The position numbers were made by a program, and so were the translations under genes. A stretch of 64,000 bases of DNA from a virus. Taxonomy: Duplodnaviria; Heunggongvirae; Uroviricota; Caudoviricetes. Shown in pieces: positions 1 through 64,000 of the stretch. The notes beneath the pieces were generated by a model, which ran no database searches, was not told the origin of the DNA, and saw only the letters and a program-made list of their open reading frames with translations. The number at the start of each line of letters is the position of its first letter. The first letter of the stretch is position 1. The stretch is from IMG/VR virus record IMGVR_UViG_3300022719_000284, positions 90,827 to 154,826 of that record; one strand, given 5' to 3'.

Positions 1-5
1 AATGG

Positions 6-530
6 ATGACTGGGCATTCCGGTGTAATACAATCTAGACTTTTGCCATTAATTACTTTTTCGGAATTCGAATTAGAAATCCAATACAGTAATCTAGTCGC
101 GTCGAACAATACTGGCCCGTTTGTTTCCCCTGACTCAACAGTATTAGTTGGTTTATCGTGGTATGATACAAATGATCAATTCATGAACACTGTTGGTTTA
201 ACATTTTTACCTGCGGGGAATCCATCCCCAGCAATTATAGATTTATCAGTGGTCGGTGCTCCCCCGATAGGAGCTGTTGGGTTTAGAATAGACTTTTTAA
301 GCGTTGATCCTGATGGGGCGGCTACTTTCGAAGGGCTAGAAATTAGAAGAAAAGGGGATGTACTAAAGGGTGCTGACGCAAAAGATCATGTAGTTTGGGC
401 CAAACAAAGCGGGGGCTATCCCAACCCTAGAGCGTCTACCAATTCTGGCTTGTCTTTTTCTGGGGCAAATGGATTCTGGTCCATTGAATCCGGTGAGCAT
501 CATTATTTCAAAATCATAGGAGCTTCCTAA
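6..530 (+). CDS. C-terminal part of a structural (fibre/baseplate-like) protein; the reading frame is open to the window edge, so the true start is probably upstream of the window
   Basis: 174-aa ORF; frame is open from position 3. Gly/Ser/Asn-rich, beta-rich composition like the neighbouring fibre genes. Confidence 0.4.
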   Translation: MTGHSGVIQSRLLPLITFSEFELEIQYSNLVASNNTGPFVSPDSTVLVGLSWYDTNDQFMNTVGLTFLPAGNPSPAIIDLSVVGAPPIGAVGFRIDFLSVDPDGAATFEGLEIRRKGDVLKGADAKDHVVWAKQSGGYPNPRASTNSGLSFSGANGFWSIESGEHHYFKIIGAS

Positions 531-550
531 AAGGACGTTATCTCTTAAAG

Positions 551-865
551 GTGAGCTTTATAGGGCCAAACAGGGAGGGAAACGTGCGACTTTTCGTACT
601 AGATACAGAGTATAAAGCAGTAATGGGTCAACAAACTCGTTTTTATTCCCTAGACGAGGCCATTGAAGCTGCTAGCAAATATACCAAGGTCAGGAATAGA
701 CCTTTAAAGGTATGGGAATATCGTGAAGGTGTTCGAGCTTTGGCTGGTTGTGTTTTGCCAGATGGAACCCTAGTTAAACCCCCAAAAGAAATCATTTCTG
801 TAGTGGAAGCTCTAGTAGAGCGGGGGCATGAGGATCTTGCTGACGATTTGCTAAACCAAAAGTAG
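551..865 (+). CDS. hypothetical protein (104 aa), GTG start
   Basis: ORF tightly packed between structural genes; no recognisable motif. Confidence 0.35.
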   Translation: MSFIGPNREGNVRLFVLDTEYKAVMGQQTRFYSLDEAIEAASKYTKVRNRPLKVWEYREGVRALAGCVLPDGTLVKPPKEIISVVEALVERGHEDLADDLLNQK

Positions 866-880
866 CATTAGGAGTAAAAG

Positions 881-1318
881 ATGGCAATTACTATTAGCGC
901 TGCGATTACAGATCGTGGTCGCGCCGCATTTGCAGACCAAACAGTTAAAGGCACCTCTTTTATTGTAAATCAATTTGAAGTAGGTAACGGTGGTCACGAC
1001 GTTGGAAATCCTATTGTTGCTCTTACACCTGACACATCCTTAGCAGATCTTCCTGGCGTTACTTTTGGGCCCGAGCCTATCGATGAGTCGGGTCTTCCTA
1101 ACGATCTATTTACACCTGAATTCCTCTGTGCTCTGCAACAAAATGAGGCTGTTGGAGAACTTTCCAATATAGGTCTCATTGCTACCTATACGGATAGCGC
1201 TGAAAACGTAGCTGACGGTGTAGCTGGAACTCAATTTTTGTTCGCTATCGGTAATTTCCCGCTAAGAGTCAAAGTAGACACAGAAGTAGTAGAATTTTTA
1301 GTATCAATTATATTCTAA
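881..1318 (+). CDS. small tail-fibre-like protein (145 aa) with a P2 gpH-like N-terminus
   Basis: N-terminus 'AITISAAITDRGRAAFADQTVKG' resembles the conserved N-terminus of P2 gpH-type tail fibres. C-terminus shares an 'AIGxFP' motif with ORF 7275..8414. RBS-like 'aggagtaaaag' upstream. Confidence 0.5.
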   Translation: MAITISAAITDRGRAAFADQTVKGTSFIVNQFEVGNGGHDVGNPIVALTPDTSLADLPGVTFGPEPIDESGLPNDLFTPEFLCALQQNEAVGELSNIGLIATYTDSAENVADGVAGTQFLFAIGNFPLRVKVDTEVVEFLVSIIF

Positions 1319-1328
1319 GGGGGAAACT

Positions 1329-4076
1329 TTGGCTCTTAGACCGCTTTTACGGTTTCAAAACGCAGACAGCACTAAGGATCTAAATGATAGATTCTTAGTT
1401 TTTAATAAAGGTGTTTTTTCTGGGGGAGATGTTCAACCAGTTCCTGCTAGTTTGACTGTCAGACTTACTAGATTTGCTGCTGTGGGCGCTGACGGAATGT
1501 TTGTCCGCGAAGATGACGAAGAAAATATACTTTCAGTAGTAGACGGTGAAAAGAATTACATTGTTCTTCGTTCTCGATATTTAAATAACTCAGAACCAAT
1601 AGTTTCTATAGAATCTCTTATCGAGTCCGATTATCTTAGTGACTCAGAGCTTCAATACCTGATATTGTTTGCCGTAGTAGACGTACCTGCGTCCTCTGTA
1701 GCTGTTACACAGAGTATGATAGACTACACGGATCGAGACGAAGTTGATCCTCTAGGACGCTTAACTTTTAGAGGCAGAGTTACTAATACCGGGGCACTTC
1801 CGTTACCCAGCTCCAATATTTCTCGACCCGGTGATTTTTACGTTGTTACAGACGGAGTAGGCGATTTTCCAGAAATATGGGCATTTAACGGGGTTGAATT
1901 CAAAAACATTACTCAAGCCCAGACTATGATAAGTCTTCTAAATGATCACATTAATAATCTAACTAATAATAGAAAGCATCTAACTAATCTACAATTCGAG
2001 GCTGTGTTAGGGACCACAGGAACTCCCAGTGATGGCAATAGATTCGTTACCAATCTAGACGCTCGTGTTCCTTCCCAAAATGAAAATGATGCTCTCCAAC
2101 CAGATCCTACGAATCTATCTGGGGGAGTTCCTCCAAGCGACTCTAACCGTTTCGTTGCTGCTTCAAAGGTATTCGCTATTCCTGCTGAAAAGGCGTTTAA
2201 CGGGAATGCCACTATAGAACTTACTGATGCTGATGGCCCTATTTACGTAGGTGAGGGAGGACCCTCAACAGCTCAAGTATATTTTAACATTATGATGAGT
2301 GACACAACCGGAGAAAATTCGGATAAGGAATTAATCAATAGTCAATTCCAAAGTGTCAGAGTCACTGGAGTATTTACAGAGGCTAGCTTAACTAACGAGC
2401 TTAACCCGGCAGCTAATGGTCAAGTTGACGGACTAGGGTTTTTCTCAGGAGGATCTCTGTTTTTAGAGGTAAGCGATAAAGAAGCAACTCGACAAGCTGA
2501 TGTCAACTTTAGAATTGTTTACGCTAAAAGAACGTCTTTGGGTGATCTTCTACCAGAATCTTTCATTAAGAGAGGGCCACAATTTGGTCAAGTAGACCAT
2601 CGTGTTAACAAGCTTTTATCTGCGAATGTTAATGCACAGTTTCCAGATTCTATATGGGATGCAGGAACCTCTCCGGGTGACGTAATAGCTTTTAACGGAT
2701 CTCAATTTGTTCAACATAACATTGGATTAGGTCTGTTCCCTGTAGGAGTTAGGGGAAATTCTAATAATTTGATAATGGAAGGTCTTTATATATTTCCCGC
2801 ACCGACTACTTTTGGGGCAGGGAATGCAGTTTACGCCAGTAGCACTTCTCCGGGTGCCTTGTCAACTTCATCCAATGATAGGTTTATAGGAACTTTTATT
2901 TCTGATACTCAGTTACTTGTGAATATGAATGGGATTGGCATTTCTCCTTCGTCTTTTGTTCCCGGAATTTCTTTCCCTGCCAGTATGTTCGATGCAGCAC
3001 TTCTTCCTGGCGAAGTTTGTGCATTTAACAATGTTACTTCTGAATTTGAAAGATGGGATTTTTCTAACCCCACAAGTTCTACTCCTTGGCCTTTGGGAAT
3101 TCGAGGAAATAGCAATAACGTTATACAAGTTGGACTTTACACCGCCCCCGGCAACATATATGTGCAAGGAGTCCCACACTACGCCAGCACTTCTGTAGAC
3201 GGGCAAATAACAACAGCAGCTAACGATTATCTAGTTGGGCACGCTTTGTCTCCTACTTCCTTAATGGTTAACATGATAGGACAACCAAATTGGACTGGAG
3301 CAAGACAAGCATTTAGTGCTGAGCACAGTGATTCCAGTGGGGCTCATTCCGAGGGATCTGCTAGAACTTTTGTTGGGGTTTCTTCTGAAGCAGGTTCCGC
3401 AACTTCCGGAAGCCTTGCATCGTCTACTGGTATGGTGTTATTCGCTACAGATACTGGGCAAGTGTTCTTATGTACAGATGGATCAGCAGATACATGGGTG
3501 GAAATCAGCAGGTTTTCTGGACCTCTAGAAATTACCAACAGTTTAACAGTTAACGGAAATTTACGACTTCCTACCGGCATAATTGATGATACAAGCGGAG
3601 ATACCTTTAACGTGTTTTCGCATGCTGCTAGACATCTTGCCGGAGGAGAAGACCCTATATCTGGAGTTATAGGACAACTTCATTTAGATTTAGATAACGG
3701 AACTCAAGCTTTAAATAGCATAATAACAAATTTGTCAGCTCATATGTCTGTGAATTTTGATTTCACAGGTAGGTCATCTTTTTCCAGAATTGTGTGGATG
3801 GCTGTCGCTAATGTATCAAAAACTGGTGCAGCAGGTTCTCGAACTTATAGAGCTTCTACATTCATTGATGGAGCAGTCCAATCCGGTCCTTACACATCCG
3901 AGATTAACGAAATAGAATTGGCTAACGAAGAAGAAAACGGACAAGTAATTGTAATCGGGTCTAGAAGTAACTTAACCGCTGGACCACATACTTTGGATAT
4001 TCGAATGGCATCTGATGGAAGTGATGCCTCTACTCAAGACAGAATTCTTATAGTTCTTGACCTTGGACCTAACTAA
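1329..4076 (+). CDS. large tail-fibre protein, paralog A (915 aa), TTG start
   Basis: Collinear similarity to the downstream 949-aa ORF (shared N-terminus, 'QNENDAL/QDENDAL', 'FRIVYAKRTSLGDLLPE'). 'aagggggaaac' RBS before the TTG. Beta-rich Gly/Ser/Thr/Asn composition typical of fibres. Confidence 0.6.
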   Translation: MALRPLLRFQNADSTKDLNDRFLVFNKGVFSGGDVQPVPASLTVRLTRFAAVGADGMFVREDDEENILSVVDGEKNYIVLRSRYLNNSEPIVSIESLIESDYLSDSELQYLILFAVVDVPASSVAVTQSMIDYTDRDEVDPLGRLTFRGRVTNTGALPLPSSNISRPGDFYVVTDGVGDFPEIWAFNGVEFKNITQAQTMISLLNDHINNLTNNRKHLTNLQFEAVLGTTGTPSDGNRFVTNLDARVPSQNENDALQPDPTNLSGGVPPSDSNRFVAASKVFAIPAEKAFNGNATIELTDADGPIYVGEGGPSTAQVYFNIMMSDTTGENSDKELINSQFQSVRVTGVFTEASLTNELNPAANGQVDGLGFFSGGSLFLEVSDKEATRQADVNFRIVYAKRTSLGDLLPESFIKRGPQFGQVDHRVNKLLSANVNAQFPDSIWDAGTSPGDVIAFNGSQFVQHNIGLGLFPVGVRGNSNNLIMEGLYIFPAPTTFGAGNAVYASSTSPGALSTSSNDRFIGTFISDTQLLVNMNGIGISPSSFVPGISFPASMFDAALLPGEVCAFNNVTSEFERWDFSNPTSSTPWPLGIRGNSNNVIQVGLYTAPGNIYVQGVPHYASTSVDGQITTAANDYLVGHALSPTSLMVNMIGQPNWTGARQAFSAEHSDSSGAHSEGSARTFVGVSSEAGSATSGSLASSTGMVLFATDTGQVFLCTDGSADTWVEISRFSGPLEITNSLTVNGNLRLPTGIIDDTSGDTFNVFSHAARHLAGGEDPISGVIGQLHLDLDNGTQALNSIITNLSAHMSVNFDFTGRSSFSRIVWMAVANVSKTGAAGSRTYRASTFIDGAVQSGPYTSEINEIELANEEENGQVIVIGSRSNLTAGPHTLDIRMASDGSDASTQDRILIVLDLGPN

Positions 4077-6925
4077 TGCCTAAGAGAGCCCTATTAAAAT
4101 TTAGAAATCCAGACTCCACGAAAGACATCAACGATCGCTTTAGCGGTCTTTTCAACAAAGGTGTGTTTTTGGGGGGACAGGTTACCCCAGTACCGGGAGT
4201 CCTTCGTGTAGACGTAGCTCCATTTGCTACTGTTGGATCCGACGGGATGTTTGTTCGTGAGGATTCAGAGATAACAAGATTGGATGTATCTGCCGGAACT
4301 AAAAACTACATTGTAATAAGACAAGAATACATCGCAAATGGGGATCCAGTTGTATCTGTTGAATCTTTAACTGAGATAGAATTCAATGGTGATGGGGCTC
4401 CTGGGTTGCAAGGAGTCAATAACCCATCTCTTATAGTATTCGCTACTGTCAATGTCCCGATGGGGGCTAATTCTGTTGATTCCTCTCACATTTCGACAGT
4501 AGAGCGTAATTCAATTGATACATTAGGTCGTCTTGAGTTCAGAGGTGCAGTTGATGATGAAGTTGACCTCCCAGGATCTGGATTAAATGTAAACAGAGAG
4601 AACGATTTCTATATAGTAAGAAATGGGCCAAATAACGAGCCAGCACTTTACGCCTGGGATGGTGCAGATTGGTTTAATATGACCAATACTGGAGAAGTGC
4701 TTACCCTTCTTAACAATCATCAGGCCAACATACTCGAAGACCAAAAACATTTAACCGATATCCAAGCTGACTCTATGGCTTCCACAACCGGAGACGGTTC
4801 AGAAGCTGTTACTACTTCTGAAATTCCATTTTCTCTGCCCTTGGCTGAAGTTCTTATTTCCTACGATTCTCAAATAAGCGAGTTTGATATAGGAGAAGTT
4901 GTTAGTGGAGGTACAAGCAATGCTGAAGGAACAGTAGCATTTGATAGTACATCTGCAATAGGTGATGGTGTTATAGCTCTAAAAAATGTCACTGGAACCT
5001 TTCTAGACGGGGAACAAATTCTATCGGGGATAGATATTAGAGCCACTGTTAACGGGGATCAGATTCAGAATAGAGTGGTTTCTCAGCAAGACCCAAGAAT
5101 ACCCACACAAGATGAAAATGATGCTCTGTTGGGAAATTTTGTTAACTCCGACAGCCTTGAACCAGAGACACCCAGCGATACAAATAGATTCATATCTTCT
5201 TCAAAGATATTCGCAGCTCCCACAGAAATCTCTTTCCCAACAGCTCCCGCCAATATAGAGCTTGATGACACCGCAGGTCCTTATTTTGTAGGAAATGGGG
5301 CACAAGGGACAGCGCAGAGGTGGTTTAATCTGTATTCTTCTGATGTTTCTGAAGATTCTGAATACATAAATTCTGAATTTGGGCAGGTTATAATTACTCG
5401 TGTTTTAACTGGACCCAAAGGAGGGCCGCCCAGCGCAAACGAATTAAACCCATCTACAGATGGTAATGTAGATGCTCTAGGTTTTTACAATTCCTCTCCA
5501 TCTACAAGTTTATTCCTTGAAACAGATGAACCTGTTGATACAGCATTTAGAGTTTCATATGGAAAAAGGACTAGACTTGGAGATCTGCTGCCAGAATTAC
5601 TCATGTCTAGAGGTCCTGATGGTGGTCAAATAGATACTAAGCTAGCTAGACTTTTGCTTGGAACTCCAAATGCCATGTTTGGGGAATCTATCTTTGATGC
5701 TTCTATCTCCCCCGGAGAAGTTGTAGCTTGGAATGGATCTCAATTTGTTCTAGCTGACCCAAATATAGGGTTGACTCCGATCGGAGTTAGAGGAAATTAC
5801 AACAATTTAATCCAAGAAGGTCTATTTGTTTCTACTAACCCCGGAGCCTTTAGCCCGGGGCCACTTTATGCCGACAAAACCAACCTTGGTCAATTGACCA
5901 CAACCCCTAATGAATGGTTTATAGGGGTTGCTATCTCACAAACAAGCTTGCTGGTTAACATGAACTCTATCCCTCTTCAAGCAAGTGGGGCAGTTGTTAC
6001 GCCGGTAGCTTTTCCTTCAAGTATGTTCGATCCTACTTTGCAGCCTGGAAGAACTGTTTCCTACAATAGTGCAAACATGAGATTCGAGTTTGCAGATCCG
6101 GATGATCCATCAAGAATTCCTCTCGGTATTAGAGGAAACAACAATAACGTCATACAAAGTGGAGTTTATGTTTCTTCATCAGGAAATCCATTTACTCCCG
6201 GAACTAGATACTATTTTGGGCGCAGTTCCGAAGCAACTGCCGGAGTATTCACAACAGTTGAAAATGATTGGCCTCTCGGGGTCGCTATTGCTACAAATCA
6301 ATTGCTAGTAAATTCCACAAACTTCCCCATCCCGTCAAAATGGGATTCTGAGCACGATCCCGATTCTGGGTTTCACACGTTCGCTTCAGGTAATCAAGCC
6401 GCCCGAGACGGAATTTCTGGACCACAGGAAGGGCAAATCTTCATTAGAACAGATACCAATCCTCCTAGAATTGATTATTACAACGGAGCAGCATGGGAAG
6501 AAGCAACATCAGATAGAATAGATGTACCATCTGGAACCAAAATGATGTTTGTTCAAAATTTTGTCCCCACAGGTTGGACACTAGATGCTACTTTGAACGA
6601 TAGGGCTGTAATGATAACCAATGTAGAAGCGTCAGGTGGTAACACTGGCGGACAATGGATTATTACAGGTCTAACTGGTGATCCCCATGCCCTTACAATA
6701 AATCAGATGCCAGAGCACAACCATCCTATCATTGGTGGAGGTGGAGGAGAATTCAATTTCCCGTATAACACAAGCAATGTAGGTCCAACTACTGGTTTAG
6801 TCCCGTCAGATTTAGGGAGGCCCACTGAAAACGAAGGCGGCGGAGAATCCCATTCACACGGGGTAACCAGTGATGGTACTTGGAGACCAAGTTTTGTCAA
6901 TGTAATTGTATGCATTAAAAACTAA
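4076..6925 (+). CDS. large tail-fibre protein, paralog B (949 aa) with a C-terminal phage tail-collar-type domain
   Basis: TAATG overlap with the previous gene. N-terminal and internal motifs paralogous to 1329..4076. C-terminus ('GWTLDATLNDRAVMIT...MPEHNHP...SHSHG') matches the phage tail-collar / receptor-recognising fibre domain (PF07484-like). Confidence 0.65.
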   Translation: MPKRALLKFRNPDSTKDINDRFSGLFNKGVFLGGQVTPVPGVLRVDVAPFATVGSDGMFVREDSEITRLDVSAGTKNYIVIRQEYIANGDPVVSVESLTEIEFNGDGAPGLQGVNNPSLIVFATVNVPMGANSVDSSHISTVERNSIDTLGRLEFRGAVDDEVDLPGSGLNVNRENDFYIVRNGPNNEPALYAWDGADWFNMTNTGEVLTLLNNHQANILEDQKHLTDIQADSMASTTGDGSEAVTTSEIPFSLPLAEVLISYDSQISEFDIGEVVSGGTSNAEGTVAFDSTSAIGDGVIALKNVTGTFLDGEQILSGIDIRATVNGDQIQNRVVSQQDPRIPTQDENDALLGNFVNSDSLEPETPSDTNRFISSSKIFAAPTEISFPTAPANIELDDTAGPYFVGNGAQGTAQRWFNLYSSDVSEDSEYINSEFGQVIITRVLTGPKGGPPSANELNPSTDGNVDALGFYNSSPSTSLFLETDEPVDTAFRVSYGKRTRLGDLLPELLMSRGPDGGQIDTKLARLLLGTPNAMFGESIFDASISPGEVVAWNGSQFVLADPNIGLTPIGVRGNYNNLIQEGLFVSTNPGAFSPGPLYADKTNLGQLTTTPNEWFIGVAISQTSLLVNMNSIPLQASGAVVTPVAFPSSMFDPTLQPGRTVSYNSANMRFEFADPDDPSRIPLGIRGNNNNVIQSGVYVSSSGNPFTPGTRYYFGRSSEATAGVFTTVENDWPLGVAIATNQLLVNSTNFPIPSKWDSEHDPDSGFHTFASGNQAARDGISGPQEGQIFIRTDTNPPRIDYYNGAAWEEATSDRIDVPSGTKMMFVQNFVPTGWTLDATLNDRAVMITNVEASGGNTGGQWIITGLTGDPHALTINQMPEHNHPIIGGGGGEFNFPYNTSNVGPTTGLVPSDLGRPTENEGGGESHSHGVTSDGTWRPSFVNVIVCIKN

Positions 6926-6942
6926 TACACGGATTAATATTA

Positions 6943-7275
6943 ATGGCTGAAAAATACAAAAATGCTTGGAAATGTCACAAATGTCCTAGGTCTAACGATG
7001 AGAACGGATGCCCGGCTTGGAATGAAATCGTGATGACCGAAACCTCTACGGGGGAGCAAAAAATAGTCAAAGGATGCCACTTTCAACTTATGCCGTGGAT
7101 AATGACCGAAGCAATAAAAGCAACGACAGTGGCAACAGGAACTGCTTCAGACATCAAAAATGAAATAGCTAGGGGTTACTCTTTAATAGCTAAGGTGATA
7201 CCCGGGTTTGTAAAAGCTGTAGCAGAAGATGTCGAAAAAGATTCTAAGCTGATAACACCGGGAGAAGATGAATAA
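6943..7275 (+). CDS. small Cys-rich protein (110 aa), possible zinc-binding
   Basis: 'WKCHKCPRSNDENGCPAW...GCHF' cysteine/histidine cluster. RBS-like context; gene packed between fibre genes. Confidence 0.45.
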   Translation: MAEKYKNAWKCHKCPRSNDENGCPAWNEIVMTETSTGEQKIVKGCHFQLMPWIMTEAIKATTVATGTASDIKNEIARGYSLIAKVIPGFVKAVAEDVEKDSKLITPGEDE

Positions 7276-8414
7276 TGGGTTACTTACCTCCTGATTCAGA
7301 TGTTCCTGTAGCGCAATTAACTAAAGCAGGAAGAAGCCTTTTAGCTCGATCTATAGTTCCTAGATCTCAGCTTACTGGGTCAGAACCTGATCGTTCTTTG
7401 GTTACATTTCGTCTATCGGGGTTTGCCTTTGGTGATGGTGGCTACAGTCTAAGTTTACCGTTGGACGTAAACCCTATCAATGACACTACAGAACAAGCAA
7501 AAGCAACAGTTGCTGTACTAGATAATAGATTCGACGTAAATGATTCCTTAGTTATTAACGGTGTACCGTTTCCGGCAGGCATAGAAATTATAGCTTCTGG
7601 CGCAGCCAATGGTGGGACGGAGGCAGGTGGCCCTAATGGCGGTGGAACCCTTACAATATCTTCCGGATCCTTGGGTATTAATTCTTTCGTAGGGTCTAGG
7701 TTAAGGCTAACAGGGGGAACTCTTGCTGGGCTAGATGAAGTAATTATATCTAATGATAGTAACTCTTTCGAGATAGGAATTCCCCCCAACACAGGAAAAA
7801 CTTGGACCCAGGCTGGTGGAGGGGGAGCAACACCAGACATTACAACGCAGTGGCAGGTTATCACCAATAGCCCTGGTGGAGTAACTTGGGTTCCAGGCGA
7901 AAATGAAGAAGAAACAGCTCAAAATATAGCTGACGCAATAAATGCTTCAACTAATCCGTTGGTACAGAATGTCGTAAGGGCAACGGTAGAAAACGCTATA
8001 ATTACTGTCTCTGCGGTCGCTTCCGGAGATTTAGGTAATTTGAACACTTTGGTTGAATTCGATGAAGGAGGTTTAGCTGTAAATAATTTTGGAATTATTC
8101 CGGGAACAGGATTTTTAGATGGAGGGGCTAATCCAAATCTCGAAAACCCGGTATTTCCACCTGCTGCCCCTGGAACTATAGAAGATTTCTTAGATATAGA
8201 ATTCCCTAACCCTCAAGCTACTTCTCTTGTATGTAGGGCAGGGCAATCTGAAGGAAATTTTGGTCTTGGAGAGGTTGGTATTTACGTCGATATAATTGAT
8301 TCTGTAAACCCACAGGAAATAGGTAAACGAATATTGTACGCTATAGGGCATTTTCCAATAGTGTCAAAAAACTCTAAAAGTGTATTCGTAACGAGGGTTA
8401 TTACTCAATACTAA
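7275..8414 (+). CDS. tail-fibre-like protein (379 aa)
   Basis: ATGA overlap with the upstream gene. N-terminus 'VAQLTKAGRSLLARS...LTG' is gpH-like. C-terminal 'ILYAIGHFP' motif shared with 881..1318. Gly-rich beta composition. Confidence 0.5.
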   Translation: MGYLPPDSDVPVAQLTKAGRSLLARSIVPRSQLTGSEPDRSLVTFRLSGFAFGDGGYSLSLPLDVNPINDTTEQAKATVAVLDNRFDVNDSLVINGVPFPAGIEIIASGAANGGTEAGGPNGGGTLTISSGSLGINSFVGSRLRLTGGTLAGLDEVIISNDSNSFEIGIPPNTGKTWTQAGGGGATPDITTQWQVITNSPGGVTWVPGENEEETAQNIADAINASTNPLVQNVVRATVENAIITVSAVASGDLGNLNTLVEFDEGGLAVNNFGIIPGTGFLDGGANPNLENPVFPPAAPGTIEDFLDIEFPNPQATSLVCRAGQSEGNFGLGEVGIYVDIIDSVNPQEIGKRILYAIGHFPIVSKNSKSVFVTRVITQY

Positions 8415-8884
8415 TGGATATTACCACGATACTTTCAGATCTTCTTGTTATTGCGGATTCTCTTGAGCGAGAGGGATTTAAAGATGTAAGTGCAGATATA
8501 GATGCTGCATTATTTATCATGTCACAAGAAACTTCTTTGCCTCAAAATAAATCCTTGTCTTCAGTAGTGAAAGAAAATAAAGCCTCTCTAGAAAACGAAA
8601 CAGATGAACAGCTTGAGAAGATAGCAATAAAATCAGCTATAGAAATTAAAAGCCTAATGGAATCCGTACTACAACTAGATTCTGTAACAATGGCTGCTAT
8701 CTTAAAAAGTGCATCCCAAAGCATCAGGTCAGTGCTAGACCCAAATGGAGCGTTATCTCCAGAGGTAATAAAAGCTAGTGTTGAACTTCTTTCGGAAGCA
8801 GAAAAAAAATTACTTCAAAACGACGAATTAAATGGAGCTGGTTATCGAATTGAAATGATTCGAGGCCAAATAGAAAATGGCTAG
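8414..8884 (+). CDS. acidic, likely coiled-coil protein (156 aa); candidate fibre assembly/chaperone protein
   Basis: Start overlaps the upstream stop. Highly charged, helical composition; position immediately after fibre genes. Confidence 0.35.
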   Translation: MDITTILSDLLVIADSLEREGFKDVSADIDAALFIMSQETSLPQNKSLSSVVKENKASLENETDEQLEKIAIKSAIEIKSLMESVLQLDSVTMAAILKSASQSIRSVLDPNGALSPEVIKASVELLSEAEKKLLQNDELNGAGYRIEMIRGQIENG

Positions 8885-10301
8885 AGGTCGTCTCACAAGA
8901 TATCAACAGTTAGTTAGCGGTATTACTCCACACCATACGAATGTGGTAGTACAGCCAAGAGGGTTTCCTATATTCTCGGATCCTCTTTTGAAAGGGCAAG
9001 TTAGGTTTGCTAGAAAAACAGGAGCAGATTTTGCTCTTATCAATCCCGATAACGAAATCCTTTTATCGGCTTCTGCTCCTAAAAACACGCAAATTCTACA
9101 GTTAGACAGACCTAACAGGTGGATTGAGCTTGGAGCTATACTTTCCATAGGACCAGACGAAGAATTTGCAAAAATAAAAGATTTTAGCAATTCTACAATA
9201 ACTTTGACTAAACCCCTTACTGGAAATTTTACTGCTGAGAATAGAGTTCATTTGCTCGCTACCCCAATAGAACCTGGGCAGGACGTATCGGAAGGTTCTT
9301 CTACATTTGTAGTCAGAAGCAGATACCACATACTTGCTGGTGACAGGATTTCTATCGAAACAACACCAGGGCTTCTAACTAGCTTACTTGATTTTAAAGT
9401 ATCTAAGTCAAGGTTGTTAGATATAGTAGAAGGTTTTTCTCCATTTAGTCAATTTTTTGAAATCGAGCTGGAAACCCCCGTAACAATCGACTTGGTAGAG
9501 GGTGGTGCAAATCTATATCTTAAGGCACAACCCAGTTATTTAAGCAATCAAATATTTATTCCACAAGTTCCTGGCCAACCTGACGATATAGGTCCGTTTT
9601 TATTAGATTACGTATCGGGGGTACTTTTTGATCGTCCTAAGGTAGAAGAACAACTTTCAATAGAGGTTTTTGATAAATTAGGCAACTCAATTGTTAACGA
9701 TGGGGGTTTTCCTTCAAAAATATCTAAAAATTTTCCTATTTCTGAAATGCCTATTATGGCTGATTCTATTGTTCTATGGCAGGTTGCTGATGGATCCATG
9801 ACGTTTAGTAAACGAGGAACCACTCAAGAAATTTTAGCAATTTCTATATGTGATTCTAATGGTCAATTTCAGACGACTCAAGAAGTTGTTCCGTTTTTAC
9901 CTCCGGGAACGGAATGGAATGTTCCAGTAGTGTCTACCACACCTTGTACTGTAAAGGTAACATTTGTACCAAACAAATCACGAGAGTTTCAATTAGCTGC
10001 TAGGTCTCCAAGACAAATTCGTATAGGTACGGAACCTGATGAGCTTCCTACAGAGAGAATTGAAATAATAGTTATTGGAACTTCGGAAACTGAGGTTGAA
10101 TTTGGCAATTGGATTCCTACCCAAAATCAAGCTTTCTCTATGGTATACGGCTTAACAGCTAATGTTTTTGGTGACGCCCAATGGCAAGCTACAAATACCT
10201 TTCAAAAGCCTTATTTTTTAAATTTTGCTATGGGCTTGAAAGGAAGATTCGACTCTAACAGAACACCAAACCGCTTTGATGGCGGAATGCTTTATCTTTA
10301 A
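8877..10301 (+). CDS. structural hypothetical protein (474 aa)
   Basis: 8-nt overlap with the previous ORF (translationally coupled). No recognisable catalytic motif. Confidence 0.5.
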   Translation: MARGRLTRYQQLVSGITPHHTNVVVQPRGFPIFSDPLLKGQVRFARKTGADFALINPDNEILLSASAPKNTQILQLDRPNRWIELGAILSIGPDEEFAKIKDFSNSTITLTKPLTGNFTAENRVHLLATPIEPGQDVSEGSSTFVVRSRYHILAGDRISIETTPGLLTSLLDFKVSKSRLLDIVEGFSPFSQFFEIELETPVTIDLVEGGANLYLKAQPSYLSNQIFIPQVPGQPDDIGPFLLDYVSGVLFDRPKVEEQLSIEVFDKLGNSIVNDGGFPSKISKNFPISEMPIMADSIVLWQVADGSMTFSKRGTTQEILAISICDSNGQFQTTQEVVPFLPPGTEWNVPVVSTTPCTVKVTFVPNKSREFQLAARSPRQIRIGTEPDELPTERIEIIVIGTSETEVEFGNWIPTQNQAFSMVYGLTANVFGDAQWQATNTFQKPYFLNFAMGLKGRFDSNRTPNRFDGGMLYL

Positions 10302-10315
10302 GGTAGGACAGAATT

Positions 10316-13300
10316 ATGACAGAAAGACTTCCTGGCGTAAACTATCAAGCTCCATTAGCCACTGACGATCTGGAATTCCAGCAAAACAGCAATGGTGAGG
10401 AGATACAAGAGAGAACTCGTCTTATTATGTCGGGGTCCTTTGGTATTGTAGACTCTGCAAATCCAAGAGATGTAGCTACTACAGATCTTAGCCGCCCGTT
10501 AAATGTTCTCCCATCCACCGACCCGTTAAGGGTAGATATTACACCCGGAACTGCTGTTACCGAAAACGGTAACTGGGTTAGTCTGGATAGCAAAATATTC
10601 CTGCTAAGTCTAGCTTCCACTGTCGTCGGGGCAGTAAATGTAGTTTACATAGAATACTTTCTAGAACCAGGGACTGACAGAAGAATAAACAAGTTCAATG
10701 TAGATGTGGCTGTAAGACAGCAAAGGCCAGAAGACAATGACTCTGTAATTGGTGTTTCTACCTTAACCAATTTCCTTGATACATCCCAGTTCCCACCTAG
10801 TCGAAGAAAAGATATAGTTGTTTTAGGGGTTGTTACAGTTAATCAGCTCGCTGATTCTACTTTAGATATCACTATTGACTTGGGTGATAATAACTTTAGC
10901 TTTAATAGGCCGTGGTTCAGCCCAGTTGATATTGAACACAGAAATATGACAGGAACGGCTACTCCAACGGATACGAATCCTCATGGAACTAGCCTTAACG
11001 ATCTAGCCGCTGCGCAACTAACTCTATATCAACAAGAAGTTTCTCATGGTATAGTTCTATCAAAAGATGTAAGTATTCCAAAAGCCCCAGGCATAAAAAT
11101 AATTGAAGTTATTCAAGCTGCTAGTTTTCAAGTAGATGGGGATGGATCTATTACAGGTCGAGATTACTTATATGGTGGCTCCGGAGCCCAATGGGCAAAT
11201 CTACAACACTTTCCAATCAGCCTAGGAAGTGTGTATGAGACAGGAAAGCCAGCTATCCAATTAGCGGCAAGTTTTATCCAAGATGACAATATTATTGTAA
11301 TACCTGAAAATGAACCCATTCCTGATGCTGGTGTTACTATAGAATATTTGTACGTTCAAGCAGGAGAAGCCCCAGTAGACCCAGCTACAAATGACTTAAC
11401 TTTCACACAACCTGCTGAATCTGAGCTAATCATAGCTGATGGAATCGCAGTTTCGGAAATACCTACACCTCTCATATCTTTTGACGGTTCTGGGCCTATA
11501 CCAAGAGATTTTAGAGTTCTTATCGATTCTGACGGTGATCTTATTTCCACTCCTCAAATCTTACTACCTGCTATTAAACTGGATGCTATTGGGTTAAACG
11601 TACCTCAAACAATTACTAGAGGTATGATGGGAGACGCGCCCATAGAAATAGGCATGACTAGAGCTGCTAATGTTTCTGGTATGCAGGTAGAAATATTAAT
11701 TTCTGGAACTGGCACTGATGATCTCCCATTATCTGAGACCCTGACTTTTGAATTTGGAATTTACCAAGACTCAGCTATTCCTGCCTCAGAAGAAGAACAG
11801 GATCAATTTGTTAGATCTTCTAGCTTGTTTAGAACGTTAGAGAGTGTCACGATACTTAATCGTGTTAATGATGGAAATGATTCTACAATTATAGTATATG
11901 CTGATCAAGAAGCTGCCATTACAGATACTTTCAAAGAAAAATGCCCATTAGCCGATGTATTTTGGGACGGATTGGCAGTTGATTTTGTACTAGATGCTAG
12001 ACCTGTTTCTTCGGAGCTTAGATTGCCGAAAACACCGATTTTTAATGGTGTGGGCGGGATGTTTCTCGGGGCACGACCATGGGTGTATGAAGATCTAAGA
12101 GGACCAAGATATATAGATTCCTTCGAGGGTGATGAAAATGCTAACCCAGCAGAAGGATCTATTATCATAAATGATAACTCCCTAATAGCAGACGGGGATA
12201 CAATAGATTTAGGTAGTGGAAAAGTTTTAACTGCTATGGCCCCCGTCCAAGCAACGGGAATATTGTCGGCTCTTAATTTCGGAATAAACATTTCTGTGGG
12301 TTTCAATACATTCACAGTTAACGAGGGGCCCTCAGGAGGTGGTGTAATAAATGTTAACATCTCAAATGGGGTAAAAACGCCTCAACAAATTGCTATACAG
12401 TTAGCTTCAGCGCTAACAGCCTCTTCAGGAGCTGGGTTAACTTATAATGGAAATGCAACTCCAAACAGAGAAATTACAATTTCTGCTACCGGGAATTTCA
12501 ATATAGTGTCCAGCCCTTTGGGTGGGGTAATAGGATTGAACGGTGGCTCGGGAACTAACGCCTATACCGGTTCTTCCAATACAGGATTGGCTGATGGTGA
12601 CCTATTTACTTTAAATGATGGAACAAATGAAGTAACTTTTGAATTCGACACGGGAAGCGGCCTAAATAACGGATCTCATGTACCGATAATACCCGCTGGC
12701 GGCGATTTAGCTCTTTCCGGGGCCGTTCAAACAGCCATGGTTAATGCTATAAACGGGGCACCTATAGACATAACTGCTAGCGCAGGTACAGGAGCCAACG
12801 TAAATCTAGTGAACGATACTCCCGGATCCCAAGGTAACGAACCCATAATTGAATCTATTAGCACAGGGTCAACTTTAAACCCTAACGGGATGTCAAATGG
12901 ATCGGATGGTGGAGCTGATGTATCTATAGGGGAGTTCAATCTTGGCTTAAGTGCTGATGCAGATACAACAGTTGACAACATTATTGCAACCCTAGCCGAC
13001 CCTACATTCGATTCTGGGATAGCAGGAACATCAACTGAGATAAATAGTTTACCTGCTGTTCAATTGGTTAAAAACGATCCCGGTTTAAGCAATGATCAGA
13101 TAATAGGTACATTTTTCAATTCTCCTGATCCTGTCACATTGGATGGTTTTTCAAAAGGTACCAACAGATACAGAGGTGTGTCTCCTGATTCCTTTGCTGA
13201 GGGTCTTAGAACTAGAATACCAGAAATCGGTACAGATTTGGACAGCATAAGAAAGAAGTATAGATCTAGAGCTGTGGCTAAGCCAATAAGTTTTGTAGAT

Positions 13301-13885
13301 CCTGTGCAAAAGGCATCTGTCATTCTTCATAATCCCGGTAACGTTAGTGCTTTTTCAGTGCGTGTACGTGCTGCTTTTGAATCTAACCCAGGAAATTGGC
13401 AAGGCTATGATTTCATGCCTCTGATAGAAGCTAACCCTAGCTTCATTAGGTTTGAAAAAGATTTCGGATCAAATGTGCAAAAAGTTCAACTTGAAATGTT
13501 TGGAAAGTTTTCGGATTTTGCACTTATAGATGTAACTGATGTTGGGGTTGTAGGGATAGGTCCTACTGGACCTACTGGTCCTATAGCCCCCGCTGGGGCT
13601 ACTGGTCCTGCTGGGGCTACTGGTCCTGCTGGAACCGACGGCACGGAAGGAGCTACTGGCGCAACCGGCCCTTCCGCCGATATCTTCGAGAGTGCTATTA
13701 TTTCGTCTCAATCTACATGGACTGTTAACCACAACCTCAATACAGATGCAGTTGTTTGGGCTATATATGATAACAACAATAATGCTATCATACCTTCTAA
13801 TGTCGAAATATTGAGTGCAAACACCATAGAAATTACATGGGCTACACCCACTACAGGCAAAGTGGTAGTAGTAGGAGTTAGCTAA
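10316..13885 (+). CDS. large structural/fibre protein (1189 aa) with a short collagen-like Gly-X-Y segment near the C-terminus
   Basis: 'GGACAGAATT ATG' RBS context. '[38 protein letters not shown]' at about 13553..13672, followed by a beta-rich C-terminal domain. Confidence 0.6.
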   Translation: MTERLPGVNYQAPLATDDLEFQQNSNGEEIQERTRLIMSGSFGIVDSANPRDVATTDLSRPLNVLPSTDPLRVDITPGTAVTENGNWVSLDSKIFLLSLASTVVGAVNVVYIEYFLEPGTDRRINKFNVDVAVRQQRPEDNDSVIGVSTLTNFLDTSQFPPSRRKDIVVLGVVTVNQLADSTLDITIDLGDNNFSFNRPWFSPVDIEHRNMTGTATPTDTNPHGTSLNDLAAAQLTLYQQEVSHGIVLSKDVSIPKAPGIKIIEVIQAASFQVDGDGSITGRDYLYGGSGAQWANLQHFPISLGSVYETGKPAIQLAASFIQDDNIIVIPENEPIPDAGVTIEYLYVQAGEAPVDPATNDLTFTQPAESELIIADGIAVSEIPTPLISFDGSGPIPRDFRVLIDSDGDLISTPQILLPAIKLDAIGLNVPQTITRGMMGDAPIEIGMTRAANVSGMQVEILISGTGTDDLPLSETLTFEFGIYQDSAIPASEEEQDQFVRSSSLFRTLESVTILNRVNDGNDSTIIVYADQEAAITDTFKEKCPLADVFWDGLAVDFVLDARPVSSELRLPKTPIFNGVGGMFLGARPWVYEDLRGPRYIDSFEGDENANPAEGSIIINDNSLIADGDTIDLGSGKVLTAMAPVQATGILSALNFGINISVGFNTFTVNEGPSGGGVINVNISNGVKTPQQIAIQLASALTASSGAGLTYNGNATPNREITISATGNFNIVSSPLGGVIGLNGGSGTNAYTGSSNTGLADGDLFTLNDGTNEVTFEFDTGSGLNNGSHVPIIPAGGDLALSGAVQTAMVNAINGAPIDITASAGTGANVNLVNDTPGSQGNEPIIESISTGSTLNPNGMSNGSDGGADVSIGEFNLGLSADADTTVDNIIATLADPTFDSGIAGTSTEINSLPAVQLVKNDPGLSNDQIIGTFFNSPDPVTLDGFSKGTNRYRGVSPDSFAEGLRTRIPEIGTDLDSIRKKYRSRAVAKPISFVDPVQKASVILHNPGNVSAFSVRVRAAFESNPGNWQGYDFMPLIEANPSFIRFEKDFGSNVQKVQLEMFGKFSDFALIDVTDVGVVGIGPTGPTGPIAPAGATGPAGATGPAGTDGTEGATGATGPSADIFESAIISSQSTWTVNHNLNTDAVVWAIYDNNNNAIIPSNVEILSANTIEITWATPTTGKVVVVGVS

Positions 13886-14511
13886 TGAGACACGATAATC
13901 CTGAGTTTCAAATAGGCCCTGGTGCTGCACCGGGATTTCCACTAAGGGGGAGGGTTCTTCTACAAGAAGAAATCGTTTTATCGGCACAGGGAGATGTTGT
14001 TCTGGACCTTATAGAGAACGTTCCGGGATCTGACCCAATTCGGCAATTCAAGAGATATGTAGTTGAAATAGAGGATTGGGCACCAACAAACGATCAAGTA
14101 GCCCCGGCTTATCAACTAGGTATTAATGGTGCGATACGGGCAGGTTCTAGCGATTATCAATATAACGTAAGTGTTTTTCCCTCTAATACTGGTATTAGCA
14201 ATGATTTTGCCGATATTGATGAACATATACGTATGACTAGGGATGATGGTACAGTGACAGCGGGAAATGAGGCTGATGAAGCTTTCGATTTCACAGTAAC
14301 TTTGATTCCTGGCGAGGACGCTAATACTCTCCCTAAGTCATGGTTTCAGGGAGCTGGCATAAACGACAGCAACAGGTTAATGGGAGTTTGGGGAGCTGGA
14401 GCCTATAGGGGCGTAACTGCTCTAGAATATGGAAGAGCCGATCAAATTAGGTTTTTCTTCGAATCCAACACAATTGCAAGAGGAATTTTCCGACTATACG
14501 GAACGGAGTAG
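13885..14511 (+). CDS. hypothetical structural protein (208 aa)
   Basis: TAATGA start/stop overlap with the previous gene; part of the same operon. Confidence 0.45.
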   Translation: MRHDNPEFQIGPGAAPGFPLRGRVLLQEEIVLSAQGDVVLDLIENVPGSDPIRQFKRYVVEIEDWAPTNDQVAPAYQLGINGAIRAGSSDYQYNVSVFPSNTGISNDFADIDEHIRMTRDDGTVTAGNEADEAFDFTVTLIPGEDANTLPKSWFQGAGINDSNRLMGVWGAGAYRGVTALEYGRADQIRFFFESNTIARGIFRLYGTE

Positions 14512-14515
14512 CATT

Positions 14516-15439
14516 ATGGCACAAAACAGATTTATCAATTTCGGAGATACAGTTTTAGCTAGACGAATAAACGAAATCTCTACTGCCATTGTCTCAAAGG
14601 GAGTTTTGGAGGGTGGTTCGTTTTCTGTAGGACTAACTAGTAATACTTTGAGAGTTGGGCCCAACAAAGCAATGTTAGATGAATTACTATTAGTTGAAAA
14701 TGGAAATACAGATCTAATGTTGGGGTTTGGAACTCCACCAACCTTGCCACAAGACTCTACGGACTGGACAATTGTTTACGAACATATAAACCAAAATGTT
14801 CAAGGAGGGGTTCCAGCTACAATGTTGGCACTGGAGGGACTATTTGGTTTTGAGGATCTCGAAAACACAACTGTTTTAGGGTGGGTACGTTATCCGGGTG
14901 GAGGAGTTCCATTAAACCCCACAATGTTTGTTGAAGCCCCTAAACTTCAATTAAGCAACCCTACTGAATTCTCATCTAATGTAAAAGTTCCTCCTTTTGT
15001 TCCTAACATATACATTCAATCAGAATCTCCATCCGTAGGCGCTATTAGCGCGTCAGATGAATACGATGTTGTAAATTTGAAAGCATTTATGGAATTAGAG
15101 AATACTGCTGCTGCTATTAATACAATTCAACACTATGTTCCATTTGTAGCTGGAGTTAGGGCCCCTAATAGAATACTACTGGAAGCTAGTGTGGATTTGG
15201 GGGCGTCAGTTAAAGCTGCTTTGGTTTCTGAAGATGGAACTGTATTTCCTGCTGAAAACGATACTATTACTAATACCTCTAATGTCTTTGTTTCTAGAGA
15301 AATGACAATTGTTAATGTTGATGTTACTAAGTTTCAACAAAACAGACCTTATTTTGTGTCAATAACAACCCAACTTAACCCAGGAAAAAGAGCATTCCTA
15401 TCTATTGTAGGAACCTCTTCTAATTTCCTACCATTTTAG
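14516..15439 (+). CDS. hypothetical structural protein (about 308 aa; the ORF track starts earlier, at 14429)
   Basis: In-frame ATG at 14516 directly follows the upstream stop ('tagcattATGgca'). The longer 14429 start would overlap the upstream gene by 83 nt. Confidence 0.45.
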   Translation: MAQNRFINFGDTVLARRINEISTAIVSKGVLEGGSFSVGLTSNTLRVGPNKAMLDELLLVENGNTDLMLGFGTPPTLPQDSTDWTIVYEHINQNVQGGVPATMLALEGLFGFEDLENTTVLGWVRYPGGGVPLNPTMFVEAPKLQLSNPTEFSSNVKVPPFVPNIYIQSESPSVGAISASDEYDVVNLKAFMELENTAAAINTIQHYVPFVAGVRAPNRILLEASVDLGASVKAALVSEDGTVFPAENDTITNTSNVFVSREMTIVNVDVTKFQQNRPYFVSITTQLNPGKRAFLSIVGTSSNFLPF

Positions 15440-15445
15440 TGAGAT

Positions 15446-15886
15446 ATGTCAACAATTACCGGATTACGAACAGTAGTAAAATTTTTTAACAACGTTCAAC
15501 ACCCAAGCGGTGGGACAATTGGTGGAAAGCCAAAAATACACAACCATCTAATAACTCGTACCTTAGGCAAATTGGGGGTCATAGATTCCAAGTGGGATCC
15601 CGAAGGTGGGCCAACCCCAGAGGATGGAGAATTTTGGCTTGTAGAAATACTCAAGGAAACTAGCCCAGCTAAGGCTCAAGGTGTTTTTATACTTAGCCCA
15701 ATTAGGCCAGTAGAGACAAATGAGGTTCAGCGTCTCGCGCCTGGAATGTATGACGAAGAAGATAAAGAAGGAACAGTCATAATAACTCCCAGACTGAGAG
15801 AAGATTTTTATTGGATGCTCCCACTTTCTCTTAGGAAGGCTATGAATAACGCCAACGCTGTTGTTGTCAAGTATTTATGGGACTGA
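15446..15886 (+). CDS. hypothetical protein (146 aa)
   Basis: ORF 6 nt after the previous stop; no motif recognised. Confidence 0.4.
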   Translation: MSTITGLRTVVKFFNNVQHPSGGTIGGKPKIHNHLITRTLGKLGVIDSKWDPEGGPTPEDGEFWLVEILKETSPAKAQGVFILSPIRPVETNEVQRLAPGMYDEEDKEGTVIITPRLREDFYWMLPLSLRKAMNNANAVVVKYLWD

Positions 15887-15926
15887 TTACTGTAATTTAA
15901 TACCTCACCTACCCTAAAGAGTATTC

Positions 15927-18900
15927 ATGGAATCTGGGGTATTATCCTTCGACTGTAAGCAATCTCAATGCCCGGCCTACGATAGATGTGATTTGGTACC
16001 TACCCAAGTCAGGGTCATCAAAGGTACCGAACGCCCAGATGAAGTCATACTTTTCATCGGAGACTCGGTAGGAAAACACGAGTCTGCAAATAGTTTACCG
16101 TTTCAGGGCCGAGGCGGAGATCTACTTCGCAAAACCATACGTAAACTAAACGTTAGAAAACTGACTATAGCTTACACCTCCATCACTCGCTATTGGCCAA
16201 GAAATGAAAATGGCGAAAGGTGTGAACCAGATCCCGAAGCTGTATCTTCCTGCATGACACACTTGCTGCGTGATGTAGAGCATCTTAAACCTAGCAAAAT
16301 AGTAGCTCTAGGTTCCAAAGCACTCAAGATTCTGTTTCCCGACGCCCCAGGAATCTTGAAATCACGAGGCAAACATTTCGACCACCCGCAATTAGGTCAG
16401 ATCTTTGTAACTTACGATCCTGGGTTAATGCTTAAAAAGCAAAATCTCTTCTATCAGTGGGAAGCAGATTTGCAATTAATGCTCAGTAGCGACAAACTAG
16501 TATCAAAGAGTAATAAATGGTCAAAACCATACGAATGGAGACTTCTTTCTTCTGTAGATGAAATAGAAGAATATGTGGAAGAGCTTATCAACAACAAAAA
16601 ACTAAAGATAATTGCTCTAGACACAGAGACAAAAAACCTTAACGCAAGATATGACAATACACTAGGAACTCTTCAATTCTCTGAGGACGGTAAAAGGGGC
16701 ACAGTTATACCCTACCACCACCCCAAAGCGGGATGGTGGCCAGATGAGCTTAAAAGAATAGACAATGCACTGATAAAGCTTTTCACCACACCTAACCCGC
16801 CGTGGAAGTATTGGGTATTCCATAACGCTGGGTTCGATTATAGAATGATATTCAATTTTGCCTTAGGGGTCACAAATTTCAATCGACCACTAATGGACAC
16901 TGGCATGATGGCATATAGCCAGGACGAGAACAGAGGCAAGTCGGGTATAGATAAGCCCTACAGTTTAGATTCTTTGCTTAGAGACTATCTGAAAGTTGAA
17001 AAGTATGAAGACAAAGAAATTGAGCAACTAAAGAAGCAAGGAAAGTTACTAGAAATTGAAATTGATCGACTAGCTAAATACGGTGCTAGTGATTCTGTGT
17101 ACACATTTCGTCTTTTCTTCTATATTCTTGAACGAGCTAAAAGAGAGGGATATAAAGACAAGCTTCTGAAATTGTGTAAACATTGGTTTGAGCCAGTAAG
17201 TAGAATGAATTCCATTATGCAATCCAATGGGTTCTGGGTAGATGAGCACCAACTTAGGGTTCTAGGAAATAATAAAACCTCTCCCATAGTAAAGAGAATG
17301 GAAGAGATAGAAAAAGGTTGGAGAAGTAACGCTAATGCTATTGAAGCCAATAAACGCTTAGTTGAATCGAGTCTAGGTGGTAAGATGGCTTCAGCATTTG
17401 GGGGAGGAAAAGGCTCCTGGGAATTCAGCATAGACAAAATGGAGCATAAGAGGTGCTTGTTTTTTGATGTTATGAATCTAGAGCCTCTGGATTACGGAAA
17501 GGGCACCAGAATTCCTTTGGTAGAGGCCCCGGAAGGAAAAGAGGTAGCACCCACACCCGTAGGTAAATTGGATAGGGCTTTTCAAGATAGATATAGTGAT
17601 CTAGAGGAAGTAGCTTTGTATCATGAGTGGCAGGGATTAAAGAAGCTAAAAACTTCATATGTCACTAGCATTGAATCATTCCTAGACCCAAGAAACGGAA
17701 AAGAAGGTGCCAAGGATAGTCGCGTGCGTCCTACTTTCTGGGTAACTACAACCGACACCGGAAGATCTTCCTGCACCAACCCCAACCTACAACAGGTCCC
17801 TAGAGCAGATAACTGGGCTAAAAAAGAAATCAAAAACATGTTCGCTGCGGAGCCTGGGTGTGCTTTGATTCAGCTAGACTTCATGACATCAGAGGTGCGT
17901 TGGTGGGGAATTCTTGCTCAGTGTCCAGCCCTAGCAAAGGCGTTTGAGAACGGAAAAATAGCTAGGGAGGATTACAAGACCCAAAGTGAGAATTACTCAA
18001 GAAAGCACCCTAAGCTGAGGTATGAGGTAGTTATGGCTGCTGAGAAGATGATTACAGATAAGTTTGAGATGAAGAAAAACAGTGAATTAAACGAACTTAA
18101 AGGAAAATTCCCTACAAAGGCACTAAAACTAGCTTACCGTTTAATGAAAAATGATATTGAGTTTTTTAATTTGATCAAGACCAAAGTCTGGTCCAGTGTT
18201 GCTGGAGACCTCCATAAAAACACCGCTAGTCAGATGTATAGTGTACCTCTGCTAGAAGTTAACAAATCCATGCGTAACGATACAAAAGCTATTGTATTTG
18301 GTACTATGTTTGGTCGAGGACCTAAAGCTATTGCGCAACAGCTAAAAATTGCAGACATAAACGATGTACAACAAAAAATTAGAAACTTCTTTGACCAGTT
18401 TCCAGACGCGGAAGCTTGGATGTACGATTCTGAGAAATTTGGAGAACGAAATGCTTATGTGGAGAGCCCCATAGGTCGTCGTAGACGTTTGTTAACTTTT
18501 CAGATGGGGTTTGGAGACGAAGGAGAGATTGCTAGAGCCAAAAGGATCGCAAGAAATTCTCCCATCCAGGGTATATCCTCGGATGGCGCCTTCTTAGGTG
18601 CGTCCATGTTCTCAGAGTGGCTGATCGAGGAAGGTAAATGGCATGTCCACCCGGACAAAAAATGTTGGCTCCTTCAAGATGTGGTTCACGACTCCTTGGT
18701 ACTTCAGGTTCCGATTGAAGATGTGCCGGAAGCGCTACAGGCAGTCGAACCCTTTTTTTCCACCAAGCTCATGGAGCGAATGGAAAATGTATGGGACATA
18801 AATTTTAACATAGAACTCGAAGTTGATTTCGAAATAGGTCTTAAATGGGGAGATCTGGTGAGCTGGGACGGAACCAATCTACACTTAGATTACCTTATGA

Positions 18901-18947
18901 ATCAGTTACGTAAGCAAGAATCAGAAAGACAAAATAAGGCAGCTTAA
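15927..18947 (+). CDS. polA: family-A DNA polymerase with an N-terminal UDG-family-4-like domain and a 3'-5' exonuclease domain (1006 aa)
   Basis: N-terminus 'CPAYDRC...ILFIGDSVGKHE...GRGGDLL' is family-4 UDG-like. 'IALDTET' is the Exo I motif. 'LIQLDFMTSEVRW' is Pol I motif A. 'KAIVFGTMFGRG' is motif B. 'VHDSLVLQV' is motif C. Confidence 0.85.
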   Translation: MESGVLSFDCKQSQCPAYDRCDLVPTQVRVIKGTERPDEVILFIGDSVGKHESANSLPFQGRGGDLLRKTIRKLNVRKLTIAYTSITRYWPRNENGERCEPDPEAVSSCMTHLLRDVEHLKPSKIVALGSKALKILFPDAPGILKSRGKHFDHPQLGQIFVTYDPGLMLKKQNLFYQWEADLQLMLSSDKLVSKSNKWSKPYEWRLLSSVDEIEEYVEELINNKKLKIIALDTETKNLNARYDNTLGTLQFSEDGKRGTVIPYHHPKAGWWPDELKRIDNALIKLFTTPNPPWKYWVFHNAGFDYRMIFNFALGVTNFNRPLMDTGMMAYSQDENRGKSGIDKPYSLDSLLRDYLKVEKYEDKEIEQLKKQGKLLEIEIDRLAKYGASDSVYTFRLFFYILERAKREGYKDKLLKLCKHWFEPVSRMNSIMQSNGFWVDEHQLRVLGNNKTSPIVKRMEEIEKGWRSNANAIEANKRLVESSLGGKMASAFGGGKGSWEFSIDKMEHKRCLFFDVMNLEPLDYGKGTRIPLVEAPEGKEVAPTPVGKLDRAFQDRYSDLEEVALYHEWQGLKKLKTSYVTSIESFLDPRNGKEGAKDSRVRPTFWVTTTDTGRSSCTNPNLQQVPRADNWAKKEIKNMFAAEPGCALIQLDFMTSEVRWWGILAQCPALAKAFENGKIAREDYKTQSENYSRKHPKLRYEVVMAAEKMITDKFEMKKNSELNELKGKFPTKALKLAYRLMKNDIEFFNLIKTKVWSSVAGDLHKNTASQMYSVPLLEVNKSMRNDTKAIVFGTMFGRGPKAIAQQLKIADINDVQQKIRNFFDQFPDAEAWMYDSEKFGERNAYVESPIGRRRRLLTFQMGFGDEGEIARAKRIARNSPIQGISSDGAFLGASMFSEWLIEEGKWHVHPDKKCWLLQDVVHDSLVLQVPIEDVPEALQAVEPFFSTKLMERMENVWDINFNIELEVDFEIGLKWGDLVSWDGTNLHLDYLMNQLRKQESERQNKAA

Positions 18948-19110
18948 TGAGATTGTTCTGGTGGATAATCGGAACCATAGGAACCGTTTTCCACGGTACT
19001 TTCTTCCTATTTTGTATTTTTGAAGGTATGTGGAAAGAATCCTTCCCCTTCGGCCTCTTTTTAGCTTGTTGTGTGTTCACACTCTGGAAGTATAGACTAA
19101 AGGGGACATC

Positions 19111-19602
19111 ATGAGCAGATTCGTATATCTAGTAGGACCTATCACTGGGACCAGTTGGGTGGAAACTACTAACTGGAGAGAATATGCCAGAGATAGATTC
19201 AATCCAGGGATTGTAGGTCTTTCCCCCCTACGTGGGAAAGATTACCTTCAGCATGAAACATCCCTTGCTGACTCCTATAAACAGCATGTTCTCAGCACCA
19301 CCAGGGGCATTATGGTACGAGACGAATTCGACTGCCGCAATGCGGATGTGATTCTCGCCAATTTTTTGGGTGCAACAAGGGTTTCCATCGGATCTGTCAT
19401 GGAAATCGCCTGGGCCTACATGTCCAAAAAACCAATCATTACTGTGATGGAGGCTGGAGGAGAAGACTTCACTGGTAAGAAGCTCTCTACCGGAAACTGT
19501 CACGAACACGCTATGCTGAACGAAGCTACTTCCTACAAAGTAGATACCCTAGACGCGGGAATTTTTGTAGTAAACTCAATACTGACTGGATATACCGAAT
19601 GA
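19111..19602 (+). CDS. nucleoside 2-deoxyribosyltransferase-like protein (163 aa)
   Basis: 'VYLVGPI' N-terminal motif and 'NADVILANF...GSVMEIAWAYMSKKPIITV' (catalytic-Glu region) resemble the Nuc_deoxyrib_tr family. 'aaagggga' RBS upstream; 4-nt overlap with ThyX. Confidence 0.45.
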   Translation: MSRFVYLVGPITGTSWVETTNWREYARDRFNPGIVGLSPLRGKDYLQHETSLADSYKQHVLSTTRGIMVRDEFDCRNADVILANFLGATRVSIGSVMEIAWAYMSKKPIITVMEAGGEDFTGKKLSTGNCHEHAMLNEATSYKVDTLDAGIFVVNSILTGYTE

Positions 19603-20519
19603 GCAATCGCAAGGCCGAAAATGTAGAAGTTGGTGAGGAACTCCGATGGAAGAACTTCCCGGTAGGGTCCGGGGGATCTATTTGTCTAGTGGATTGGATG
19701 GGAGAAGACTATTCCATTGTAGAGGCTGCCAGAGTATCCTATGGTGAAGGAACCAGACATGTGTCTGATGATCGCACTTTGATTAGATATCTTATGAGGC
19801 ATTCTCACAGCACCCCACTAGAAATGGCAGAGCTAAAGTTTCGTATCCGGGTTCCGATGGATGTATGGAGACAGTGGATAAGACATAGAACAGCCTCGGT
19901 AAACGAGTATTCGACGCGATATTCTGTAGCTATTGATGAATGTGTAACTACTTTGCCTGGAGAATGGAGATTACAGGCTAAGCACAATAAACAAGGCTCA
20001 GACGGGTACCTACCTATCACAGAAGGGGGAGAAATGCTTTCCTCCCGTGAGGCAGATTTTCACAAACAGGCCCGTGAGCTTTATGATGAAAGATTGGAAT
20101 ATGGTGTAGCTCGCGAACAAGCTAGAAAGGATCTTCCCCTCTCCAATTACACAGAGGCATTTTGGAAAATCGATCTACACAATCTTTTTCATTTTTTGAG
20201 ACTTCGAATGGATTCCCACTCTCAAAAAGAAATTAGAGATTTTGCCACTATTATCGGAGAAGAAATTGTCTCTAAGTTGTTTCCGGTATCCTGGGAAGCT
20301 TTTGTAGATTATAAACTTGAATCCTTGAATCTTACTAGATTAGATATTGAAGTAATTCGAAAAATAATGGTCTTATCGAATACGAATCGTACAGATACTT
20401 TGGAAGATCACTTCAATAACTCTCAACCTGAAGAATGGGCAAATCTAACGAGATGTCGTGAACGAGACGAGTGCAGAAATAAACTAAAAATTCTCGGGGT
20501 ATTGACTAATGGCGAGTAA
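19599..20519 (+). CDS. thyX: flavin-dependent thymidylate synthase ThyX (306 aa)
   Basis: ThyX signature 'RHRTASVNEYSTRYS' (RHRxxxxxxxSxRY) and overall ThyX-like length and composition. Confidence 0.85.
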   Translation: MSNRKAENVEVGEELRWKNFPVGSGGSICLVDWMGEDYSIVEAARVSYGEGTRHVSDDRTLIRYLMRHSHSTPLEMAELKFRIRVPMDVWRQWIRHRTASVNEYSTRYSVAIDECVTTLPGEWRLQAKHNKQGSDGYLPITEGGEMLSSREADFHKQARELYDERLEYGVAREQARKDLPLSNYTEAFWKIDLHNLFHFLRLRMDSHSQKEIRDFATIIGEEIVSKLFPVSWEAFVDYKLESLNLTRLDIEVIRKIMVLSNTNRTDTLEDHFNNSQPEEWANLTRCRERDECRNKLKILGVLTNGE

Positions 20520-20700
20520 ATTGGTAAAGTACGAAGCAAAGGATGGGTTTCGTTGGAGATTTGTAGCCTCCAATGGAAAAATCATAGCAGAAGGCGGAGA
20601 AGCGTATTCCAGCAAGTTCTCTCTAAACAGAGCTGTAAAAACAGTTGTTTCTGAACTTTCCGGGGACTTCTTGGAAGAAGAAAAGTACGATGTCTCCTAG
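20509..20700 (+). CDS. DUF1508/YegP-like small protein (63 aa)
   Basis: 'KYEAKDGFRWRFVASNGKIIAEGGEAYSSKFSLNRAVKTV' matches the DUF1508 repeat consensus. Confidence 0.55.
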   Translation: MASKLVKYEAKDGFRWRFVASNGKIIAEGGEAYSSKFSLNRAVKTVVSELSGDFLEEEKYDVS

Positions 20701-21076
20701 ATTTTTAATGGGTGAAGAAGAAGCTAATAAAGCACTCGCTGATACTTTACATTACAAACTATATGACTTAAGGGAAAGTAAAGCAATAGGAAAAATACAT
20801 CTACCTACACCAGAAGAAGGTGGGGTAGTTTTACTCATGGTAAATGAAAGGGATTACATTGAATTATACCAACAGCTAGTTGATCTATGTTTTTATGAAG
20901 GTGCTGAATGGATGACAGCAAAAATCACCAGGGCACAAGAGCAAAGCGCGGAATCAACTAGCGATCTAATTCCTTTAGCAAATTACATATTGATCGCACA
21001 CATGAATTTAGTAAAAGAAGATACTTATGACTTTTTAAGAAGGTTGACACATTTGCAGGAATGGTTACCAAACTGA
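20690..21076 (+). CDS. hypothetical protein (about 128 aa; alternative start 20645 in the ORF track)
   Basis: ATG at 20690 overlaps the upstream stop; no motif recognised. Confidence 0.35.
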   Translation: MSPRFLMGEEEANKALADTLHYKLYDLRESKAIGKIHLPTPEEGGVVLLMVNERDYIELYQQLVDLCFYEGAEWMTAKITRAQEQSAESTSDLIPLANYILIAHMNLVKEDTYDFLRRLTHLQEWLPN

Positions 21077-21169
21077 TCTTTCCAGTAAGACTGGTTGTCT
21101 TTCTGGGTAGAAAGAGGACATTAAGTCCATAACTTAACAAGGCTGAATGCCATAAAATAGGAGAAAGAG

Positions 21170-21946
21170 ATGCGCTCTTTCATTATTTTGCTGATTGCTG
21201 TAGCGGGGATGGTCCTCGCATCACCGTCTTACGCCATTTTTGATGGCGGAGATGACAACTCCACCAATAGCACCGCCCAGGCTACTGGGGTAGGCGTGGG
21301 TGTTGCTGGTTCGGACGCAGCGGCGAATGCTGGTGTGTCTAAATCTGGCAATAGTGCCAATCTCAACAAGAACAAAAACACTGCTGTTTCTGGTTCCGGT
21401 GTTTTTGGGTCTGGTAATAGCAAGTCTACTGCTATTAACGGCCCGAACACCGCTGTTACTGGTCCATCTATTTCAGATGCCTCTGCTTTCTCGGGGGTTG
21501 ATTTCGAAGACGCCAGTTTCGGAAATAGCCGAAACGAAAACACCCTTGTAGGCAAGCAGAGTCAACATCAGGGGCAAAGTCAGAATCAAGGTCAGGTTAC
21601 TGACACAGATCAGAAGAATAAGCAGGAAACCGATCTAAGTGTAGATGCATCCGATAGGTCTACCACTCTAGTGCAGGATACTCGCGATCCTGTTGCTTCG
21701 GCTGCTCCTGTTTTTGCTTCTGCTTGTTCGGCTGGAGTTTCTGCCCAAAGCTACGGCTTTGGTGGTGCTCTAGCTAGTACCAATCCCATGTGTGATCTTG
21801 CCCTTGCGGTCGAGCTTGCTTTGAAGGTTGGTAACACCGAGCTTGCTAATGAGCTAACCGAGCGTGCGGCTTCTTTCTCTAAGAACCGCACGAACCCGGT
21901 TCGAGTATATGGCCAGTGGATTCCTTTCTTCGGACAGCTATTCTAG
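21170..21946 (+). CDS. secreted low-complexity Gly/Ser/Ala/Asn/Gln-rich protein with an N-terminal signal peptide (258 aa)
   Basis: 'MRSFIILLIAVAGMVLASPSYA' signal peptide. 'aggagaaagagATG' RBS. Locally higher GC than the flanks. Confidence 0.5.
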   Translation: MRSFIILLIAVAGMVLASPSYAIFDGGDDNSTNSTAQATGVGVGVAGSDAAANAGVSKSGNSANLNKNKNTAVSGSGVFGSGNSKSTAINGPNTAVTGPSISDASAFSGVDFEDASFGNSRNENTLVGKQSQHQGQSQNQGQVTDTDQKNKQETDLSVDASDRSTTLVQDTRDPVASAAPVFASACSAGVSAQSYGFGGALASTNPMCDLALAVELALKVGNTELANELTERAASFSKNRTNPVRVYGQWIPFFGQLF

Positions 21947-22008
21947 TAGCTATTGAGGAATGTTGGGGCGGGGTTTATCCCCGCCCCCTTGGACAAAAGG
22001 AGTCTACT

Positions 22009-22686
22009 ATGCAAAAAAATAGATCTGTTTTCTGGATTCTACTGATCGTAGCTTTCCTGCTTGCTTGGGGCGGCAAATCTACCGCTGATACCAAGGTTCA
22101 TGGTTTTAATATCCCAACGGCAGAAAGTTCCACGGATCCGCATATCGCGGTGTGCGGAGCTACCTCTTCTGGGACTATTGAGGGGGGAGTTCAAGGGCGT
22201 CTCGCTGATCGTCGCATGTCTGGTACAGACAGCCGAACGTATGGCGTAGCGTACTGCTTTCCTGCACAAAGAGTCTCCGGTCCTAGGGAAGTATCCGTAC
22301 CGGATCCGGTGACCGAAGCTATCGAAGTTGTAGAACACAAACTGGTAACCTTTTTTGATCACGACTCTGCGGATTTCTCAGATCTAAAAGCAGAGGAGGC
22401 AATTAAGGTTATTGTTGATTGGTTACGGACTACGCCAAGTGCTGGTCTCGTAGTCAAAGGGCATACGGATTCAACCGGAGATCCCGACTACAATATGGCT
22501 TTATCAGTTCAGCGTGCTGAAACTGTTAAAATGTTGTTTGTAGAAGCTGGAGTTTCACCCGATCGTATCAAATCTGTTGGATATGGTGAGACATCTCTAT
22601 TAGTAAATGTACTAGGGAGAAACCAAGAAAATCGCCGAGTTGAAATCGAAGTTTTCCAGATTGAAGAAGTTCTTGTTCAAGAGTAA
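22009..22686 (+). CDS. OmpA-family peptidoglycan-binding protein with a signal peptide (about 225 aa; ORF track starts at 21916)
   Basis: ATG at 22009 is preceded by 'aaaggag'. 'MQKNRSVFWILLIVAFLLAWGG' signal. C-terminal OmpA_C motifs 'GHTDSTGDPDYNMALSVQRAETV...NRRVEIEV'. Confidence 0.7.
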   Translation: MQKNRSVFWILLIVAFLLAWGGKSTADTKVHGFNIPTAESSTDPHIAVCGATSSGTIEGGVQGRLADRRMSGTDSRTYGVAYCFPAQRVSGPREVSVPDPVTEAIEVVEHKLVTFFDHDSADFSDLKAEEAIKVIVDWLRTTPSAGLVVKGHTDSTGDPDYNMALSVQRAETVKMLFVEAGVSPDRIKSVGYGETSLLVNVLGRNQENRRVEIEVFQIEEVLVQE

Positions 22687-22693
22687 AGGAAGT

Positions 22694-22730
22694 AAGGGAG
22701 GGGCTTAAATGCCCCTCCCTTAGGTTTTGG
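22694..22730 (+). terminator. rho-independent terminator: perfect 11-bp GC-rich stem (aagggaggggc / gcccctccctt), 6-nt loop, then 'aggttttgg'
   Basis: Read directly from the sequence, immediately after the OmpA-like gene stop. Confidence 0.6.
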
Positions 22731-22738
22731 AGACTACT

Positions 22739-23884
22739 TTGAAGAAAGTGCTCGTAACATCTTGCCCATCGCTTCACAATGTTGTTCAACTAGAACCTAC
22801 CCTAGAAGCGATATATTACGAACATTTTCCTTGCGAATTAACCCTCCGAACATGGGAAGGTTACATTCCATTTTTTGAAAACCATCCTTTGATAGAAAAT
22901 GTAATTACCAAAGACTCCAAAATCGATTTTATTCCCGAAGTAGAAATAATAGAAATATCAGATCTAGAATCGTGGGACGCACCAGTAGCAACTGTAGATA
23001 AATTTGCTATATCCGCCAAAGTACAACTTCTACGTAAAACTCCAAAGATTTTCTTAAACCCTTTCCCTCCCGATAGAAACATAGTTGTCCAAGCTGATGT
23101 CCCTCACTTGTTAGATTCTTGGCATTTTCCAAATAATATAAAATCTTTCAAAGAAATCCCGATTGTAAGGCTTGAGCAACCTAAAAACAATGATTATCTA
23201 AGACTTCAATTAACGGTTTTAGCTTCTTCAGCTTTGGTGGTAGGTCCTGACAGTTGGATGACTCAAGCGGCAGCAGCATTAGACGCCCGAGTAGTGATGG
23301 GCTTAGACTCTCCGCATAAAGAACCATTACGCGCCCCTATAAATGTTACTGTATCTAACAAAGATAAAGATAGCATTTTCAATACAGTGCAGGATGTTTT
23401 ATATGAAAAACGATATCCAGATTTTCTAAACTGCGGTAACGCGGCTGAATTCATAAAAAACAAAGCTAAGATGTACATGAAGTCAAATTTTATTGATGTG
23501 GGGTGCAGTAACTGGCCTATACCAAATGGAATTCCTGTTGATACGCACAATAGAGAAATTATAGAAAAAGCTCCTGATAATTATTTTTCAGGAGTTTTTT
23601 CCTCACATTGCTTAGAACACATCCGAGATTGGAAGAAAGAGTTAAAATTATGGCATAGGGTTACCAGAAATGGAGGATACATATTCATGTATCTACCTCA
23701 CCCCCGTGCAGAAGTTTGGCATGCTTTTACCGGATCCTGGGTAGGTGACAACCATGTCTGGAATCCAGAACCTGTTACTTTGGTAAAGTTCCTTAAAGAA
23801 GAATTAGGGATGAACATAATCGAATATACTTCTCGACGAGATTCTTTGTGGAGTTACTACATAATAGCGAGAAAATATGACTAG
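22739..23884 (+). CDS. GT9 (heptosyltransferase)-like domain fused to a C-terminal class-I SAM methyltransferase-like domain (about 381 aa; TTG start, ORF track starts at 22727)
   Basis: N-terminus 'KVLVTSCPSLHNVVQLEPTLEAIYYEHFP' is GT9-like and paralogous to 24358..25494. C-terminus 'FIDVGCSNWP...VFSSHCLEHI...NGGYIFMYLP' carries SAM-MTase motifs. GGAG sits 6 nt before the TTG at 22739. Confidence 0.5.
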   Translation: MKKVLVTSCPSLHNVVQLEPTLEAIYYEHFPCELTLRTWEGYIPFFENHPLIENVITKDSKIDFIPEVEIIEISDLESWDAPVATVDKFAISAKVQLLRKTPKIFLNPFPPDRNIVVQADVPHLLDSWHFPNNIKSFKEIPIVRLEQPKNNDYLRLQLTVLASSALVVGPDSWMTQAAAALDARVVMGLDSPHKEPLRAPINVTVSNKDKDSIFNTVQDVLYEKRYPDFLNCGNAAEFIKNKAKMYMKSNFIDVGCSNWPIPNGIPVDTHNREIIEKAPDNYFSGVFSSHCLEHIRDWKKELKLWHRVTRNGGYIFMYLPHPRAEVWHAFTGSWVGDNHVWNPEPVTLVKFLKEELGMNIIEYTSRRDSLWSYYIIARKYD

Positions 23885-23947
23885 AAATGGGTCGTTGCTG
23901 CTATTCCATAGAGGGACGAAACTTACAAGAAGCAGTGGAATTTTAAT

Positions 23948-24358
23948 ATGATGAAGAAAACCGATTCTGGGCCTTTGATAGAGACTGAGGCTTCTCCTGA
24001 GAAGAAACTGGAAGCTACTTCCGAAGAACAGGTTGATACCAGCGCGTGGGATAACATCATCGAGCTTATCCTAAATCTGGACCCTGATAAGTACGGTAAG
24101 CCTTTCTCCGATGTTGAGCTTCAGAAGATGTGTGAGATCGTCTCTGCGGGCAGGGGGAAATTTCCTAAGAAAGTCATCCCCTATGTGGAGCTTATGCGCA
24201 AGTTCCTTTTCGCAAACTATCAGCTCATCGCTTTGGCCGCTTTAGCTCACAAAACAGCCCAGGATAAATCCAAAGAAGAGAAACAGCTTGTCAAGCCGGC
24301 TAACTTCTCTGACCTGGGGAAGATAGAAGCCGAGAAGCTGAAGAATCAAGGTAGCTGA
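23948..24358 (+). CDS. hypothetical charged protein (136 aa)
   Basis: ORF between the two GT9-like paralogs; Lys/Glu-rich. Confidence 0.4.
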   Translation: MMKKTDSGPLIETEASPEKKLEATSEEQVDTSAWDNIIELILNLDPDKYGKPFSDVELQKMCEIVSAGRGKFPKKVIPYVELMRKFLFANYQLIALAALAHKTAQDKSKEEKQLVKPANFSDLGKIEAEKLKNQGS

Positions 24359-25494
24359 TGATGAACGTCACGAAGGTGCTAGTAACGAGATACGGCGGTG
24401 CCGGTGACATGATTATGATGGAACCGGTTTTAGAGGCATTGTACTACAAGTTCACGCCCGCAGAGATCCATCTTCGCACGCATTTCCACTACACAGATCT
24501 TCATGAGTTCCACCCCCTGATTCAAAATATTGTTCCGGGTGTTCTAACAGCCAATCCGCAAGAGATGGCCAAAGGCATTCTAAGCGACGAGAAGAAGCCT
24601 CAAGGGTTCGACTATTTCTATAACACAACCGGTAGCGTGGAAATGAACCGAGGCATACATGGTATAGATAGTTTTGCCTTTGCGTGCAGCGCAATCCCGT
24701 TCCGTAGAACCCCAGTGATGTATCTAGACCCCTCCGTCCCCGTAGAGTCCAGAGACATCGTGATCCATACCCCCAAAAAGACAGACAAGAGCCCACGAAA
24801 CAACGACTTCAGAACGTTCGGAGCGTCGGCTGTGACCAAGTTTTTAGACCAGCAAGGTATAAAGTATGATTCTATTGTCGATATTGGGTCTGAACCAGAG
24901 ACAGAAGACGCTCTACAAAATTTCGCCAGAACAATTGCCGGAGCCAAGCTGTTCATAGGCCCAGATTCGGCCGGGGCTCACATCGCCTCGGCGCTCAGCG
25001 TGCCAAGAATTGTAGCCGCATACACGGATTATTTCCCCGCAGGGATTAGAGCGTACCCAAACACTACAATCCCTGTTCGAGACAACAACATTGATGGCTT
25101 ACTGAGTGCCGTTGAAACAGCCTACACAAGCCTACACAAGCCTCTACCAGATCCTCTAGTATCCCTGCTCGTAAAATCACAGAAGTACGCTTACGGGAGA
25201 ACCTGCGGCCCCCAGGATAAGGCAAATCAGTCGGGTTACGATCTGATCCAAAGGCTCCAAATAACTTTTGAAGAAAACTGGAGACATGAGGTTTTTGATT
25301 TGATGGAAAGATTGTCCCCTAGGGGAATATTGTACTTGTACGAGAAGCACCCTAGGTTCGGTGGGACAGAAGATCCCATAATGATCGCTAAATATCTAAT
25401 CCAAACTTGTGGAATGGAAATTGTGGAATATTCTGCCACAGCAGACGAATATGGCCATTTTTTCGTCGAAGCTAGAAAGCTGGATCGTTCTTGA
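24358..25494 (+). CDS. GT9 (heptosyltransferase)-like glycosyltransferase, paralog of 22739..23884 (378 aa)
   Basis: 'KVLVTRYGGAGDMIMMEPVLEALYYKFTPAEIHL' is a GT9 N-terminal signature. C-terminus 'GMEIVEYSATADEYGHFFVEARKLD' is collinear with the paralog C-terminus. Confidence 0.5.
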   Translation: MMNVTKVLVTRYGGAGDMIMMEPVLEALYYKFTPAEIHLRTHFHYTDLHEFHPLIQNIVPGVLTANPQEMAKGILSDEKKPQGFDYFYNTTGSVEMNRGIHGIDSFAFACSAIPFRRTPVMYLDPSVPVESRDIVIHTPKKTDKSPRNNDFRTFGASAVTKFLDQQGIKYDSIVDIGSEPETEDALQNFARTIAGAKLFIGPDSAGAHIASALSVPRIVAAYTDYFPAGIRAYPNTTIPVRDNNIDGLLSAVETAYTSLHKPLPDPLVSLLVKSQKYAYGRTCGPQDKANQSGYDLIQRLQITFEENWRHEVFDLMERLSPRGILYLYEKHPRFGGTEDPIMIAKYLIQTCGMEIVEYSATADEYGHFFVEARKLDRS

Positions 25495-25529
25495 CAATCC
25501 ATATAACTTAAAACTCGGAGTATAAGATT

Positions 25530-25772
25530 TTGGAAACTGAATTAACTGGACCTTTTTCTAAATCTCGACAATGGCTTTTGAATTACCTATCAACAGCTAA
25601 ATTTAGAAATGAAATTATACAAGGGTCATTAAAAGCTGATTGGTCTGAGGTGGAGCACGCACGTGCCGCCTATTTACTGGGATGTCTTTGGGGGCGTTTG
25701 AGACAAGTAGATTCTTCCCTTGAGAATGCTACTGAATATGGAGCATTAGTAATAGAGGAGCTAAATGAATAA
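25530..25772 (+). CDS. hypothetical protein (80 aa)
   Basis: ORF with 4-nt overlap to the downstream oxygenase gene. Confidence 0.3.
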   Translation: METELTGPFSKSRQWLLNYLSTAKFRNEIIQGSLKADWSEVEHARAAYLLGCLWGRLRQVDSSLENATEYGALVIEELNE

Positions 25773-26404
25773 TGCAAGACTTCATAGTTTTAGACAATTG
25801 GCTTCCAATAGGGCAAGCAGAGGAAATTGCATCCAAAATTAGCAGAATACAAAATTGGGATGTTAGAATATGTGACAAAGACGGGGGCCCAAGAGTTGTA
25901 AAAAATGAGAGTCTCAAAAGTTTGGGAATAACAGCAGAGGAGTATGCTAAAGACTATCCAGAAAGTTTGGCCCAATTAGCCCGTGGCGGAACAATGGCTT
26001 ACTTGTTCTTTGTCAAACATCTTTCTGAATTTGACCCTATCCTTCTAAATTGGTTTAATACAGAATTCTTGTCTACGGCTAATATGATTACTGAACAAGA
26101 GAATAACTATACAGAAGAGCCCCAGGTAACTATGTATTCATCTGGGTGCTTTCTTGGGCAACATAGTGATGGAGTCGGCTCTAGGCAGGTTGCCTTTATT
26201 GCAAATTTCACACGCAATTGGCAACCTGATTTTGGTGGGTGTCTTACTATTCTTACACAAGGCAAGTGGCAGGTAATACCTCCAAAATTCAATTCGATTG
26301 TTTTTATGAATGTTAGATCAGCAAATTGTCACTATGTTAGTCAAGTTTCGAGCTGGGTACAAAACAACAGAACCGCCATTACAGGGTGGATAGGTAGAAG
26401 ATAA
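25772..26404 (+). CDS. 2-oxoglutarate/Fe(II)-dependent oxygenase superfamily protein (210 aa), possibly prolyl/lysyl-hydroxylase-like
   Basis: 'GQHSDGVGSRQVAFIANF...GGCLTIL...NCHYVSQV' fits the HxD...H facial triad in a double-stranded beta-helix context. Confidence 0.55.
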   Translation: MQDFIVLDNWLPIGQAEEIASKISRIQNWDVRICDKDGGPRVVKNESLKSLGITAEEYAKDYPESLAQLARGGTMAYLFFVKHLSEFDPILLNWFNTEFLSTANMITEQENNYTEEPQVTMYSSGCFLGQHSDGVGSRQVAFIANFTRNWQPDFGGCLTILTQGKWQVIPPKFNSIVFMNVRSANCHYVSQVSSWVQNNRTAITGWIGRR

Positions 26405-26405
26405 A

Positions 26406-27101
26406 ATGCCAAAACCAAAGCAACAAAAGCGCCTCCTAGTAGGTATTGCGCTTGACAGAAGTAGCTCTATGAACAGTGTTAAAGCTGAAACCATAAGCGG
26501 AACTAACGAACAATTTTCTGCTTTACGAGATTCTGATGATGCTGAAAATACCTTTGTTGCATTCGTTACATTTAATCAAATGGTTTTTCCTGTGTTTAAC
26601 GATGGAGACATAAACAATCGAAAACCAATTCTCGTTCCATGCTCCAACCTTAAAGATATAGGGGATAATGATTACTTCCCAAGCGGTACTACTGCCATGA
26701 GAGATGGCGTTTTAGAATTGATTGAGTTTTTCGAAAATGAAGCTAAACCAATTGATGACGTATTAATTATTGTTATTTCTGACGGCATGGAAAACGCATC
26801 AAAGAGGATTTCTTCAGAAGAACTAGCTTCCAGGGTTAAAGAGCTTCAAGATGCGGGATGGAATTTTACCTATATTGGGGCTAACCAAGACCTTACCCAA
26901 GTAGCAGCAGAAACAGGAATTCATGCGGGTAATATACTTAAATGGACAGCAGATTCAGTAGGAACAAGTGAAGCACATTATACAGTTTCTAATGCTGTAC
27001 GTGCTTACACTTTAAGTCGTTCAGAATCTATTAAAAATGGTAATATGGACAGAGTTTCAACTAATTGTTTATACAGTGATTCTACTAGAGATGAAAACTA
27101 A
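26406..27101 (+). CDS. von Willebrand factor A (vWA) domain protein (231 aa)
   Basis: MIDAS-like 'LDRSSSM' (DxSxS), 'TAMRDG', 'IVISDGMENAS'. Confidence 0.6.
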   Translation: MPKPKQQKRLLVGIALDRSSSMNSVKAETISGTNEQFSALRDSDDAENTFVAFVTFNQMVFPVFNDGDINNRKPILVPCSNLKDIGDNDYFPSGTTAMRDGVLELIEFFENEAKPIDDVLIIVISDGMENASKRISSEELASRVKELQDAGWNFTYIGANQDLTQVAAETGIHAGNILKWTADSVGTSEAHYTVSNAVRAYTLSRSESIKNGNMDRVSTNCLYSDSTRDEN

Positions 27102-28417
27102 TGGAGGAATTAAGTTTAGAACAAAAAGAATGCTTTGATGCTGCTATGAGCGATCGGAATGTATTTATTTCCGGAGCCGGAGGAGTTGGAAAATCTTTCT
27201 TAGTTAATGAAATCATAAAAGAATTCAAAGCTAGAGAAAGAAATTGTAGTGTCACAGCTTCCACTGGCGTTGCAGCTCTCAACGTAGGCGGGGTTACCAT
27301 TCATTCTTTTTTAGGTACTGCAATAGCAGGGAATATAGAAGAGGCGAAAGTTAAATTAGGAACAAAAGCTCACCATTTTGCTATTGATAGGCTAAGAAGC
27401 GTACATTCTGTTATTGTTGATGAAATCTCCATGTTATCAGGAGATTATTTAACAATGATGGATTTCTGGATGCGTCAGTTAAGAGGTAACAATGAGCAGC
27501 CGTTTGGCGGATGTCAGGTAATCCTAGTAGGTGACTTTCTTCAGTTGCCTCCTGTTGAGAGAGATAGAAAGCCTCAATATCGCTATGCATTTAATTCTCC
27601 CTCATGGGAAGAAGCCAACTTCGAAACTTTTGATCTAACTAGATCATTTAGACAGCAGGACCAAACTTTCATAAATGCTTTAAATAGAATTAGATTTGGC
27701 GATTATTCCAAAGAAGTTCGAAAAGTTTTTCGTCCATGCGTTGGAAGAGAGCTGGAAGATCCAACGTTCTTGGTATCAACTAACAAGGAAGCATCGGACA
27801 TCAACGGCAGTAAGTTCATGATGCACCCTGGAGAGACATTTTCTGCAAAACCTTTGTTTTCAATGTCAGAAAATTTCAAATATGTGTTTAAGAAAAACAA
27901 AGATTTCTGGAAAGATATAAAAGGAAAACTGTCGAAAAATAGTTTAACAGATTGCCCATTAAGGTTGAAAATAGGAGTTCCTGTTCTTGTACTAAAGAAT
28001 AACAGAATTAAAGGTTACGTTAACGGACAAAGAGGCTTGGTATCTGACATTCAAGTTACACCAAACAAAGAAATTACAAGTGTTACAGTTGAGTTTCTTG
28101 ACGGAAACTCTGTTTCTATCGAAAGAGAATCTTGGGATTGGCTGGACCCTAACAGATCTGTAATGGGTACAATGCATCATTTTCCCCTAAGGCTAGGGTG
28201 GTCTATAACTATCCATAAAAGCCAAGGTCTTACGCTAGATAATGTAGAAGTGGACCTAAGTAAAGGATTTGCTGCTGGGCAAGCTTATGTAGCCCTATCT
28301 AGAATGAAGTCCCTAGAAGGTCTTGCCCTAACTGATGCAATAAACCCAGGAATAGTAAAAGCAGACAAAGAAATCATCGACTTTTATGACAAGTCTAGGA
28401 TAGCTAGAGAATCCTAA
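27101..28417 (+). CDS. Pif1/RecD-family SF1 helicase (438 aa)
   Basis: Walker A 'ISGAGGVGKS'. 'VIVDEISMLS' (motif II). 'ILVGDFLQLPPV' (Pif1 signature region). C-terminal 'SITIHKSQGLT...AYVALSRM' motifs. Confidence 0.8.
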   Translation: MEELSLEQKECFDAAMSDRNVFISGAGGVGKSFLVNEIIKEFKARERNCSVTASTGVAALNVGGVTIHSFLGTAIAGNIEEAKVKLGTKAHHFAIDRLRSVHSVIVDEISMLSGDYLTMMDFWMRQLRGNNEQPFGGCQVILVGDFLQLPPVERDRKPQYRYAFNSPSWEEANFETFDLTRSFRQQDQTFINALNRIRFGDYSKEVRKVFRPCVGRELEDPTFLVSTNKEASDINGSKFMMHPGETFSAKPLFSMSENFKYVFKKNKDFWKDIKGKLSKNSLTDCPLRLKIGVPVLVLKNNRIKGYVNGQRGLVSDIQVTPNKEITSVTVEFLDGNSVSIERESWDWLDPNRSVMGTMHHFPLRLGWSITIHKSQGLTLDNVEVDLSKGFAAGQAYVALSRMKSLEGLALTDAINPGIVKADKEIIDFYDKSRIARES

Positions 28418-28605
28418 TGTCTGGACCCAACGTTTCTAAAGGCTCTGAATGTTGGGGAGGGATAAAAACAGCCTGGAGATGTAAGGTTACAGGGTTTTCA
28501 AAGCATAACTGTGTTCAAATTATATGGCTAAATGGTCCCCTGGAGGGAAGGCCAGCTCTCGTCCCTAAAGAAACATTGAGTAGAACTCAAGGAAAGAGGG
28601 GTTAG
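28417..28605 (+). CDS. small hypothetical protein (62 aa)
   Basis: TAATG-coupled ORF after the helicase; weak support. Confidence 0.3.
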   Translation: MSGPNVSKGSECWGGIKTAWRCKVTGFSKHNCVQIIWLNGPLEGRPALVPKETLSRTQGKRG

Positions 28606-28641
28606 AAGTCTAAAGAGACTGTAAGAGAGATTATCTCTTAA

Positions 28642-31185
28642 TTGAGCCTGCACTGGGAGAGTTTTGTGTCGGATACCCAGAAGTGCCCCCACTGTGGAAG
28701 TGATTCACTTCAAAAACGTGGACTTACCAGATCAGAAGAACCAAAGCAGCAATATGCTTGCAATGAATGTGGACGCTGGTCTTTAATATCTATAGTTGAA
28801 TTAAAAAGTGGTCCTGAATTCTTTCTTGATAAAAAGAAAGTAGCTGAGTTAGAACGTAAAGAAAGATATTTCATAACTAGCTCACAAAATAACACTCATA
28901 TAGACAGAAATTTCTGGAAAGCCATCAAACACTATACTAAGGAAAATGGCTCAGAACTTCTAATCCTCCCTATTCGTTACAAGAATCCTACATCTTACCT
29001 TCAGCCGCAAGATGATGACGATGCTGTATGGTGGCCTGAAGAAGTTCTAGATTATCTTGTTGAAAATAAGTTAAAAATACACCCAGAACTGTGGATTATG
29101 GGGAACATGAGAATCCAAGCCACAATGGTAAACCCCCTATCTGGTTTGGAGGGCATGAGCCAGTATGCTTCTGCTATCTACGGTCACGGGCAGCTTCAGA
29201 TGAAGACAGTCCCTACTCCGCAGAATGCTCTTCCTAAGATACTTCACACTACTGGATCGTGTAGTGTTAAAAATTATAGTAAAACCAAAGCAGGAGTTAA
29301 AGGTGAGTTTCACCACTCCAAAGCCGGACTAGTTGTGGAAAAGAAAGGAAAGAAATTCCACCTTAGACAAGTCATTTGGGATGGGGAATGCTTTTACGAT
29401 TTAGATAAAAAGTACACCGCCAATGGAGTTACAAGAAACCACAGAATAGATGCCTTAGTAACCGGTGACGAACACGTTCTATTTAACGATCCGGAAGTAA
29501 AAGCTGCTACATACACTGACAATGGTTCTATAGCTAACACATTAAAACCGAAAGTTATAGTCCGTCATGATGTTTTTGACGGATACAGTATATCTCACCA
29601 TCACAGAAACAATCCAGTTACTCAATACATAAAATGGAGAGAAAACATAAACAAAGTTGAAGATGAGTTGCAAGCCACTATAAACTTCATAGAAGAAACC
29701 ACCCCCCAAAATGCAACAAACATAATAGTTTCTTCAAACCATAATGAGCATCTGTATAGATGGTTAAGAGAAGTAGATTGGAAAGCAGAGCCATGGAATG
29801 CCAAAATATATCACTGGTTTTGGTATAATATGCTAAATGAAGCTGAATTTGGGGAGTCTGGAGCTTTTACTTTCGACCCATTCGCGTATTGGGCAGAACA
29901 GAACATGGACTCTAATTGCCCCATCAAATTCCTGGGGCGCGATGAGTCTTTCGTGGTAAACAAAATTGAGTTGTCTTTGCACGGAGACCTGGGTCCAAAT
30001 GGTAGCAGGGGTTCTGCGGTCAACCTGAACAAAATTGGTATTCGGTCTGTAATCGGGCATTGCCTTACAGGAGACCACGACGTACTAACGAGATCTGGAT
30101 GGAAAAGCATAGCCGATGTTCCTTCTGGAAGTGAAATTCTTACTACAAAAGATGGTCATAACATTTGGTCTAAAACAACAGAAAAACAAGAATATCTATA
30201 TAGCGGAAAATTAGTTAACTTAAACCATTTAGGGCAGACTGTTACGCCAAATCACAGGATGGCTATGTCGGACGGATCTTTAGTTCCTGTGTGTGAAGCT
30301 ATTATGACAAGGAAAGCTAACGAGGTACCTATTTCTGCCGCTCCTTGCTCTGAAGGTATAATCTCTATACCAGAAATGCCTTTGCGAAGACTTGTAGCTG
30401 CGTGTGCTGATGGCAGCTTTTACAAAAATAGTCTGTCTTTCAACCTAAAAAAGAATCGTAAGCACGAAAGGCTGAAGTTCTTGTTCGGTGATTCCCTTCG
30501 TGACAAAGGATCTGTCAAAGGCAACGGAGCAATTCGAAGAACAGTATCTATGGGTTCTGAACCCTACAAAGAAATCATCAAGTATATAAATCCAACCACA
30601 GAATGTAAAAGACTACCTCATTGGTTTATAGACTTATCGGAAGAATGCCGATCAATAGTCATTGACGAACTAGTATACTGGGATGGCACAGGAAGAGATT
30701 GCGAAGCAGGAAAACAGTTCTCGACTTCAAAAGAGGACGAAGCTAATATAGTTGCAGCTTTGTGTACTTTACAAGGATACCGTACAATCTTCTTAGAAAG
30801 GGTAGACCACGGACGCACAGAGTATTTGGTTACTTGGACACAAGGCGAGCCAGCACACAGCACTGATCAAGAGCATGACGAAGCGCGTATAGGAGCTTGG
30901 CAGGCAAATACTATAAATGTCGAGAATGAGGCCGTATATTGTTTCACAGTTCCCGAAACCCATTGTTTTTGGGTAAGGGACAAGAAAAAGGGAAAGGTCT
31001 CGTTAACTGGAAATTCCCACAGCCCTTGTATAGAAAAGGGCGTCGTGCAAGTAGGAACCAGCTCCTACCTGAAGCTGGAGTACAACCCAGGTCCCAGCTC
31101 GTGGATGAATTCTCATTGTGTTGTATATAAGAATGGAAAACGAGCCCTACTCAACGTACTCGACGGCGGAGAATGGCGCGGGTAG
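28642..31185 (+). CDS. N-terminal Zn-ribbon plus calcineurin-like metallophosphoesterase (Mre11/SbcD-like motifs), interrupted by an intein (847 aa precursor)
   Basis: 'CPHCGS...CNECG' Zn-ribbon. Phosphoesterase motifs 'VTGDEHV', 'SSNHNEH', 'LHGDLG', and 'IGH|...|SHS' (GHxH split by the intein). Confidence 0.65.
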   Translation: MSLHWESFVSDTQKCPHCGSDSLQKRGLTRSEEPKQQYACNECGRWSLISIVELKSGPEFFLDKKKVAELERKERYFITSSQNNTHIDRNFWKAIKHYTKENGSELLILPIRYKNPTSYLQPQDDDDAVWWPEEVLDYLVENKLKIHPELWIMGNMRIQATMVNPLSGLEGMSQYASAIYGHGQLQMKTVPTPQNALPKILHTTGSCSVKNYSKTKAGVKGEFHHSKAGLVVEKKGKKFHLRQVIWDGECFYDLDKKYTANGVTRNHRIDALVTGDEHVLFNDPEVKAATYTDNGSIANTLKPKVIVRHDVFDGYSISHHHRNNPVTQYIKWRENINKVEDELQATINFIEETTPQNATNIIVSSNHNEHLYRWLREVDWKAEPWNAKIYHWFWYNMLNEAEFGESGAFTFDPFAYWAEQNMDSNCPIKFLGRDESFVVNKIELSLHGDLGPNGSRGSAVNLNKIGIRSVIGHCLTGDHDVLTRSGWKSIADVPSGSEILTTKDGHNIWSKTTEKQEYLYSGKLVNLNHLGQTVTPNHRMAMSDGSLVPVCEAIMTRKANEVPISAAPCSEGIISIPEMPLRRLVAACADGSFYKNSLSFNLKKNRKHERLKFLFGDSLRDKGSVKGNGAIRRTVSMGSEPYKEIIKYINPTTECKRLPHWFIDLSEECRSIVIDELVYWDGTGRDCEAGKQFSTSKEDEANIVAALCTLQGYRTIFLERVDHGRTEYLVTWTQGEPAHSTDQEHDEARIGAWQANTINVENEAVYCFTVPETHCFWVRDKKKGKVSLTGNSHSPCIEKGVVQVGTSSYLKLEYNPGPSSWMNSHCVVYKNGKRALLNVLDGGEWRG
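30061..31014 (+). mobile_element. intein (about 318 aa) inserted in the GHxH phosphoesterase motif; likely contains a homing-endonuclease domain
   Basis: Block A 'CLTGDHDVLT'. Block B 'GQTVTPNHRM'. Block F 'VYCFTVPETHCFWV'. Block G '...LTGN' followed by a +1 Ser. The flanks rejoin as 'SVIGH-SHSPC', i.e. GHSH. Confidence 0.65.
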
Positions 31186-31330
31186 CGGCACCGAGAAAAC
31201 CCTCCGACCCATGAATCGAAATATCCAACCCCAGTTGCTCTTTCGGTGGGTTAGACTAAAGGCTGTATAGAGCCGGGAACTCTCAGTAAACTCGCCCTGG
31301 TCGGGAACTCCTTTGTGAGTTGCACCCCGT

Positions 31331-31359
31331 GAGGCCCGGAAGTCTGTCTTCCGGGCCTC
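31331..31359 (+). terminator. perfect 12-bp GC-rich hairpin (gaggcccggaag / cttccgggcctc, 5-nt loop) followed by 'atttg'; terminator-like or regulatory
   Basis: Read from the sequence, 145 nt after the phosphoesterase stop and 22 nt before the lipoprotein start. The U-tract is weak. Confidence 0.4.
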
Positions 31360-31381
31360 ATTTGCAAGAGATGGAGAATGA

Positions 31382-31699
31382 ATGTTAGAAAGAGTTACTG
31401 TAGCTGGATTTGCTCTGATTCTTTTTCTTTCTGGATGTGCTTCCCCGTTGGAATGCTACAAAATTGAATCAGCAGATACATGGGTATCTGGTGGGCCCCA
31501 AAGTTGGGAATCTGATTCAGAGTCCAATAACCGACGAGGAAGAACAACAGATCAAACTAGGTCTAATGGGGATGGTTGGAGTGTTGACGTTGGCTTGAAC
31601 TTACATTGGGGTGCAAATTCCTGTGACTGGGTTTATGTAGATGAAGAAAAAAGCCCACCTCCGGGAAACCAGAAGCCTGGGAGATCTACTCCAGATTAG
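31382..31699 (+). CDS. small lipoprotein (105 aa)
   Basis: Signal plus lipobox 'LILFLSG-C' ('tggagaatgaATG' RBS). Converges on the SPFH gene with a 14-nt overlap. Confidence 0.5.
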   Translation: MLERVTVAGFALILFLSGCASPLECYKIESADTWVSGGPQSWESDSESNNRRGRTTDQTRSNGDGWSVDVGLNLHWGANSCDWVYVDEEKSPPPGNQKPGRSTPD

Positions 31700-32261
31700 G
31701 AATACCTTTGGATCCTATAGACCCATCTCCTACGATAGATATTACTTGAGTTGGGGCAAAAGTAGTTAATCTAGCAATTTCAACATTTACTCCAAAATTC
31801 TTTACAGCATTTTGAACTTCTCTCGTCAATCTGTTGTCTATTTTTGCCCTGCCTTCATTGATATCTTGAACTGTCTCTGCTAACACTGCTTTCCTGATTC
31901 CTGTTTGCGCGGCCTCAGACATAGAATCAGCAGCGTCATAGTTTTCAACCATAAACATATACAAATCAGTAATTGAATATATTACAACTCCGCCCACAAC
32001 AACGTTAGTGTTCCCATTAGGCGACGTATCATCTTTACAAACCACTGTTTGTCTGGGAAGCTCCATGACTTGTCTTACGACCGGGTATATCTCTAGCTGC
32101 GTTGTTATAGGCCAATAGACATGAATTCCCGGCTCAACTACCTTAGCTTTATCTCTTACGAATTTTATGGCCTTTTCTGTGGCTCTAACATGAAATATTT
32201 GCGGAATCCAATTAGCAAACCACGTTACTAGTTCTCCTATCCACCCAAGAGCTGCATCCAT
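31686..32261 (-). CDS. SPFH/band-7 (stomatin/prohibitin-like) domain protein (191 aa)
   Basis: 'FHVRATEKAIKF...VVEPGIHVYWPI...YPVVRQVMELPRQTV...DDTSPNGNTNVVVGGVVIY' is the typical SPFH core. Confidence 0.7.
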   Translation of the reverse strand: MDAALGWIGELVTWFANWIPQIFHVRATEKAIKFVRDKAKVVEPGIHVYWPITTQLEIYPVVRQVMELPRQTVVCKDDTSPNGNTNVVVGGVVIYSITDLYMFMVENYDAADSMSEAAQTGIRKAVLAETVQDINEGRAKIDNRLTREVQNAVKNFGVNVEIARLTTFAPTQVISIVGDGSIGSKGIPNLE

Positions 32262-32653
32262 GCGAAGTAACCTCCTGTATAAAGATAACTTGGGATACTT
32301 TAGGAGAGCAGCTTATGTTTTCCCGTAGGGAAATTCCCCCTTTAGGAATAAAGGATCCAAAATCGCTTCTATAGCAATATTATTATGTACTATAGTCAAT
32401 ATAAATTAGAGCCGTATTAGCGTATCTAGACCTACATTTTAGGGGACTATATCCATGCTATATAGGCACAGACCACGATAGAGCCAGTTTATAGGCAAAT
32501 AGGGTTATATTTGGGTTAGACTAAAGTCTTCACATCCTCAGGCAGTCTCACCTTACATCCTGCTGTCCGGCAGGGGTGGCCGCGCCGGACAGATCTCATC
32601 CCACAGAGCCGCACGGGCTCGCGCTGTCCGGCGCGGTTTTGGCCTGGGTTGTA

Positions 32654-33334
32654 CTATATTTTCTCTAGGATAACTGAAGTTGCATTTGCGTCGAAAGTTT
32701 GTCCATGAGTAAATTCTCTTCCTGAGATGGTCCCTATTCCAATCTCAAGCTCGTAGGCTATAAAACTACCGTTCGGATTTCCACCGTCTCCTTGGGCAGC
32801 TTCGTGTTGAACTGCCTCAATCAGTGGAGAAGTCGCCGTAAACGAGCTAGCAAAGCTAACAAGAGCCTTTCCAGACAAAACTACTAGAGCTGCCCCGCTC
32901 GAAGAAGAGTCCACTGAGGGGGCTGTCATTGGGTTTGAAGAGGGTAACGTAGTAGCTGCTACATCTCCAACGGAAGCATTTCTAAAAACTGCTATACAAG
33001 CGGACCTTCCTGTATCTGTAGCACCATTCCATGTATAAGAAGCTGGCTCCGATCCACCAGCGGTTCGACTATAGACAAATTTTCCTGTCCCTGGGTTAGC
33101 TATTTGAGTCCAACCCCCGGGGGGAGTCACAGGAGATGCACTTGCCCACCTAACCATGACCAACATTATGTCCCCCGCTTGGGTTGCAGGAGGTACAGGA
33201 ATAACTACAGTATCCCCATCTTCTGTAGCTTGGTCGGCAGGGAAAGAAGCTTGAGAAGCCCCAATAAACTCAACCTGGGTTGAGACAGCTTCCTCTCCGA
33301 ACAAAGTTCCTAACAATAATCCTCTGGTTGCCAT
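32654..33334 (-). CDS. hypothetical protein (226 aa), Ala/Gly/Ser/Thr-rich; possible structural protein
   Basis: Long ORF; no motif recognised. Confidence 0.4.
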   Translation of the reverse strand: MATRGLLLGTLFGEEAVSTQVEFIGASQASFPADQATEDGDTVVIPVPPATQAGDIMLVMVRWASASPVTPPGGWTQIANPGTGKFVYSRTAGGSEPASYTWNGATDTGRSACIAVFRNASVGDVAATTLPSSNPMTAPSVDSSSSGAALVVLSGKALVSFASSFTATSPLIEAVQHEAAQGDGGNPNGSFIAYELEIGIGTISGREFTHGQTFDANATSVILEKI

Positions 33335-33342
33335 AACAATAA

Positions 33343-33576
33343 CTATTCTTGATCATCTATGTTTCTGGCGTCTTCAGAAGGCGGGGCTGGGCGATCTGCG
33401 TCCCAGTGTAAGAGGGGGGCAAGAGACCACTTCTTTTGACCCTCTTCGCTCTTGTTTCTATCTTCCGGAAGGGTTCTAAATTGCTCTCTGTCCTTAGTTC
33501 CTGCCCCAGATTGGGGTAAAGGGTTACCTTCTTTTTCTTTAGCCATCATTGGACTCCTGTATGTTTTGTTTACCAT
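33343..33576 (-). CDS. small hypothetical protein (77 aa)
   Basis: ORF in a 400-nt gap; charged, low complexity. Confidence 0.25.
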   Translation of the reverse strand: MVNKTYRSPMMAKEKEGNPLPQSGAGTKDREQFRTLPEDRNKSEEGQKKWSLAPLLHWDADRPAPPSEDARNIDDQE

Positions 33577-33733
33577 AGAAGCTTCCCAAGACAGCCCATT
33601 TATCGTCTTGGATCTCCTCCAAAGTCATTCCTGAGGCATTTAGACTCTTTTGTACTTGAATAGGATCAAACCCCTCATAACCGACCCAAAGTAAAGTTTT
33701 ATCATTTTTAATTTTAGTTATCATCAATGCCAT
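33539..33733 (-). CDS. small hypothetical protein (64 aa)
   Basis: TGATG-coupled to the HNH gene (overlap at 33733). Confidence 0.3.
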   Translation of the reverse strand: MALMITKIKNDKTLLWVGYEGFDPIQVQKSLNASGMTLEEIQDDKWAVLGSFYGKQNIQESNDG

Positions 33734-34191
33734 TAAATTTTCTCCACATTAGGGTATTTGTTTCTTATATGATCTTCTATAATTTTTCTAGTGTAATGGG
33801 CCATAGACATACCTCTATCTCTGGCTATTAATTGAAGAGCATCTCTATAGGTTTTATTTAGTTTTAAACCTATTCCTATTTCCCTGTCGGGATTTGCTTG
33901 AGCCCTATCTCTTTCAAGGAGACCGCTTTTCACAACTAATTGGGCCAACTCCATGCATCTTTTTTGGGATGAACCATCAATAAACATTTGTTGAACTGAG
34001 CTTCTTACTTCCCCAACTCTTTTAGGGTTTCTCATCATTCTAGCGATAACGTGCATATCTTGGTGACACCCGGAGCAAAGACTAACTAAATTAGCAGGAT
34101 CATCCGATCCTCCAAGAGACTTTGGTATTTTATGGTGTTTATTCACAAAATCCAAAGGCTTCTCAGATTCACAAATGTAACATCTAAACAT
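33733..34191 (-). CDS. HNH endonuclease (152 aa)
   Basis: 'CYICESEKPLDFVNKHHKIPKSLGGSDDPANLVSLCSGCHQDMH' is an HNH/Zn-finger signature. Confidence 0.75.
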   Translation of the reverse strand: MFRCYICESEKPLDFVNKHHKIPKSLGGSDDPANLVSLCSGCHQDMHVIARMMRNPKRVGEVRSSVQQMFIDGSSQKRCMELAQLVVKSGLLERDRAQANPDREIGIGLKLNKTYRDALQLIARDRGMSMAHYTRKIIEDHIRNKYPNVEKI

Positions 34192-34405
34192 TATTCTTCT
34201 GGGCCTTCTTAAGTAAAATACCTGCCAACCCTAACCCACCTACAACAAATGCAGCAATGACTTCAGAAGAGAAAAACCCTTTGTCTTCTGGAATGTTAAC
34301 TACTACTCTAGGATCTATAATTTGCTGTTGTGGTGGCCCACCAGATAAAGCAACAACTGGTAACAGCAGAAGAAAAGTTGCTATCAATAATCTAATCTTC
34401 ATCAT
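34184..34405 (-). CDS. small membrane/secreted protein (73 aa)
   Basis: N-terminal hydrophobic signal 'IRLLIATFLLLLPVVALSG' and a C-terminal TM-like segment. Confidence 0.4.
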   Translation of the reverse strand: MMKIRLLIATFLLLLPVVALSGGPPQQQIIDPRVVVNIPEDKGFFSSEVIAAFVVGGLGLAGILLKKAQKNNV

Positions 34406-34413
34406 TAGATCCT

Positions 34414-34677
34414 CTATACCACTTCAAGGACGCCCTGCTGTATTAAGTTGGTTAGGTTTGATTGCTTAATGGCAGCAGCATCTACTTCCCTTCTTTGGAA
34501 TAGGTTAATAACCTTACCATGTGAAATTCTAACGGGGGAAATAGTTACTGAATATCTATTTCCATCGTCGTCAGTTTTTTGTACGGGATTGCGAAAAACA
34601 ATAATTGCCTCACCAGAAGCAACTTTTCTAATGCTCACATTTCCCGAAGCTAATGATCTACTAAGTGCTACAGACAT
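34414..34677 (-). CDS. hypothetical protein (87 aa)
   Basis: ORF immediately downstream of the tape measure gene. Confidence 0.35.
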   Translation of the reverse strand: MSVALSRSLASGNVSIRKVASGEAIIVFRNPVQKTDDDGNRYSVTISPVRISHGKVINLFQRREVDAAAIKQSNLTNLIQQGVLEVV

Positions 34678-34692
34678 TTTATCCTCCTATGA

Positions 34693-37179
34693 TTAGCTTT
34701 CTGATCCAATCAAGTTATGCTGAGTTTGGGCAAAAACATCCTCCCAGTTGTTTACTTCCAAAATAAGGCTGCCTCCGGACATAGAAGCCGCAGCGGTAGC
34801 TGGGCCTTTGGCTCCGGTGGTAATTCCTGCTTCCGTAGCTCCAACAGGAGCTTGGTCGGAAGGTCTAGTTTGGGGTCTGGATGCTGCTGCTTGAACTTTA
34901 GCTCTGCTAGCTGCTGCAACTGCTTCTGCTGGCTTAACAGTGCTTCGCATCCTTTTGTATTCTTCAAACGAGAGAGGCTCCTCTCCTTTTGCAGCTCTTC
35001 TTTTCTTATGAAACTCATATTGAGCTTTTATATCTTCTTCTTTGGATCTAGGTGCATTAACGTCTGTATCGTCTTCAAAAGGCTTCCAAGCAACATCATA
35101 AGCCCATTTTTGAAGAGCAGTTTCCCCTTTTGCCACAGCAGCAGCATCTACTATACCCATTGTAATAGTAGAAATAGCAGATCCTAGACCCGCAGCTACT
35201 CTTTCCCATTTACTGGGATCTTGTTTTCCTAATATATCAGAAGCGTTAACAATTCCGTAAGCAAATCCCCCTATTGCAGCGATTCCAGCTCCGATAAGGC
35301 CAGCTTTAGCTCCGGCTTTCGCTAGACCACCCATTCCCCTGGACGGGGAACCTATCATACCTGCTGCACCTGTTCCCCTAGTTGCAATGTTGCCTAGCAT
35401 CCTCCCCAGAGGGCCTCTAAGCATCAAACCTCCCATAACACCTGCTAGAGCTATAGGAACTTCCCCTAGAAGGCTCTTGATTGCACTCAGAGAATTAGTA
35501 ATACCTGCGAACCATGTCCCACCTTTACCTTCAACTGTATCTACGTACTCCTTCCACGCTTCTCCTGGGGGTTTTCCAACTTGGTCCTCAACAGCAGCCT
35601 CTGCCATTTTCTGACCAGCTCCTCCCATCTTGTAAAACATGGAAAGCATTTGAGTCTGGGAAAGAGGTTTATCTCTTTCTTTTCGCAATTCGCTAATAAG
35701 TTGCTTAGTTTCTTCTCCTCTTTCTGCTGTATCCCCGAATAGCGTTCTAGTAACACCCCTATCCCCCGCAGCTACCTTGGCCAAATTGTCAGCTATTGCT
35801 CTAGATTCCTCCACCAAGAGCATGGCTTCCCCAAACTTTATTCCCTTTGCCAACAGAGCATTTGGACCAGCAAGGGCTTGAACTCTGATATCTTCCATCA
35901 TAGCAGCCCGAAGCTCAGTAGATTGTTTAACAGCCTCTTGAAATGCGAACAAACCCCCACCGGTCATTAAGGACCCTCTTTCAAGCATGCTCGCTATAGT
36001 TCTCCCTTGATCACCGAATCTTTCCTGCAATCCAGCTAGGAATTGCTGTTGATCTTCCGCATTTTTATAGGCCCTCTGAATTTCAGACCTAAACTCTGTT
36101 ATACCAACAATATTTACCTTGCCTGCCATTTCGAGGTTTTTCTGAGCTTTTTGAACAGCAGCTTCTCGCGATCTCCCTAGGGCAAGCTGCATCTGGACCT
36201 CTCTAGACAATGCTTCAATAACCAATCTAGTGTTTTGGTTATAGAATCCCTTGCTATGCGCTAATGTATTTACAGATTTAGCAAATTCTCTGGTATTTAC
36301 GGAGCCCTCTCCAAATCTTTGATTTAGCTCTTGAGTAACTTTGGTCATAGCCACAACGTTATCCATAGTGGTATCAACAGACTCACCAAGCCTTCTAAAT
36401 CCTTGATCAGCGAGAGCTGCCACATCAGCCATACCTAGGCCGCTCATGCGGGCAAGGGTGGCCATTCCTCTCCATCTATCCCCTAAATTTGCTACAACTT
36501 CTTCAGATCCCCCAAACGTCTCGGTCAATCTCAAAAATGCTGCGTTGGATTCTTTAGCCTCTACTCCCAAGGTTGCAGCGTTAAGCATGGCAATACGCAT
36601 CTCACCAGAAAATTTTGCTGTAGCTCCGGCTAATTCTCCAAATGTCATCTCACCAGCCGCACCTTGGCGTGCTAACACATTGAATTGTTTATTCATGTCC
36701 CCAAGAACTATATTAGCATCGTGAAGAGCTGCTGTAAAAATGGACATGCCTTTGTGTTTAGCCACATCATCAAGAGTATTCTTGAAACGTCCAAGCATTC
36801 CTTTTTGTTCGTTTAATTCCCTATTGGCTGATTCTACCTCTTTTCTAGCCTTCTTTTGGGCTTCGGATACTCTGCGATAGGCTTTTGCCCTATCGGCTAT
36901 GGATGCATTAGCATCTTTTATAAGACGATTCAATTCCTTTTGGGCTTTTGCTAAATTTTGAGTTGCAGCAGTGGCCTTAATTATAGGTTCTCGTTTGGCA
37001 TAATCTTTCCACCCAGCTTTCCCTGTGCGAATTAAGTCATTAATTCCCTTTATCTGTTTTTTCATTTTCTCTAGCTCTTCAGCGGATCCAGCATCAAATG
37101 CAGGTAACCTAACAGGGGGTGCTTGCCTCTGTTGGTTGCTTCCCTGGAGAGTTCTAAGAATGTCTAATGGTCCTGGCAT
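34693..37179 (-). CDS. putative tail tape measure protein (828 aa)
   Basis: Long helical/coiled-coil protein with a Gly-rich hydrophobic stretch 'GLIGAGIAAIGGFAYGIV'. Its position after the sheath/tube/chaperone-like genes follows myovirus gene order. Confidence 0.5.
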   Translation of the reverse strand: MPGPLDILRTLQGSNQQRQAPPVRLPAFDAGSAEELEKMKKQIKGINDLIRTGKAGWKDYAKREPIIKATAATQNLAKAQKELNRLIKDANASIADRAKAYRRVSEAQKKARKEVESANRELNEQKGMLGRFKNTLDDVAKHKGMSIFTAALHDANIVLGDMNKQFNVLARQGAAGEMTFGELAGATAKFSGEMRIAMLNAATLGVEAKESNAAFLRLTETFGGSEEVVANLGDRWRGMATLARMSGLGMADVAALADQGFRRLGESVDTTMDNVVAMTKVTQELNQRFGEGSVNTREFAKSVNTLAHSKGFYNQNTRLVIEALSREVQMQLALGRSREAAVQKAQKNLEMAGKVNIVGITEFRSEIQRAYKNAEDQQQFLAGLQERFGDQGRTIASMLERGSLMTGGGLFAFQEAVKQSTELRAAMMEDIRVQALAGPNALLAKGIKFGEAMLLVEESRAIADNLAKVAAGDRGVTRTLFGDTAERGEETKQLISELRKERDKPLSQTQMLSMFYKMGGAGQKMAEAAVEDQVGKPPGEAWKEYVDTVEGKGGTWFAGITNSLSAIKSLLGEVPIALAGVMGGLMLRGPLGRMLGNIATRGTGAAGMIGSPSRGMGGLAKAGAKAGLIGAGIAAIGGFAYGIVNASDILGKQDPSKWERVAAGLGSAISTITMGIVDAAAVAKGETALQKWAYDVAWKPFEDDTDVNAPRSKEEDIKAQYEFHKKRRAAKGEEPLSFEEYKRMRSTVKPAEAVAAASRAKVQAAASRPQTRPSDQAPVGATEAGITTGAKGPATAAASMSGGSLILEVNNWEDVFAQTQHNLIGSES

Positions 37180-37460
37180 TTATTTTTCGTAGTAGCTAGA
37201 CCTGCATTAGCAATAAGTCCAAAAAATTCTTCCTTAGGAAGATTAGACATATTAATTACTTCTGCGTCAGAAGGTAGTGGCATGTCAGTATTTAGCCCGT
37301 CCCCAAGAGAAGAGCTAGGAGGATTTGTTATAGGTCTACCTGCCGGGGTTTCCGGTTTCTTACCTAACAACGCATTAGGAAGCTCAGGGTTCATTACTAG
37401 AGATAATGGTACGAATATACTGGGATTTTCCGTTGAAGATCCGCCCGGCTTACTTGCCAA
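37164..37460 (-). CDS. hypothetical protein (98 aa)
   Basis: ORF overlapping the tape measure start by 16 nt. Confidence 0.3.
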   Translation of the reverse strand: MASKPGGSSTENPSIFVPLSLVMNPELPNALLGKKPETPAGRPITNPPSSSLGDGLNTDMPLPSDAEVINMSNLPKEEFFGLIANAGLATTKNKCQDH

Positions 37461-37660
37461 AATCTCCAGAGATTCTCTATCCCAGACGGTACCTAGGTGG
37501 GAAGCAAATCTATCCCAATATTCTTCTTTTTCTTTGTGAATATAGTGATAGGCAAATAATAGATGTTCCTCTGGAAGTTCGTTAATGTAATCCAGAGTCC
37601 ATCCTGTGCGGGCTAGTACGAAGCCTCGGATCGCTAAGTCAGGATCCTCTTCCGAGGCTT

Positions 37661-38575
37661 TTAGGGCAAAGGGAGGTCTTCTGGCTCCCCATCCCCCTCA
37701 GAAGTAACACGTTCTACTATGGATTTAAGGGAACCCTTTGGATCAACTTTTTCTCCGTAAGCTTCCCATAAGCTATCTACCAAGGCTGGGGATGCTTCAG
37801 CCCCTAAAAATTCCATCAATTGTGTACAAGCTTGGATTCTAATACCATGAGGGGGTTTCATAGGATGGAATATTGGGCGAGATTCCCCCTCCACAGTTAC
37901 CATATCAGAATCATCTGGTTTTACATCAAAAATCTTCCAAAGAGGTTCCCCATCAATAGCTTGTACGGAGAAAGCAACACAGGCTATTTGCATGTTAAGT
38001 GCTTGCTCCCCAGAACTCATGGATAAATTTTCCGAGAATCTCATAGCCATCGCAACTAGCTCCGTAGTAAGAATTCTCATGGTAAAAACCATATTTCCAA
38101 TTTTAACTTCCTCAAGGGATATTTTGTCTATACCAAAATCCTCCCTAAGCTTAGACAAAATTGGATTTGTGCTATCGGTAGGTGTATAGGACGCTGTGGA
38201 ATGGCTATTCGAGGCCACAGGTTGCTCTGTAACGGTCTCTTTGGGTAGCCTGTGTTCCACAGGGGCGTAAGGAACTTCCGCCTGTCCTGGGTCAACCTGT
38301 AACCCAGTTGCCTGCGGGGAATTTTGAGGTTCTGCCCTTGGAGGCATATCTGTTTGGGGCATAGGGCTGGGAGGCGTTGCTTGGGGGATGTTCTTTCGAA
38401 CCCTTTGCATTCTGTCTCCCATTCCTGCATAGGCTGGATCAGTTAAAACACCTTGTTCTGCGGACCCTTGAATTCTTTCTTCATGTTCCGCTTTTAATCT
38501 CTCGTATCTGGGATTCCCGTCTCTAGGCGGCATCATGGCATCTATAGGGTTTTTAGGATCTCTTTCACCAGCCAT
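37661..38575 (-). CDS. hypothetical protein (304 aa); candidate tail assembly chaperone by position
   Basis: Lies between the tube candidate and the tape measure; Pro-rich N-terminal half. Confidence 0.35.
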   Translation of the reverse strand: MAGERDPKNPIDAMMPPRDGNPRYERLKAEHEERIQGSAEQGVLTDPAYAGMGDRMQRVRKNIPQATPPSPMPQTDMPPRAEPQNSPQATGLQVDPGQAEVPYAPVEHRLPKETVTEQPVASNSHSTASYTPTDSTNPILSKLREDFGIDKISLEEVKIGNMVFTMRILTTELVAMAMRFSENLSMSSGEQALNMQIACVAFSVQAIDGEPLWKIFDVKPDDSDMVTVEGESRPIFHPMKPPHGIRIQACTQLMEFLGAEASPALVDSLWEAYGEKVDPKGSLKSIVERVTSEGDGEPEDLPLP

Positions 38576-38602
38576 TCCAACTCTCCTTAATCCAAGTTAA
38601 CA

Positions 38603-38839
38603 TTAATGAATTATCTCTTCATACCAATCTTCGATTCCTTTCAAATCAGATCGAAGAACTTGTAACATGGTAATCATATCCTCTTCTCCACAAACTCCTT
38701 GTGATAATATATTCTTGCCTTTAAGCAAAAACCAGTTAAAAGCTGGGATATAATCACTTATTGCATTAAAAACACAGTGATAAAGTCCTGGCTTACCATT
38801 TTCTATTACAGGGAGAGTGTAGATACTCTTACCGTCCAT
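38603..38839 (-). CDS. hypothetical protein (78 aa)
   Basis: ORF only. Confidence 0.3.
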   Translation of the reverse strand: MDGKSIYTLPVIENGKPGLYHCVFNAISDYIPAFNWFLLKGKNILSQGVCGEEDMITMLQVLRSDLKGIEDWYEEIIH

Positions 38840-38853
38840 AAGACTACTTTACA

Positions 38854-39495
38854 CTAGTAGCCCTTAACGGGAGGTTGACCGGGAAGGGAGAGGTAATCCC
38901 AGTCGAAATTCTCTGGATTGTCCATAGGGTTGGATGGGCCTAGATCATTAGCGACACCTTCTCCTTCAACCCCACGGCCTGCACGACGCTTTAAAGCAGC
39001 TTTTTTGTGAGGATCAGGAGCTGGAGGGGAAACGGGAGAAGAGTTTTCATCACCTTCGATACCTCTCCCAGCGCGACGTTTAAGAGCTGCTTTTTTATGA
39101 GGATCCATAGCAGGTTCTTGGGAAGAAGGTTGAGAAGAGGGTTGAGGGTTTCCCCCAGGACCGGTAGATTTAGGAGGATTCTGAGCCTTAGACATTTCGT
39201 CTAAGGAAGGTATACCCATTTGCTCAGCAGCTTGTTTTGATTTTAGAGGATTTATAGGTGTGCCATCTGTGGGTACACCTGCTGTATCCAATAGAGCATC
39301 CCAATTAGTTGCGTGAGCTAAAAATCCCGAGTAACTATGATCTCTAGGATCTCCAGCACTATCTTCACCGTTACATACGGCATGGTCATGCTCCTGGGGA
39401 TCACTAGTCAAGCTATTAGGCAAAGACTCTTTGGAGAAGGTAGCCCAACAAAGATGATGAGCAATATGAGTTTTCTTTTTGCCTTGCCAAGACAT
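38854..39495 (-). CDS. hypothetical protein (213 aa) with an internal 16-aa direct repeat
   Basis: 'DPHKKAALKRRAGRG(I/V)EG' occurs twice. Confidence 0.4.
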   Translation of the reverse strand: MSWQGKKKTHIAHHLCWATFSKESLPNSLTSDPQEHDHAVCNGEDSAGDPRDHSYSGFLAHATNWDALLDTAGVPTDGTPINPLKSKQAAEQMGIPSLDEMSKAQNPPKSTGPGGNPQPSSQPSSQEPAMDPHKKAALKRRAGRGIEGDENSSPVSPPAPDPHKKAALKRRAGRGVEGEGVANDLGPSNPMDNPENFDWDYLSLPGQPPVKGY

Positions 39496-39498
39496 ATA

Positions 39499-40020
39499 TT
39501 ACCCAGCTACACGAATTCGGGATACGTAAGCCATTTCGCATTCTACGGTTACAACAGCATCTCCACCAGATTCCCAGTTATTGTTATTCTTGGTCTGGAA
39601 CCAGCAACCACTATATTGCCATAGTTTGTTAAGCTCCGTTCCACGGAATAGGTATTCCTGTGTTACCCAAGGACGAGTCTGATCCATCAAGTCGTCAAAC
39701 ACTGCTCCGAACCCTAGGGTAAGTTCAAGCTCTTGATTCCATACTTCCACTCGTGTGAAGGAGATAGTGTATCCAGTAGCCTGACCCGGAACGTAATCAA
39801 TTGGGCGACCCCATGTTACATGGGATAGCTCTCTGATGTGATTACCTTCTCGTGTATAAGCATTGGGCTGCCACGACTGAATACGTCCAACAATGTTCCC
39901 GTCTACAACAATAGAAAGACCGTGATAAGTTTTGGTCGTAGGGGCACCAGCAGCCCCTTGCTCTAAGGGCTGAACTGTAACGTCAAAACTATTCGTGGCA
40001 AAAGGCGAGGGATTTGGCAT
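39499..40020 (-). CDS. putative tail tube protein (173 aa)
   Basis: Size and beta-rich composition; located directly downstream (in transcription order) of the sheath candidate. Confidence 0.45.
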   Translation of the reverse strand: MPNPSPFATNSFDVTVQPLEQGAAGAPTTKTYHGLSIVVDGNIVGRIQSWQPNAYTREGNHIRELSHVTWGRPIDYVPGQATGYTISFTRVEVWNQELELTLGFGAVFDDLMDQTRPWVTQEYLFRGTELNKLWQYSGCWFQTKNNNNWESGGDAVVTVECEMAYVSRIRVAG

Positions 40021-40195
40021 AATTTAAACTCCCGAACTATCCTACTTAGTAGGCTAGTGCTCCTCTAATGGAGCCCCTGCCTACCTTAAATATAATAGAA
40101 AGCTCTTTTGGGGTTGCTCCTTGTTCTTTTAATACTTTAATTTTTTCTATATCCTCGAAAGACAGTTTCATCGTATATTTTACCGTAAGACAATT

Positions 40196-40579
40196 TTAGG
40201 CCCCAAAAGAATTTCTTATATCGCGAGCAAGTACAAACTCCCCTCGATTTTCCAATTCTACAGCAGTAGCTTCAACCTGAGAAAGCATATCGCTCTTAGG
40301 CTCTGGGCCTCTTTCTGTTGGGTTATCGAGGAAAGGATCACGCTTAGTCTGATAATCGGCATGAGGGACATCTTCACCGAAATCCCCTACCTTAAAATCA
40401 TCTGCTCCATTAACACCAAAGCCAAAGAATTCTCTAAGAAGCTTTTTGCCTTCTGGCGACAGATCTACTTGCTTTGCAAGCACCTCATAGATCTGAGCAG
40501 CAAGAGCATGCTTACCGACTTTTTCAGAATCAAGATGGGCAGCGATCCTGCACAGTGTAACCAATTTAGATCCTTGCAT
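40196..40579 (-). CDS. hypothetical protein (127 aa)
   Basis: ORF between the sheath and tube candidates. Confidence 0.35.
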   Translation of the reverse strand: MQGSKLVTLCRIAAHLDSEKVGKHALAAQIYEVLAKQVDLSPEGKKLLREFFGFGVNGADDFKVGDFGEDVPHADYQTKRDPFLDNPTERGPEPKSDMLSQVEATAVELENRGEFVLARDIRNSFGA

Positions 40580-40596
40580 TGTTTAGCTCCTCGCTA

Positions 40597-43500
40597 TTAC
40601 GGGTTGCCTGAGCCAATCCCGAAGTCGTTTGTGTTGACCGTGAAAAGACCAAACACTCTCTTAATAGGTAATCGTAGGAAGTAAGCATAAAACATGTGAT
40701 ATAGAGTCGGATCTGCCGTGTCTCTAAACACCACAACATCTGCTTGTGGATCAAACTTCCTTACATTTTGATTGTCATCCTCATACTGGCCAATAATTCC
40801 TCGACCCAAAAGTCCTAGAAGAATTCCGCTAAGAGTTGCTCGTATCACACCAACGCCAGCCTCAGCACTAGGGACAACTAGGGAGACAACTGAGTTTTCC
40901 ATCTCGCGTCGTACTACCTTTGTAACAAACTGCTTTTGAGTCATAGCTGAAATGAGGTAGAAATCGATGGAGAAAGTGTCAACTGTAGTGTCTTCTTCTA
41001 TTCGAACGACTCCGTTCCCAAGATCCGTAAAATAAACTATTGCCGAATCCCCCAGTAGAGCATTTTCTTTAGGAGTATACGTCTGTACTGATCGGAATCC
41101 CGAGAGATTCTTTTTCAAGACAGTGTTAGCTGGGTCGGAAAAAGATGCAGTTAAAGATGCCAAAGCCGCTGCAACAAAGGATCCGTCAACAGTTACTTGA
41201 ACCGTATCTCCACTCTGAAGAACAACATTTACAGTTGCCGACGTTGGACCAACTAGGATTCTAGTACCATGAGAAGGAGATTGTCCAAATACTCTTAATG
41301 TATTGTCAGCAATGTATCGAAGTGTATCTGGTGTCTGTCTATCCCCTATTGGAGTTCCAATTGGAGCGCCAAACCAATCCAAAGATTCTCGTCTAGAGAA
41401 GGGATCATTGGCTCTTTCGTTAACAGCAAGCTGATCTCCCCAGGCATCTTGCCTGGATAGAACGATGCGATCTGTAATAGCCTCTACATCTTCCGTAGCA
41501 AGAAGAGCTGTCTTGAAATCAGTCTGCTGGAATACCCCGTCTTCGTCAGCATCAGAAACTTGGACATAGTAAGCTCCGAAAACATTGTTATCGAAAGCAA
41601 GTTCGTTAACAATGTGTAGATGGTTGTCTATGCTTGGAGGACCTAAAAGGGTTCTACCTTCATCTCTGTCTAGGACTAGAACAGGATTATTGTACAGCTC
41701 GCTTCCTCGCAGGAAGTTACCGGTAAAAAAGTATAGCTGGCCTGGGTCTGGCTCATCTCCACGAGTTTCGTAGTTTACAGTAAATGCTTCTGTTGGTGGA
41801 ACAGGCAAAGCTACGAAAGCCGTTCCGGTCACTTCCACAGAAGCGACGGGAACCTGCCCAGAAGTAGTCTCAACAGTAACAGAAGCAGGCTCATAAATAT
41901 CATTTGTAATGATGTAGGATTGGCCGGGAGTTCCGGTTACAGTTCCATTAGTATCAACGATGATATCATCAACTTCAAATTCCTGTTCTCGTCTAGCTAC
42001 TAGAGACCAATCTACCTTGTTCTCATCTACGGCTGTAAATGTGAACTCGTCTCCGCCCTGATGACGATTACCAGAAGCTCCATCACCTCTAGTCATATTT
42101 CGGAAAGCCATTCTAACGTTGTCAGGAAACAAGAAATGGCCAGTTTGTTCATCTGGATTCAAAGGATCATAGTAGTTTTGCTGACGAACTAGGTATGTTC
42201 CAAACCCTCCCTCGGGAGTATTTGTGCTGTATTCTCCTTCAACAACTCCTACTACCTGATTTCCGGTCAGGGTTCCACTTCCATCTGGATTAGTGTCTCC
42301 CGGAACTAGATTGCTAGTGGAGCCGTGTAGAAGTTCGTAAGCTCGGTTATCTTTGCCGGAATACAGAAGCCTAGGTGCTCTGGCAATGAAGGCAAATTCG
42401 TCACCTACTCCGAAGTTAGAAGAGCCAAAATCAAGATCTATATCAACACCAAAAGCCAAGCTCTCAGTCAGGGAAGCAGGAGTAGCCTCATTTATAGTAA
42501 AGCTTCCATTTGGTCCCAATTCGATAAAAGTAGACCAAACAAAAGTAGCAGTTCTATTTGGGGAAGAACCAGAAATACCTATACATCTAATAGAGAACCC
42601 AGTGTTGAAATTTCTGTTAAATTCAGAGCTAGTTGCTATGGATACTGATCCAGTTCCCGTGTTATCGTCACCAACAACAATACCAGTAATCTCTGGGAAT
42701 TGGTTAGTGTTGTCGTATCTGTCATCTTTCTCAACTAGGCTTGGACCAAACCCGTGGAAAGAGAAAACATCTGCAACTGCAAAGTTCTCAGGGGATCCGG
42801 AACCAGGGAAAAAGAAATCAAGCTCTATTCCTAATTCAATTTCAACGTTGAATTGCGATACAGAACCCGCCGGAGGAGAAGGGTGCCCAACTTCGTGTAC
42901 AGTAATAGTTGGGCTTGATTCTAGAGAATTTAAAGGGCGGGGAGGAAGAGCATCGTTACCACCAGTAACTGGTGTGCTAGTATAAGAGAACGAAGCAACA
43001 CGATTTCCACCTGCAATAGTTCCGCTAGCTGCAATACATTCGAATTCGTAGTATCTATTGTAATTGTGATCAAATTGAGAAGAGCTTCCCTGGGTGATAA
43101 CTCCCGCACCTGTGTTGCCGGGATCTGGGGAAGGGGCAGTCAATACTGAATCAGTATTGACATTCCCAGAATCAGCCACAGGAGAAGTAACATCGGTTAC
43201 AATAAAAAAATCCGTGTTTTCTCGAAATTGTGGAGAATCCTCGGATAAACCAACATTGACTACTGCTCTCAGCTCCTCTACGGGAATAACATCCTGAGGA
43301 GTTCTTTCCACAGATTGATAATCTATTACATATGTTGCTGTTGGGTCAAAATTTTCTGAAGAAATAGTGATTTGGTCAAAAACACCCGATCCAGGCACGC
43401 TCTCATTAAAGAACCAAAAATCATTTCTAACTACGGTTCCATCTTGCTTTCTCAGTTGTATACCCGGAGCGTTTTGATCCTGATCAGCATCAAAATCTAG

Positions 43501-43728
43501 TTGAGCACGATGTGGTGCTACTTGAGTGAATGCGAGAGTTTCCTCAAAAATGAATGATCGGCGAATAGAGATGTTTTTGCCTTCTGCAAGTCTGTTACCT
43601 ACTCCAACAAAACATGGAATCCTAGCGTCTGCCGTAAGATTAACTGGGCGCGGAATAATTAGCTGCCCGATATAGACCCCGGGCGGAACATATCTAGTAT
43701 TCACCAATCGAAAACTTGGGTTAGCCAT
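40597..43728 (-). CDS. putative contractile tail sheath protein with large insertion domains (1043 aa)
   Basis: N-terminus 'RYVPPGVYIGQLIIP' resembles the conserved sheath N-terminus ('PGVYIEE'-type). A tube-like gene follows. Confidence 0.5.
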   Translation of the reverse strand: MANPSFRLVNTRYVPPGVYIGQLIIPRPVNLTADARIPCFVGVGNRLAEGKNISIRRSFIFEETLAFTQVAPHRAQLDFDADQDQNAPGIQLRKQDGTVVRNDFWFFNESVPGSGVFDQITISSENFDPTATYVIDYQSVERTPQDVIPVEELRAVVNVGLSEDSPQFRENTDFFIVTDVTSPVADSGNVNTDSVLTAPSPDPGNTGAGVITQGSSSQFDHNYNRYYEFECIAASGTIAGGNRVASFSYTSTPVTGGNDALPPRPLNSLESSPTITVHEVGHPSPPAGSVSQFNVEIELGIELDFFFPGSGSPENFAVADVFSFHGFGPSLVEKDDRYDNTNQFPEITGIVVGDDNTGTGSVSIATSSEFNRNFNTGFSIRCIGISGSSPNRTATFVWSTFIELGPNGSFTINEATPASLTESLAFGVDIDLDFGSSNFGVGDEFAFIARAPRLLYSGKDNRAYELLHGSTSNLVPGDTNPDGSGTLTGNQVVGVVEGEYSTNTPEGGFGTYLVRQQNYYDPLNPDEQTGHFLFPDNVRMAFRNMTRGDGASGNRHQGGDEFTFTAVDENKVDWSLVARREQEFEVDDIIVDTNGTVTGTPGQSYIITNDIYEPASVTVETTSGQVPVASVEVTGTAFVALPVPPTEAFTVNYETRGDEPDPGQLYFFTGNFLRGSELYNNPVLVLDRDEGRTLLGPPSIDNHLHIVNELAFDNNVFGAYYVQVSDADEDGVFQQTDFKTALLATEDVEAITDRIVLSRQDAWGDQLAVNERANDPFSRRESLDWFGAPIGTPIGDRQTPDTLRYIADNTLRVFGQSPSHGTRILVGPTSATVNVVLQSGDTVQVTVDGSFVAAALASLTASFSDPANTVLKKNLSGFRSVQTYTPKENALLGDSAIVYFTDLGNGVVRIEEDTTVDTFSIDFYLISAMTQKQFVTKVVRREMENSVVSLVVPSAEAGVGVIRATLSGILLGLLGRGIIGQYEDDNQNVRKFDPQADVVVFRDTADPTLYHMFYAYFLRLPIKRVFGLFTVNTNDFGIGSGNP

Positions 43729-43833
43729 GTATGCGGTCCCCTCAAATAGAGCTTGCGTCTTTTAATTCAGCGCCCGAGTGAGTGTCCGGCGACGTAAACC
43801 TGTTCTACTATGATATAAGAGGGTAATAACTTC

Positions 43834-44874
43834 TTATAGAATCACATTTACAGATTTTGATGCAACAACCTCTGGAGCTAACGCAGCCCCAGAAGGCTGT
43901 CTATGCCGACGATCGAATACTTGAATCTCAAATTTTCCAAGTCTGCGGGCAGTTACAATTAATGTTTCTGGATCAAAAACAGCAATTTTACCATCAGATA
44001 AAGCCACTCTCTGGCCATCTTGAAAATTTCTAACACGTATTTGATTTGTTTTATTTAATTTTATTTCATCGGGGAATTCAATAACTGGCTTCAAAGTACC
44101 GCCAGGGCCCCCAAGATTAGGATCTCCTACCTCCTGCCCCAAAGGAAAAGTTGCAGAAGACATTTCTTGTTGAAGAATTATTCTGTCTTCAAATTGTACC
44201 AGCATATCAATAGTCATAGCCCAAACAGAATCTTTGGGGTCATCGTTTATACTACTATTGGTAGTAGGAGACGGCACAAAACTAAGAGGTAATCTAACTT
44301 CCCAGGTATCTCCCTTATCATCCCGACCAGTAATTCTTTGACCCCCTCCGATATTTCTCAAAGGTCCGAAAATGAGAGTTAGAAACGACCCAAGAGCGTC
44401 TGCGGACTCCTGATCTTGGGCAGCAGATACAATTGTTATAGGTATATTGTAAGTCAAAGGAAACTGACCTTGCCACATAAGAGGGTTACCCAACTCGCCC
44501 CTGTTCCCAAGATGGGTAGCATGATCTAAAACATTTAGCCCTGGGTCTACATATTCCATTCCAGAATCAATTATTAAAATTGCTGGGAGTCTTTCTTTTA
44601 TATCATTGTAATATCTTGCTAGTTGAGTTGGCCTAAGAGTAGGATCTGTAGTTAAAGAGTCTGTGTCAGTTATGAATAATTTTGACAAAGAACCAACCGC
44701 TTCTGTAATAGACCTCTTAACCCCATCTGTATCCATAAACTGTTGTATATAGTGCTGAAGTGCTTGTTTAGTTATAGATTTAATTCTATCGTGACTAGCA
44801 CGAGAAACAGCTTCCTGAACTGACTGAGGGGCAGCACGAAATATGTAGCCAGGATTAAGATTCTGATCCGACAC
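43834..44874 (-). CDS. structural hypothetical protein (346 aa)
   Basis: ORF immediately upstream of the sheath gene; no motif recognised. Confidence 0.45.
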   Translation of the reverse strand: MSDQNLNPGYIFRAAPQSVQEAVSRASHDRIKSITKQALQHYIQQFMDTDGVKRSITEAVGSLSKLFITDTDSLTTDPTLRPTQLARYYNDIKERLPAILIIDSGMEYVDPGLNVLDHATHLGNRGELGNPLMWQGQFPLTYNIPITIVSAAQDQESADALGSFLTLIFGPLRNIGGGQRITGRDDKGDTWEVRLPLSFVPSPTTNSSINDDPKDSVWAMTIDMLVQFEDRIILQQEMSSATFPLGQEVGDPNLGGPGGTLKPVIEFPDEIKLNKTNQIRVRNFQDGQRVALSDGKIAVFDPETLIVTARRLGKFEIQVFDRRHRQPSGAALAPEVVASKSVNVIL

Positions 44875-45304
44875 GCAACTTCCTTCCTGGCAAAATTAGT
44901 AAGTCTCTAGGGTCAGGTACGTTTACGCCATTTTCTCTACATGCTTTTTCAACTTCGGGAAGAAGCTCTTCCATCTGGGCCATAATTTCTTCTGAAGTTT
45001 TAGCCCCCTCAGGGATTATAGGGCTCAAGTCTTCTGCAAAATGCCATTCTGGGTACACCACAGGTGGATCAAATCTCCATATTGCAGAGCCCATATGTGC
45101 TTCTTGTAATATAGCTTTCTGCTCTCCATCATAAAAATATGGGATATTCTTAGGACGTTTTTCTACTGGTCCGTATGATTCTTCTTCGCATTTTTCACAC
45201 ATAACTCTGGGACAGCTATGCCCATCTATAATTCTATCAAAAAATGGAAAAAAGAACCCATGCTTACCGCATGTATATTTTGATTCAACCTTTTTATCTA
45301 ACAT
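44855..45304 (-). CDS. Cys-rich hypothetical protein (149 aa)
   Basis: 'CGKHGFFFPFFDRIIDGHSCPRVMCEKCEE' is a metal-binding-like cluster. Confidence 0.4.
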   Translation of the reverse strand: MLDKKVESKYTCGKHGFFFPFFDRIIDGHSCPRVMCEKCEEESYGPVEKRPKNIPYFYDGEQKAILQEAHMGSAIWRFDPPVVYPEWHFAEDLSPIIPEGAKTSEEIMAQMEELLPEVEKACRENGVNVPDPRDLLILPGRKLRVGSES

Positions 45305-45331
45305 AAATCATTTCACTTTTTAATATATTAA

Positions 45332-45589
45332 CTATTTATTGATCTTATGTTCATCACATTTATCTGAGGTTAAAAGGGCATTAGCCTTATTTAGAGCAGT
45401 TCTTTTAAGAGGGTATTTTCCTATAAATTTTGTTCCCATATACAGCTCCCAACCACCATCAACAGCATCAATGCGCACACGTTGCCCATTAGGGCACACA
45501 CCTTCGTATCGACCCTTTTTAAGTCTTCTCATTAATCGTTTTTGGGTATAAGAAGATGATATGTTCCAGTTAAGTTCGCTAGCTAACAT
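45332..45589 (-). CDS. hypothetical protein (85 aa)
   Basis: ORF only. Confidence 0.3.
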   Translation of the reverse strand: MLASELNWNISSSYTQKRLMRRLKKGRYEGVCPNGQRVRIDAVDGGWELYMGTKFIGKYPLKRTALNKANALLTSDKCDEHKINK

Positions 45590-45616
45590 TAGGATACCCC
45601 AAGAAATAAATAAACC

Positions 45617-45853
45617 CTAGCTTAATGTGTTTATCCCCTGCTGAAGCGCTAAATCAACATAACTAATAAGGACTTTTAGCTCACAGCGGCATGTTGTGTC
45701 TTTCTTAGAAATATCACGCAAATTATTAGCCATCCATCTCAAATCTCTTCTTTTAGTTACAGGAACATTAATTGCTTTAGCTAGCTTTTCAATTTCTTGA
45801 ATTAAGGTATTCCCTGCGGATTTTTCTTTCCAATTTAGATCTCGAATATCCAT
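45617..45853 (-). CDS. hypothetical protein (78 aa)
   Basis: ORF only. Confidence 0.3.
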   Translation of the reverse strand: MDIRDLNWKEKSAGNTLIQEIEKLAKAINVPVTKRRDLRWMANNLRDISKKDTTCRCELKVLISYVDLALQQGINTLS

Positions 45854-46038
45854 TAGTTACTATCCTGTTAAGAGGGATTTTTGTTTACAACATTTTCCTC
45901 CGTCATACATGCTTCCAATCTAGGAACCAATTCCCTAACTTGATTGAATGGCAAAGAAGACAAAGTTTCTATAGCTACTCTCAATACTGCGTAAGGTACT
46001 GCGAATTCAGTTTCTCCAACTATTTTAGACATCTTCAA

Positions 46039-49613
<3,575 letters not shown>

Positions 49614-49614
<1 letters not shown>

Positions 49615-50177
49615 TAGATTCTCCAGTTAAGACGAGCAGCTATGCTCCCTAATCTAATCCATGTTATTTCTTCTGTTTTTGAGGAAAATCTAATCTTGTT
49701 AAAATTAAGTTCAATACCTTCAAATTCGTCAGAGCCGGAATAAGTCTTACCCTCTCCCGGATTCACATAGGCTATTGTTATATGAGGCTGATATTCAGGA
49801 AATTTATCTTCATTTTCTAAATTGTCTTTTAGTTTGTTGTGTATCCTATGTAGGTCTTTTGATTTGACATCTATTTTTACCACATCATAATCTTCATTCT
49901 CAAAAAGAGATATTTTCCCTAGAGTAGCTTTTATAGGGCTTTCACCTTGAAGAATTTTTCTCACAGGATCTGGATCTTCATCTACCAATCCGTAAAGAAC
50001 TGTGCAATGAATTGTATCTTCTCGACCCATAGAATCGTCTTCCGGGTCTTCATAAAGCTTGCTATCAGGTATATTTTTCTTGCCCCATTCTATAATATTT
50101 TTAGCGACATTCTCCGGTAAATTAACCTGAGTTGATGCATAGCTATAGTCTGCTGTCACGTCCCAGTTAAATACCAT
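49614..50177 (-). CDS. 2H phosphoesterase superfamily protein (LigT / 2',3'-cyclic phosphodiesterase-like; 187 aa)
   Basis: Two H-x-T/S-x motifs ('IHCTVLYG' and 'PHITIAYV') at the spacing typical of the 2H fold. Confidence 0.55.
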
Positions 50178-50533
50178 TATCCTTTCCTTTTGTTAGGAAA
50201 TACGTAATCCATATTGCTTTTTTTAGTAGACATACCAAGTGTTTTCAAAATCTTTTTTCTGGTGCCGATATGAGGAGCACGTTCCCCTTGAGAAATTAGT
50301 TTTACTGTTCTCCATTCTAAACCTGATTTCCTGCTAATCTCTCTAAGAGATATGTTAGCTTTAACAGCCATCAACCTAACTCTGTTTGGATAGGGCGGCC
50401 GACCTAATCTCTTACAGTGAGGGCAAGGATCACTTTTACTAAAAACAGGAACATACCACCTTAAGCAATCAAAACACTCCTTACCGTATTCTACGGTAGA
50501 AATATCCATGTGTATTCGTCTAGAACCGAACAT
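50177..50533 (-). CDS. Zn-ribbon plus helix-turn-helix (XRE/Cro-like) DNA-binding protein (118 aa)
   Basis: 'CFDCLRW...CPHCKR' followed by 'ISLREISRKSGLEWRTVKLISQGERAPHIGTRKKILKTLG'. Confidence 0.5.
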   Translation of the reverse strand: MFGSRRIHMDISTVEYGKECFDCLRWYVPVFSKSDPCPHCKRLGRPPYPNRVRLMAVKANISLREISRKSGLEWRTVKLISQGERAPHIGTRKKILKTLGMSTKKSNMDYVFPNKRKG

Positions 50534-50616
50534 AAATCCCCTCCCTTTCTCTTAAAAGACTCGCCCTTTCTCTTAAAAGATAAGACTAAGGCATTCATAA
50601 CTGGGGTACTCTTTTT

Positions 50617-51636
50617 CTAAAATGTAGTTCTAGGGGGTTGTGGGGTACCCGAGGTAGCAGCGGACACAGCCCCAGCTATAGCTGTTGCGGTTCTAGAGAC
50701 TATGCGCTGGCTAGCAGCATTTACAGATGCTTTGGAAGCACTTGCGATGGCTCTGGGAGGGACTTGTCCTGTTATTAGTAAATCTTGGATAGGGGAAAAA
50801 GTTTCACTTCTTCTATTAGAATAGGTAAAACCTACTCTTTCCATGTATTTCTGCTTCAACGGATGACCTGCCTCTCTTCCGTCTACTCTACTTTGATTTG
50901 TAATAGCTACAGCACGCCCAAGCTCCGGGGTGGACTTGTATACTGTGAAAGAAGCGGACCAATTGTTAACCTGAGCATGATTGGAAGCTTGATCAGAAAA
51001 AGAAATTCCTTGAGGTTGCCAAAATCCCCATAAAGTAATAGACGGGAAAATCAAGCTATTGTACTTTATGTAACATAAATTTGCTCTACCGTCGTCAAGA
51101 ACTTTTACCTCGTCCACTAAAGCCATAAATTCGTAAAAATTTACTAACCCTTCTGGAATAGTGCCTTGGAAATCAAGCAAGCTTCTTGTAGGAAGAATAT
51201 TTCCGGATTGGAAATTTATAGTAAGAACAGGTTCATCAAAATAGGTTTTTCGCTCATTATCGTTCCAAACATGTAGAACAGTCCCTGCCTTGGTTTTCTG
51301 CTCTTGAGAACGTTGGGCCATCGTCCACGATACGTCTGAAGGATTAACTCTAAATTTAATAGCTTTAGGCTCTCTAAAAAGGGTTTCTTCTTCCCCATTT
51401 TCATTTTGAACAGTAACGTTGCCTCCACCTTGCTGCCAAGACAAGCAACCCATTTCCCATTCAAAATCATTTCTATTGTCTCTAAGCCCCGAAGTAGGAA
51501 GAAGCCCCCGACCGAAACCCAAAATATTGCCAGCAAGAGCAAAAGTTGGGTTGTCTACGGTCTGGGGGCTTCTGAGGATCCCAGGGCCGTTTTTACGATC
51601 TACCACAGATGTGATAATATCTGCAACACCGGCCAT
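50617..51636 (-). CDS. structural hypothetical protein (339 aa)
   Basis: ORF; no motif recognised. Confidence 0.45.
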   Translation of the reverse strand: MAGVADIITSVVDRKNGPGILRSPQTVDNPTFALAGNILGFGRGLLPTSGLRDNRNDFEWEMGCLSWQQGGGNVTVQNENGEEETLFREPKAIKFRVNPSDVSWTMAQRSQEQKTKAGTVLHVWNDNERKTYFDEPVLTINFQSGNILPTRSLLDFQGTIPEGLVNFYEFMALVDEVKVLDDGRANLCYIKYNSLIFPSITLWGFWQPQGISFSDQASNHAQVNNWSASFTVYKSTPELGRAVAITNQSRVDGREAGHPLKQKYMERVGFTYSNRRSETFSPIQDLLITGQVPPRAIASASKASVNAASQRIVSRTATAIAGAVSAATSGTPQPPRTTF

Positions 51637-51650
51637 ATGTTCTCCTAATA

Positions 51651-52412
51651 CTAGCTCACAACTTGATTAGCTCTCGCAGCAGCTACTTGCTCTGGATCTT
51701 CCGGCTGCTCTTCGTCGTTAGCTACAATATCTGGATCCACTGTTGCGTTCTGTGCAGCCAAAATCTGGAAGGCAAAACGCTTTAGTGGTCCGTCATTCTC
51801 TGCTTGAGATATAATGTAGGTAAGATCATGACTAGTTAATTCATTTTCCATAATTCGGAATTCGCCAACAGCTTCTCTCTCAGAAAGATCCTTTGATTCA
51901 ACTCTCAAAAGAGTTGCCTTAACTCGATTATTAACCGGGTCTGTCTGATGTCCCTCAGGGGGACCCATAGGATTGTTAACATTAGCTTCGCTAGTGTACT
52001 GAGATTCCATCTGTAGAACTCTTTCACTTGCTTCAGCTCTGTTAGAGAAGTCAGAAAGATTTAGACGCTCCTGCTCTTCATTACCTTCCGGGGTATTCAA
52101 AATCCTTTGAGCTTCAGAAGGATCAACTAATTGAATAACACCCTTAGAAAGGAACTGTCTAAGATCGTTGCTATCTCGAATAATAGCAGGGGACAAAGTA
52201 TCTGTCAGACATATTGGAATCCAAGTTCGTGGGATAGGACGAGGAACAGCTTTCCCGTTTGGGGTTACGAAAGTAAGAACAATGTGACCCATAGGGCGAG
52301 ATGTGTTCTTTACATATACTTTCTTCCCATTGTTTAATAGATCATCAAGATCAGGTTTAGACATTTTATTACTCCTTAATGTCGGCATGCAAAGCTTTAA
52401 AACAAAACTCAA
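51651..52412 (-). CDS. hypothetical protein (253 aa)
   Basis: ORF; acidic C-terminus. Confidence 0.4.
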   Translation of the reverse strand: MSFVLKLCMPTLRSNKMSKPDLDDLLNNGKKVYVKNTSRPMGHIVLTFVTPNGKAVPRPIPRTWIPICLTDTLSPAIIRDSNDLRQFLSKGVIQLVDPSEAQRILNTPEGNEEQERLNLSDFSNRAEASERVLQMESQYTSEANVNNPMGPPEGHQTDPVNNRVKATLLRVESKDLSEREAVGEFRIMENELTSHDLTYIISQAENDGPLKRFAFQILAAQNATVDPDIVANDEEQPEDPEQVAAARANQVVS

Positions 52413-53004
52413 ATACCGATCGGTTGGTCAATTTAACAAGCGATCCGCTTCTTCTATCGCGCTTAACTAAGGTTGTTAGACCTTTTAACAACTGTACTTT
52501 TGTTAGTTCGTTCCAGACCCATAATAGATCCAATTCTTCATGCGCTAACCCCAAAGAACTTGGGACATCTGGAATAGTTACTTTGTCAAGAAGGCTACGA
52601 GCCCTAAAAAGTGGTAAACCAAAAAGCTCAATTTGAATTTCCTTCTCTGGAAAATGAAAAACTTTTGTGATTGAAGATTTAGGCATAAAAGGTATACTGT
52701 CTAAAGCTTTCTTGGATACTGGTTCAAGGTTCGTGATTAGTATATTCTGCGGATCACCGTCAATAACGTTAACACCATCAGAAGGCGAACCCGTATAAAC
52801 ACATTTCTTTTCATTTCCTCTATGAAAATGGTCCACAATCTCAGACAAATCTATGGACTTAGGCTTCCCATCGCTACCGACCAATTTAGGGTAACTGGGG
52901 CTTAAGTACCCTGCTGGGATTCCGTTAATGGTTTTTCGTCCCTCATCGCTTTCTGACGGGTCGAATATAACGGAATCTAGGTTCATTTTAACAGTTTCTA
53001 ACAT
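52369..53004 (-). CDS. hypothetical protein (211 aa)
   Basis: ORF; overlaps the downstream gene by 44 nt. Confidence 0.4.
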   Translation of the reverse strand: MLETVKMNLDSVIFDPSESDEGRKTINGIPAGYLSPSYPKLVGSDGKPKSIDLSEIVDHFHRGNEKKCVYTGSPSDGVNVIDGDPQNILITNLEPVSKKALDSIPFMPKSSITKVFHFPEKEIQIELFGLPLFRARSLLDKVTIPDVPSSLGLAHEELDLLWVWNELTKVQLLKGLTTLVKRDRRSGSLVKLTNRSVFEFCFKALHADIKE

Positions 53005-53074
53005 AACAAAATTTCCTATAATTTGAGATTCTATAACTTATTGAAAAGATTAAACAATTTCAAACTACAACCAA

Positions 53075-55921
53075 TTACGAAAGCTCTTCTTTAACCTTTT
53101 TCCAAACTACATCAACAGTATTAGCAGCCATACAGCTATTCAAAGTGTTTTTAGGATAGTCTTCTTGTGGAAGTGTAGTAGTTTCGTGAGAAACTAAATA
53201 AGGGCATGGAGGTTTGGGGTGAGCCGACATACTATTGTATTCTCGATAGCATGGTTGGCATTCCTTAGTAGGACCTTCATTGCCCATATTTCTAAACCAC
53301 GTAGAACCATTAACTAAATTGATATTTTGATCATACCCAGATCCACAAGGATGAGTAGATCCCCATACGATAATTGATCTCTTTCCCACAGCTTGAGAAG
53401 TATGGTTAAAAACAGAATCTCCTCCGATAAACAAAGCAGAGAATTTCTGTACAGCCGCAGCATGTTTAATTGATGGTGTATTTAACTTTATAGCACCAGG
53501 GATAGGTTTTTCGTTTTCCGACCCAATTTGTACAACTTCATAACCAAGTTCTTCTTTAATTTTTTGGACTAAGGACTCATACCAATTAAAGGGCCAATTC
53601 TTGAGAGGAGACCATCCCGCTGTAGTGTGTATAACTACCTTACCAGAGCCATGATTAGCTCCGTAATCAAGATGTTCTTGTGTCAATCCTATGCTGAGAT
53701 CCATAGAGGCAGCAACTCCAGCTTGCTCACAAAAGAAGGCAGCCAAGTGTTGTCTCATGGGTGCATCAGGATAACCCTGATGCATAGGGTACTGAAAAAG
53801 GACACTCTTTTCTGGGTTTTCCAGCTCCTGTGTAGCCTCCATTATTTTTTGATAATTATTCTCCGGTATAGCTACTACCTCATCTACAAATGGATTGTTT
53901 GAAATAGCATCCACAGAAGAAGGATGACAGATATATCGTACAAAATACCCCTGTTCTTTTAGACCTTTACAGGCAGCAGTAGACATGATAATGTCCCCCA
54001 GAGCACCAGGGCGACATACTTGTACAATTTTATTGTTAGGTTTTGGGGGTGTATTTGAGCCAGGAAACCTTAGGGCTCTTAGTTGGGCCAATCTAGATTC
54101 CCAAGATTTATCTGGGGCACCTATTTTTTCTGCCGCAAGTTCTCCATATGAAATGGCCTTTTCTATGTCCCCCAAATGCTCCCAACACCAACTGATCAAA
54201 CGCCAAGGCTGATCTTTATAGGCTCCAGTGTTCAAAAACATCAAAGTATTAGGTAGAGGGTTAGAGGCTGCATGTACAGCCCACGAAATTGCTTGCTTAA
54301 ACTTGTCTAAATCTCCGCTTTGTCTTCCTTCCTCGTATTTCATTCTAGCAATAGCCATGTATGGCTCGGCCCAATGGGAATTGGTTGCTATAGCTTGACA
54401 GAAGGCCCTGAAAGCTTGATCTTTTTGGTTTAAACTATGATGACAAAAGCCCTTATACATCCATGCCCAGAATCTTTCATCGTGCCATCCAAGATTTTTT
54501 ATAAGATATCTATCGTATCTTTCTAAGGCTTCTTCGTGGCGCCCAGACTCTCTTAACCCATTCCCAAGATAGAACAAGGTTCTACCTTCTCCATCGAACT
54601 CACCTGGGCATAGAGGGCAAGGTTGAGGCCCCTCGGCCTCGGCTTCTAATAGAATTTCAATATTTCTAGTCGAAGCATCTTTAGGTTTGGGTAAATGTGT
54701 TAACGTAATATCATCACATTTCAACTTCAGTGGACCATAACCGCCCAATTGAACATATTCATGACATTTATCGTGAAAGTGCGGTTTAAACACATTTCCA
54801 CGCCCATCATCTATAGACTCATTTTTCCATAATCTTAAATGGAAAAAAGTATCGCCACCGTATATTAGCCGCCAATCTTGAGGATTGTTTGGAAATTCTT
54901 CTAAAAGAGAAAGGATTTTCTCTGGAGAATCTGGAGAAAGAACATCATCGCAGTCCATCCAGGCAACATGGGTTCCTTCGCATGCCGTAATAGCTTCATT
55001 TTTAGCTCTAGCAAAGTTATTATCCCAATAACCATCTATAATTTTTGTACGAATGCCTGTTCTATTTCCAAATTCTTTGATTATTTTTGAAGTTCTATCT
55101 GTAGAGTTGTTAAGATAAACTACTACTTCCCAAGCTAAAGGAGCAATGCTGTTTAACATTCTACCAATAACTTCTTCTTCGTTACAAGAAATGACAGCAA
55201 AAGAAATTCTAATATCCTCTGCTAATCTTAACTGCCAATCTATTTGGCCAAGTTCTGACTGTTCCCATTCGTCAAAAACTCTAAATCCTTCTTTCTTGCA
55301 TAAGAGCTTAAAGGAATCCTTAGAAAATATGATGGGATGTACTTGATAATGTTCGTCTGTTAGATGAATAGGTAGACCCCTAGCCCCGACAACAGGAGTT
55401 CTAATATATACTACTCCCTTTTCTGTCAGAAGACTTTTTATCTTCTTCATCGCTTGCACAGGGTCAGAGAAATGCTCAATACAGTGAACCAAAGTTATCA
55501 AGTCAAACTTTTGGTCACCAAAATCATGTTCGAGAAAGTTTCCGACAACCATCGGAACGCCAAGCTCTTCCCCGTAAAATTCTGCCTCATCGCATCCATC
55601 TATACCTAGCTGAGTATCCACTCCTAAATCCTTGAAACATTTAAGGAAATAAGGATACTTTGATCCTATGTCTAGGACGCTTTTAGGTTTGTGATGCCAT
55701 GTTAATCGCTCTGCTAAATCTTTATTCAGTAGCTTAGCAATATCGTTCATAGCTTCACGGCCAGAGGATGGCTGAAGCTCAGATTCCCACATAAAGTTAG
55801 GAGGGGGGAATTGAGACCAAAGTCCACAATTATTGCAAGATAAGTAAGGAGTTCGACCAATACCGGGGACTTCAGTAGAAGTGAAATCTACACCCCCACA
55901 GACGGGACAAATGCTCTGCAT
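53075..55921 (-). CDS. multidomain modification enzyme (948 aa): Zn-ribbon, class-I SAM methyltransferase, GT2 (GT-A) glycosyltransferase, TPR repeats, GT9-like domain
   Basis: 'CPVCGG...CNNCG'. MTase motif I 'VLDIGSKYP' and 'DLITLVHCIEH'. GT2 'ISFAVISCNEEE...DCDDVLSP'. TPR-like helices. C-terminal 'IVQVCRPGALGDIIMSTAACKGL' is a GT9 signature. Confidence 0.65.
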   Translation of the reverse strand: MQSICPVCGGVDFTSTEVPGIGRTPYLSCNNCGLWSQFPPPNFMWESELQPSSGREAMNDIAKLLNKDLAERLTWHHKPKSVLDIGSKYPYFLKCFKDLGVDTQLGIDGCDEAEFYGEELGVPMVVGNFLEHDFGDQKFDLITLVHCIEHFSDPVQAMKKIKSLLTEKGVVYIRTPVVGARGLPIHLTDEHYQVHPIIFSKDSFKLLCKKEGFRVFDEWEQSELGQIDWQLRLAEDIRISFAVISCNEEEVIGRMLNSIAPLAWEVVVYLNNSTDRTSKIIKEFGNRTGIRTKIIDGYWDNNFARAKNEAITACEGTHVAWMDCDDVLSPDSPEKILSLLEEFPNNPQDWRLIYGGDTFFHLRLWKNESIDDGRGNVFKPHFHDKCHEYVQLGGYGPLKLKCDDITLTHLPKPKDASTRNIEILLEAEAEGPQPCPLCPGEFDGEGRTLFYLGNGLRESGRHEEALERYDRYLIKNLGWHDERFWAWMYKGFCHHSLNQKDQAFRAFCQAIATNSHWAEPYMAIARMKYEEGRQSGDLDKFKQAISWAVHAASNPLPNTLMFLNTGAYKDQPWRLISWCWEHLGDIEKAISYGELAAEKIGAPDKSWESRLAQLRALRFPGSNTPPKPNNKIVQVCRPGALGDIIMSTAACKGLKEQGYFVRYICHPSSVDAISNNPFVDEVVAIPENNYQKIMEATQELENPEKSVLFQYPMHQGYPDAPMRQHLAAFFCEQAGVAASMDLSIGLTQEHLDYGANHGSGKVVIHTTAGWSPLKNWPFNWYESLVQKIKEELGYEVVQIGSENEKPIPGAIKLNTPSIKHAAAVQKFSALFIGGDSVFNHTSQAVGKRSIIVWGSTHPCGSGYDQNINLVNGSTWFRNMGNEGPTKECQPCYREYNSMSAHPKPPCPYLVSHETTTLPQEDYPKNTLNSCMAANTVDVVWKKVKEELS

Positions 55922-55947
55922 GGAGAGTCTTTAGTGTAGCAGACATA

Positions 55948-56490
55948 CTAAGGAGCGGTGTACGAGGCAATGTCTCCTGCGTCCATTACACTGCCTGATT
56001 CATCTCTCACTTCTATGATACCCCGTGTTATCAAATCCTGTAGATGGGTAATAAATCCATTCCCTACGGTTTCAGATAGAGCTTGCTCAAAAAGATCCTC
56101 TTGCAGCTCTATAGGTGCTATTCCCACATTTAACCCATAAGCTGGGTTAAATTCTATTCTCCCAGGAACGAAAGTATCACCCCTAATAACAGTAGATCCA
56201 CTAGTTGGGGCTATGTGAACAATGATTTGATTTTTTTCTTCTGAAGTAGACGAAGGTGCAGCAGCTCCTGTAGACCCATCTTCTGCAATATTTGTTCTGT
56301 GAGTCAAAGGAGAAGCACTAGCGATGAATCCAGGGCCAGGAGCAAAGGTACTTCCCGGAGGGTTGTTAAAGCTAGGCACCTGAGGTGGCTGTAGCGGAAA
56401 AGCGTATGGGGGATTAGGTCTGGTTTGAAATCCCGCTAACGGGCCTCCAGCATTAAAAGCATCGGGATGTATTCTAATAGAAATAGGCAT
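55948..56490 (-). CDS. Pro-rich hypothetical protein (180 aa)
   Basis: ORF; 'PNPPYAFPLQPPQVPSFNNPPGS'. Confidence 0.4.
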   Translation of the reverse strand: MPISIRIHPDAFNAGGPLAGFQTRPNPPYAFPLQPPQVPSFNNPPGSTFAPGPGFIASASPLTHRTNIAEDGSTGAAAPSSTSEEKNQIIVHIAPTSGSTVIRGDTFVPGRIEFNPAYGLNVGIAPIELQEDLFEQALSETVGNGFITHLQDLITRGIIEVRDESGSVMDAGDIASYTAP

Positions 56491-56518
56491 TTTCTTCTCC
56501 TAACCAAATATAAGACTA

Positions 56519-58393
56519 TTACGAATCTATACCAAAATCTACAACCAAAATTTGCCCCTCGTTAAACTGAACGCCAGGATCAATTTCACGAGCCTGGATG
56601 GCAATTTCATGTGATTGATTGTTATCTAAAGATCCCATCCAGAAACATATGGAAGAATCGTTTTGTGTCGCTAAAGCATCTTTATTACCAGCTCCAGCTC
56701 CTAAGACTCCTAAGGTTAAAGCACTTCCTGTTGGGTTCAATCTAATTCTTTGTTCGTAACTCCAAGCACCATCAGCGTCTGCTTGGTAATTTCCTTGAAT
56801 TAAAATCAAAATAGTAGAAGTTGTTAGATTTGGTCTGGATACAAGATTGTTGAAATTTATAGAAAATACAGTGGAAAATGAACTACTCAATAGAAGGTTG
56901 GAAGTAGTTGATTGTAACACAAATCCATTTACTACACGGGGTGTACCATCCGTACTTAATACACTTGATACTTGTGACGCCCAATTTAAAGCGTCTGCTC
57001 CCCCTATATCATGTCGCGAAGCATGAGCATGAATATCCATGTCATCAGCAGAATTCTTTTGGAACCTAGTATTAGGATCTAGATCCACTTTTCTATTAGG
57101 GCGGAACGTAATTGAAGGACCACCATCTGGAACATGCTGAAGGAAAAAAGAGTTATCCGGTGGCTTACAAAGAAGCCATTGATCAAACCCCCTATCTGAG
57201 AACACCATATGAGAATGCTGTGGTGCAGAAAATCCGCTATCAAGTGTCAGGGTTGTGTCATTATCGGCATTGTTATCCACCCTTAACTCATCGCCTTGAA
57301 CTCTCGCTCCCCCAATAACGTGAAGTCTCTGCGCTGGGGAATTGGTTCCTATACCAACATTTCCTGAGCCCTGAATAAACAAGGAAGAGGTAGGAGCATT
57401 TCCTTGAACCGTTATTGGGGTATTTCCAGTAACCTGATTAGATATAGAGAAAACACCAGCAGAACTTTTTCCAACTCTCCATACTGGGGTTCCTCTATCA
57501 GCAAAATCTATCATACTTTGCTGAGCAGTAGTGTCTCCAGAATTTATTTCAATTATTAGTGCCGAGTTAACGGAATTTTCAAAAGTTCTACTACCATCAA
57601 CTAGCACATAATGGAGATGGTCATCATCCCCTAAACCACTTAGTTGGTCGTGTACTGAAACGGGCCCAGTGGGACCAGTGGGTCCGGTAGTACCGGCTCC
57701 GGTGGCCCCCGTAGGCCCACCAGCGGGGCCCACAGAACCGGTTTCTCCCTGCTTTCCAGTCTCCCCTTGCTGGCCTTGATTACCAGTTACACCCTGAATT
57801 CCTTGATTTCCTTGGGGCCCTTGAGGCCCTGTTATTCCAGTTGAACCTGGTACACCTTGAGGTCCTGTTGGGCCTGTCCCCCCAGTAGCGCCACTAGTAG
57901 CACCTGTAGGGCCAGTTATCCCTATTCCTGTTGGACCAATAGAACCTGTTAAACCAACACCTCCCTGAGACCCTGTTGGGCCGGAATTACCTTTAACACC
58001 TTGAATCCCAGTTGGTCCTGTGCTACCCTTAGGTCCTGTTAATCCTATTCCTTGGGGACCGGGAGCACCAGTTACCCCTGTTGGACCTGTTATAGATTTA
58101 CCTTGGATACCAAGGGGACCTTGAGGCCCCTGTAAACCAGTGGGTCCTGTAGAACCTTTAAGACCAACCCCTCCTGTTGGTCCAGTAGAACCAGTAGAAC
58201 CAGTAGAACCGCTTGGACCTGGAACAGCTACAGGAGTAATACCAGTAGGACCAGTAGGGCCAGTAGGACCAACGCCAATAGGCGCTGTTGCACCCTGAGG
58301 CCCAGCAGGCCCAGTTATCCCTGTACCGGTGGAGCCAGTTTCCCCAGTGGGTCCGGTAGGTCCTGTGAATCCTGTAGGTCCAATTTGAGACAT
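56519..58393 (-). CDS. collagen-like fibre protein (624 aa)
   Basis: N-terminal Gly-X-Thr/Pro/Gln tract of about 240 aa (nt about 57665..58385), followed by '[15 protein letters not shown]' and a beta-rich C-terminal domain. Confidence 0.8.
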
Positions 58394-58421
58394 TTATAAT
58401 TTCCTCTAGGAAAGTATAATC

Positions 58422-60682
<2,261 letters not shown>

Positions 60683-60683
<1 letters not shown>

Positions 60684-61015
60684 TAGTTACCTTCTCTCGC
60701 TTCTCTAACATCCCAAGCTGCAACATTCTGGATTACCTCTACCTTGAACCCAAATAAAGCTGATACTGCATAACAATGAGCTAGAAATTGCTTAGTATTT
60801 AACCAAGGCTGTTTAGGAACAGAAAAAGCTTCTTTAGAATGTCTAAGCATGTTAGTTGGACCGCTAACAATTACACTAGGTCTGATAGGGTGGGCGTCAG
60901 CAGTCCTGAGTGCTGATCCAAGATTACCTACTACTTCGCTAACTCTAGTAGCTTTAACAGGCAGGTGTACAACAACCATGTACCGTTTTGATGGTTCCAT
61001 TAGTAAATATTCCAT
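60683..61015 (-). CDS. hypothetical protein (110 aa)
   Basis: ATGA-coupled ORF. Confidence 0.35.
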
Positions 61016-61040
61016 TTACTAGTTAAGTTAATAACTCTTA

Positions 61041-64000
<2,960 letters not shown>

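Follow-up and report, generated by a model that had tools for sequence, protein, structure and literature searches.

An open reading frame on the forward strand of a Caudoviricetes record raises the question of whether the 318 residues that interrupt the last catalytic motif of its product are a mobile, splicing element, and which kind of enzyme they interrupt. A sequence-only reading of the locus, which lies in a window of 64 kb (the whole stretch of DNA analyzed), had proposed an intein within a Zn-ribbon metallophosphoesterase of the Mre11/SbcD type. The explanation that we favor, with a probability of roughly 0.88, is that the gene encodes the intein-interrupted precursor of an enzyme resembling A1 of phage T5, in which a mobile class 1 intein with a monomeric two-motif LAGLIDADG endonuclease sits in motif V.

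Precursor gene and exteins

The complete precursor ORF (28642–31185, + strand) is intact and comprises 847 codons from a TTG to a TAG stop. The likelier start is the GTG at 28666, giving 839 aa, as a Shine-Dalgarno sequence (GGGAGA) is found 5 nt upstream and both homologues and database gene calls begin at this point; the gene calls for an identical 839-aa database protein (P0002) match this start. Two read sets (SRR23862438/9) independently yielded an assembly of the identical precursor sequence. Within the genome, the replication module finishes with this gene, whose neighbor is a PIF1/Dda-like helicase. When the gene was compared by megablast with 50,697 phage genomes, none matched, so no close relative of this phage has been sequenced. 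The DNA polymerase of the phage shares no more than about 26% identity with those of isolates.

The N-extein (28666–30060, +) carries a zinc ribbon, an A1-specific N-terminal region, the first four metallophosphoesterase motifs, i.e., GDEH (29464–29475, +), RHDVFDG (29563–29583, +), SSNHNEH (29731–29751, +), and LHGD (29977–29988, +), and breaks off halfway through motif V, after IGH (30052–30060, +). The C-extein (31015–31182, +) starts at Ser+1, provides motif V with its second His (SHSPCIEKG...) and continues into a conserved C-terminal beta region.

Intein boundaries and intein-less alleles

Between the two exteins, the intein occupies positions 30061–31014 (+ strand; aa 474–791, 318 aa from Cys1 to Asn318) and consists of a class 1 splicing domain and a LAGLIDADG endonuclease, the junctions of the precursor reading ...SVIGH|C...LTGN|SHSPC. 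Nine intein-less homologues (extein identity 47–77%) show a gap that spans exactly aa 474–791 and an uninterrupted GH[STAG]H; intein-less alleles with exteins 71–77% identical lack precisely these residues and read GH[STA]H. An uninterrupted GHSHSP is present in the intein-less P0004, P0009, and P0013, and the sequence of the intein-less site in L003 is GGAATTCGGTCCATAATAGGTCATTCACATAGTCCCTGCATTGAAAAGGG. The insert is in frame and missing from homologous alleles, in which the host sequence is continuous over the site, as is characteristic of class 1 inteins. This comparison with intein-less alleles, which the sequence-only reading had suggested as a check, recovered the insert length of 318 aa and the position exactly between G-H and S-H of the final phosphoesterase motif that it had given.

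Splicing blocks and fold

All four splicing blocks listed in the earlier reading (A, B, F, and G) were located in the insert (residue naming for blocks F and G follows PMC4031507). Block A reads CLTGDHDVLT, block B (VTPNH, 30241–30255, +) contains Thr B:7 (T62) and His B:10 (H65), and blocks F and G (VYCFTVPETHCFWV ... VSLTGN, 30934–31014, +) contain Cys F:4 (C294), His F:13 (H300), and Asn G:7 (N318). Block G has the form VSLTGN|S, with Thr G:5 and, at the penultimate position where His is canonical, a non-canonical Gly (G:6). In an alignment of 10 A1-hosted inteins, C1, T62, H65, C294, N318, Thr G:5, and the endonuclease residues D117 and D208 are invariant, Ser occupies the +1 position in all 10, and the His of block F (H300) varies within the family. 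The junction and assisting residues of a class 1 intein (C1, T62, H65, N318, and S+1) are thus complete, but the penultimate Gly and the variable H300 count against the preferred reading.

Profile searches for Hint, Intein_splicing, LAGLIDADG, and Metallophos gave no Pfam-A match even at E ≤ 10, whether the whole protein, the intein alone, or the spliced extein was used. In NCBIfam no intein was recognized at threshold, a radical SAM model that contains an intein scoring below it (E 0.068), and searches of PDB sequences with the intein and with the extein gave nothing useful. The intein was therefore identified through its homologues, relatives described in the literature, and predicted folds. 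The AlphaFold2 model of the intein (pLDDT 87.6, pTM 0.87) has a HINT fold: the top 15 Foldseek matches are all inteins (E 2e−16 to 4e−9), the best PDB matches being TliVMA, PhoVMA, PI-SceI, and PI-PfuI (E 2e−16 to 2e−10). Of the profile checks proposed beforehand, therefore, the Hint and LAGLIDADG families of Pfam stayed silent, while Foldseek returned intein folds and two LAGLIDADG motifs were identified.

In tblastn searches, the insert aligned end to end with annotated or published inteins of isolate phages (E 1e−8 to 3e−13), hosted by a mycobacteriophage ‘intein-containing topoisomerase primase’, a nucleotidyltransferase, PhoH, and NAMPT. The insertion is not a product of chance, considering this end-to-end alignment with phage inteins, among them the Bethlehem RDF intein that was spliced in vitro, together with the model matches at E 2e−16. 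We conclude that the insert is a genuine class 1 LAGLIDADG intein, and probably an active one.

Homing endonuclease and mobility

The expectation that 318 aa leave room for a homing endonuclease was borne out, as one of the LAGLIDADG type with two motifs was found inside. The first motif (LRRLVAACADGSF, 30382–30420, +) carries the catalytic Asp D117 and the second (IVIDELVYWDGTG, 30655–30693, +) D208; A116-D117-G118 and W207-D208-G209, as well as a basic KK.RK block, do not vary among the 10 A1-hosted inteins. Both helices end in the catalytic Asp within a pseudo-dimer fold (alpha-beta-beta-alpha-beta-beta-alpha), and Foldseek matched this central domain to I-DmoI (E 5e−5) and to the endonuclease domains of PI-SceI and PI-PfuI. 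Compared with a 70%-identical intein relative, the endonuclease region of the window has a dN of 0.26 with saturated dS, so that dN/dS is not quantifiable; this low dN at saturated dS indicates that the region is still constrained.

The intein is sporadically distributed and horizontally transferred, occurring in A1 genes of unrelated genomic contexts. This distribution and the purifying selection on the endonuclease domain lend indirect support to site-specific cutting of intein-less alleles. Intein identity exceeds extein identity in the pairs P0100/P0125 (62% vs. 44%) and P0124/P0008 (53% vs. 36%), and in the comparison of the window with P0003, the inteins are 70% and the exteins 75% identical. 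The GC content of intein and extein is equal in every host examined (0.418 vs. 0.416 in the window), which marks the window’s copy as old, a point against the preferred reading. The family HMM, run against six-frame ORFs, found no further intein copy in the 64-kb window.

The interrupted enzyme

The N-terminal four-Cys zinc ribbon (CPHC...CNEC, aa 15–43; 28684–28770, +) scored just under cutoff against the NCBIfam IS1/IS1595 and IS256 N-terminal Zn-binding domains (E 6e−6) and weakly against Pfam Zn_ribbon_IS1595 (E 0.0013–0.0024). The region forms three short strands in the model and its cysteines are conserved in the alignment; the ribbon is shared with the closest homologues but not with T5 A1. 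The spliced extein matched phrog_1745 (‘DNA transfer protein’; E 7e−134, profile positions 79–486 of 542) and, by BLASTP, T5 A1 itself (31% identity, E 2e−59), GHSHSP standing opposite GHTHTA, so that profile and pairwise searches both establish homology with the A1 family; the extein is matched by 1166 phage records. Against the calcineurin-like motif set (DxH, GD, GNH(D/E), H, GHxH), all five motifs are present in order (GDEH, HDVFDG, SNHNE, HGD, GH|SH), the extein model (pLDDT 93.2) shows the beta-alpha-beta-alpha-beta sandwich of calcineurin-like metallophosphoesterases, and none of D268, H270, D302, N358, H359, H439, H465, and H467 (spliced numbering) varies among 69 homologues.

The zinc ribbon and the metallophosphoesterase assignment of the sequence-only reading were therefore upheld, whereas its Mre11/SbcD affiliation was replaced by likeness to T5 A1. 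Membership in the Mre11/SbcD family was rejected for lack of a significant sequence match, Mre11/SbcD and PolD DP1 scoring no better than generic phosphodiesterases (MJ0936 12.7, YfcE 12.5), and no SbcC/Rad50 partner was present among the ten large ORFs scanned.

The host protein is a calcineurin-type two-metal phosphoesterase with a zinc ribbon, and its most likely role is that of a DNase attacking host DNA or other DNA. A1 of T5 is essential, and both necessary and sufficient for host DNA degradation (bioRxiv 10.64898/2026.04.02.716235); the proposal of a cyclic-nucleotide phosphodiesterase role for A1 orthologues (PMC7824862) counts against the DNase reading. Since T5 A1 is essential, the essentiality that had been suggested for the host gene is plausible, but the suggested role in DNA-end processing or recombination is not matched by the documented one of A1, which lies in host-DNA degradation and second-step DNA transfer (bioRxiv 10.64898/2026.04.02.716235). 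T5 A1 (YP_006832, phrog_1745) resembles the spliced extein over about 455 residues with all five phosphoesterase motifs kept, and differs in lacking both the intein and the N-terminal zinc ribbon. Moreover, its gene is found in the pre-early first-step-transfer region, and not in the setting of the window’s gene, where a replication module and a PIF1/Dda-like helicase adjoin it.

Comparison with known inteins

The closest parallel comes from 37 mycobacteriophage RDF metallophosphoesterases (cluster A1) that bear a related intein (Kelley et al. 2016, PMC5050341), the rapid splicing of which was shown experimentally for the Bethlehem RDF (PMC5050341). The window’s intein aligns with the latter over its full length (22% identity, E 1e−9). 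Like it, the Bethlehem RDF intein (gp51; GenBank gp52 ‘phosphoesterase’) belongs to class 1, measures about 317 aa, contains a LAGLIDADG endonuclease with two motifs, adjoins an invariant catalytic motif of a phage calcineurin-like metallophosphoesterase, and possesses Cys1, Cys F:4, and an ...LTGN|S end with penultimate Gly. Its host, however, is a recombination directionality factor of the Bxb1 gp47 type (about 255 aa) without zinc ribbon or A1 homology, the insertion follows motif III (GNHD|C) instead of lying inside motif V (GH|SH), and the phages of this type are actinophages.

Inteins of the same lineage occur in the mycobacteriophage TOPRIM primase and nucleotidyltransferase, Acinetobacter phage PhoH, Staphylococcus phage NAMPT, and Escherichia phage JEP1 gp188 (full-length alignments, 25–27% identity, E 1e−8 to 3e−13, shared C...[LV]TGN|S ends), but in other host proteins and insertion motifs, none of them A1-like or at a GHxH site. 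Among solved structures, TliVMA/PhoVMA (7qsu, 7qss, 7qst), PI-SceI (1vde), and PI-PfuI (1dq3) share the HINT domain interrupted by a LAGLIDADG endonuclease (TM about 0.55–0.62 on the query), with an identity of only 10–16%. At 318 vs. 360–454 aa, the window’s intein, which has the penultimate Gly and Cys F:4, is smaller and for this reason probably lacks the extra DNA-recognition region of PI-SceI.

GHxH as an insertion site

The intein alone retrieved a single match in a word-indexed protein search, and an exhaustive profile search, used instead, gave 9,785 hits. Of the 98 full-length metagenome matches to the intein profile, 45 have a GH|xH or GHxH| context. These two insertion registers, two codons apart, are seen in metagenome phosphoesterases (A1-like and others), both with His at −1 and Ser/Thr/Cys at +1. 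We see even odds that GHxH (motif V) is a recurrent, hitherto undescribed landing pad on which one LAGLIDADG-intein lineage has invaded at least three phosphoesterase families with repeated switching between the two registers; the families apparently invaded are A1-like enzymes, small phage phosphoesterases of about 180–270 aa, and larger ones of about 360–400 aa. Within the collection, no intein at a GHxH site was found in isolate or complete phage genomes, and a match in a Lak megaphage that seemed to reach a phosphoesterase extein turned out to be a ClpX Walker-B intein.

With a related intein in 37 RDF metallophosphoesterases, and with 45 of 98 metagenome matches at GHxH, the earlier view that a phosphoesterase is an unusual intein host was overstated. 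The element itself is of an ordinary kind; what appears to be previously undescribed is the A1-like host with its GH|SH site, since a search of the literature, itself of incomplete coverage, turned up no A1-like protein with an intein.

Proposed mechanism and alternatives

With the intein lodged between the metal-binding His pair of motif V (G-H | S-H), the unspliced precursor should be unable to form the active site. Going by the conserved residues, Cys1 would form a thioester at the N-terminal junction, the N-extein would be passed to Ser+1, cyclization of Asn318 would free the intein, and an O-to-N acyl shift would restore GHSH in the mature enzyme of 521 aa. During co-infection, the freed 318-aa endonuclease may then cut intein-less alleles around GGN-CAY-TCN-CAY-AGY-CC, the intein being copied in by recombinational repair from the intein-bearing allele.

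An unlikely alternative is that the intein splices while its homing endonuclease is dead, leaving a fixed, vertically inherited passenger. The similar GC content of intein and extein within each host (0.418 vs. 0.416 in the window) fits such a passenger, as do the correlated divergence of inteins and exteins (r 0.80) and the fact that the inteins of the window and P0003 (70%) have diverged about as much as the exteins (75%), as co-inheritance would predict. Against it stand the two LAGLIDADG Asp residues and the KK.RK block, invariant in 10 sequences, the dN of 0.26 at saturated dS in the endonuclease region, and the closer similarity of inteins than of exteins among more distant pairs; equally close alleles without the intein (P0004–P0007), furthermore, point to ongoing gain or loss. 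Less probable still is co-option of the intein as a post-translational switch, by which a potentially toxic nuclease would stay inactive until splicing, gated for instance by redox state (Cys1, Cys294) or metal ions. T5 A1 is indeed toxic and, on expression in E. coli, degrades the chromosome on its own (bioRxiv 10.64898/2026.04.02.716235), the position of the insert deprives the precursor of its dinuclear metal site, C1 and C294 (F:4) are invariant in the splicing center, and redox-controlled splicing is known from other inteins (PMC6195587). Yet close relatives work without the intein, selfish inteins generally insert in catalytic motifs, and the related RDF intein with its penultimate Gly splices fast and constitutively (PMC5050341).

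The presence of Cys F:4 and Thr G:5 led us to consider whether C294 of block F, instead of Cys1, might first attack the N-terminal junction by a class 3-like pathway. Class 3 inteins lack a nucleophile at position 1 and have the WCT triplet Trp B:12, Cys F:4, Thr G:5 (PMC4031507, PMC5050341), two thirds of which is invariant in 10/10 A1-hosted inteins, and a phage origin is thought likely for this class (PMC4031507, PMC5050341). We consider such a pathway very improbable, however, for Cys1 is invariant, B:12 is Met/Leu and not Trp, Cys is the second commonest F:4 residue among inteins generally (PMC4031507), and the Bethlehem RDF intein, which shares the C/T/G pattern, is assigned to class 1 (PMC5050341). 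Class 3 membership proper was rejected, given that Cys1 is present and invariant and Trp B:12 is missing, only Cys F:4 and Thr G:5 being in agreement. That the 318 residues form an insertion domain native to the phosphoesterase and do not splice, or stem from an ORF fusion or assembly artefact, is already contradicted by the present evidence: the failure of Pfam and NCBIfam to recognize an intein at their thresholds would suit this idea, but the insertion is residue-exact against alleles 74–77% identical, the HINT and LAGLIDADG folds are predicted with high confidence, every splice-junction residue is present, an unspliced insert would part two invariant metal ligands, and two read sets independently gave the same sequence.

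Implications

The preferred reading, an A1-like enzyme interrupted by a mobile class 1 intein, bears on annotation, on the phage, and on intein evolution. Pfam sees neither the intein nor the phosphoesterase domain, and the window’s protein and its A1-like database relatives are unnamed or ‘hypothetical’ and without precomputed domains except for a zinc-finger match in one relative; once the intein is recognized, the mature protein is correctly read as 521 aa. An intein that holds a toxic DNase inactive until splicing (Ser+1/His−1 junction) could serve for conditional nuclease expression. For the phage, the intein singles out the gene of the A1-like enzyme as one that is hard to lose or to mutate at motif V, which fits the essentiality of A1 in T5. 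The same lineage in the GHxH of several phosphoesterase families, in two registers, offers a compact case of extein switching via a shared catalytic motif and, if true, would provide a natural series for studying such switching and the positional slack tolerated by intein homing.

Precursor gene and splice junctions

The precursor is encoded on the plus strand by an uninterrupted open reading frame at 28642–31185 (847 codons counted from TTG, stop codon TAG). The TTG at 28642 is immediately preceded by TAA, and the more probable start is the GTG at 28666, preceded at a distance of 5 nt by a GGGAGA Shine-Dalgarno sequence; gene calls in two independently obtained assemblies (SRR23862439, SRR23862438) use this GTG and give an identical 839-aa protein (P0002), and the nearest homologues share this start position. 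The intein spans residues 474–791 in the 847-aa numbering (nt 30061–31014, plus strand; 318 aa, Cys first, Asn last, Ser next), with the junctions GIRSVIGH/CLTGDHDVLT and KVSLTGN/SHSPCIEKG (slashes mark splice junctions).

A search covering 5.8 billion proteins yielded 1042 homologues, and the majority of the best 120, which were inspected, are approximately 520 aa long and match the two flanks only. In the nearest intein-less proteins among these 120 (P0004–P0007, P0009, and P0013; extein identity 71–77%), the alignment gap corresponds to exactly the 318 residues of the window's protein and the site reads as an uninterrupted GH[STA]H (GHSHSP in three). All 1166 matching records from 50,697 searched phage genomes also align to the flanks alone, as two pieces. 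The insert is therefore a residue-exact presence/absence polymorphism. The insertion between G-H and S-H of the last phosphoesterase motif (motif V, GHxH), proposed in the sequence-only reading together with a comparison to intein-less alleles, was thus borne out (GH/C...N/SH).

The insert as a class 1 LAGLIDADG intein

The suggested check against Pfam Hint and LAGLIDADG profiles gave nothing, as the insert had no Pfam-A match even at E ≤ 10, and a PDB sequence search with it was empty. Three independent lines drawn from sequence and modelling, namely homology, predicted structure and functional residues, nevertheless agree that it is an intein. By tblastn, residues 1–318 align end to end with isolate-phage inteins, including those of a mycobacteriophage gene annotated as "intein-containing topoisomerase primase" and its TOPRIM relatives, with further full-length matches to nucleotidyltransferase, PhoH and NAMPT inteins. 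A separate full-length alignment was obtained with the intein of the Bethlehem recombination directionality factor (RDF), a mycobacteriophage metallophosphoesterase (22% identity, E 1e−9), an intein that spliced rapidly in a reporter (PMC5050341). An AlphaFold model of the insert, built on ten inteins hosted by homologues of phage T5 A1 (A1-like proteins), reached a pLDDT of 87.6 and a pTM of 0.87; its 15 best PDB structural matches were all endonuclease-bearing inteins (TliVMA at E 2e−16, PhoVMA, PI-SceI, PI-PfuI), followed, for the central domain, by the monomeric LAGLIDADG enzymes I-DmoI and I-Tsp061I. Cys1, Thr62, His65 (block B TxxH), Asn318, the Ser at +1, a basic KK.RK block and two LAGLIDADG motifs, LRRLVAACADGSF and IVIDELVYWDGTG, with Asp117 and Asp208, are invariant in 10/10 A1-hosted inteins. 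The expectation that 318 aa would leave room for a homing endonuclease therefore held, and this region is still under constraint, since dN is 0.26 with saturated dS in the comparison with L005, the closest relative that carries the intein. At the penultimate position the intein has Gly instead of His; Gly is frequent there in phage inteins and outperforms His in the RDF intein (PMC5050341).

Cys at F:4 and Thr at G:5 represent two-thirds of the "WCT" signature of class 3 inteins. The invariant Cys1 and Met/Leu at B:12 speak against this class, and Cys is the second commonest residue at F:4 across inteins generally (PMC4031507), which together point to class 1. The element is hence a canonical class 1 LAGLIDADG intein, with predicted splicing and homing, in a new host and at a new site, and not a new mechanism.

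A phosphoesterase host had been regarded as unusual. This needs narrowing, as a phage metallophosphoesterase intein has already been published, with 37 examples, in the mycobacteriophage RDF, where it is inserted after GNHD (PMC5050341). The two inteins fall within one broad lineage (common C...LTGN/S, Cys at F:4, penultimate Gly), but that of the RDF resides in another phosphoesterase family, another motif and another phage group. What appears to be new is the A1-like host and the GHxH site: no report of either was found in the literature searched, and no example occurs among the 50,697 deposited phage genomes.

Of the isolate phages, Escherichia phage JEP1 gives the strongest match to the intein, in gp188 (E 3e−13; L001, 2968–4524, MT740314); JEP1_188 is a "hypothetical protein" with an unannotated intein that apparently splits the P-loop-like motif of a small protein (LNAPP/CCVPSG...FLTGN/SGKDH). 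A same-family intein, also without annotation in the record, lies in the Walker B region of a ClpX-like gene of the megaphage Prevotella phage Lak-A1 (L011, MK250016, ~83540–84784; IVFLDE/CFDGNT...VTVTGN/CDKIARK).

The host protein

The flanks fall in phrog_1745, "DNA transfer protein" (PHROGs, E 7e−134), the family of phage T5 A1. T5 A1 and the conceptually spliced protein align over ~455 residues (31% identity, E 2e−59), with GHTHTA of T5 A1 opposite GHSHSP in motif V. The spliced-protein model, built on 69 homologues, had a pLDDT of 93.2; the five superfamily motifs occur in order (GDEH, HDVFDG, SNHNE, HGD, GH-SH), and their Asp/His/Asn residues are invariant across the 69 homologues. Each of the two motif V histidines of metallophosphoesterases binds one of the two metals (e.g., Mre11 His206/His208); the intein would therefore part two metal ligands, and the unspliced precursor should be inactive. 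The first reading of 28642–31185 as an intein-split phosphoesterase was thus confirmed as an observation and essentially right in its interpretation, while its "Mre11/SbcD-like" label is valid only at the level of fold, because the protein has no family-level sequence match to Mre11/SbcD, and the window ORFs scanned include no SbcC/Rad50 partner. An N-terminal CPHC...CNEC forms a 4-Cys zinc ribbon (IS1/IS1595-type domain, E 6e−6, just below NCBIfam cutoffs), which T5 A1 lacks. T5 A1, a putative nuclease, is essential, and both necessary and sufficient for host chromosome degradation (bioRxiv 10.64898/2026.04.02.716235); a cyclic-nucleotide phosphodiesterase role was alternatively proposed for jumbo-phage A1 orthologues (PMC7824862).

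Distribution and insertion registers

A homologous intein is present in 10 of the 120 best A1-like homologues, and the intein-bearing genes sit in unrelated neighbourhoods, e.g., near terminase and gp32 or a giant polyvalent protein. When 1.84 billion representative proteins were searched exhaustively with the intein profile (E ≤ 1e−3), there were 9,785 matches, 86 of them at E ≤ 1e−30, and the top 13 were all in A1-like hosts. Among the best 150 of the 9,785 proteins, 45 of 98 full-length intein matches had a motif V phosphoesterase context, including phosphoesterases outside the A1-like group, for which 7/8 tested spliced proteins passed the Pfam Metallophos threshold. This lineage therefore often targets GHxH, and does so in several phosphoesterase families, a case of "extein switching through a shared catalytic motif" as described for actinophage inteins (bioRxiv 10.1101/2025.01.02.630785). 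Resident copies are old, because intein GC follows extein GC in every host examined.

The non-A1-like motif V hosts (P0134, P0138–P0142, P0145, P0148–P0150, P0155, P0159, P0185, P0190, P0196, etc.) are calcineurin-like phosphoesterases, mostly small (mature ~180–400 aa). Other metagenomic hosts of the lineage (P0135, P0137, P0141, P0143, P0146, P0136) include family A DNA polymerases, each with a pair of these inteins, as well as the small subunit of a ribonucleotide reductase (ESLH/C...GN/S).

Motif V is entered in two registers, two codons apart (window site 30052–31029): GH/C...N/(S/T/C)H in 24/45 cases (A1-like: the window, P0003, P0008, P0019, P0125, P0133 and others) and GHxH/C...N/S in 21/45 (A1-like, reading N/SP: P0021–23, P0027, P0100, P0122–124 and others). 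Both give a mature GHxHSP, with His at −1 and a nucleophile at +1. When related proteins were compared (P0021–23, P0027, P0051, P0100, P0122–P0133), the registers were interleaved in a crude neighbour-joining tree without support values, and register-discordant pairs were more similar in intein than in extein (62% vs. 44% for P0100 and P0125, 53% vs. 36% for P0124 and P0008), suggesting that the element moved horizontally and repeatedly changed register.

Genomic context

The window is phage DNA, with no close relative among sequenced phages and no second intein copy detected by the intein family HMM. A plus-strand block encodes a family A DNA polymerase, ThyX, methyltransferase-like and glycosyltransferase-like proteins, and then, at 25772–28417, a 2OG-Fe(II) oxygenase, a 231-aa phrog_7371 protein that looks VWA-like on visual inspection, and a 438-aa PIF1/Dda-like helicase. 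The A1-like gene comes next, after which the strand switches. The run from oxygenase to helicase is conserved in the window and three relative loci (L003, L005, L009), and the helicase–A1-like order is kept in relatives that carry the intein (L005) or lack it (L003, from a 184-kb contig); such recurrent pairing hints at a functional helicase-nuclease pair.

The polymerase (15927–18947, plus strand, 1006 aa, phrog_17) has a counterpart in L005 (1–756) with Pfam UDG, PolA exonuclease and PolA domains, and by this correspondence would be a family A enzyme with an N-terminal uracil-DNA-glycosylase-like domain. A 152-aa ORF at 33733–34191 (minus strand), counterpart of a gene with Pfam HNH/HNH_5 matches in loci L009 and L010, is a putative free-standing HNH endonuclease ~2.5 kb downstream of the intein-bearing gene. 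GC peaks at 47000–50000 and 60000–64000 (0.50–0.56 vs. a background of ~0.42), the former within a 1191-aa ORF (46039–49614, minus strand) overlapped by long plus-strand ORFs, suggest repetitive or compositionally odd coding sequence.

Implications

Pfam-A detected neither Hint/LAGLIDADG nor Metallophos in the window's protein, and a precomputed Pfam domain is missing in all but one of the ~120 listed A1-like homologues, the exception having a zinc-finger match only. Because Pfam-A misses both domains, standard pipelines will label A1-like proteins "hypothetical protein" and overlook the intein. The motif V hot-spot with its two registers is a lead for intein evolution, while the main added value lies in a corrected annotation for a widespread, Pfam-invisible phage gene family.

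Follow-up and report, generated by a model that had tools for sequence, protein, structure and literature searches.

What does a small predicted phosphodiesterase do among the virion genes of an uncultured jumbo phage? The window (the whole 64-kb stretch of DNA that was analysed) carries such a gene next to a putative regulator and a tail-fibre gene, and a first-pass annotation had proposed that its product acts against nucleotide immune signals or in RNA repair. The features of the locus are collected in Table 1.

Table 1. Features of the 2H locus, in window coordinates.
Feature	Position	Strand	Basis or remark
2H phosphoesterase gene	49614..50177	-	187 aa; stand-alone form of polyvalent-protein 2H domain, Acb1-related
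First catalytic motif, H57-C58-T59, then L61-Y62-G63	50001..50009	-	read from sequence
Second catalytic motif, H132-I133-T134, inside segment F126..137	49776..49784	-	read from sequence
C-terminal tail, residues 176-187, conserved W185; candidate flexible lid	49617..49652	-	
N-terminal segment, residues 1-11, conserved W5	50145..50177	-	
Zn-ribbon + predicted XRE-type HTH protein, 118 aa	50177..50533	-	ORF; alignment; AF2
Zinc-ribbon motif, C20-x2-C23 ... C37-P-H-C40	50414..50476	-	alignment
Five-helix HTH domain, residues 50-111	50201..50386	-	AF2
Two exact 17-bp direct repeats (CCCTTTCTCTTAAAAGA, + strand), 21-bp period	50543..50580	.	possible operator/promoter element
Collagen-repeat tail-fibre gene, 1191 aa, GTG start	46039..49614	-	Pfam Collagen 3.2e-83; PHROG tail fibre families
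Conserved upstream block: ORFs of 339, 253 and 211 aa + 948-aa enzyme	50617..55921	-	
Further collagen / tail-collar fibre genes	56519-63689		

We aligned the 2H protein with its homologues to see how far the catalytic residues are kept. H57, T59 and G63 around the first motif and H132, T134 and Y137 around the second were invariant in all 39 sequences, while position 62 was Y in 35, F in three and W in one. The first motif aligned with Acb1 HTTIVY and the second, which reads HITIAY, with Acb1 YPDYRPHITLSY. Both hallmarks of the 2H superfamily, two H-x-T/S motifs and a duplicated alpha+beta lobe fold, were found. The initial description of a small 2H enzyme with two HxT motifs was therefore borne out: judged from its sequence, the 187-aa protein is a catalytically intact 2H phosphodiesterase, with a fold confidently predicted as 2H. 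In the predicted model, pLDDT fell below 50 at residues 1-11 and 181-187. The C-terminal Trp motif (LNW185) was limited to the 18 closest homologues and absent from 21 of the 39 family members, and tabulation of the family showed that the N-terminal W5 motif (h-x-W) co-occurs with it. These flexible, Trp-bearing termini are candidate lids.

Several searches linked the protein to Acb1. It passed the gathering cut-off of the Pfam Acb1 model (PF23474; 41 bits against 27, E 2.1e-10), a score that ties with the 41 bits of the generic 2_5_RNA_ligase2 model (PF13563), and the Acb1 model matched 38 of the 39 family members at E <= 0.01. When the PDB was searched with the single protein, FBB1 Acb1 was the sole match below E 0.1 (0.0068); with the family profile, the best match (E 2.8e-5) was PDE-9 of Burkholderia phage BCSR5 (PDB 9Q2G/9Q2Y), an enzyme deposited as Acb1. 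Profile-profile alignment (hhalign) against six canonical Acb1 sequences gave a probability of 96.9% and E 1.4e-10. Single-sequence hhalign covered 111 columns of E. coli ThpR (probability 78%) and 76 columns of T4 Acb1 (62%). The structural comparison with anti-CBASS enzymes and LigT that had been suggested at the outset upheld the 2H fold but did not separate Acb1-like from LigT-like.

Residue by residue, the protein shares with Acb1 (T4 gp57B and Erwinia phage FBB1 Acb1; PDB 7T26/7T27; Hobbs et al. 2022, PMC9117128) the 2H fold with its HxT/HxT tetrad, HxTxxY on both motifs and an aromatic-P-x-Y-x-P-H context. The Acb1 aromatics compared were the base-stacking Y12, W74 and F107 of T4 Acb1 and its C-terminal lid residue W147. 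F92 aligned with W74 and F126 with F107. The flexible LNW185 tail, although not part of the aligned core, has some likeness to the L(D/E)W of the Acb1 lid. Six Acb1-invariant residues (S50, R51, R95, G103, A104 and D107 in FBB1 numbering) were not conserved in the hhalign alignment, the 2H protein having G63, L64, I112, E121, N122 and K125 at these positions; the Acb1-invariant E139 and E142 fall beyond the aligned core. The two also differ in overall identity (~18% in structural alignment, 29% over the 79-column profile-aligned core) and in length, the 2H protein (187 aa) being ~35 residues longer than Acb1 (152 aa) and having more sequence ahead of its first motif. In the explanation favoured below, the phage-specific family to which the 187-aa protein belongs is a sister of canonical Acb1.

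A different reading is RNA end healing of the ThpR/LigT type, as in E. coli ThpR, PH0099 and drCPDase. The enzyme would act on tRNA or mRNA cut by metal-independent ribonucleases of the host (anticodon nucleases and toxin RNases), opening the resulting 2',3'-cyclic phosphate ends so that an RNA ligase can reseal them, and counter-defence would then work by repair. The 111-column ThpR alignment, which takes in the N-terminal strand-helix, argues for this. The ThpR equivalog TIGR02258 was also the top NCBIfam match; it nevertheless fell far short of its cut-off (31.1 bits against 65.7), and LigT_PEase (PF02834) likewise failed (18.5 against 23.3). In PH0099 an Arg lies five residues after the second His (HITLGR), and E. 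coli ThpR, whose alignment runs up to HITLL, has an Arg at the same +5 position; the phage protein instead has a Tyr there (Y137), as does Acb1.

The genes expected around a repair enzyme were not detected in the regions scanned. Comparison of window ORFs with Pfam, PHROGs or the two together, which took in 64 kb of the ~210-kb genome, revealed neither an RNA ligase (Rnl1, Rnl2 or RtcB) nor a polynucleotide kinase. The syntenic loci of relatives likewise yielded no RNA ligase, kinase or RtcB, and none of the 16 multidomain 2H family members scanned was fused to an RNA ligase or kinase. The first-pass remark that ligase and kinase partners are missing is thus confirmed for the window and extends to these loci. 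In one family member (P0115) a LigD 3'-phosphoesterase domain is fused beside the 2H domain, a pairing that would also fit nucleic-acid end healing. According to a review of jumbo phages (PMC7824862), the 2H enzymes of such phages serve in 2',3'-cyclic phosphate processing. Against this, the polyvalent-protein 2H class discussed below was never seen associated with RNA ligases (Iyer et al. 2017, PMC5512222). On these grounds we consider end healing unlikely.

The family extends well beyond this phage. Its profile matched ~6,660 cluster representatives (clusters at 50% identity), and about half of the best 150 matches (E <= 1e-51) were whole domains inside phage proteins of 1,000-7,768 aa. Homology to the domains in these giant proteins reached ~190-220 bits, and the top BFVD structural match was also a domain of a giant phage protein, 39% identical. 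An LPD38 polyvalent-protein domain was present in two of the five giant proteins scanned (P0113 and P0114); Tunturi_5 gp321 combines SprT, 2H, ART-PolyVal and GNAT domains, and a further protein (P0168) is a fusion of portal and 2H. More distant 2H homologues were found in nucleotide-metabolism or small-ORF regions, and one of them lies among small ORFs ~6 kb from an Acb5-family gene.

Iyer, Burroughs, Anand, de Souza & Aravind (2017; PMC5512222) predicted that the polyvalent-protein 2H class degrades either signalling or defence nucleotides or RNA. With their domains our protein has in common full-length homology, a setting among morphogenesis genes and the lack of an RNA ligase partner. It differs in being a separate protein of 187 aa, in the genes to which it is coupled (a fibre gene and a Zn-ribbon/HTH gene specific to the clade, not portal or MuF) and in its paired terminal Trp motifs, which were found only in its closest relatives. 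The 187-aa protein is a solo counterpart of the phage polyvalent-protein 2H domains.

One of the two roles proposed in that study would make it an offensive RNase of the Usb1 type, one that cuts or trims host RNA (e.g. crRNA, tRNA or regulatory RNA) and leaves a 2',3'-cyclic phosphate. The proposal was drawn from portal and MuF fusions that parallel those of RNase-like PBECR domains (PMC5512222), and portal fusions do exist in the present family. However, identity to Usb1 was just 8-9%, and the sequence signatures favour Acb1 over Usb1. Pfam detected no RNA-binding domain, and the predicted structure left no large extension unmodelled. Such an RNase role therefore appears decidedly improbable.

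We also characterised the protein encoded upstream. Its pairing with the 2H enzyme, claimed at the outset, stood up to analysis: C20, C23, C37 and C40 were invariant in the seven sequences aligned, as were HTH residues, AF2 returned a five-helix HTH, and the TAA stop of the HTH gene overlaps the ATG of the 2H gene by one base. The AF2 model, built with four sequences as input alignment, placed helices at residues 51-58, 63-70, 74-81, 89-98 and 105-111 with block-mean pLDDT of ~82-94 over residues 51-110; confidence was low over the zinc-ribbon motif. Matches to Pfam HTH_26 and HTH_24 (E 0.06-0.08) were below their cut-offs, those to PuuR, aMBF1 and BcepMu gp16 were sub-threshold, and a PDB sequence search gave nothing significant, with weak matches to Prophage Lp1 protein 11 and HipB. 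Two homologues carry JGI names of the XRE-family or lambda-repressor-like kind. Archaeal MBF1-like aMBF1 has the same architecture, a zinc ribbon at the N-terminus and then a Cro/C1-type HTH, but all matches of the 118-aa protein to aMBF1 and XRE regulators were far below threshold and its family (29 proteins at >= 50% identity) is confined to this phage clade. It is probably a DNA-binding regulator and not an enzymatic partner. Two observations weakened the idea that the 2H enzyme has it as an obligate partner in function: the most divergent of its homologues (P0095) stands at the head of a primase/helicase module without a 2H gene, and 2H homologues outside the clade occur without the Zn-ribbon/HTH protein.

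The two 17-bp repeats lie in the 83 bp directly preceding the HTH start and were the sole matches in the window at <= 3 mismatches. A conserved operator was rejected because the repeat, though unique in the window, is not kept in relatives. Two relatives (L003 and L007) have different short repeats at the equivalent spot. A scan of 45-57 kb for sigma-70 promoters and terminators was uninformative because the counts equalled the shuffled expectation.

Gene order around the pair was then compared with that in relatives. Relatives with 55-73% identical 2H proteins have the HTH-2H pair at the equivalent syntenic position, and the upstream block occurs in the same order in nine loci (L001-L008 and L020). 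The 253-aa ORF of this block is called as 237 aa in relatives. Within the block, the 948-aa protein has a methyltransferase-GT2-TPR-GT9 arrangement in Pfam; PHROG and Pfam searches of the neighbours at 50617-53004 assigned no informative family (one function-less PHROG and a few sub-threshold matches), and the 339-aa product gave nothing significant in a PDB sequence search. The fibre beside the 2H gene is the variable neighbour, ranging from 805 to 1542 aa in relatives and absent in L020. The 2H gene had been described as lying between fibre genes. This is accurate in that one fibre gene abuts it and more follow beyond the upstream block, but three unassigned ORFs and the 948-aa methyltransferase/glycosyltransferase intervene.

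Two other early suggestions did not survive this comparison. The gene is not a moron, because the synteny of the HTH-2H pair is conserved across relatives while the fibre varies. Nor is its placement atypical. T4 acb1 (57B) directly follows the tail-fibre chaperone gene 57A and so adjoins tail-fibre/head genes too (57A-57B-ipI), much as the 2H gene lies beside a fibre gene. In Pseudomonas phage MR15 Acb1 is fused to portal, in a 595-kb phage the gene sits between terminase and portal, and in Tunturi_5 the domain is part of a polyvalent protein whose gene has connector genes on one side and tail genes on the other. Placement in the structural module is the rule for 2H genes of this kind.

The conserved, coupled position would also be explained if the protein had a role tied to the fibre, whether as part of the virion, in assembly or as an enzyme that modifies fibres. 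Consistent with this are the conserved synteny with fibre and glycosyltransferase genes, the one-base overlaps on both sides (the GTG start of the fibre gene overlaps the TAG stop of the 2H gene in the same way) and the related 2H domains that are built into virion proteins, as portal fusions or structural-module polyvalent proteins. On the other hand, L020 retains the HTH-2H pair without a downstream fibre gene, the distant homologues stand in nucleotide-metabolism or small-ORF regions, every 2H enzyme so far characterised, to our knowledge, has nucleotides or RNA as its substrate, and the invariant catalytic tetrad points to an enzyme and not a scaffold. A fibre-tied role is thus extremely improbable.

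We favour the explanation that the gene encodes a metal-independent 2H phosphodiesterase that acts on small nucleotide immune signals and is made with the virion genes, and we judge its chances to be evenly balanced. By analogy with the 2H superfamily and the Acb1 structures, H57/T59 and H132/T134 would form an HxT/HxT tetrad over the scissile phosphate, and attack by the ribose 2'-OH would yield a 2',3'-cyclic phosphate that is then hydrolysed. F92 and F126 would occupy the positions of the Acb1 residues that stack on two bases, and the disordered termini bearing W5 and W185 may close over the ligand as lids. The likeliest substrates would be CBASS cyclic di- or tri-nucleotides, type III CRISPR cyclic oligoadenylates or 2'-5'-linked species, whose degradation would blunt abortive-infection signalling. 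The 2H gene appears to be co-transcribed and translationally coupled with the Zn-ribbon/XRE-HTH gene upstream and the tail-fibre gene downstream, so its product would be made with the late, virion-assembly genes. As a whole, the anti-signalling interpretation of the first-pass annotation is partly supported, by the intact 2H enzyme, the Acb1 threshold passed, the Acb1-type best PDB matches and the lack of repair partners in the loci scanned, and loses its arguments from placement and from moron status. The combination of a stand-alone polyvalent-type 2H domain with kinship to Acb1 makes it plausible that this is a fairly ordinary counter-defence gene of an uncultured jumbo phage.

In a bolder version the solo 2H protein would be a phosphodiesterase that is pre-loaded, being associated with the virion or produced very late, and translational coupling would hold its amount at a fixed ratio to the fibre. 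The paired Trp motifs would form a double lid specific for an immune nucleotide not yet listed, and the Zn-ribbon/HTH protein would be its dedicated regulator. We hold this to be very unlikely.

Other phage 2H phosphodiesterases have been surveyed by Doherty et al. (2025; 10.1101/2025.08.21.671373). Many of the enzymes came from huge uncultured phages, substrate range differed by structural group, and two structural groups cleaved none of the nucleotide messengers tested. The nearest tested relative of our protein is PDE-11 (Maribacter phage Colly_1 gp180; tblastn 31% identity, E 6e-9), which was also its third-best BFVD structural match.

Taken in isolation the finding is incremental, as the class was predicted in 2017 (PMC5512222) and validated in principle in 2022 (PMC9117128). 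If degradation of immune nucleotides is true, phages able to counter CBASS or type III CRISPR signalling would gain an environmental jumbo-phage lineage, and a large family (~6,660 clusters; about half of the best 150 matches are domains of far bigger phage proteins, some demonstrably polyvalent) would be tied to the proven Acb1 paradigm. The family is also a sensible place to look for enzymes with which to probe signalling nucleotides that are still unknown, since certain phage 2H groups leave all the known signals uncleaved.

We read the open reading frames directly from the sequence. The TAA stop of the gene for a Zn-ribbon/HTH protein (Zn-HTH) and the ATG start of the gene for the 2H phosphoesterase (2H protein) overlap by one base, as do the TAG stop of the 2H gene and the GTG start of a collagen-repeat fibre gene. 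Since the two reading frames fill the stretch given in the first-pass annotation and the 2H protein has both HxT motifs, its coordinates and description of the pair are correct. The fibre gene is opposed by a PV-repeat-rich antisense ORF, most likely a by-product of GXY-repeat DNA, and GC content rises to 0.53 around it.

Features of the window discussed in the text
Feature	Position	Strand	Details
Zn-HTH ORF	50177..50533	-	118 aa; TAA stop
2H ORF	49614..50177	-	187 aa; ATG start, TAG stop
Collagen-repeat ORF	46039..49614	-	1191 aa; GTG start
First catalytic motif, H57-C-T59	50009-50001	-	2H protein
Second catalytic motif, H132-I-T134	49784-49776	-	2H protein
N-terminal segment of 2H protein	50145-50177		residues 1-11; h-x-W; disordered in model
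C-terminal segment of 2H protein	49617-49652		residues 176-187; LNW; disordered in model
Direct repeats, CCCTTTCTCTTAAAAGA	50543-50580		two exact 17-bp copies, 21-bp period; in 83-bp gap directly upstream of Zn-HTH start codon
Antisense ORF	47339-49384	+	681 aa
Collagen-repeat fibre genes	46039-49614, 56519-58393, 58422-60683, 61041-63689		at least four
Methyltransferase/glycosyltransferase genes	22727-23884, 24358-25494	+	
Methyltransferase/glycosyltransferase genes	53075-55921	-	
2OG-Fe(II) oxygenase	25772-26404	+	Pfam 2OG-FeII_Oxy_3/4
Nucleoside 2-deoxyribosyltransferase-like / SLOG ORF	19111-19602	+	sub-threshold matches
Thymidylate synthase gene	19599-20519		
Convergent strand switch	~31185-31686		long ORFs + up to 31185, - from 31686
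HNH endonuclease	33733-34191		

The 2H gene and its product are real. We found 67 homologues, one of them identical (its cluster includes a 210,369-bp contig); the contigs of others measure 78-736 kb, a size range that indicates jumbo or huge phages. With only 26-28% identity between the window's DNA polymerase and its counterparts in cultured jumbo phages, the lineage is distant and uncultured. Across an alignment of 39 homologues, G51, H57, T59, G63, F92, V99, K101, H132, T134 and Y137 were invariant, and the AlphaFold model built on it had a mean pLDDT of 88.6, with disorder at residues 1-11 and 181-187 only.

We used sequence and profile searches to place the protein between Acb1, the phage anti-CBASS 2H enzyme, and the RNA 2',3'-cyclic phosphodiesterases ThpR/LigT. 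Pfam gave matches to Acb1 (PF23474, E 2.1e-10, 41 bits vs a cut-off of 27) and to the generic 2_5_RNA_ligase2 (PF13563, 2.5e-10, 41 bits), and PHROG 755 was matched at 1.4e-16; the thresholds of TIGR02258 (ThpR, 31 bits vs 65.7) and PF02834 (LigT, 18.5 vs 23.3) were not reached. In a single-protein search of the PDB, Acb1 of Erwinia phage FBB1 was the sole match below E 0.1 (E 0.0068), while the family profile retrieved, in order, BCSR5 Acb1 (2.8e-5), PH0099 (6.7e-4) and FBB1 Acb1 (8.9e-4). We also aligned canonical Acb1 sequences from six phages, T4 and FBB1 among them; this alignment matched the family profile across the inter-motif core at 96.9% probability (E 1.4e-10). Compared one sequence at a time, ThpR of E. 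coli (78%, 1.8e-5, 111 columns) and T4 Acb1 (62%, 7.4e-5, 76 columns) matched about equally well.

Motif detail likewise points to the Acb1 side. Both motifs share the HxTxxY extension with Acb1, whereas PH0099 has HITLGR at the second, and the context F126-P-E-Y-x-P-H agrees with (Y/F)-(P/D)-D-Y-x-P-H of Acb1. F92 and F126 align with T4 Acb1 W74 and F107, which stack on both bases of 3'3'-cGAMP (Hobbs et al. 2022, PMC9117128). However, S50, R51, R95, G103, A104 and D107, invariant in canonical Acb1, are not conserved in the 2H family, and E139/E142 of canonical Acb1 fall outside the aligned core. The sequence evidence leans towards Acb1, and we conclude that the 2H protein belongs to a sister family of Acb1, being neither canonical Acb1 nor ThpR.

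The first-pass annotation had proposed a fold comparison with anti-CBASS phosphodiesterases and LigT. The model was compared, but the fold left the choice between an Acb1-like and a LigT-like family undecided. Penguinpox cGAMP phosphodiesterase (11.8), the BCSR5 enzyme deposited as Acb1 (11.4) and FBB1 Acb1 (11.3) ranked lower, the latter two being shorter chains (126-136 aligned residues) with the highest sequence identity of the comparison, 18%. In BFVD the best structural match was a domain, 39% identical, within a giant protein from an uncultured phage.

An N-terminal h-x-W (W5) and a C-terminal IAAxLNW (W185) are both carried by the 18 closest of the 39 aligned sequences; the remaining 21 have neither. 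In Acb1 a C-terminal Trp-bearing lid closes over the ligand (Hobbs et al. 2022, PMC9117128), and in PDE-9 of Burkholderia phage BCSR5 the lid is N-terminal (Doherty et al., 10.1101/2025.08.21.671373). A candidate lid at one or both termini is therefore a reasonable inference for the 2H protein.

The position among fibre genes had been called atypical, but it is typical of the kind, since canonical acb1 genes also lie beside structural genes. In T4, acb1 (57B) overlaps gene 57A, which encodes the tail-fibre chaperone, and is flanked by tail gene 3 and head protein gene ipI, and FBB1, phage 31, VAC13 and avDM12 have the same arrangement. Relatives with 2H proteins 55-73% identical share one gene order: collagen fibre, 180 aa, a ~940-aa methyltransferase-GT2-TPR-GT9 enzyme, ~211, ~237 and ~339-365 aa, Zn-HTH, 2H. 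Sporadic insertion of the pair was rejected because of this identical order. The gene after 2H varies (805, 1145, 1191 or 1542 aa) and is absent in one relative (L020). Homologues at 40-45% identity were found in other settings: one is flanked by SbcCD-like genes and ribonucleotide reductase, another, in a 595-kb phage, has the large terminase on one side and a T4-type portal on the other, and a third belongs to a run of small ORFs with a NUDIX gene nearby (locus L010). The last locus carries an Acb5-family gene (PF26761, L010 1778-2155) ~6 kb upstream of the 2H homologue, and in this phage the run may represent a cluster of anti-defence genes.

In Pseudomonas phage MR15, gp81 (L013 37-1839) is a portal fused to canonical Acb1 (E 1.9e-43), and in P0168 a portal fragment is fused to a 2H domain of the family studied here; such phosphodiesterases can thus be built into the virion itself. 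A fibre- or virion-linked role for the stand-alone 2H protein, coupled as its gene is to a fibre gene, seems to us very improbable.

For the family at large, our profile search covered 1.84 billion cluster representatives and matched 6,660 proteins at E <= 0.001 (2,667 at E <= 1e-30); in about half of the best 150 matches the whole domain lies within a protein of 1,000-7,768 aa. Two of five scanned large proteins carry 'large polyvalent protein associated domain 38'. Tunturiibacter phage Tunturi_5 gp321 (1362 aa; L021 3435-7523) combines SprT-like, 2H, ART-PolyVal and GNAT domains between a head-tail connector and a minor tail protein, and looks like a polyvalent protein within that module; it is annotated as 'MutT/NUDIX hydrolase', and its domain scan gave no NUDIX match at E <= 0.001. 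Of the fusions seen, P0115 alone (871 aa; LigD 3'-phosphoesterase, 2H and DUF192) gives a hint of nucleic-acid end processing. That hint and the ThpR match bear on healing of RNA 2',3'-cyclic-phosphate ends by the 2H protein. As the first-pass annotation had noted for ligase and kinase, no RNA-repair partner was seen: RNA ligase, kinase and RtcB were not found among the scanned window ORFs, which include DNA polymerase, thymidylate synthase, Pif1 helicase and glycosyltransferases. We consider end healing unlikely.

The Zn-HTH protein has invariant cysteines (C20, C23, C37, C40). AF2 modelled a five-helix HTH (residues 51-111) with confidence and the zinc ribbon poorly; curated HTH models gave matches below threshold only. 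Even a profile search yielded only 29 proteins, each with at least 50% identity, which limits the family to this phage clade. Its most divergent member, P0095 (231 aa, L019 859-1554), heads a primase-polymerase / D5-type helicase / DnaG/Toprim module; its contig is 19.7 kb long, and no 2H gene lies nearby. Rather than a co-enzyme, we see in Zn-HTH a putative DNA-binding regulator that is incidentally the first gene of the coupled unit. The CCCTTTCTCTTAAAAGA repeats upstream have no other match within the window and are absent in relatives; in two of these, L003 and L007, the equivalent position is occupied by other short repeats (GGCGATGG-like). A promoter/terminator scan was uninformative.

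Elsewhere in the window, an oxygenase that we take to be of the prolyl-4-hydroxylase type and several methyltransferases/glycosyltransferases, in a phage with collagen-repeat fibres, suggest hydroxylation and glycosylation of the collagen-like fibres. The end of the SLOG-like ORF overlaps the start of the thymidylate synthase gene, and P0120 has a weak match of the same type N-terminal to its 2H domain. GC skew changes sign at the convergent strand switch.

2H domains of phages, stand-alone or in polyvalent proteins, have been described with MuF or portal fusions and never alongside RNA ligases, with predicted roles as RNases or degraders of defence nucleotides (Iyer et al. 2017, PMC5512222). 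The former role would correspond to a Usb1-like RNase with host RNA as its target, which we regard as rather improbable for the 2H protein. Substrates of phage 2H enzymes differ sharply between structural groups, two of which cleave none of the signals tested; the nearest relative assayed was PDE-11, Maribacter phage Colly_1 gp180 (Doherty et al., 10.1101/2025.08.21.671373). The earlier guess of a counter-defence enzyme was reasonable, its placement argument wrong. The likeliest reading, to which we give about even chances, is a metal-independent phosphodiesterase which, co-produced with the late structural genes, would destroy small nucleotide immune signals. The family belongs to the class of Iyer et al. 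2017 (PMC5512222), and the gene adds a member to an already predicted kind.

Follow-up and report, generated by a model that had tools for sequence, protein, structure and literature searches.

The analysed window, a 64,000-nucleotide stretch of viral DNA, encodes on its reverse strand a complete ORF of 948 aa (53075..55921, ATG start, stop included) that combines a Cys-ribbon/methyltransferase (MTase) unit, an SgtA-like GT-A glycosyltransferase, TPR repeats and a GT9-fold GT-B domain. The product is predicted to be a soluble cytoplasmic enzyme for multi-step glycosylation, with the collagen-like tail-fibre proteins of the phage as its probable and likeliest substrates. Since an SgtA homologue is fused here with a further glycosyltransferase and an MTase, and is encoded among fibre genes, the enzyme's most likely function is to decorate fibres of the same phage. 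Fibre glycosylation had been proposed in an earlier note on this DNA, and is backed by (i) the SgtA homology of the GT-A and TPR regions, (ii) the Gly-X-Thr composition of the fibres, (iii) the association of SgtA-like genes with (GPT)4-encoding viral loci, and (iv) the gene neighbourhoods of relatives sharing about 32% identity.

The AlphaFold model of the enzyme is confident (mean pLDDT 85.3) and displays discrete modules, with a disordered linker at residues 620-629. From the N-terminus, and all on the reverse strand, these comprise (i) a four-Cys ribbon (residues 1-35, 55817..55921; C5, C8, C29 and C32) recognized from sequence, conservation and fold matches, (ii) a class I SAM-dependent MTase domain (residues 60-232, 55226..55744; Pfam, Foldseek), (iii) a GT2/GT-A catalytic domain with D323-x-D325-D326 (residues 237-415, 54677..55213; Pfam, conservation, Foldseek, SgtA homology), (iv) a TPR/helical repeat domain presumed to bind the acceptor protein (residues 416-616, 54074..54676; Pfam, model, SgtA alignment), (v) a heptosyltransferase-like GT-B domain of GT9 fold (residues 632-885, 53267..54028), and (vi) a family-specific C-terminal extension with a terminal helix (residues 886-948, 53078..53266), the four invariant Cys of which presumably form a metal site. 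All Pfam matches exceed the gathering score. The enzyme is soluble, as a membrane-spanning segment is absent (highest 19-residue hydropathy 1.2). Across 16 family members with identities down to 32%, D323/D325/D326, H387-E388, G639/G642/D643, K774, D835/S836/N839/H840 and the four C-terminal Cys are invariant. Of the five modules claimed earlier, MTase, GT2, TPR and GT9 were recovered by Pfam, the MTase, GT2 and GT9 profiles being matched above curated cut-offs, while the Cys ribbon is part of the MTase fold rather than an independent module. The DCDD motif ascribed to the GT-A domain corresponds to D323-C-D325-D326, and each of its three Asp is conserved in all 16 members.

Judged by sequence comparison, the GT-A/TPR core of the enzyme is a full-length homologue of SgtA, the O-GlcNAc transferase of the spore exosporium in Clostridioides difficile. 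Pfam assigns residues 240-383 to Glycos_transf_2 (5e-20) and residues 448-473 to TPR_2, with weaker TPR matches on to about residue 513, and the TPR region is all-helical in the AlphaFold model. Residues 237-598 align with residues 2-337 of SgtA (BLASTP, E 5e-29), and one family member (P0018) shares 35% identity with SgtA over 358 aa (E 3e-52). Profile comparison with hhalign extends this match across both domains (probability 99.95%, E 1.5e-38, 326 columns), aligning D323-C-D325-D326 with the L-D-A-D-D motif of SgtA. The best structural matches to the GT-A/TPR part are SunS and ThuS (Foldseek, E 5e-16, about 400 columns), and the best PDB sequence match for the GT-A domain is GmaR (PDB 22ao, 3e-6). 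In vitro, SgtA transfers beta-O-GlcNAc onto Thr of the Gly-Pro-Thr repeats in the collagen-like protein BclA3, whose gene adjoins sgtA in C. difficile (PMC7157674). This adjacency was re-verified in a C. difficile locus (L018), where Thr at the Y position amounts to 71% in BclA3.

Comparable repeats are encoded next to the phage enzyme. Three collagen-like genes lie upstream of it on the same reverse strand, encoding (i) a protein of 882 aa with Collagen and C-terminal Laminin_G_3/ConA-like matches (61041..63689; 140 triplets, 94 with Thr at Y), (ii) a protein of 753 aa with Collagen and a phage tail Collar domain (58422..60683; 66 triplets, 35 with Thr at Y), and (iii) a protein of 624 aa with Collagen (56519..58393; 59 triplets, 27 with Thr at Y). 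Since a fourth collagen-like gene is located downstream (46039..49614, reverse strand; 1191 aa, 217 triplets, 174 with Thr at Y), fibre genes flank the enzyme gene on both sides. Thr occupies the Y position in 46-80% of the triplets across these four Gly-X-Thr fibres, all of which are presumed substrates. The earlier note placed the enzyme gene immediately downstream of three collagen-like genes within a structural block. The three genes are indeed present, but a 180-aa ORF (55948..56490, reverse strand) intervenes between the third of them and the enzyme; it has no family or PDB match, its position is conserved in close relatives, and one of these (L001) carries a syntenic gene of 189 aa. As for the structural block, the four fibre genes agree with it, whereas the other neighbours yielded no informative matches and the gene string includes a non-structural Acb1/2H-phosphoesterase-like gene (49614-50177); for the latter reason, a structural role cannot be deduced from location in this string alone. 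A further ORF of 110 aa is found between the first two fibre genes (60683-61015). The enzymes said to be encoded at 22.7-26.4 kb do exist (an MTase, a GT9-like protein and a 2OG-Fe(II) oxygenase), and the sole link found between them and the 948-aa enzyme is weak paralogy of the GT9 domains.

The pairing of enzyme and collagen recurs among relatives. Five loci of the close clade are syntenic with the enzyme locus, and relatives of only 32-33% identity adjoin Gly-X-Thr ORFs of 3078 aa (L010), at least 818 aa (L003) and 2070 aa (L011), against a background in random viral loci of about 0.09 such collagen-type ORFs, and about 0.02 Thr-rich ones, per 20 kb. Adjacency of enzyme and fibre genes is not universal, however, since the available flanks in two lineages of greater distance, on incomplete contigs, contain no collagen-like ORF; the gene of one (P0016/L005) lies beside helicase and terminase genes, the other (P0019/L006) between RecA/SSB and ParB/terminase. 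In the reverse direction, 119 viral loci picked solely for encoding (GPT)4 were compared with 120 random loci. An SgtA-like gene was present in 16 of the former (12 sequence clusters) and in none of the latter (Fisher, p = 8e-6 for loci, 1.4e-4 for clusters), suggesting that the pairing of SgtA-like proteins with GPT-collagens is widespread, beyond one genome. In each positive locus, a collagen-like ORF is found on the same strand as the SgtA-like gene, 0-4.8 kb away. These SgtA-like proteins are stand-alone, measure roughly 340-530 aa (most about 350), align nearly end-to-end with SgtA, and contain neither GT9 nor MTase modules. Fusions of the GT2-TPR-GT9 type were met repeatedly, in about 32 of the 150 top-ranking representative clusters, and two loci (L016, L017) encode a GT9 module and an SgtA-like protein as separate, neighbouring genes on one strand; such recurrent fusion and adjacency suggest selection for a joint activity.

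The C-terminal domain shows the GT9-specific variant of the GT-B fold. Residues 704-859 match Glyco_transf_9 (PF01075; 8e-7, 29.1 bits versus a cut-off of 22), and the family profile matches 3tov (1.5e-7), WaaF (2e-3) and WaaC (0.014). The module contains the motifs G-D643, W-S-x-x-K774-x-W and D835-S-x-x-N-H and aligns with heptosyltransferases at their GD, K-x-W-P and D-S/T-x-x-x-H motifs. By analogy with WaaC, we take G-D to belong to the catalytic base region and K-x-W-P to the nucleotide-sugar loop. D643, K774, W776, D835, S836 and H840 are invariant, i.e., motifs of the GT9 active-site type are constant across members at 32-76% identity. The fold resembles LPS heptosyltransferases and the protein heptosyltransferase TibC to the same degree, and therefore does not identify the acceptor; genes for heptose synthesis were not seen in the window. 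C888, C891, C906 and C930 are invariant in 16/16 members and lie in a loop region of lower model confidence. TibC possesses an N-terminal flattened beta-barrel before its catalytic lobes and a four-Cys iron finger in the C-lobe (PMC4358343), the latter at a position comparable to that of the phage Cys cluster late in the C-lobe. The beta-barrel is absent from the model of the phage enzyme, in which the linker at 620-629 leads straight into the Rossmann-type beta-alpha unit that opens the GT9 module. For homology of the Cys cluster to the iron finger, sequence comparison offered no support: the finger segment scores 0.7 bits against the family profile, a value reached by 263 of 2000 shuffles and thus no significant similarity, and the hhalign alignment with TibC (18.7% probability) ends before the finger.

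For the N-terminal module, Pfam returned Methyltransf_23 (residues 64-215, 1e-15) and Methyltransf_11 (1.6e-8), both profiles being covered over their full length. The best fold matches are TcaB9, KijD1 and MtmC (Foldseek, E 1e-10 to 2e-11, about 260 columns). These are C-3 methyltransferases of NDP-sugars, whereas the earlier note had proposed O-methylation. For TcaB9, reasonable rmsd is confined to an alignment of about 260 out of about 405 residues; in the phage enzyme, the MTase is directly followed by the GT-A domain, and no match to Methyltransf_13/14, including the C-terminal NDP-sugar-binding domain of TcaB9 type, was obtained in the Pfam search of the enzyme. TcaB9, KijD1 and MtmC carry an N-terminal four-Cys Zn domain, and the C5xxC8...C29xxC32 pattern is kept by every family member possessing that N-terminus. 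Going by the structural model, the Cys ribbon belongs to the MTase module, as in TcaB9-type sugar methyltransferases, and the resemblance suggests a sugar-directed MTase, family membership and C- versus O-methylation being left aside. In the MTase, G86 and D140 are invariant and D108 is near-invariant. Motif I is atypical (D-I-G-S-K-Y-P in place of GxGxG), and the MTase is degenerate in one relative (P0016) and truncated in another (L011).

Taken together, a three-step route may be envisaged. In the first and best supported step, the TPR domain would position the SgtA-like GT-A domain on the Gly-X-Thr repeats, and its DxDD metal/nucleotide-sugar site would transfer the first sugar onto Y-position threonines; by homology, this is probably a HexNAc, e.g., GlcNAc from UDP-GlcNAc. 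As indicated by fusion and fold, the GT9-fold GT-B domain may then add a second sugar to the glycan, ADP-heptose being the usual donor in the GT9 family, and the Cys-ribbon/SAM MTase may methylate a sugar, acting on the completed glycan or earlier, on the nucleotide-sugar donor. The third step is the least secure, because the nearest MTase folds C-methylate NDP-sugars and the phage enzyme lacks their C-terminal sugar-binding domain. The outcome would be a collagen stalk with dense O-glycosylation. Viral collagens are enriched in the GPT triplet, and synthetic (Gly-Pro-Thr)10 is triple-helical only with glycosylated Thr (PMC11923368). This dependence makes stabilization of the triple helix without hydroxyproline a plausible benefit; hydration, protease resistance or receptor interaction could be secondary effects.

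Several alternative functions were weighed against fibre glycosylation. The enzyme could be a protein glycosyltransferase acting on another acceptor, i.e., on other virion proteins such as capsid or tail tube, or on host surface proteins such as flagellin or pilin. For this unlikely alternative speak the match to the flagellin O-GlcNAc transferase GmaR, the location of the P0016 and P0019 genes near packaging/head or replication genes with a collagen-like ORF out of reach, and the precedent of mycobacteriophage capsid glycosylation (alluded to in PMC11256854). The match to SgtA nevertheless runs end to end and includes the TPR region, the presumed acceptor selector; moreover, the gene is kept beside Gly-X-Thr giants in three divergent lineages, and the association seen in the reverse comparison is specific to loci with GPT-collagens. 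An unlikely role is remodelling of the host envelope at its LPS core, O-antigen or capsule glycans, for instance to block superinfection, the locus then representing a hypervariable host-recognition region as in other large aquatic myophages. Combinations of MTase and glycosyltransferase are known from O-antigen pathways, the sequence relatives of the GT9 module are the LPS heptosyltransferases WaaF and WaaC, and relatives carry the JGI label 'ADP-heptose:LPS heptosyltransferase'. Also, pelagimyophage glycosyltransferases interspersed with tail-fibre genes have been read as modifying the host O-chain (PMC7029224). Such a role would leave the TPR domain unexplained and fits poorly with an enzyme devoid of membrane segments or lipid-carrier-type domains, whose core is homologous to SgtA over its full length and resembles the protein- or peptide-directed SunS, ThuS and GmaR; the statistical tracking of GPT-collagen genes by SgtA-like genes argues likewise.

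It is also improbable that only the SgtA-like module is catalytic, with GT9 and/or MTase serving as scaffold, in oligomerization or in sugar binding, so that the fibres would carry a monosaccharide. The stand-alone SgtA-like proteins of the 16 positive loci, the degenerate or truncated MTases of P0016 and L011 and the atypical motif I are in line with this possibility, but are opposed by D643, K774 and D835/H840 of the GT9 motifs remaining invariant at 32-76% identity, by the full-length MTase profile matches with conserved G86, D140 and (nearly so) D108, and by the recurrent association of GT9 with SgtA-like modules. Glycosylation or methylation of phage DNA bases to evade restriction is very improbable. 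DNA is the classical target of phage glycosyltransferases and methyltransferases, and ThyX as well as PolA with a UDG-like domain are encoded in the window; yet Pfam, PHROG, NCBIfam and PDB searches revealed no similarity to any known enzyme that glycosylates or methylates DNA, the MTase is of the type acting on small molecules or sugars, and a protein acceptor is suggested by both the TPR domain and the homology to SgtA. The gene also lies within the fibre string, about 33 kb away from the genes of nucleotide metabolism.

Decoration of its own fibres by the phage would help to explain the stability of hydroxyproline-free viral collagens. How these threonine-rich proteins fold and remain stable has been stated as an open question (PMC11923368). 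With both genes within a few kb, the locus provides a concrete, albeit putative, enzyme-substrate pair suited for testing whether Thr glycosylation stabilizes a natural viral collagen, and whether the modification precedes or follows helix formation. Glycan-extending enzymes of the C. difficile BclA3 system have been sought without success (PMC7157674); candidates for such activities are provided by the GT9 and MTase modules fused here. With slightly more doubt than confidence, one may speculate that phages own a collagen-maturation chemistry in which SgtA-type Thr glycosylation replaces hydroxyproline, extended here to an assembly line that initiates, elongates and methylates the glycan. If true, the substitution of sugar for hydroxyproline would explain the over-representation of GPT in viral collagens, and many environmental phages, including jumbo phages of 180-470 kb, would carry methylated glycans on the fibres with which they recognize their hosts. 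A glycan coat on the fibres would matter for host recognition and stability in the environment, and for the engineering of recombinant collagen.

SgtA is among the known systems closest to the phage enzyme. Both have a GT-A domain followed by C-terminal TPR, homology spans the whole length of SgtA, and the DxDD and N-terminal NEEEVIGR motifs are common to them; both are soluble, metal-dependent chemistry is expected for each, and both genes lie beside a Gly-X-Thr collagen-like gene. However, SgtA is a bacterial enzyme with a spore-surface substrate and shares 25% identity with the phage enzyme, for which activity is predicted and a tail-fibre substrate presumed; SgtA lacks the N-terminal Cys-ribbon MTase and the C-terminal GT9-fold domain, and in the phage enzyme GT-A and TPR are separated by an insertion bearing a CPxC pair. 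The glycocin S-glycosyltransferases SunS/ThuS (PDB 7msn, 7msp, 7msk) and GmaR are likewise GT2-type enzymes of cytoplasmic peptide or protein glycosylation, but share only 15-20% identity with the phage enzyme, have no MTase or GT-B fusion and modify Cys/Ser of bacteriocin precursors or, in case of GmaR, Ser/Thr of flagellin instead of collagen repeats. TcaB9, KijD1 and MtmC share the order of N-terminal Cys ribbon and class I SAM domain; they are sugar C-3 methyltransferases acting on NDP-sugars, and their C-terminal NDP-sugar-binding domain is absent from the phage protein. Identity of the phage GT9 module to WaaC, WaaF, 3tov and the autotransporter O-heptosyltransferases TibC and AAH (BAHT family) is very low (14-18%), and its acceptor is presumably a protein-linked sugar, as opposed to LPS Kdo/heptose or autotransporter Ser.

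To our knowledge, phage-encoded virion glycosylation has so far been proven experimentally for only few actinobacteriophages. Among viruses, A064R of chlorovirus PBCV-1 combines two glycosyltransferase domains with an MTase and acts on the capsid glycan, L230 of mimivirus is a collagen hydroxylase/glucosyltransferase that attaches Glc to hydroxylysine, and mycobacteriophages glycosylate their virions. In each case, as proposed here, virion proteins are glycosylated in the cytoplasm by machinery that the virus itself encodes; A064R further resembles the phage enzyme in uniting glycosyltransferase and sugar methyltransferase in one polypeptide, and L230 in its collagen-like substrate. In contrast, their hosts are eukaryotic algae, amoebae and actinobacteria, the enzymes belong to other folds or families, and the linkages of the former two differ (capsid N-glycan; Glc on hydroxylysine). 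None of these enzymes is known to be a homologue of SgtA that acts on Gly-X-Thr repeats in phage tail fibres, which is the role suggested for the 948-aa enzyme.

The open reading frame at 53075-55921 (-) starts with ATG and encodes a 948-aa enzyme on which all four Pfam domain assignments exceed the gathering score: Methyltransf_23 (residues 64-215; 1e-15), Glycos_transf_2 (residues 240-383; 5e-20), TPR_2 and related repeats (residues 448-513) and Glyco_transf_9 (residues 704-859; 29.1 bits at a cut-off of 22). Together with four N-terminal cysteines (C5xxC8...C29xxC32), they bear out the five-module make-up (Zn ribbon, methyltransferase, GT2, TPR, GT9) proposed in the earlier note. PHROG 13126 ('beta-1,4-glycosyltransferase') spans the GT-A and TPR regions together (residues 238-598). 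About 20 full-length relatives (32-76 % identity) are known, all of them metagenomic and without informative names. The DCDD motif reported previously corresponds to D323-C-D325-D326 of the GT-A domain; the aspartates (DxDD) are invariant across 16 relatives, as are the GT9-type residues G639, G642, D643, H765, G769, W770, S771, K774, W776, D835, S836, N839 and H840. The GT9 C-lobe is followed by a family-specific extension (residues 886-948; 53078-53266 (-)), the four cysteines of which (C888/C891/C906/C930; CQPC...C...C) are invariant in the same 16 relatives and presumably form a metal site. An AlphaFold model from the 16-relative alignment (mean pLDDT 85.3) displays separate modules and a disordered linker (residues 620-629). 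Computation establishes the enzyme as a soluble protein; it has no membrane-spanning stretch, its 19-residue hydropathy maximum being 1.2. A CPxC pair (residues 435-438; 54608-54619 (-)) lies within an insertion separating GT-A and TPR; it is kept in the close clade and in family members P0014 and P0016, and is missing in SgtA, the Thr O-GlcNAc transferase of C. difficile, and in the clade of 32-33 % identity.

Comparison of the full model with the PDB (Foldseek) resolves the enzyme into three enzymatic units. The cysteine ribbon and the SAM domain find as top matches the NDP-sugar C-3 methyltransferases KijD1, TcaB9 and MtmC (E 1e-10 to 2e-11), aligned over about 260 columns at reasonable rmsd. 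Since these enzymes carry an N-terminal four-Cys zinc domain, the 'Zn ribbon' is to be regarded as part of the methyltransferase unit; the C-terminal sugar-nucleotide domain of TcaB9-type enzymes, however, is absent here. For the GT-A domain plus helical repeats, SunS and ThuS rank first by fold (E 5e-16, about 400 columns); both are glycocin S-glycosyltransferases. By sequence, the best PDB match of the GT-A domain is GmaR, the flagellin O-GlcNAc transferase of Listeria, followed by ThuS and SunS, and the SunS family is also the top, sub-threshold NCBIfam match of the enzyme. The C-terminal domain, modelled separately (pLDDT 90.9), has its next GT-B fold at a score of 11.8 in the fold comparison, and its family profile finds 3tov, WaaF and WaaC by sequence, with the hallmark loops GD, K-x-W-P and D-S-x-x-x-H aligned.

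SgtA comprises 358 aa, with a GT-A domain preceding TPRs, is encoded directly upstream of bclA3, and in vitro transfers beta-O-linked GlcNAc onto Thr within the collagen-like Gly-Pro-Thr repeats of this protein, BclA3 (PMC7157674). In a C. difficile genome, in which sgtA was located via a published primer, the product of the gene directly 3' of sgtA has Thr at Y in 108 of its 153 collagen triplets. Residues 237-598 of the viral enzyme align with SgtA residues 2-337 (25 % identity, E 5e-29), and family member P0018 shares 35 % identity with SgtA over 358 residues (E 3e-52). The match of the family profile to SgtA (99.95 % probability, E 1.5e-38) extends across the catalytic and TPR regions, with 326 columns aligned. 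Therefore, the middle of the phage protein represents a full SgtA homologue, which goes beyond a 'GT2 with TPRs'. Every computable test places the enzyme in the SgtA family, and from this sequence relationship it is predicted to work like SgtA.

Four collagen-like genes are encoded on the same strand as the enzyme. Upstream in transcription order are fibre 1 (61041-63689 (-); Collagen and ConA-like lectin domain), fibre 2 (58422-60683 (-); Collagen and phage tail Collar domain) and fibre 3 (56519-58393 (-); Collagen), whereas the 1191-aa fibre 4 (46039-49614 (-)) is located downstream. In runs of at least 6 triplets, Thr occupies the Y position in 94/140 triplets (67 %) of fibre 1, 35/66 (53 %) of fibre 2, 27/59 (46 %) of fibre 3 and 174/217 (80 %) of fibre 4, with Pro, Ser or Ala most common at X. 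Judged by sequence, fibres 1-4 are thus described as Gly-X-Thr collagens, displaying the BclA/BclA3 type of collagen-like sequence. The three upstream fibre genes agree with the earlier note, except that they do not adjoin the enzyme gene immediately: ORFs of 110 and 180 aa, the function of which was not recognised, are interspersed, the 180-aa ORF lying between fibres and enzyme. Downstream, four unknown ORFs are followed by an Acb1/2H-phosphoesterase-like gene and fibre 4. For the ORFs of 180, 211, 253, 339 and 118 aa near the enzyme, no informative Pfam, PHROG or PDB matches were obtained. Co-transcription around the enzyme is inferred solely from the same-strand gaps of 26-70 bp; a consensus promoter/terminator scan of 49-64 kb yielded counts at or below shuffle expectation.

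The Acb1 (anti-CBASS)-like gene (49614-50177 (-); PF23474, 2e-10; PF13563, 2.5e-10) is situated directly upstream of fibre 4, a position kept in L001, a syntenic relative of 69 % identity. L001 also encodes a sulfotransferase (PF00685; 21126-21923) after its largest fibre gene, which may represent a further lineage-specific modification of fibre or glycan; in the matching part of the window (43.8-46 kb) no counterpart was detected.

The neighbourhood of enzyme and collagen was examined across viral loci in both directions. Starting from the enzyme, five close-clade loci are fully syntenic with the window. At 32 % identity, the enzyme relative of L010 directly precedes a same-strand gene for a 3078-aa collagen-like protein (13230-22466) with 589 triplets, 257 of which have Thr at Y. 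In L003, a collagen-like ORF of at least 818 aa is found 2.4 kb downstream of the enzyme relative, and in L011 and L013 a 747-aa version without most of the methyltransferase lies between a 2070-aa and another collagen-like ORF. The available flanks of the P0016 (L005) and P0019 (L006 and L012) lineages contain no collagen-like ORF. By the same collagen-like criterion, 120 random viral loci (1.10 Mb) yielded five such ORFs, one of them Thr-rich. In the reverse direction, 119 viral loci (0.995 Mb) were chosen solely for four consecutive Gly-Pro-Thr triplets and searched for SgtA-like ORFs, defined by at least 60 % coverage of the GT-A plus TPR profile at E <= 1e-5. These were present in 16/119 loci (L150, L154, L163, L165, L168, L178, L181, L185, L189, L191, L210, L227, L229, L233, L250 and L252) versus 0/120 random loci (Fisher p = 8e-6; p = 1.4e-4 on 12 clusters at 70 % identity). 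The ORFs are stand-alone and, read between stop codons, span 279-528 aa (about 350 aa in most cases; some are truncated where the contig ends). They align nearly end to end with C. difficile SgtA (24-44 % identity), and each shares its strand with a Gly-X-Thr collagen-like ORF at a distance of 0-4.8 kb. An SgtA-type enzyme paired with a GPT collagen gene is thus a recurrent phage feature, of which the protein of the window is the most elaborate form.

The way in which the modules are combined varies within the family. When 1.84 billion representatives were searched exhaustively with HMMER, 1857 proteins matched at E <= 1e-30. Of the 150 best matches, about 16 contain all five modules and about 16 combine GT2, TPR and GT9 but lack the methyltransferase; others consist of methyltransferase-GT2-TPR only or of the GT9 module alone. 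In L016 (1433-3796) and L017 (9836-13536), a separate gene for GT9 plus the four cysteines (268-295 aa) adjoins an SgtA-like gene (383-402 aa) on the same strand, and this gene pair is the unfused counterpart of the fusion in the window. This occurrence in both fused and separate form speaks for a common pathway of the SgtA-like and GT9 modules. The methyltransferase is an accessory module; P0016 has a degenerate and L011 a truncated version of it.

A possible relation of the GT9 module to TibC, a protein O-heptosyltransferase in which an iron finger (Cys339/342/358/370) helps to recognise the protein substrate (PMC4358343), was also considered. The four invariant C-terminal cysteines occupy a position comparable to the finger of TibC (sequence from ETEC H10407), and the local pattern CxxC[WY]...CP...C appears alike by eye. 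Sequence comparison gave no support for homology: hhalign gave 18.7 % probability with an alignment ending before the finger, and the finger scored 0.7 bits against the C-terminal profile, equalled or exceeded by 263/2000 shuffles. In addition, TibC has an N-terminal beta-barrel that the viral enzyme lacks. Therefore, the GT9 module is not assignable to the protein-acting BAHT family, and its acceptor is inferred from the fusion alone.

Domain identities, SgtA homology, the match in substrate type, the statistical association and solubility are established by computation, and the fibre-glycosylation role put forward in the earlier note gains from the homology, the Gly-X-Thr fibres and the association, all of them computational. 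In the proposed mechanism, the TPR domain would dock the enzyme onto unfolded or folding Gly-X-Thr chains, and the GT-A domain would place a first sugar, by analogy to SgtA probably a HexNAc, on Thr at Y. The GT9-fold domain would extend the glycan, and the methyltransferase would methylate a sugar (O- or C-methylation) before or after transfer. Viral collagens are anomalously rich in GPT triplets, and (Gly-Pro-Thr)10 is triple-helical only with glycosylated Thr (PMC11923368), which together provide a functional rationale for such a mechanism. Whether natural glycosylation precedes folding was left open in that study, and the present gene pair makes an open question about viral collagens accessible to two-gene co-expression.

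Conventionally, the enzyme would be read as remodelling host LPS or capsule, as is usual for glycosyltransferases among the fibre genes of large aquatic phages (PMC7029224), and the GT9 annotation fits this reading; it does not account, however, for the homology to SgtA over its full length, the TPR domain or the GPT association. The acceptor may also be a protein different from the fibres, especially in the P0016 and P0019 lineages, where no collagen gene lies nearby, and the accessory modules might be non-catalytic. Modification of DNA was set aside, since no supporting similarity was found. Glycosylation of the Gly-X-Thr fibres is retained as the most likely, predicted role.

The label 'structural block' used in the earlier note is warranted by the fibre genes only. 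The remaining window contains replication/nucleotide genes and many unknowns, and the string around the enzyme includes the Acb1-like gene and unknown ORFs. The window encodes ThyX, a PIF1 helicase and a 1006-aa family A DNA polymerase (PolA; 15927-18947 (+)) uniting N-terminal uracil-DNA-glycosylase-superfamily and 3'-5' exonuclease domains in one ORF. Also present are a 1189-aa ORF (10316-13885 (+)) that is collagen-like over a short stretch close to the C-terminus, an OmpA-family domain protein (21916-22686 (+)), an 847-aa DNA-transfer-protein/PhoH-like ORF (28642-31185 (+)), an SPFH/Band 7 protein (31686-32261 (-)) and an HNH endonuclease (33733-34191 (-)). No family was detectable for the majority of the large ORFs within 1-15 kb and 34-45 kb, and no genes for sugar-nucleotide synthesis were found within the window. 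Candidate modification enzymes are clustered a second time at 22727-26404 (+). This cluster comprises a 385-aa protein, whose C-terminal half is a SAM-methyltransferase and whose N-terminal part bears a weak resemblance to the C-lobe of GT9, together with a GT9-like protein of 378 aa and a 210-aa 2OG-Fe(II) oxygenase of prolyl-hydroxylase type (PF13661/PF13640), and could contribute further fibre-modifying chemistry. Similarity to the 948-aa enzyme is weak for the 378-aa GT9-like protein (27 % over 117 aa, E 8e-4), and the methyltransferases share no convincing similarity.

Among deposited phages there is no close relative: megablast of 19 kb against GenBank phages gave no match, and tblastn for cultured relatives returned partial, weak matches only (Caulobacter jumbo phages to residues 774-873; a faecal phage to residues 238-616 at 24 %). 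Related viral contigs measure 78-267 kb, and that of the distant relative in L010 (IMGVR_UViG_3300028840_006907, viral) 469,617 bp.

The combination of an SgtA-like core with GT9-fold and TcaB9-like modules is a new architecture. A non-exhaustive literature search found no work combining SgtA or BclA3 with phages and none on glycosylation of phage collagen-like fibres. The association of SgtA-like with GPT-collagen genes appears widespread and looks like a general, apparently undescribed phage feature. Chlorovirus A064R combines two GT domains and a methyltransferase domain and acts on the capsid glycan, mimivirus L230 acts on collagen, and mycobacteriophage virions are glycosylated. These cases represent conceptual precedents, their enzymes and substrates being unrelated to the enzyme described here.
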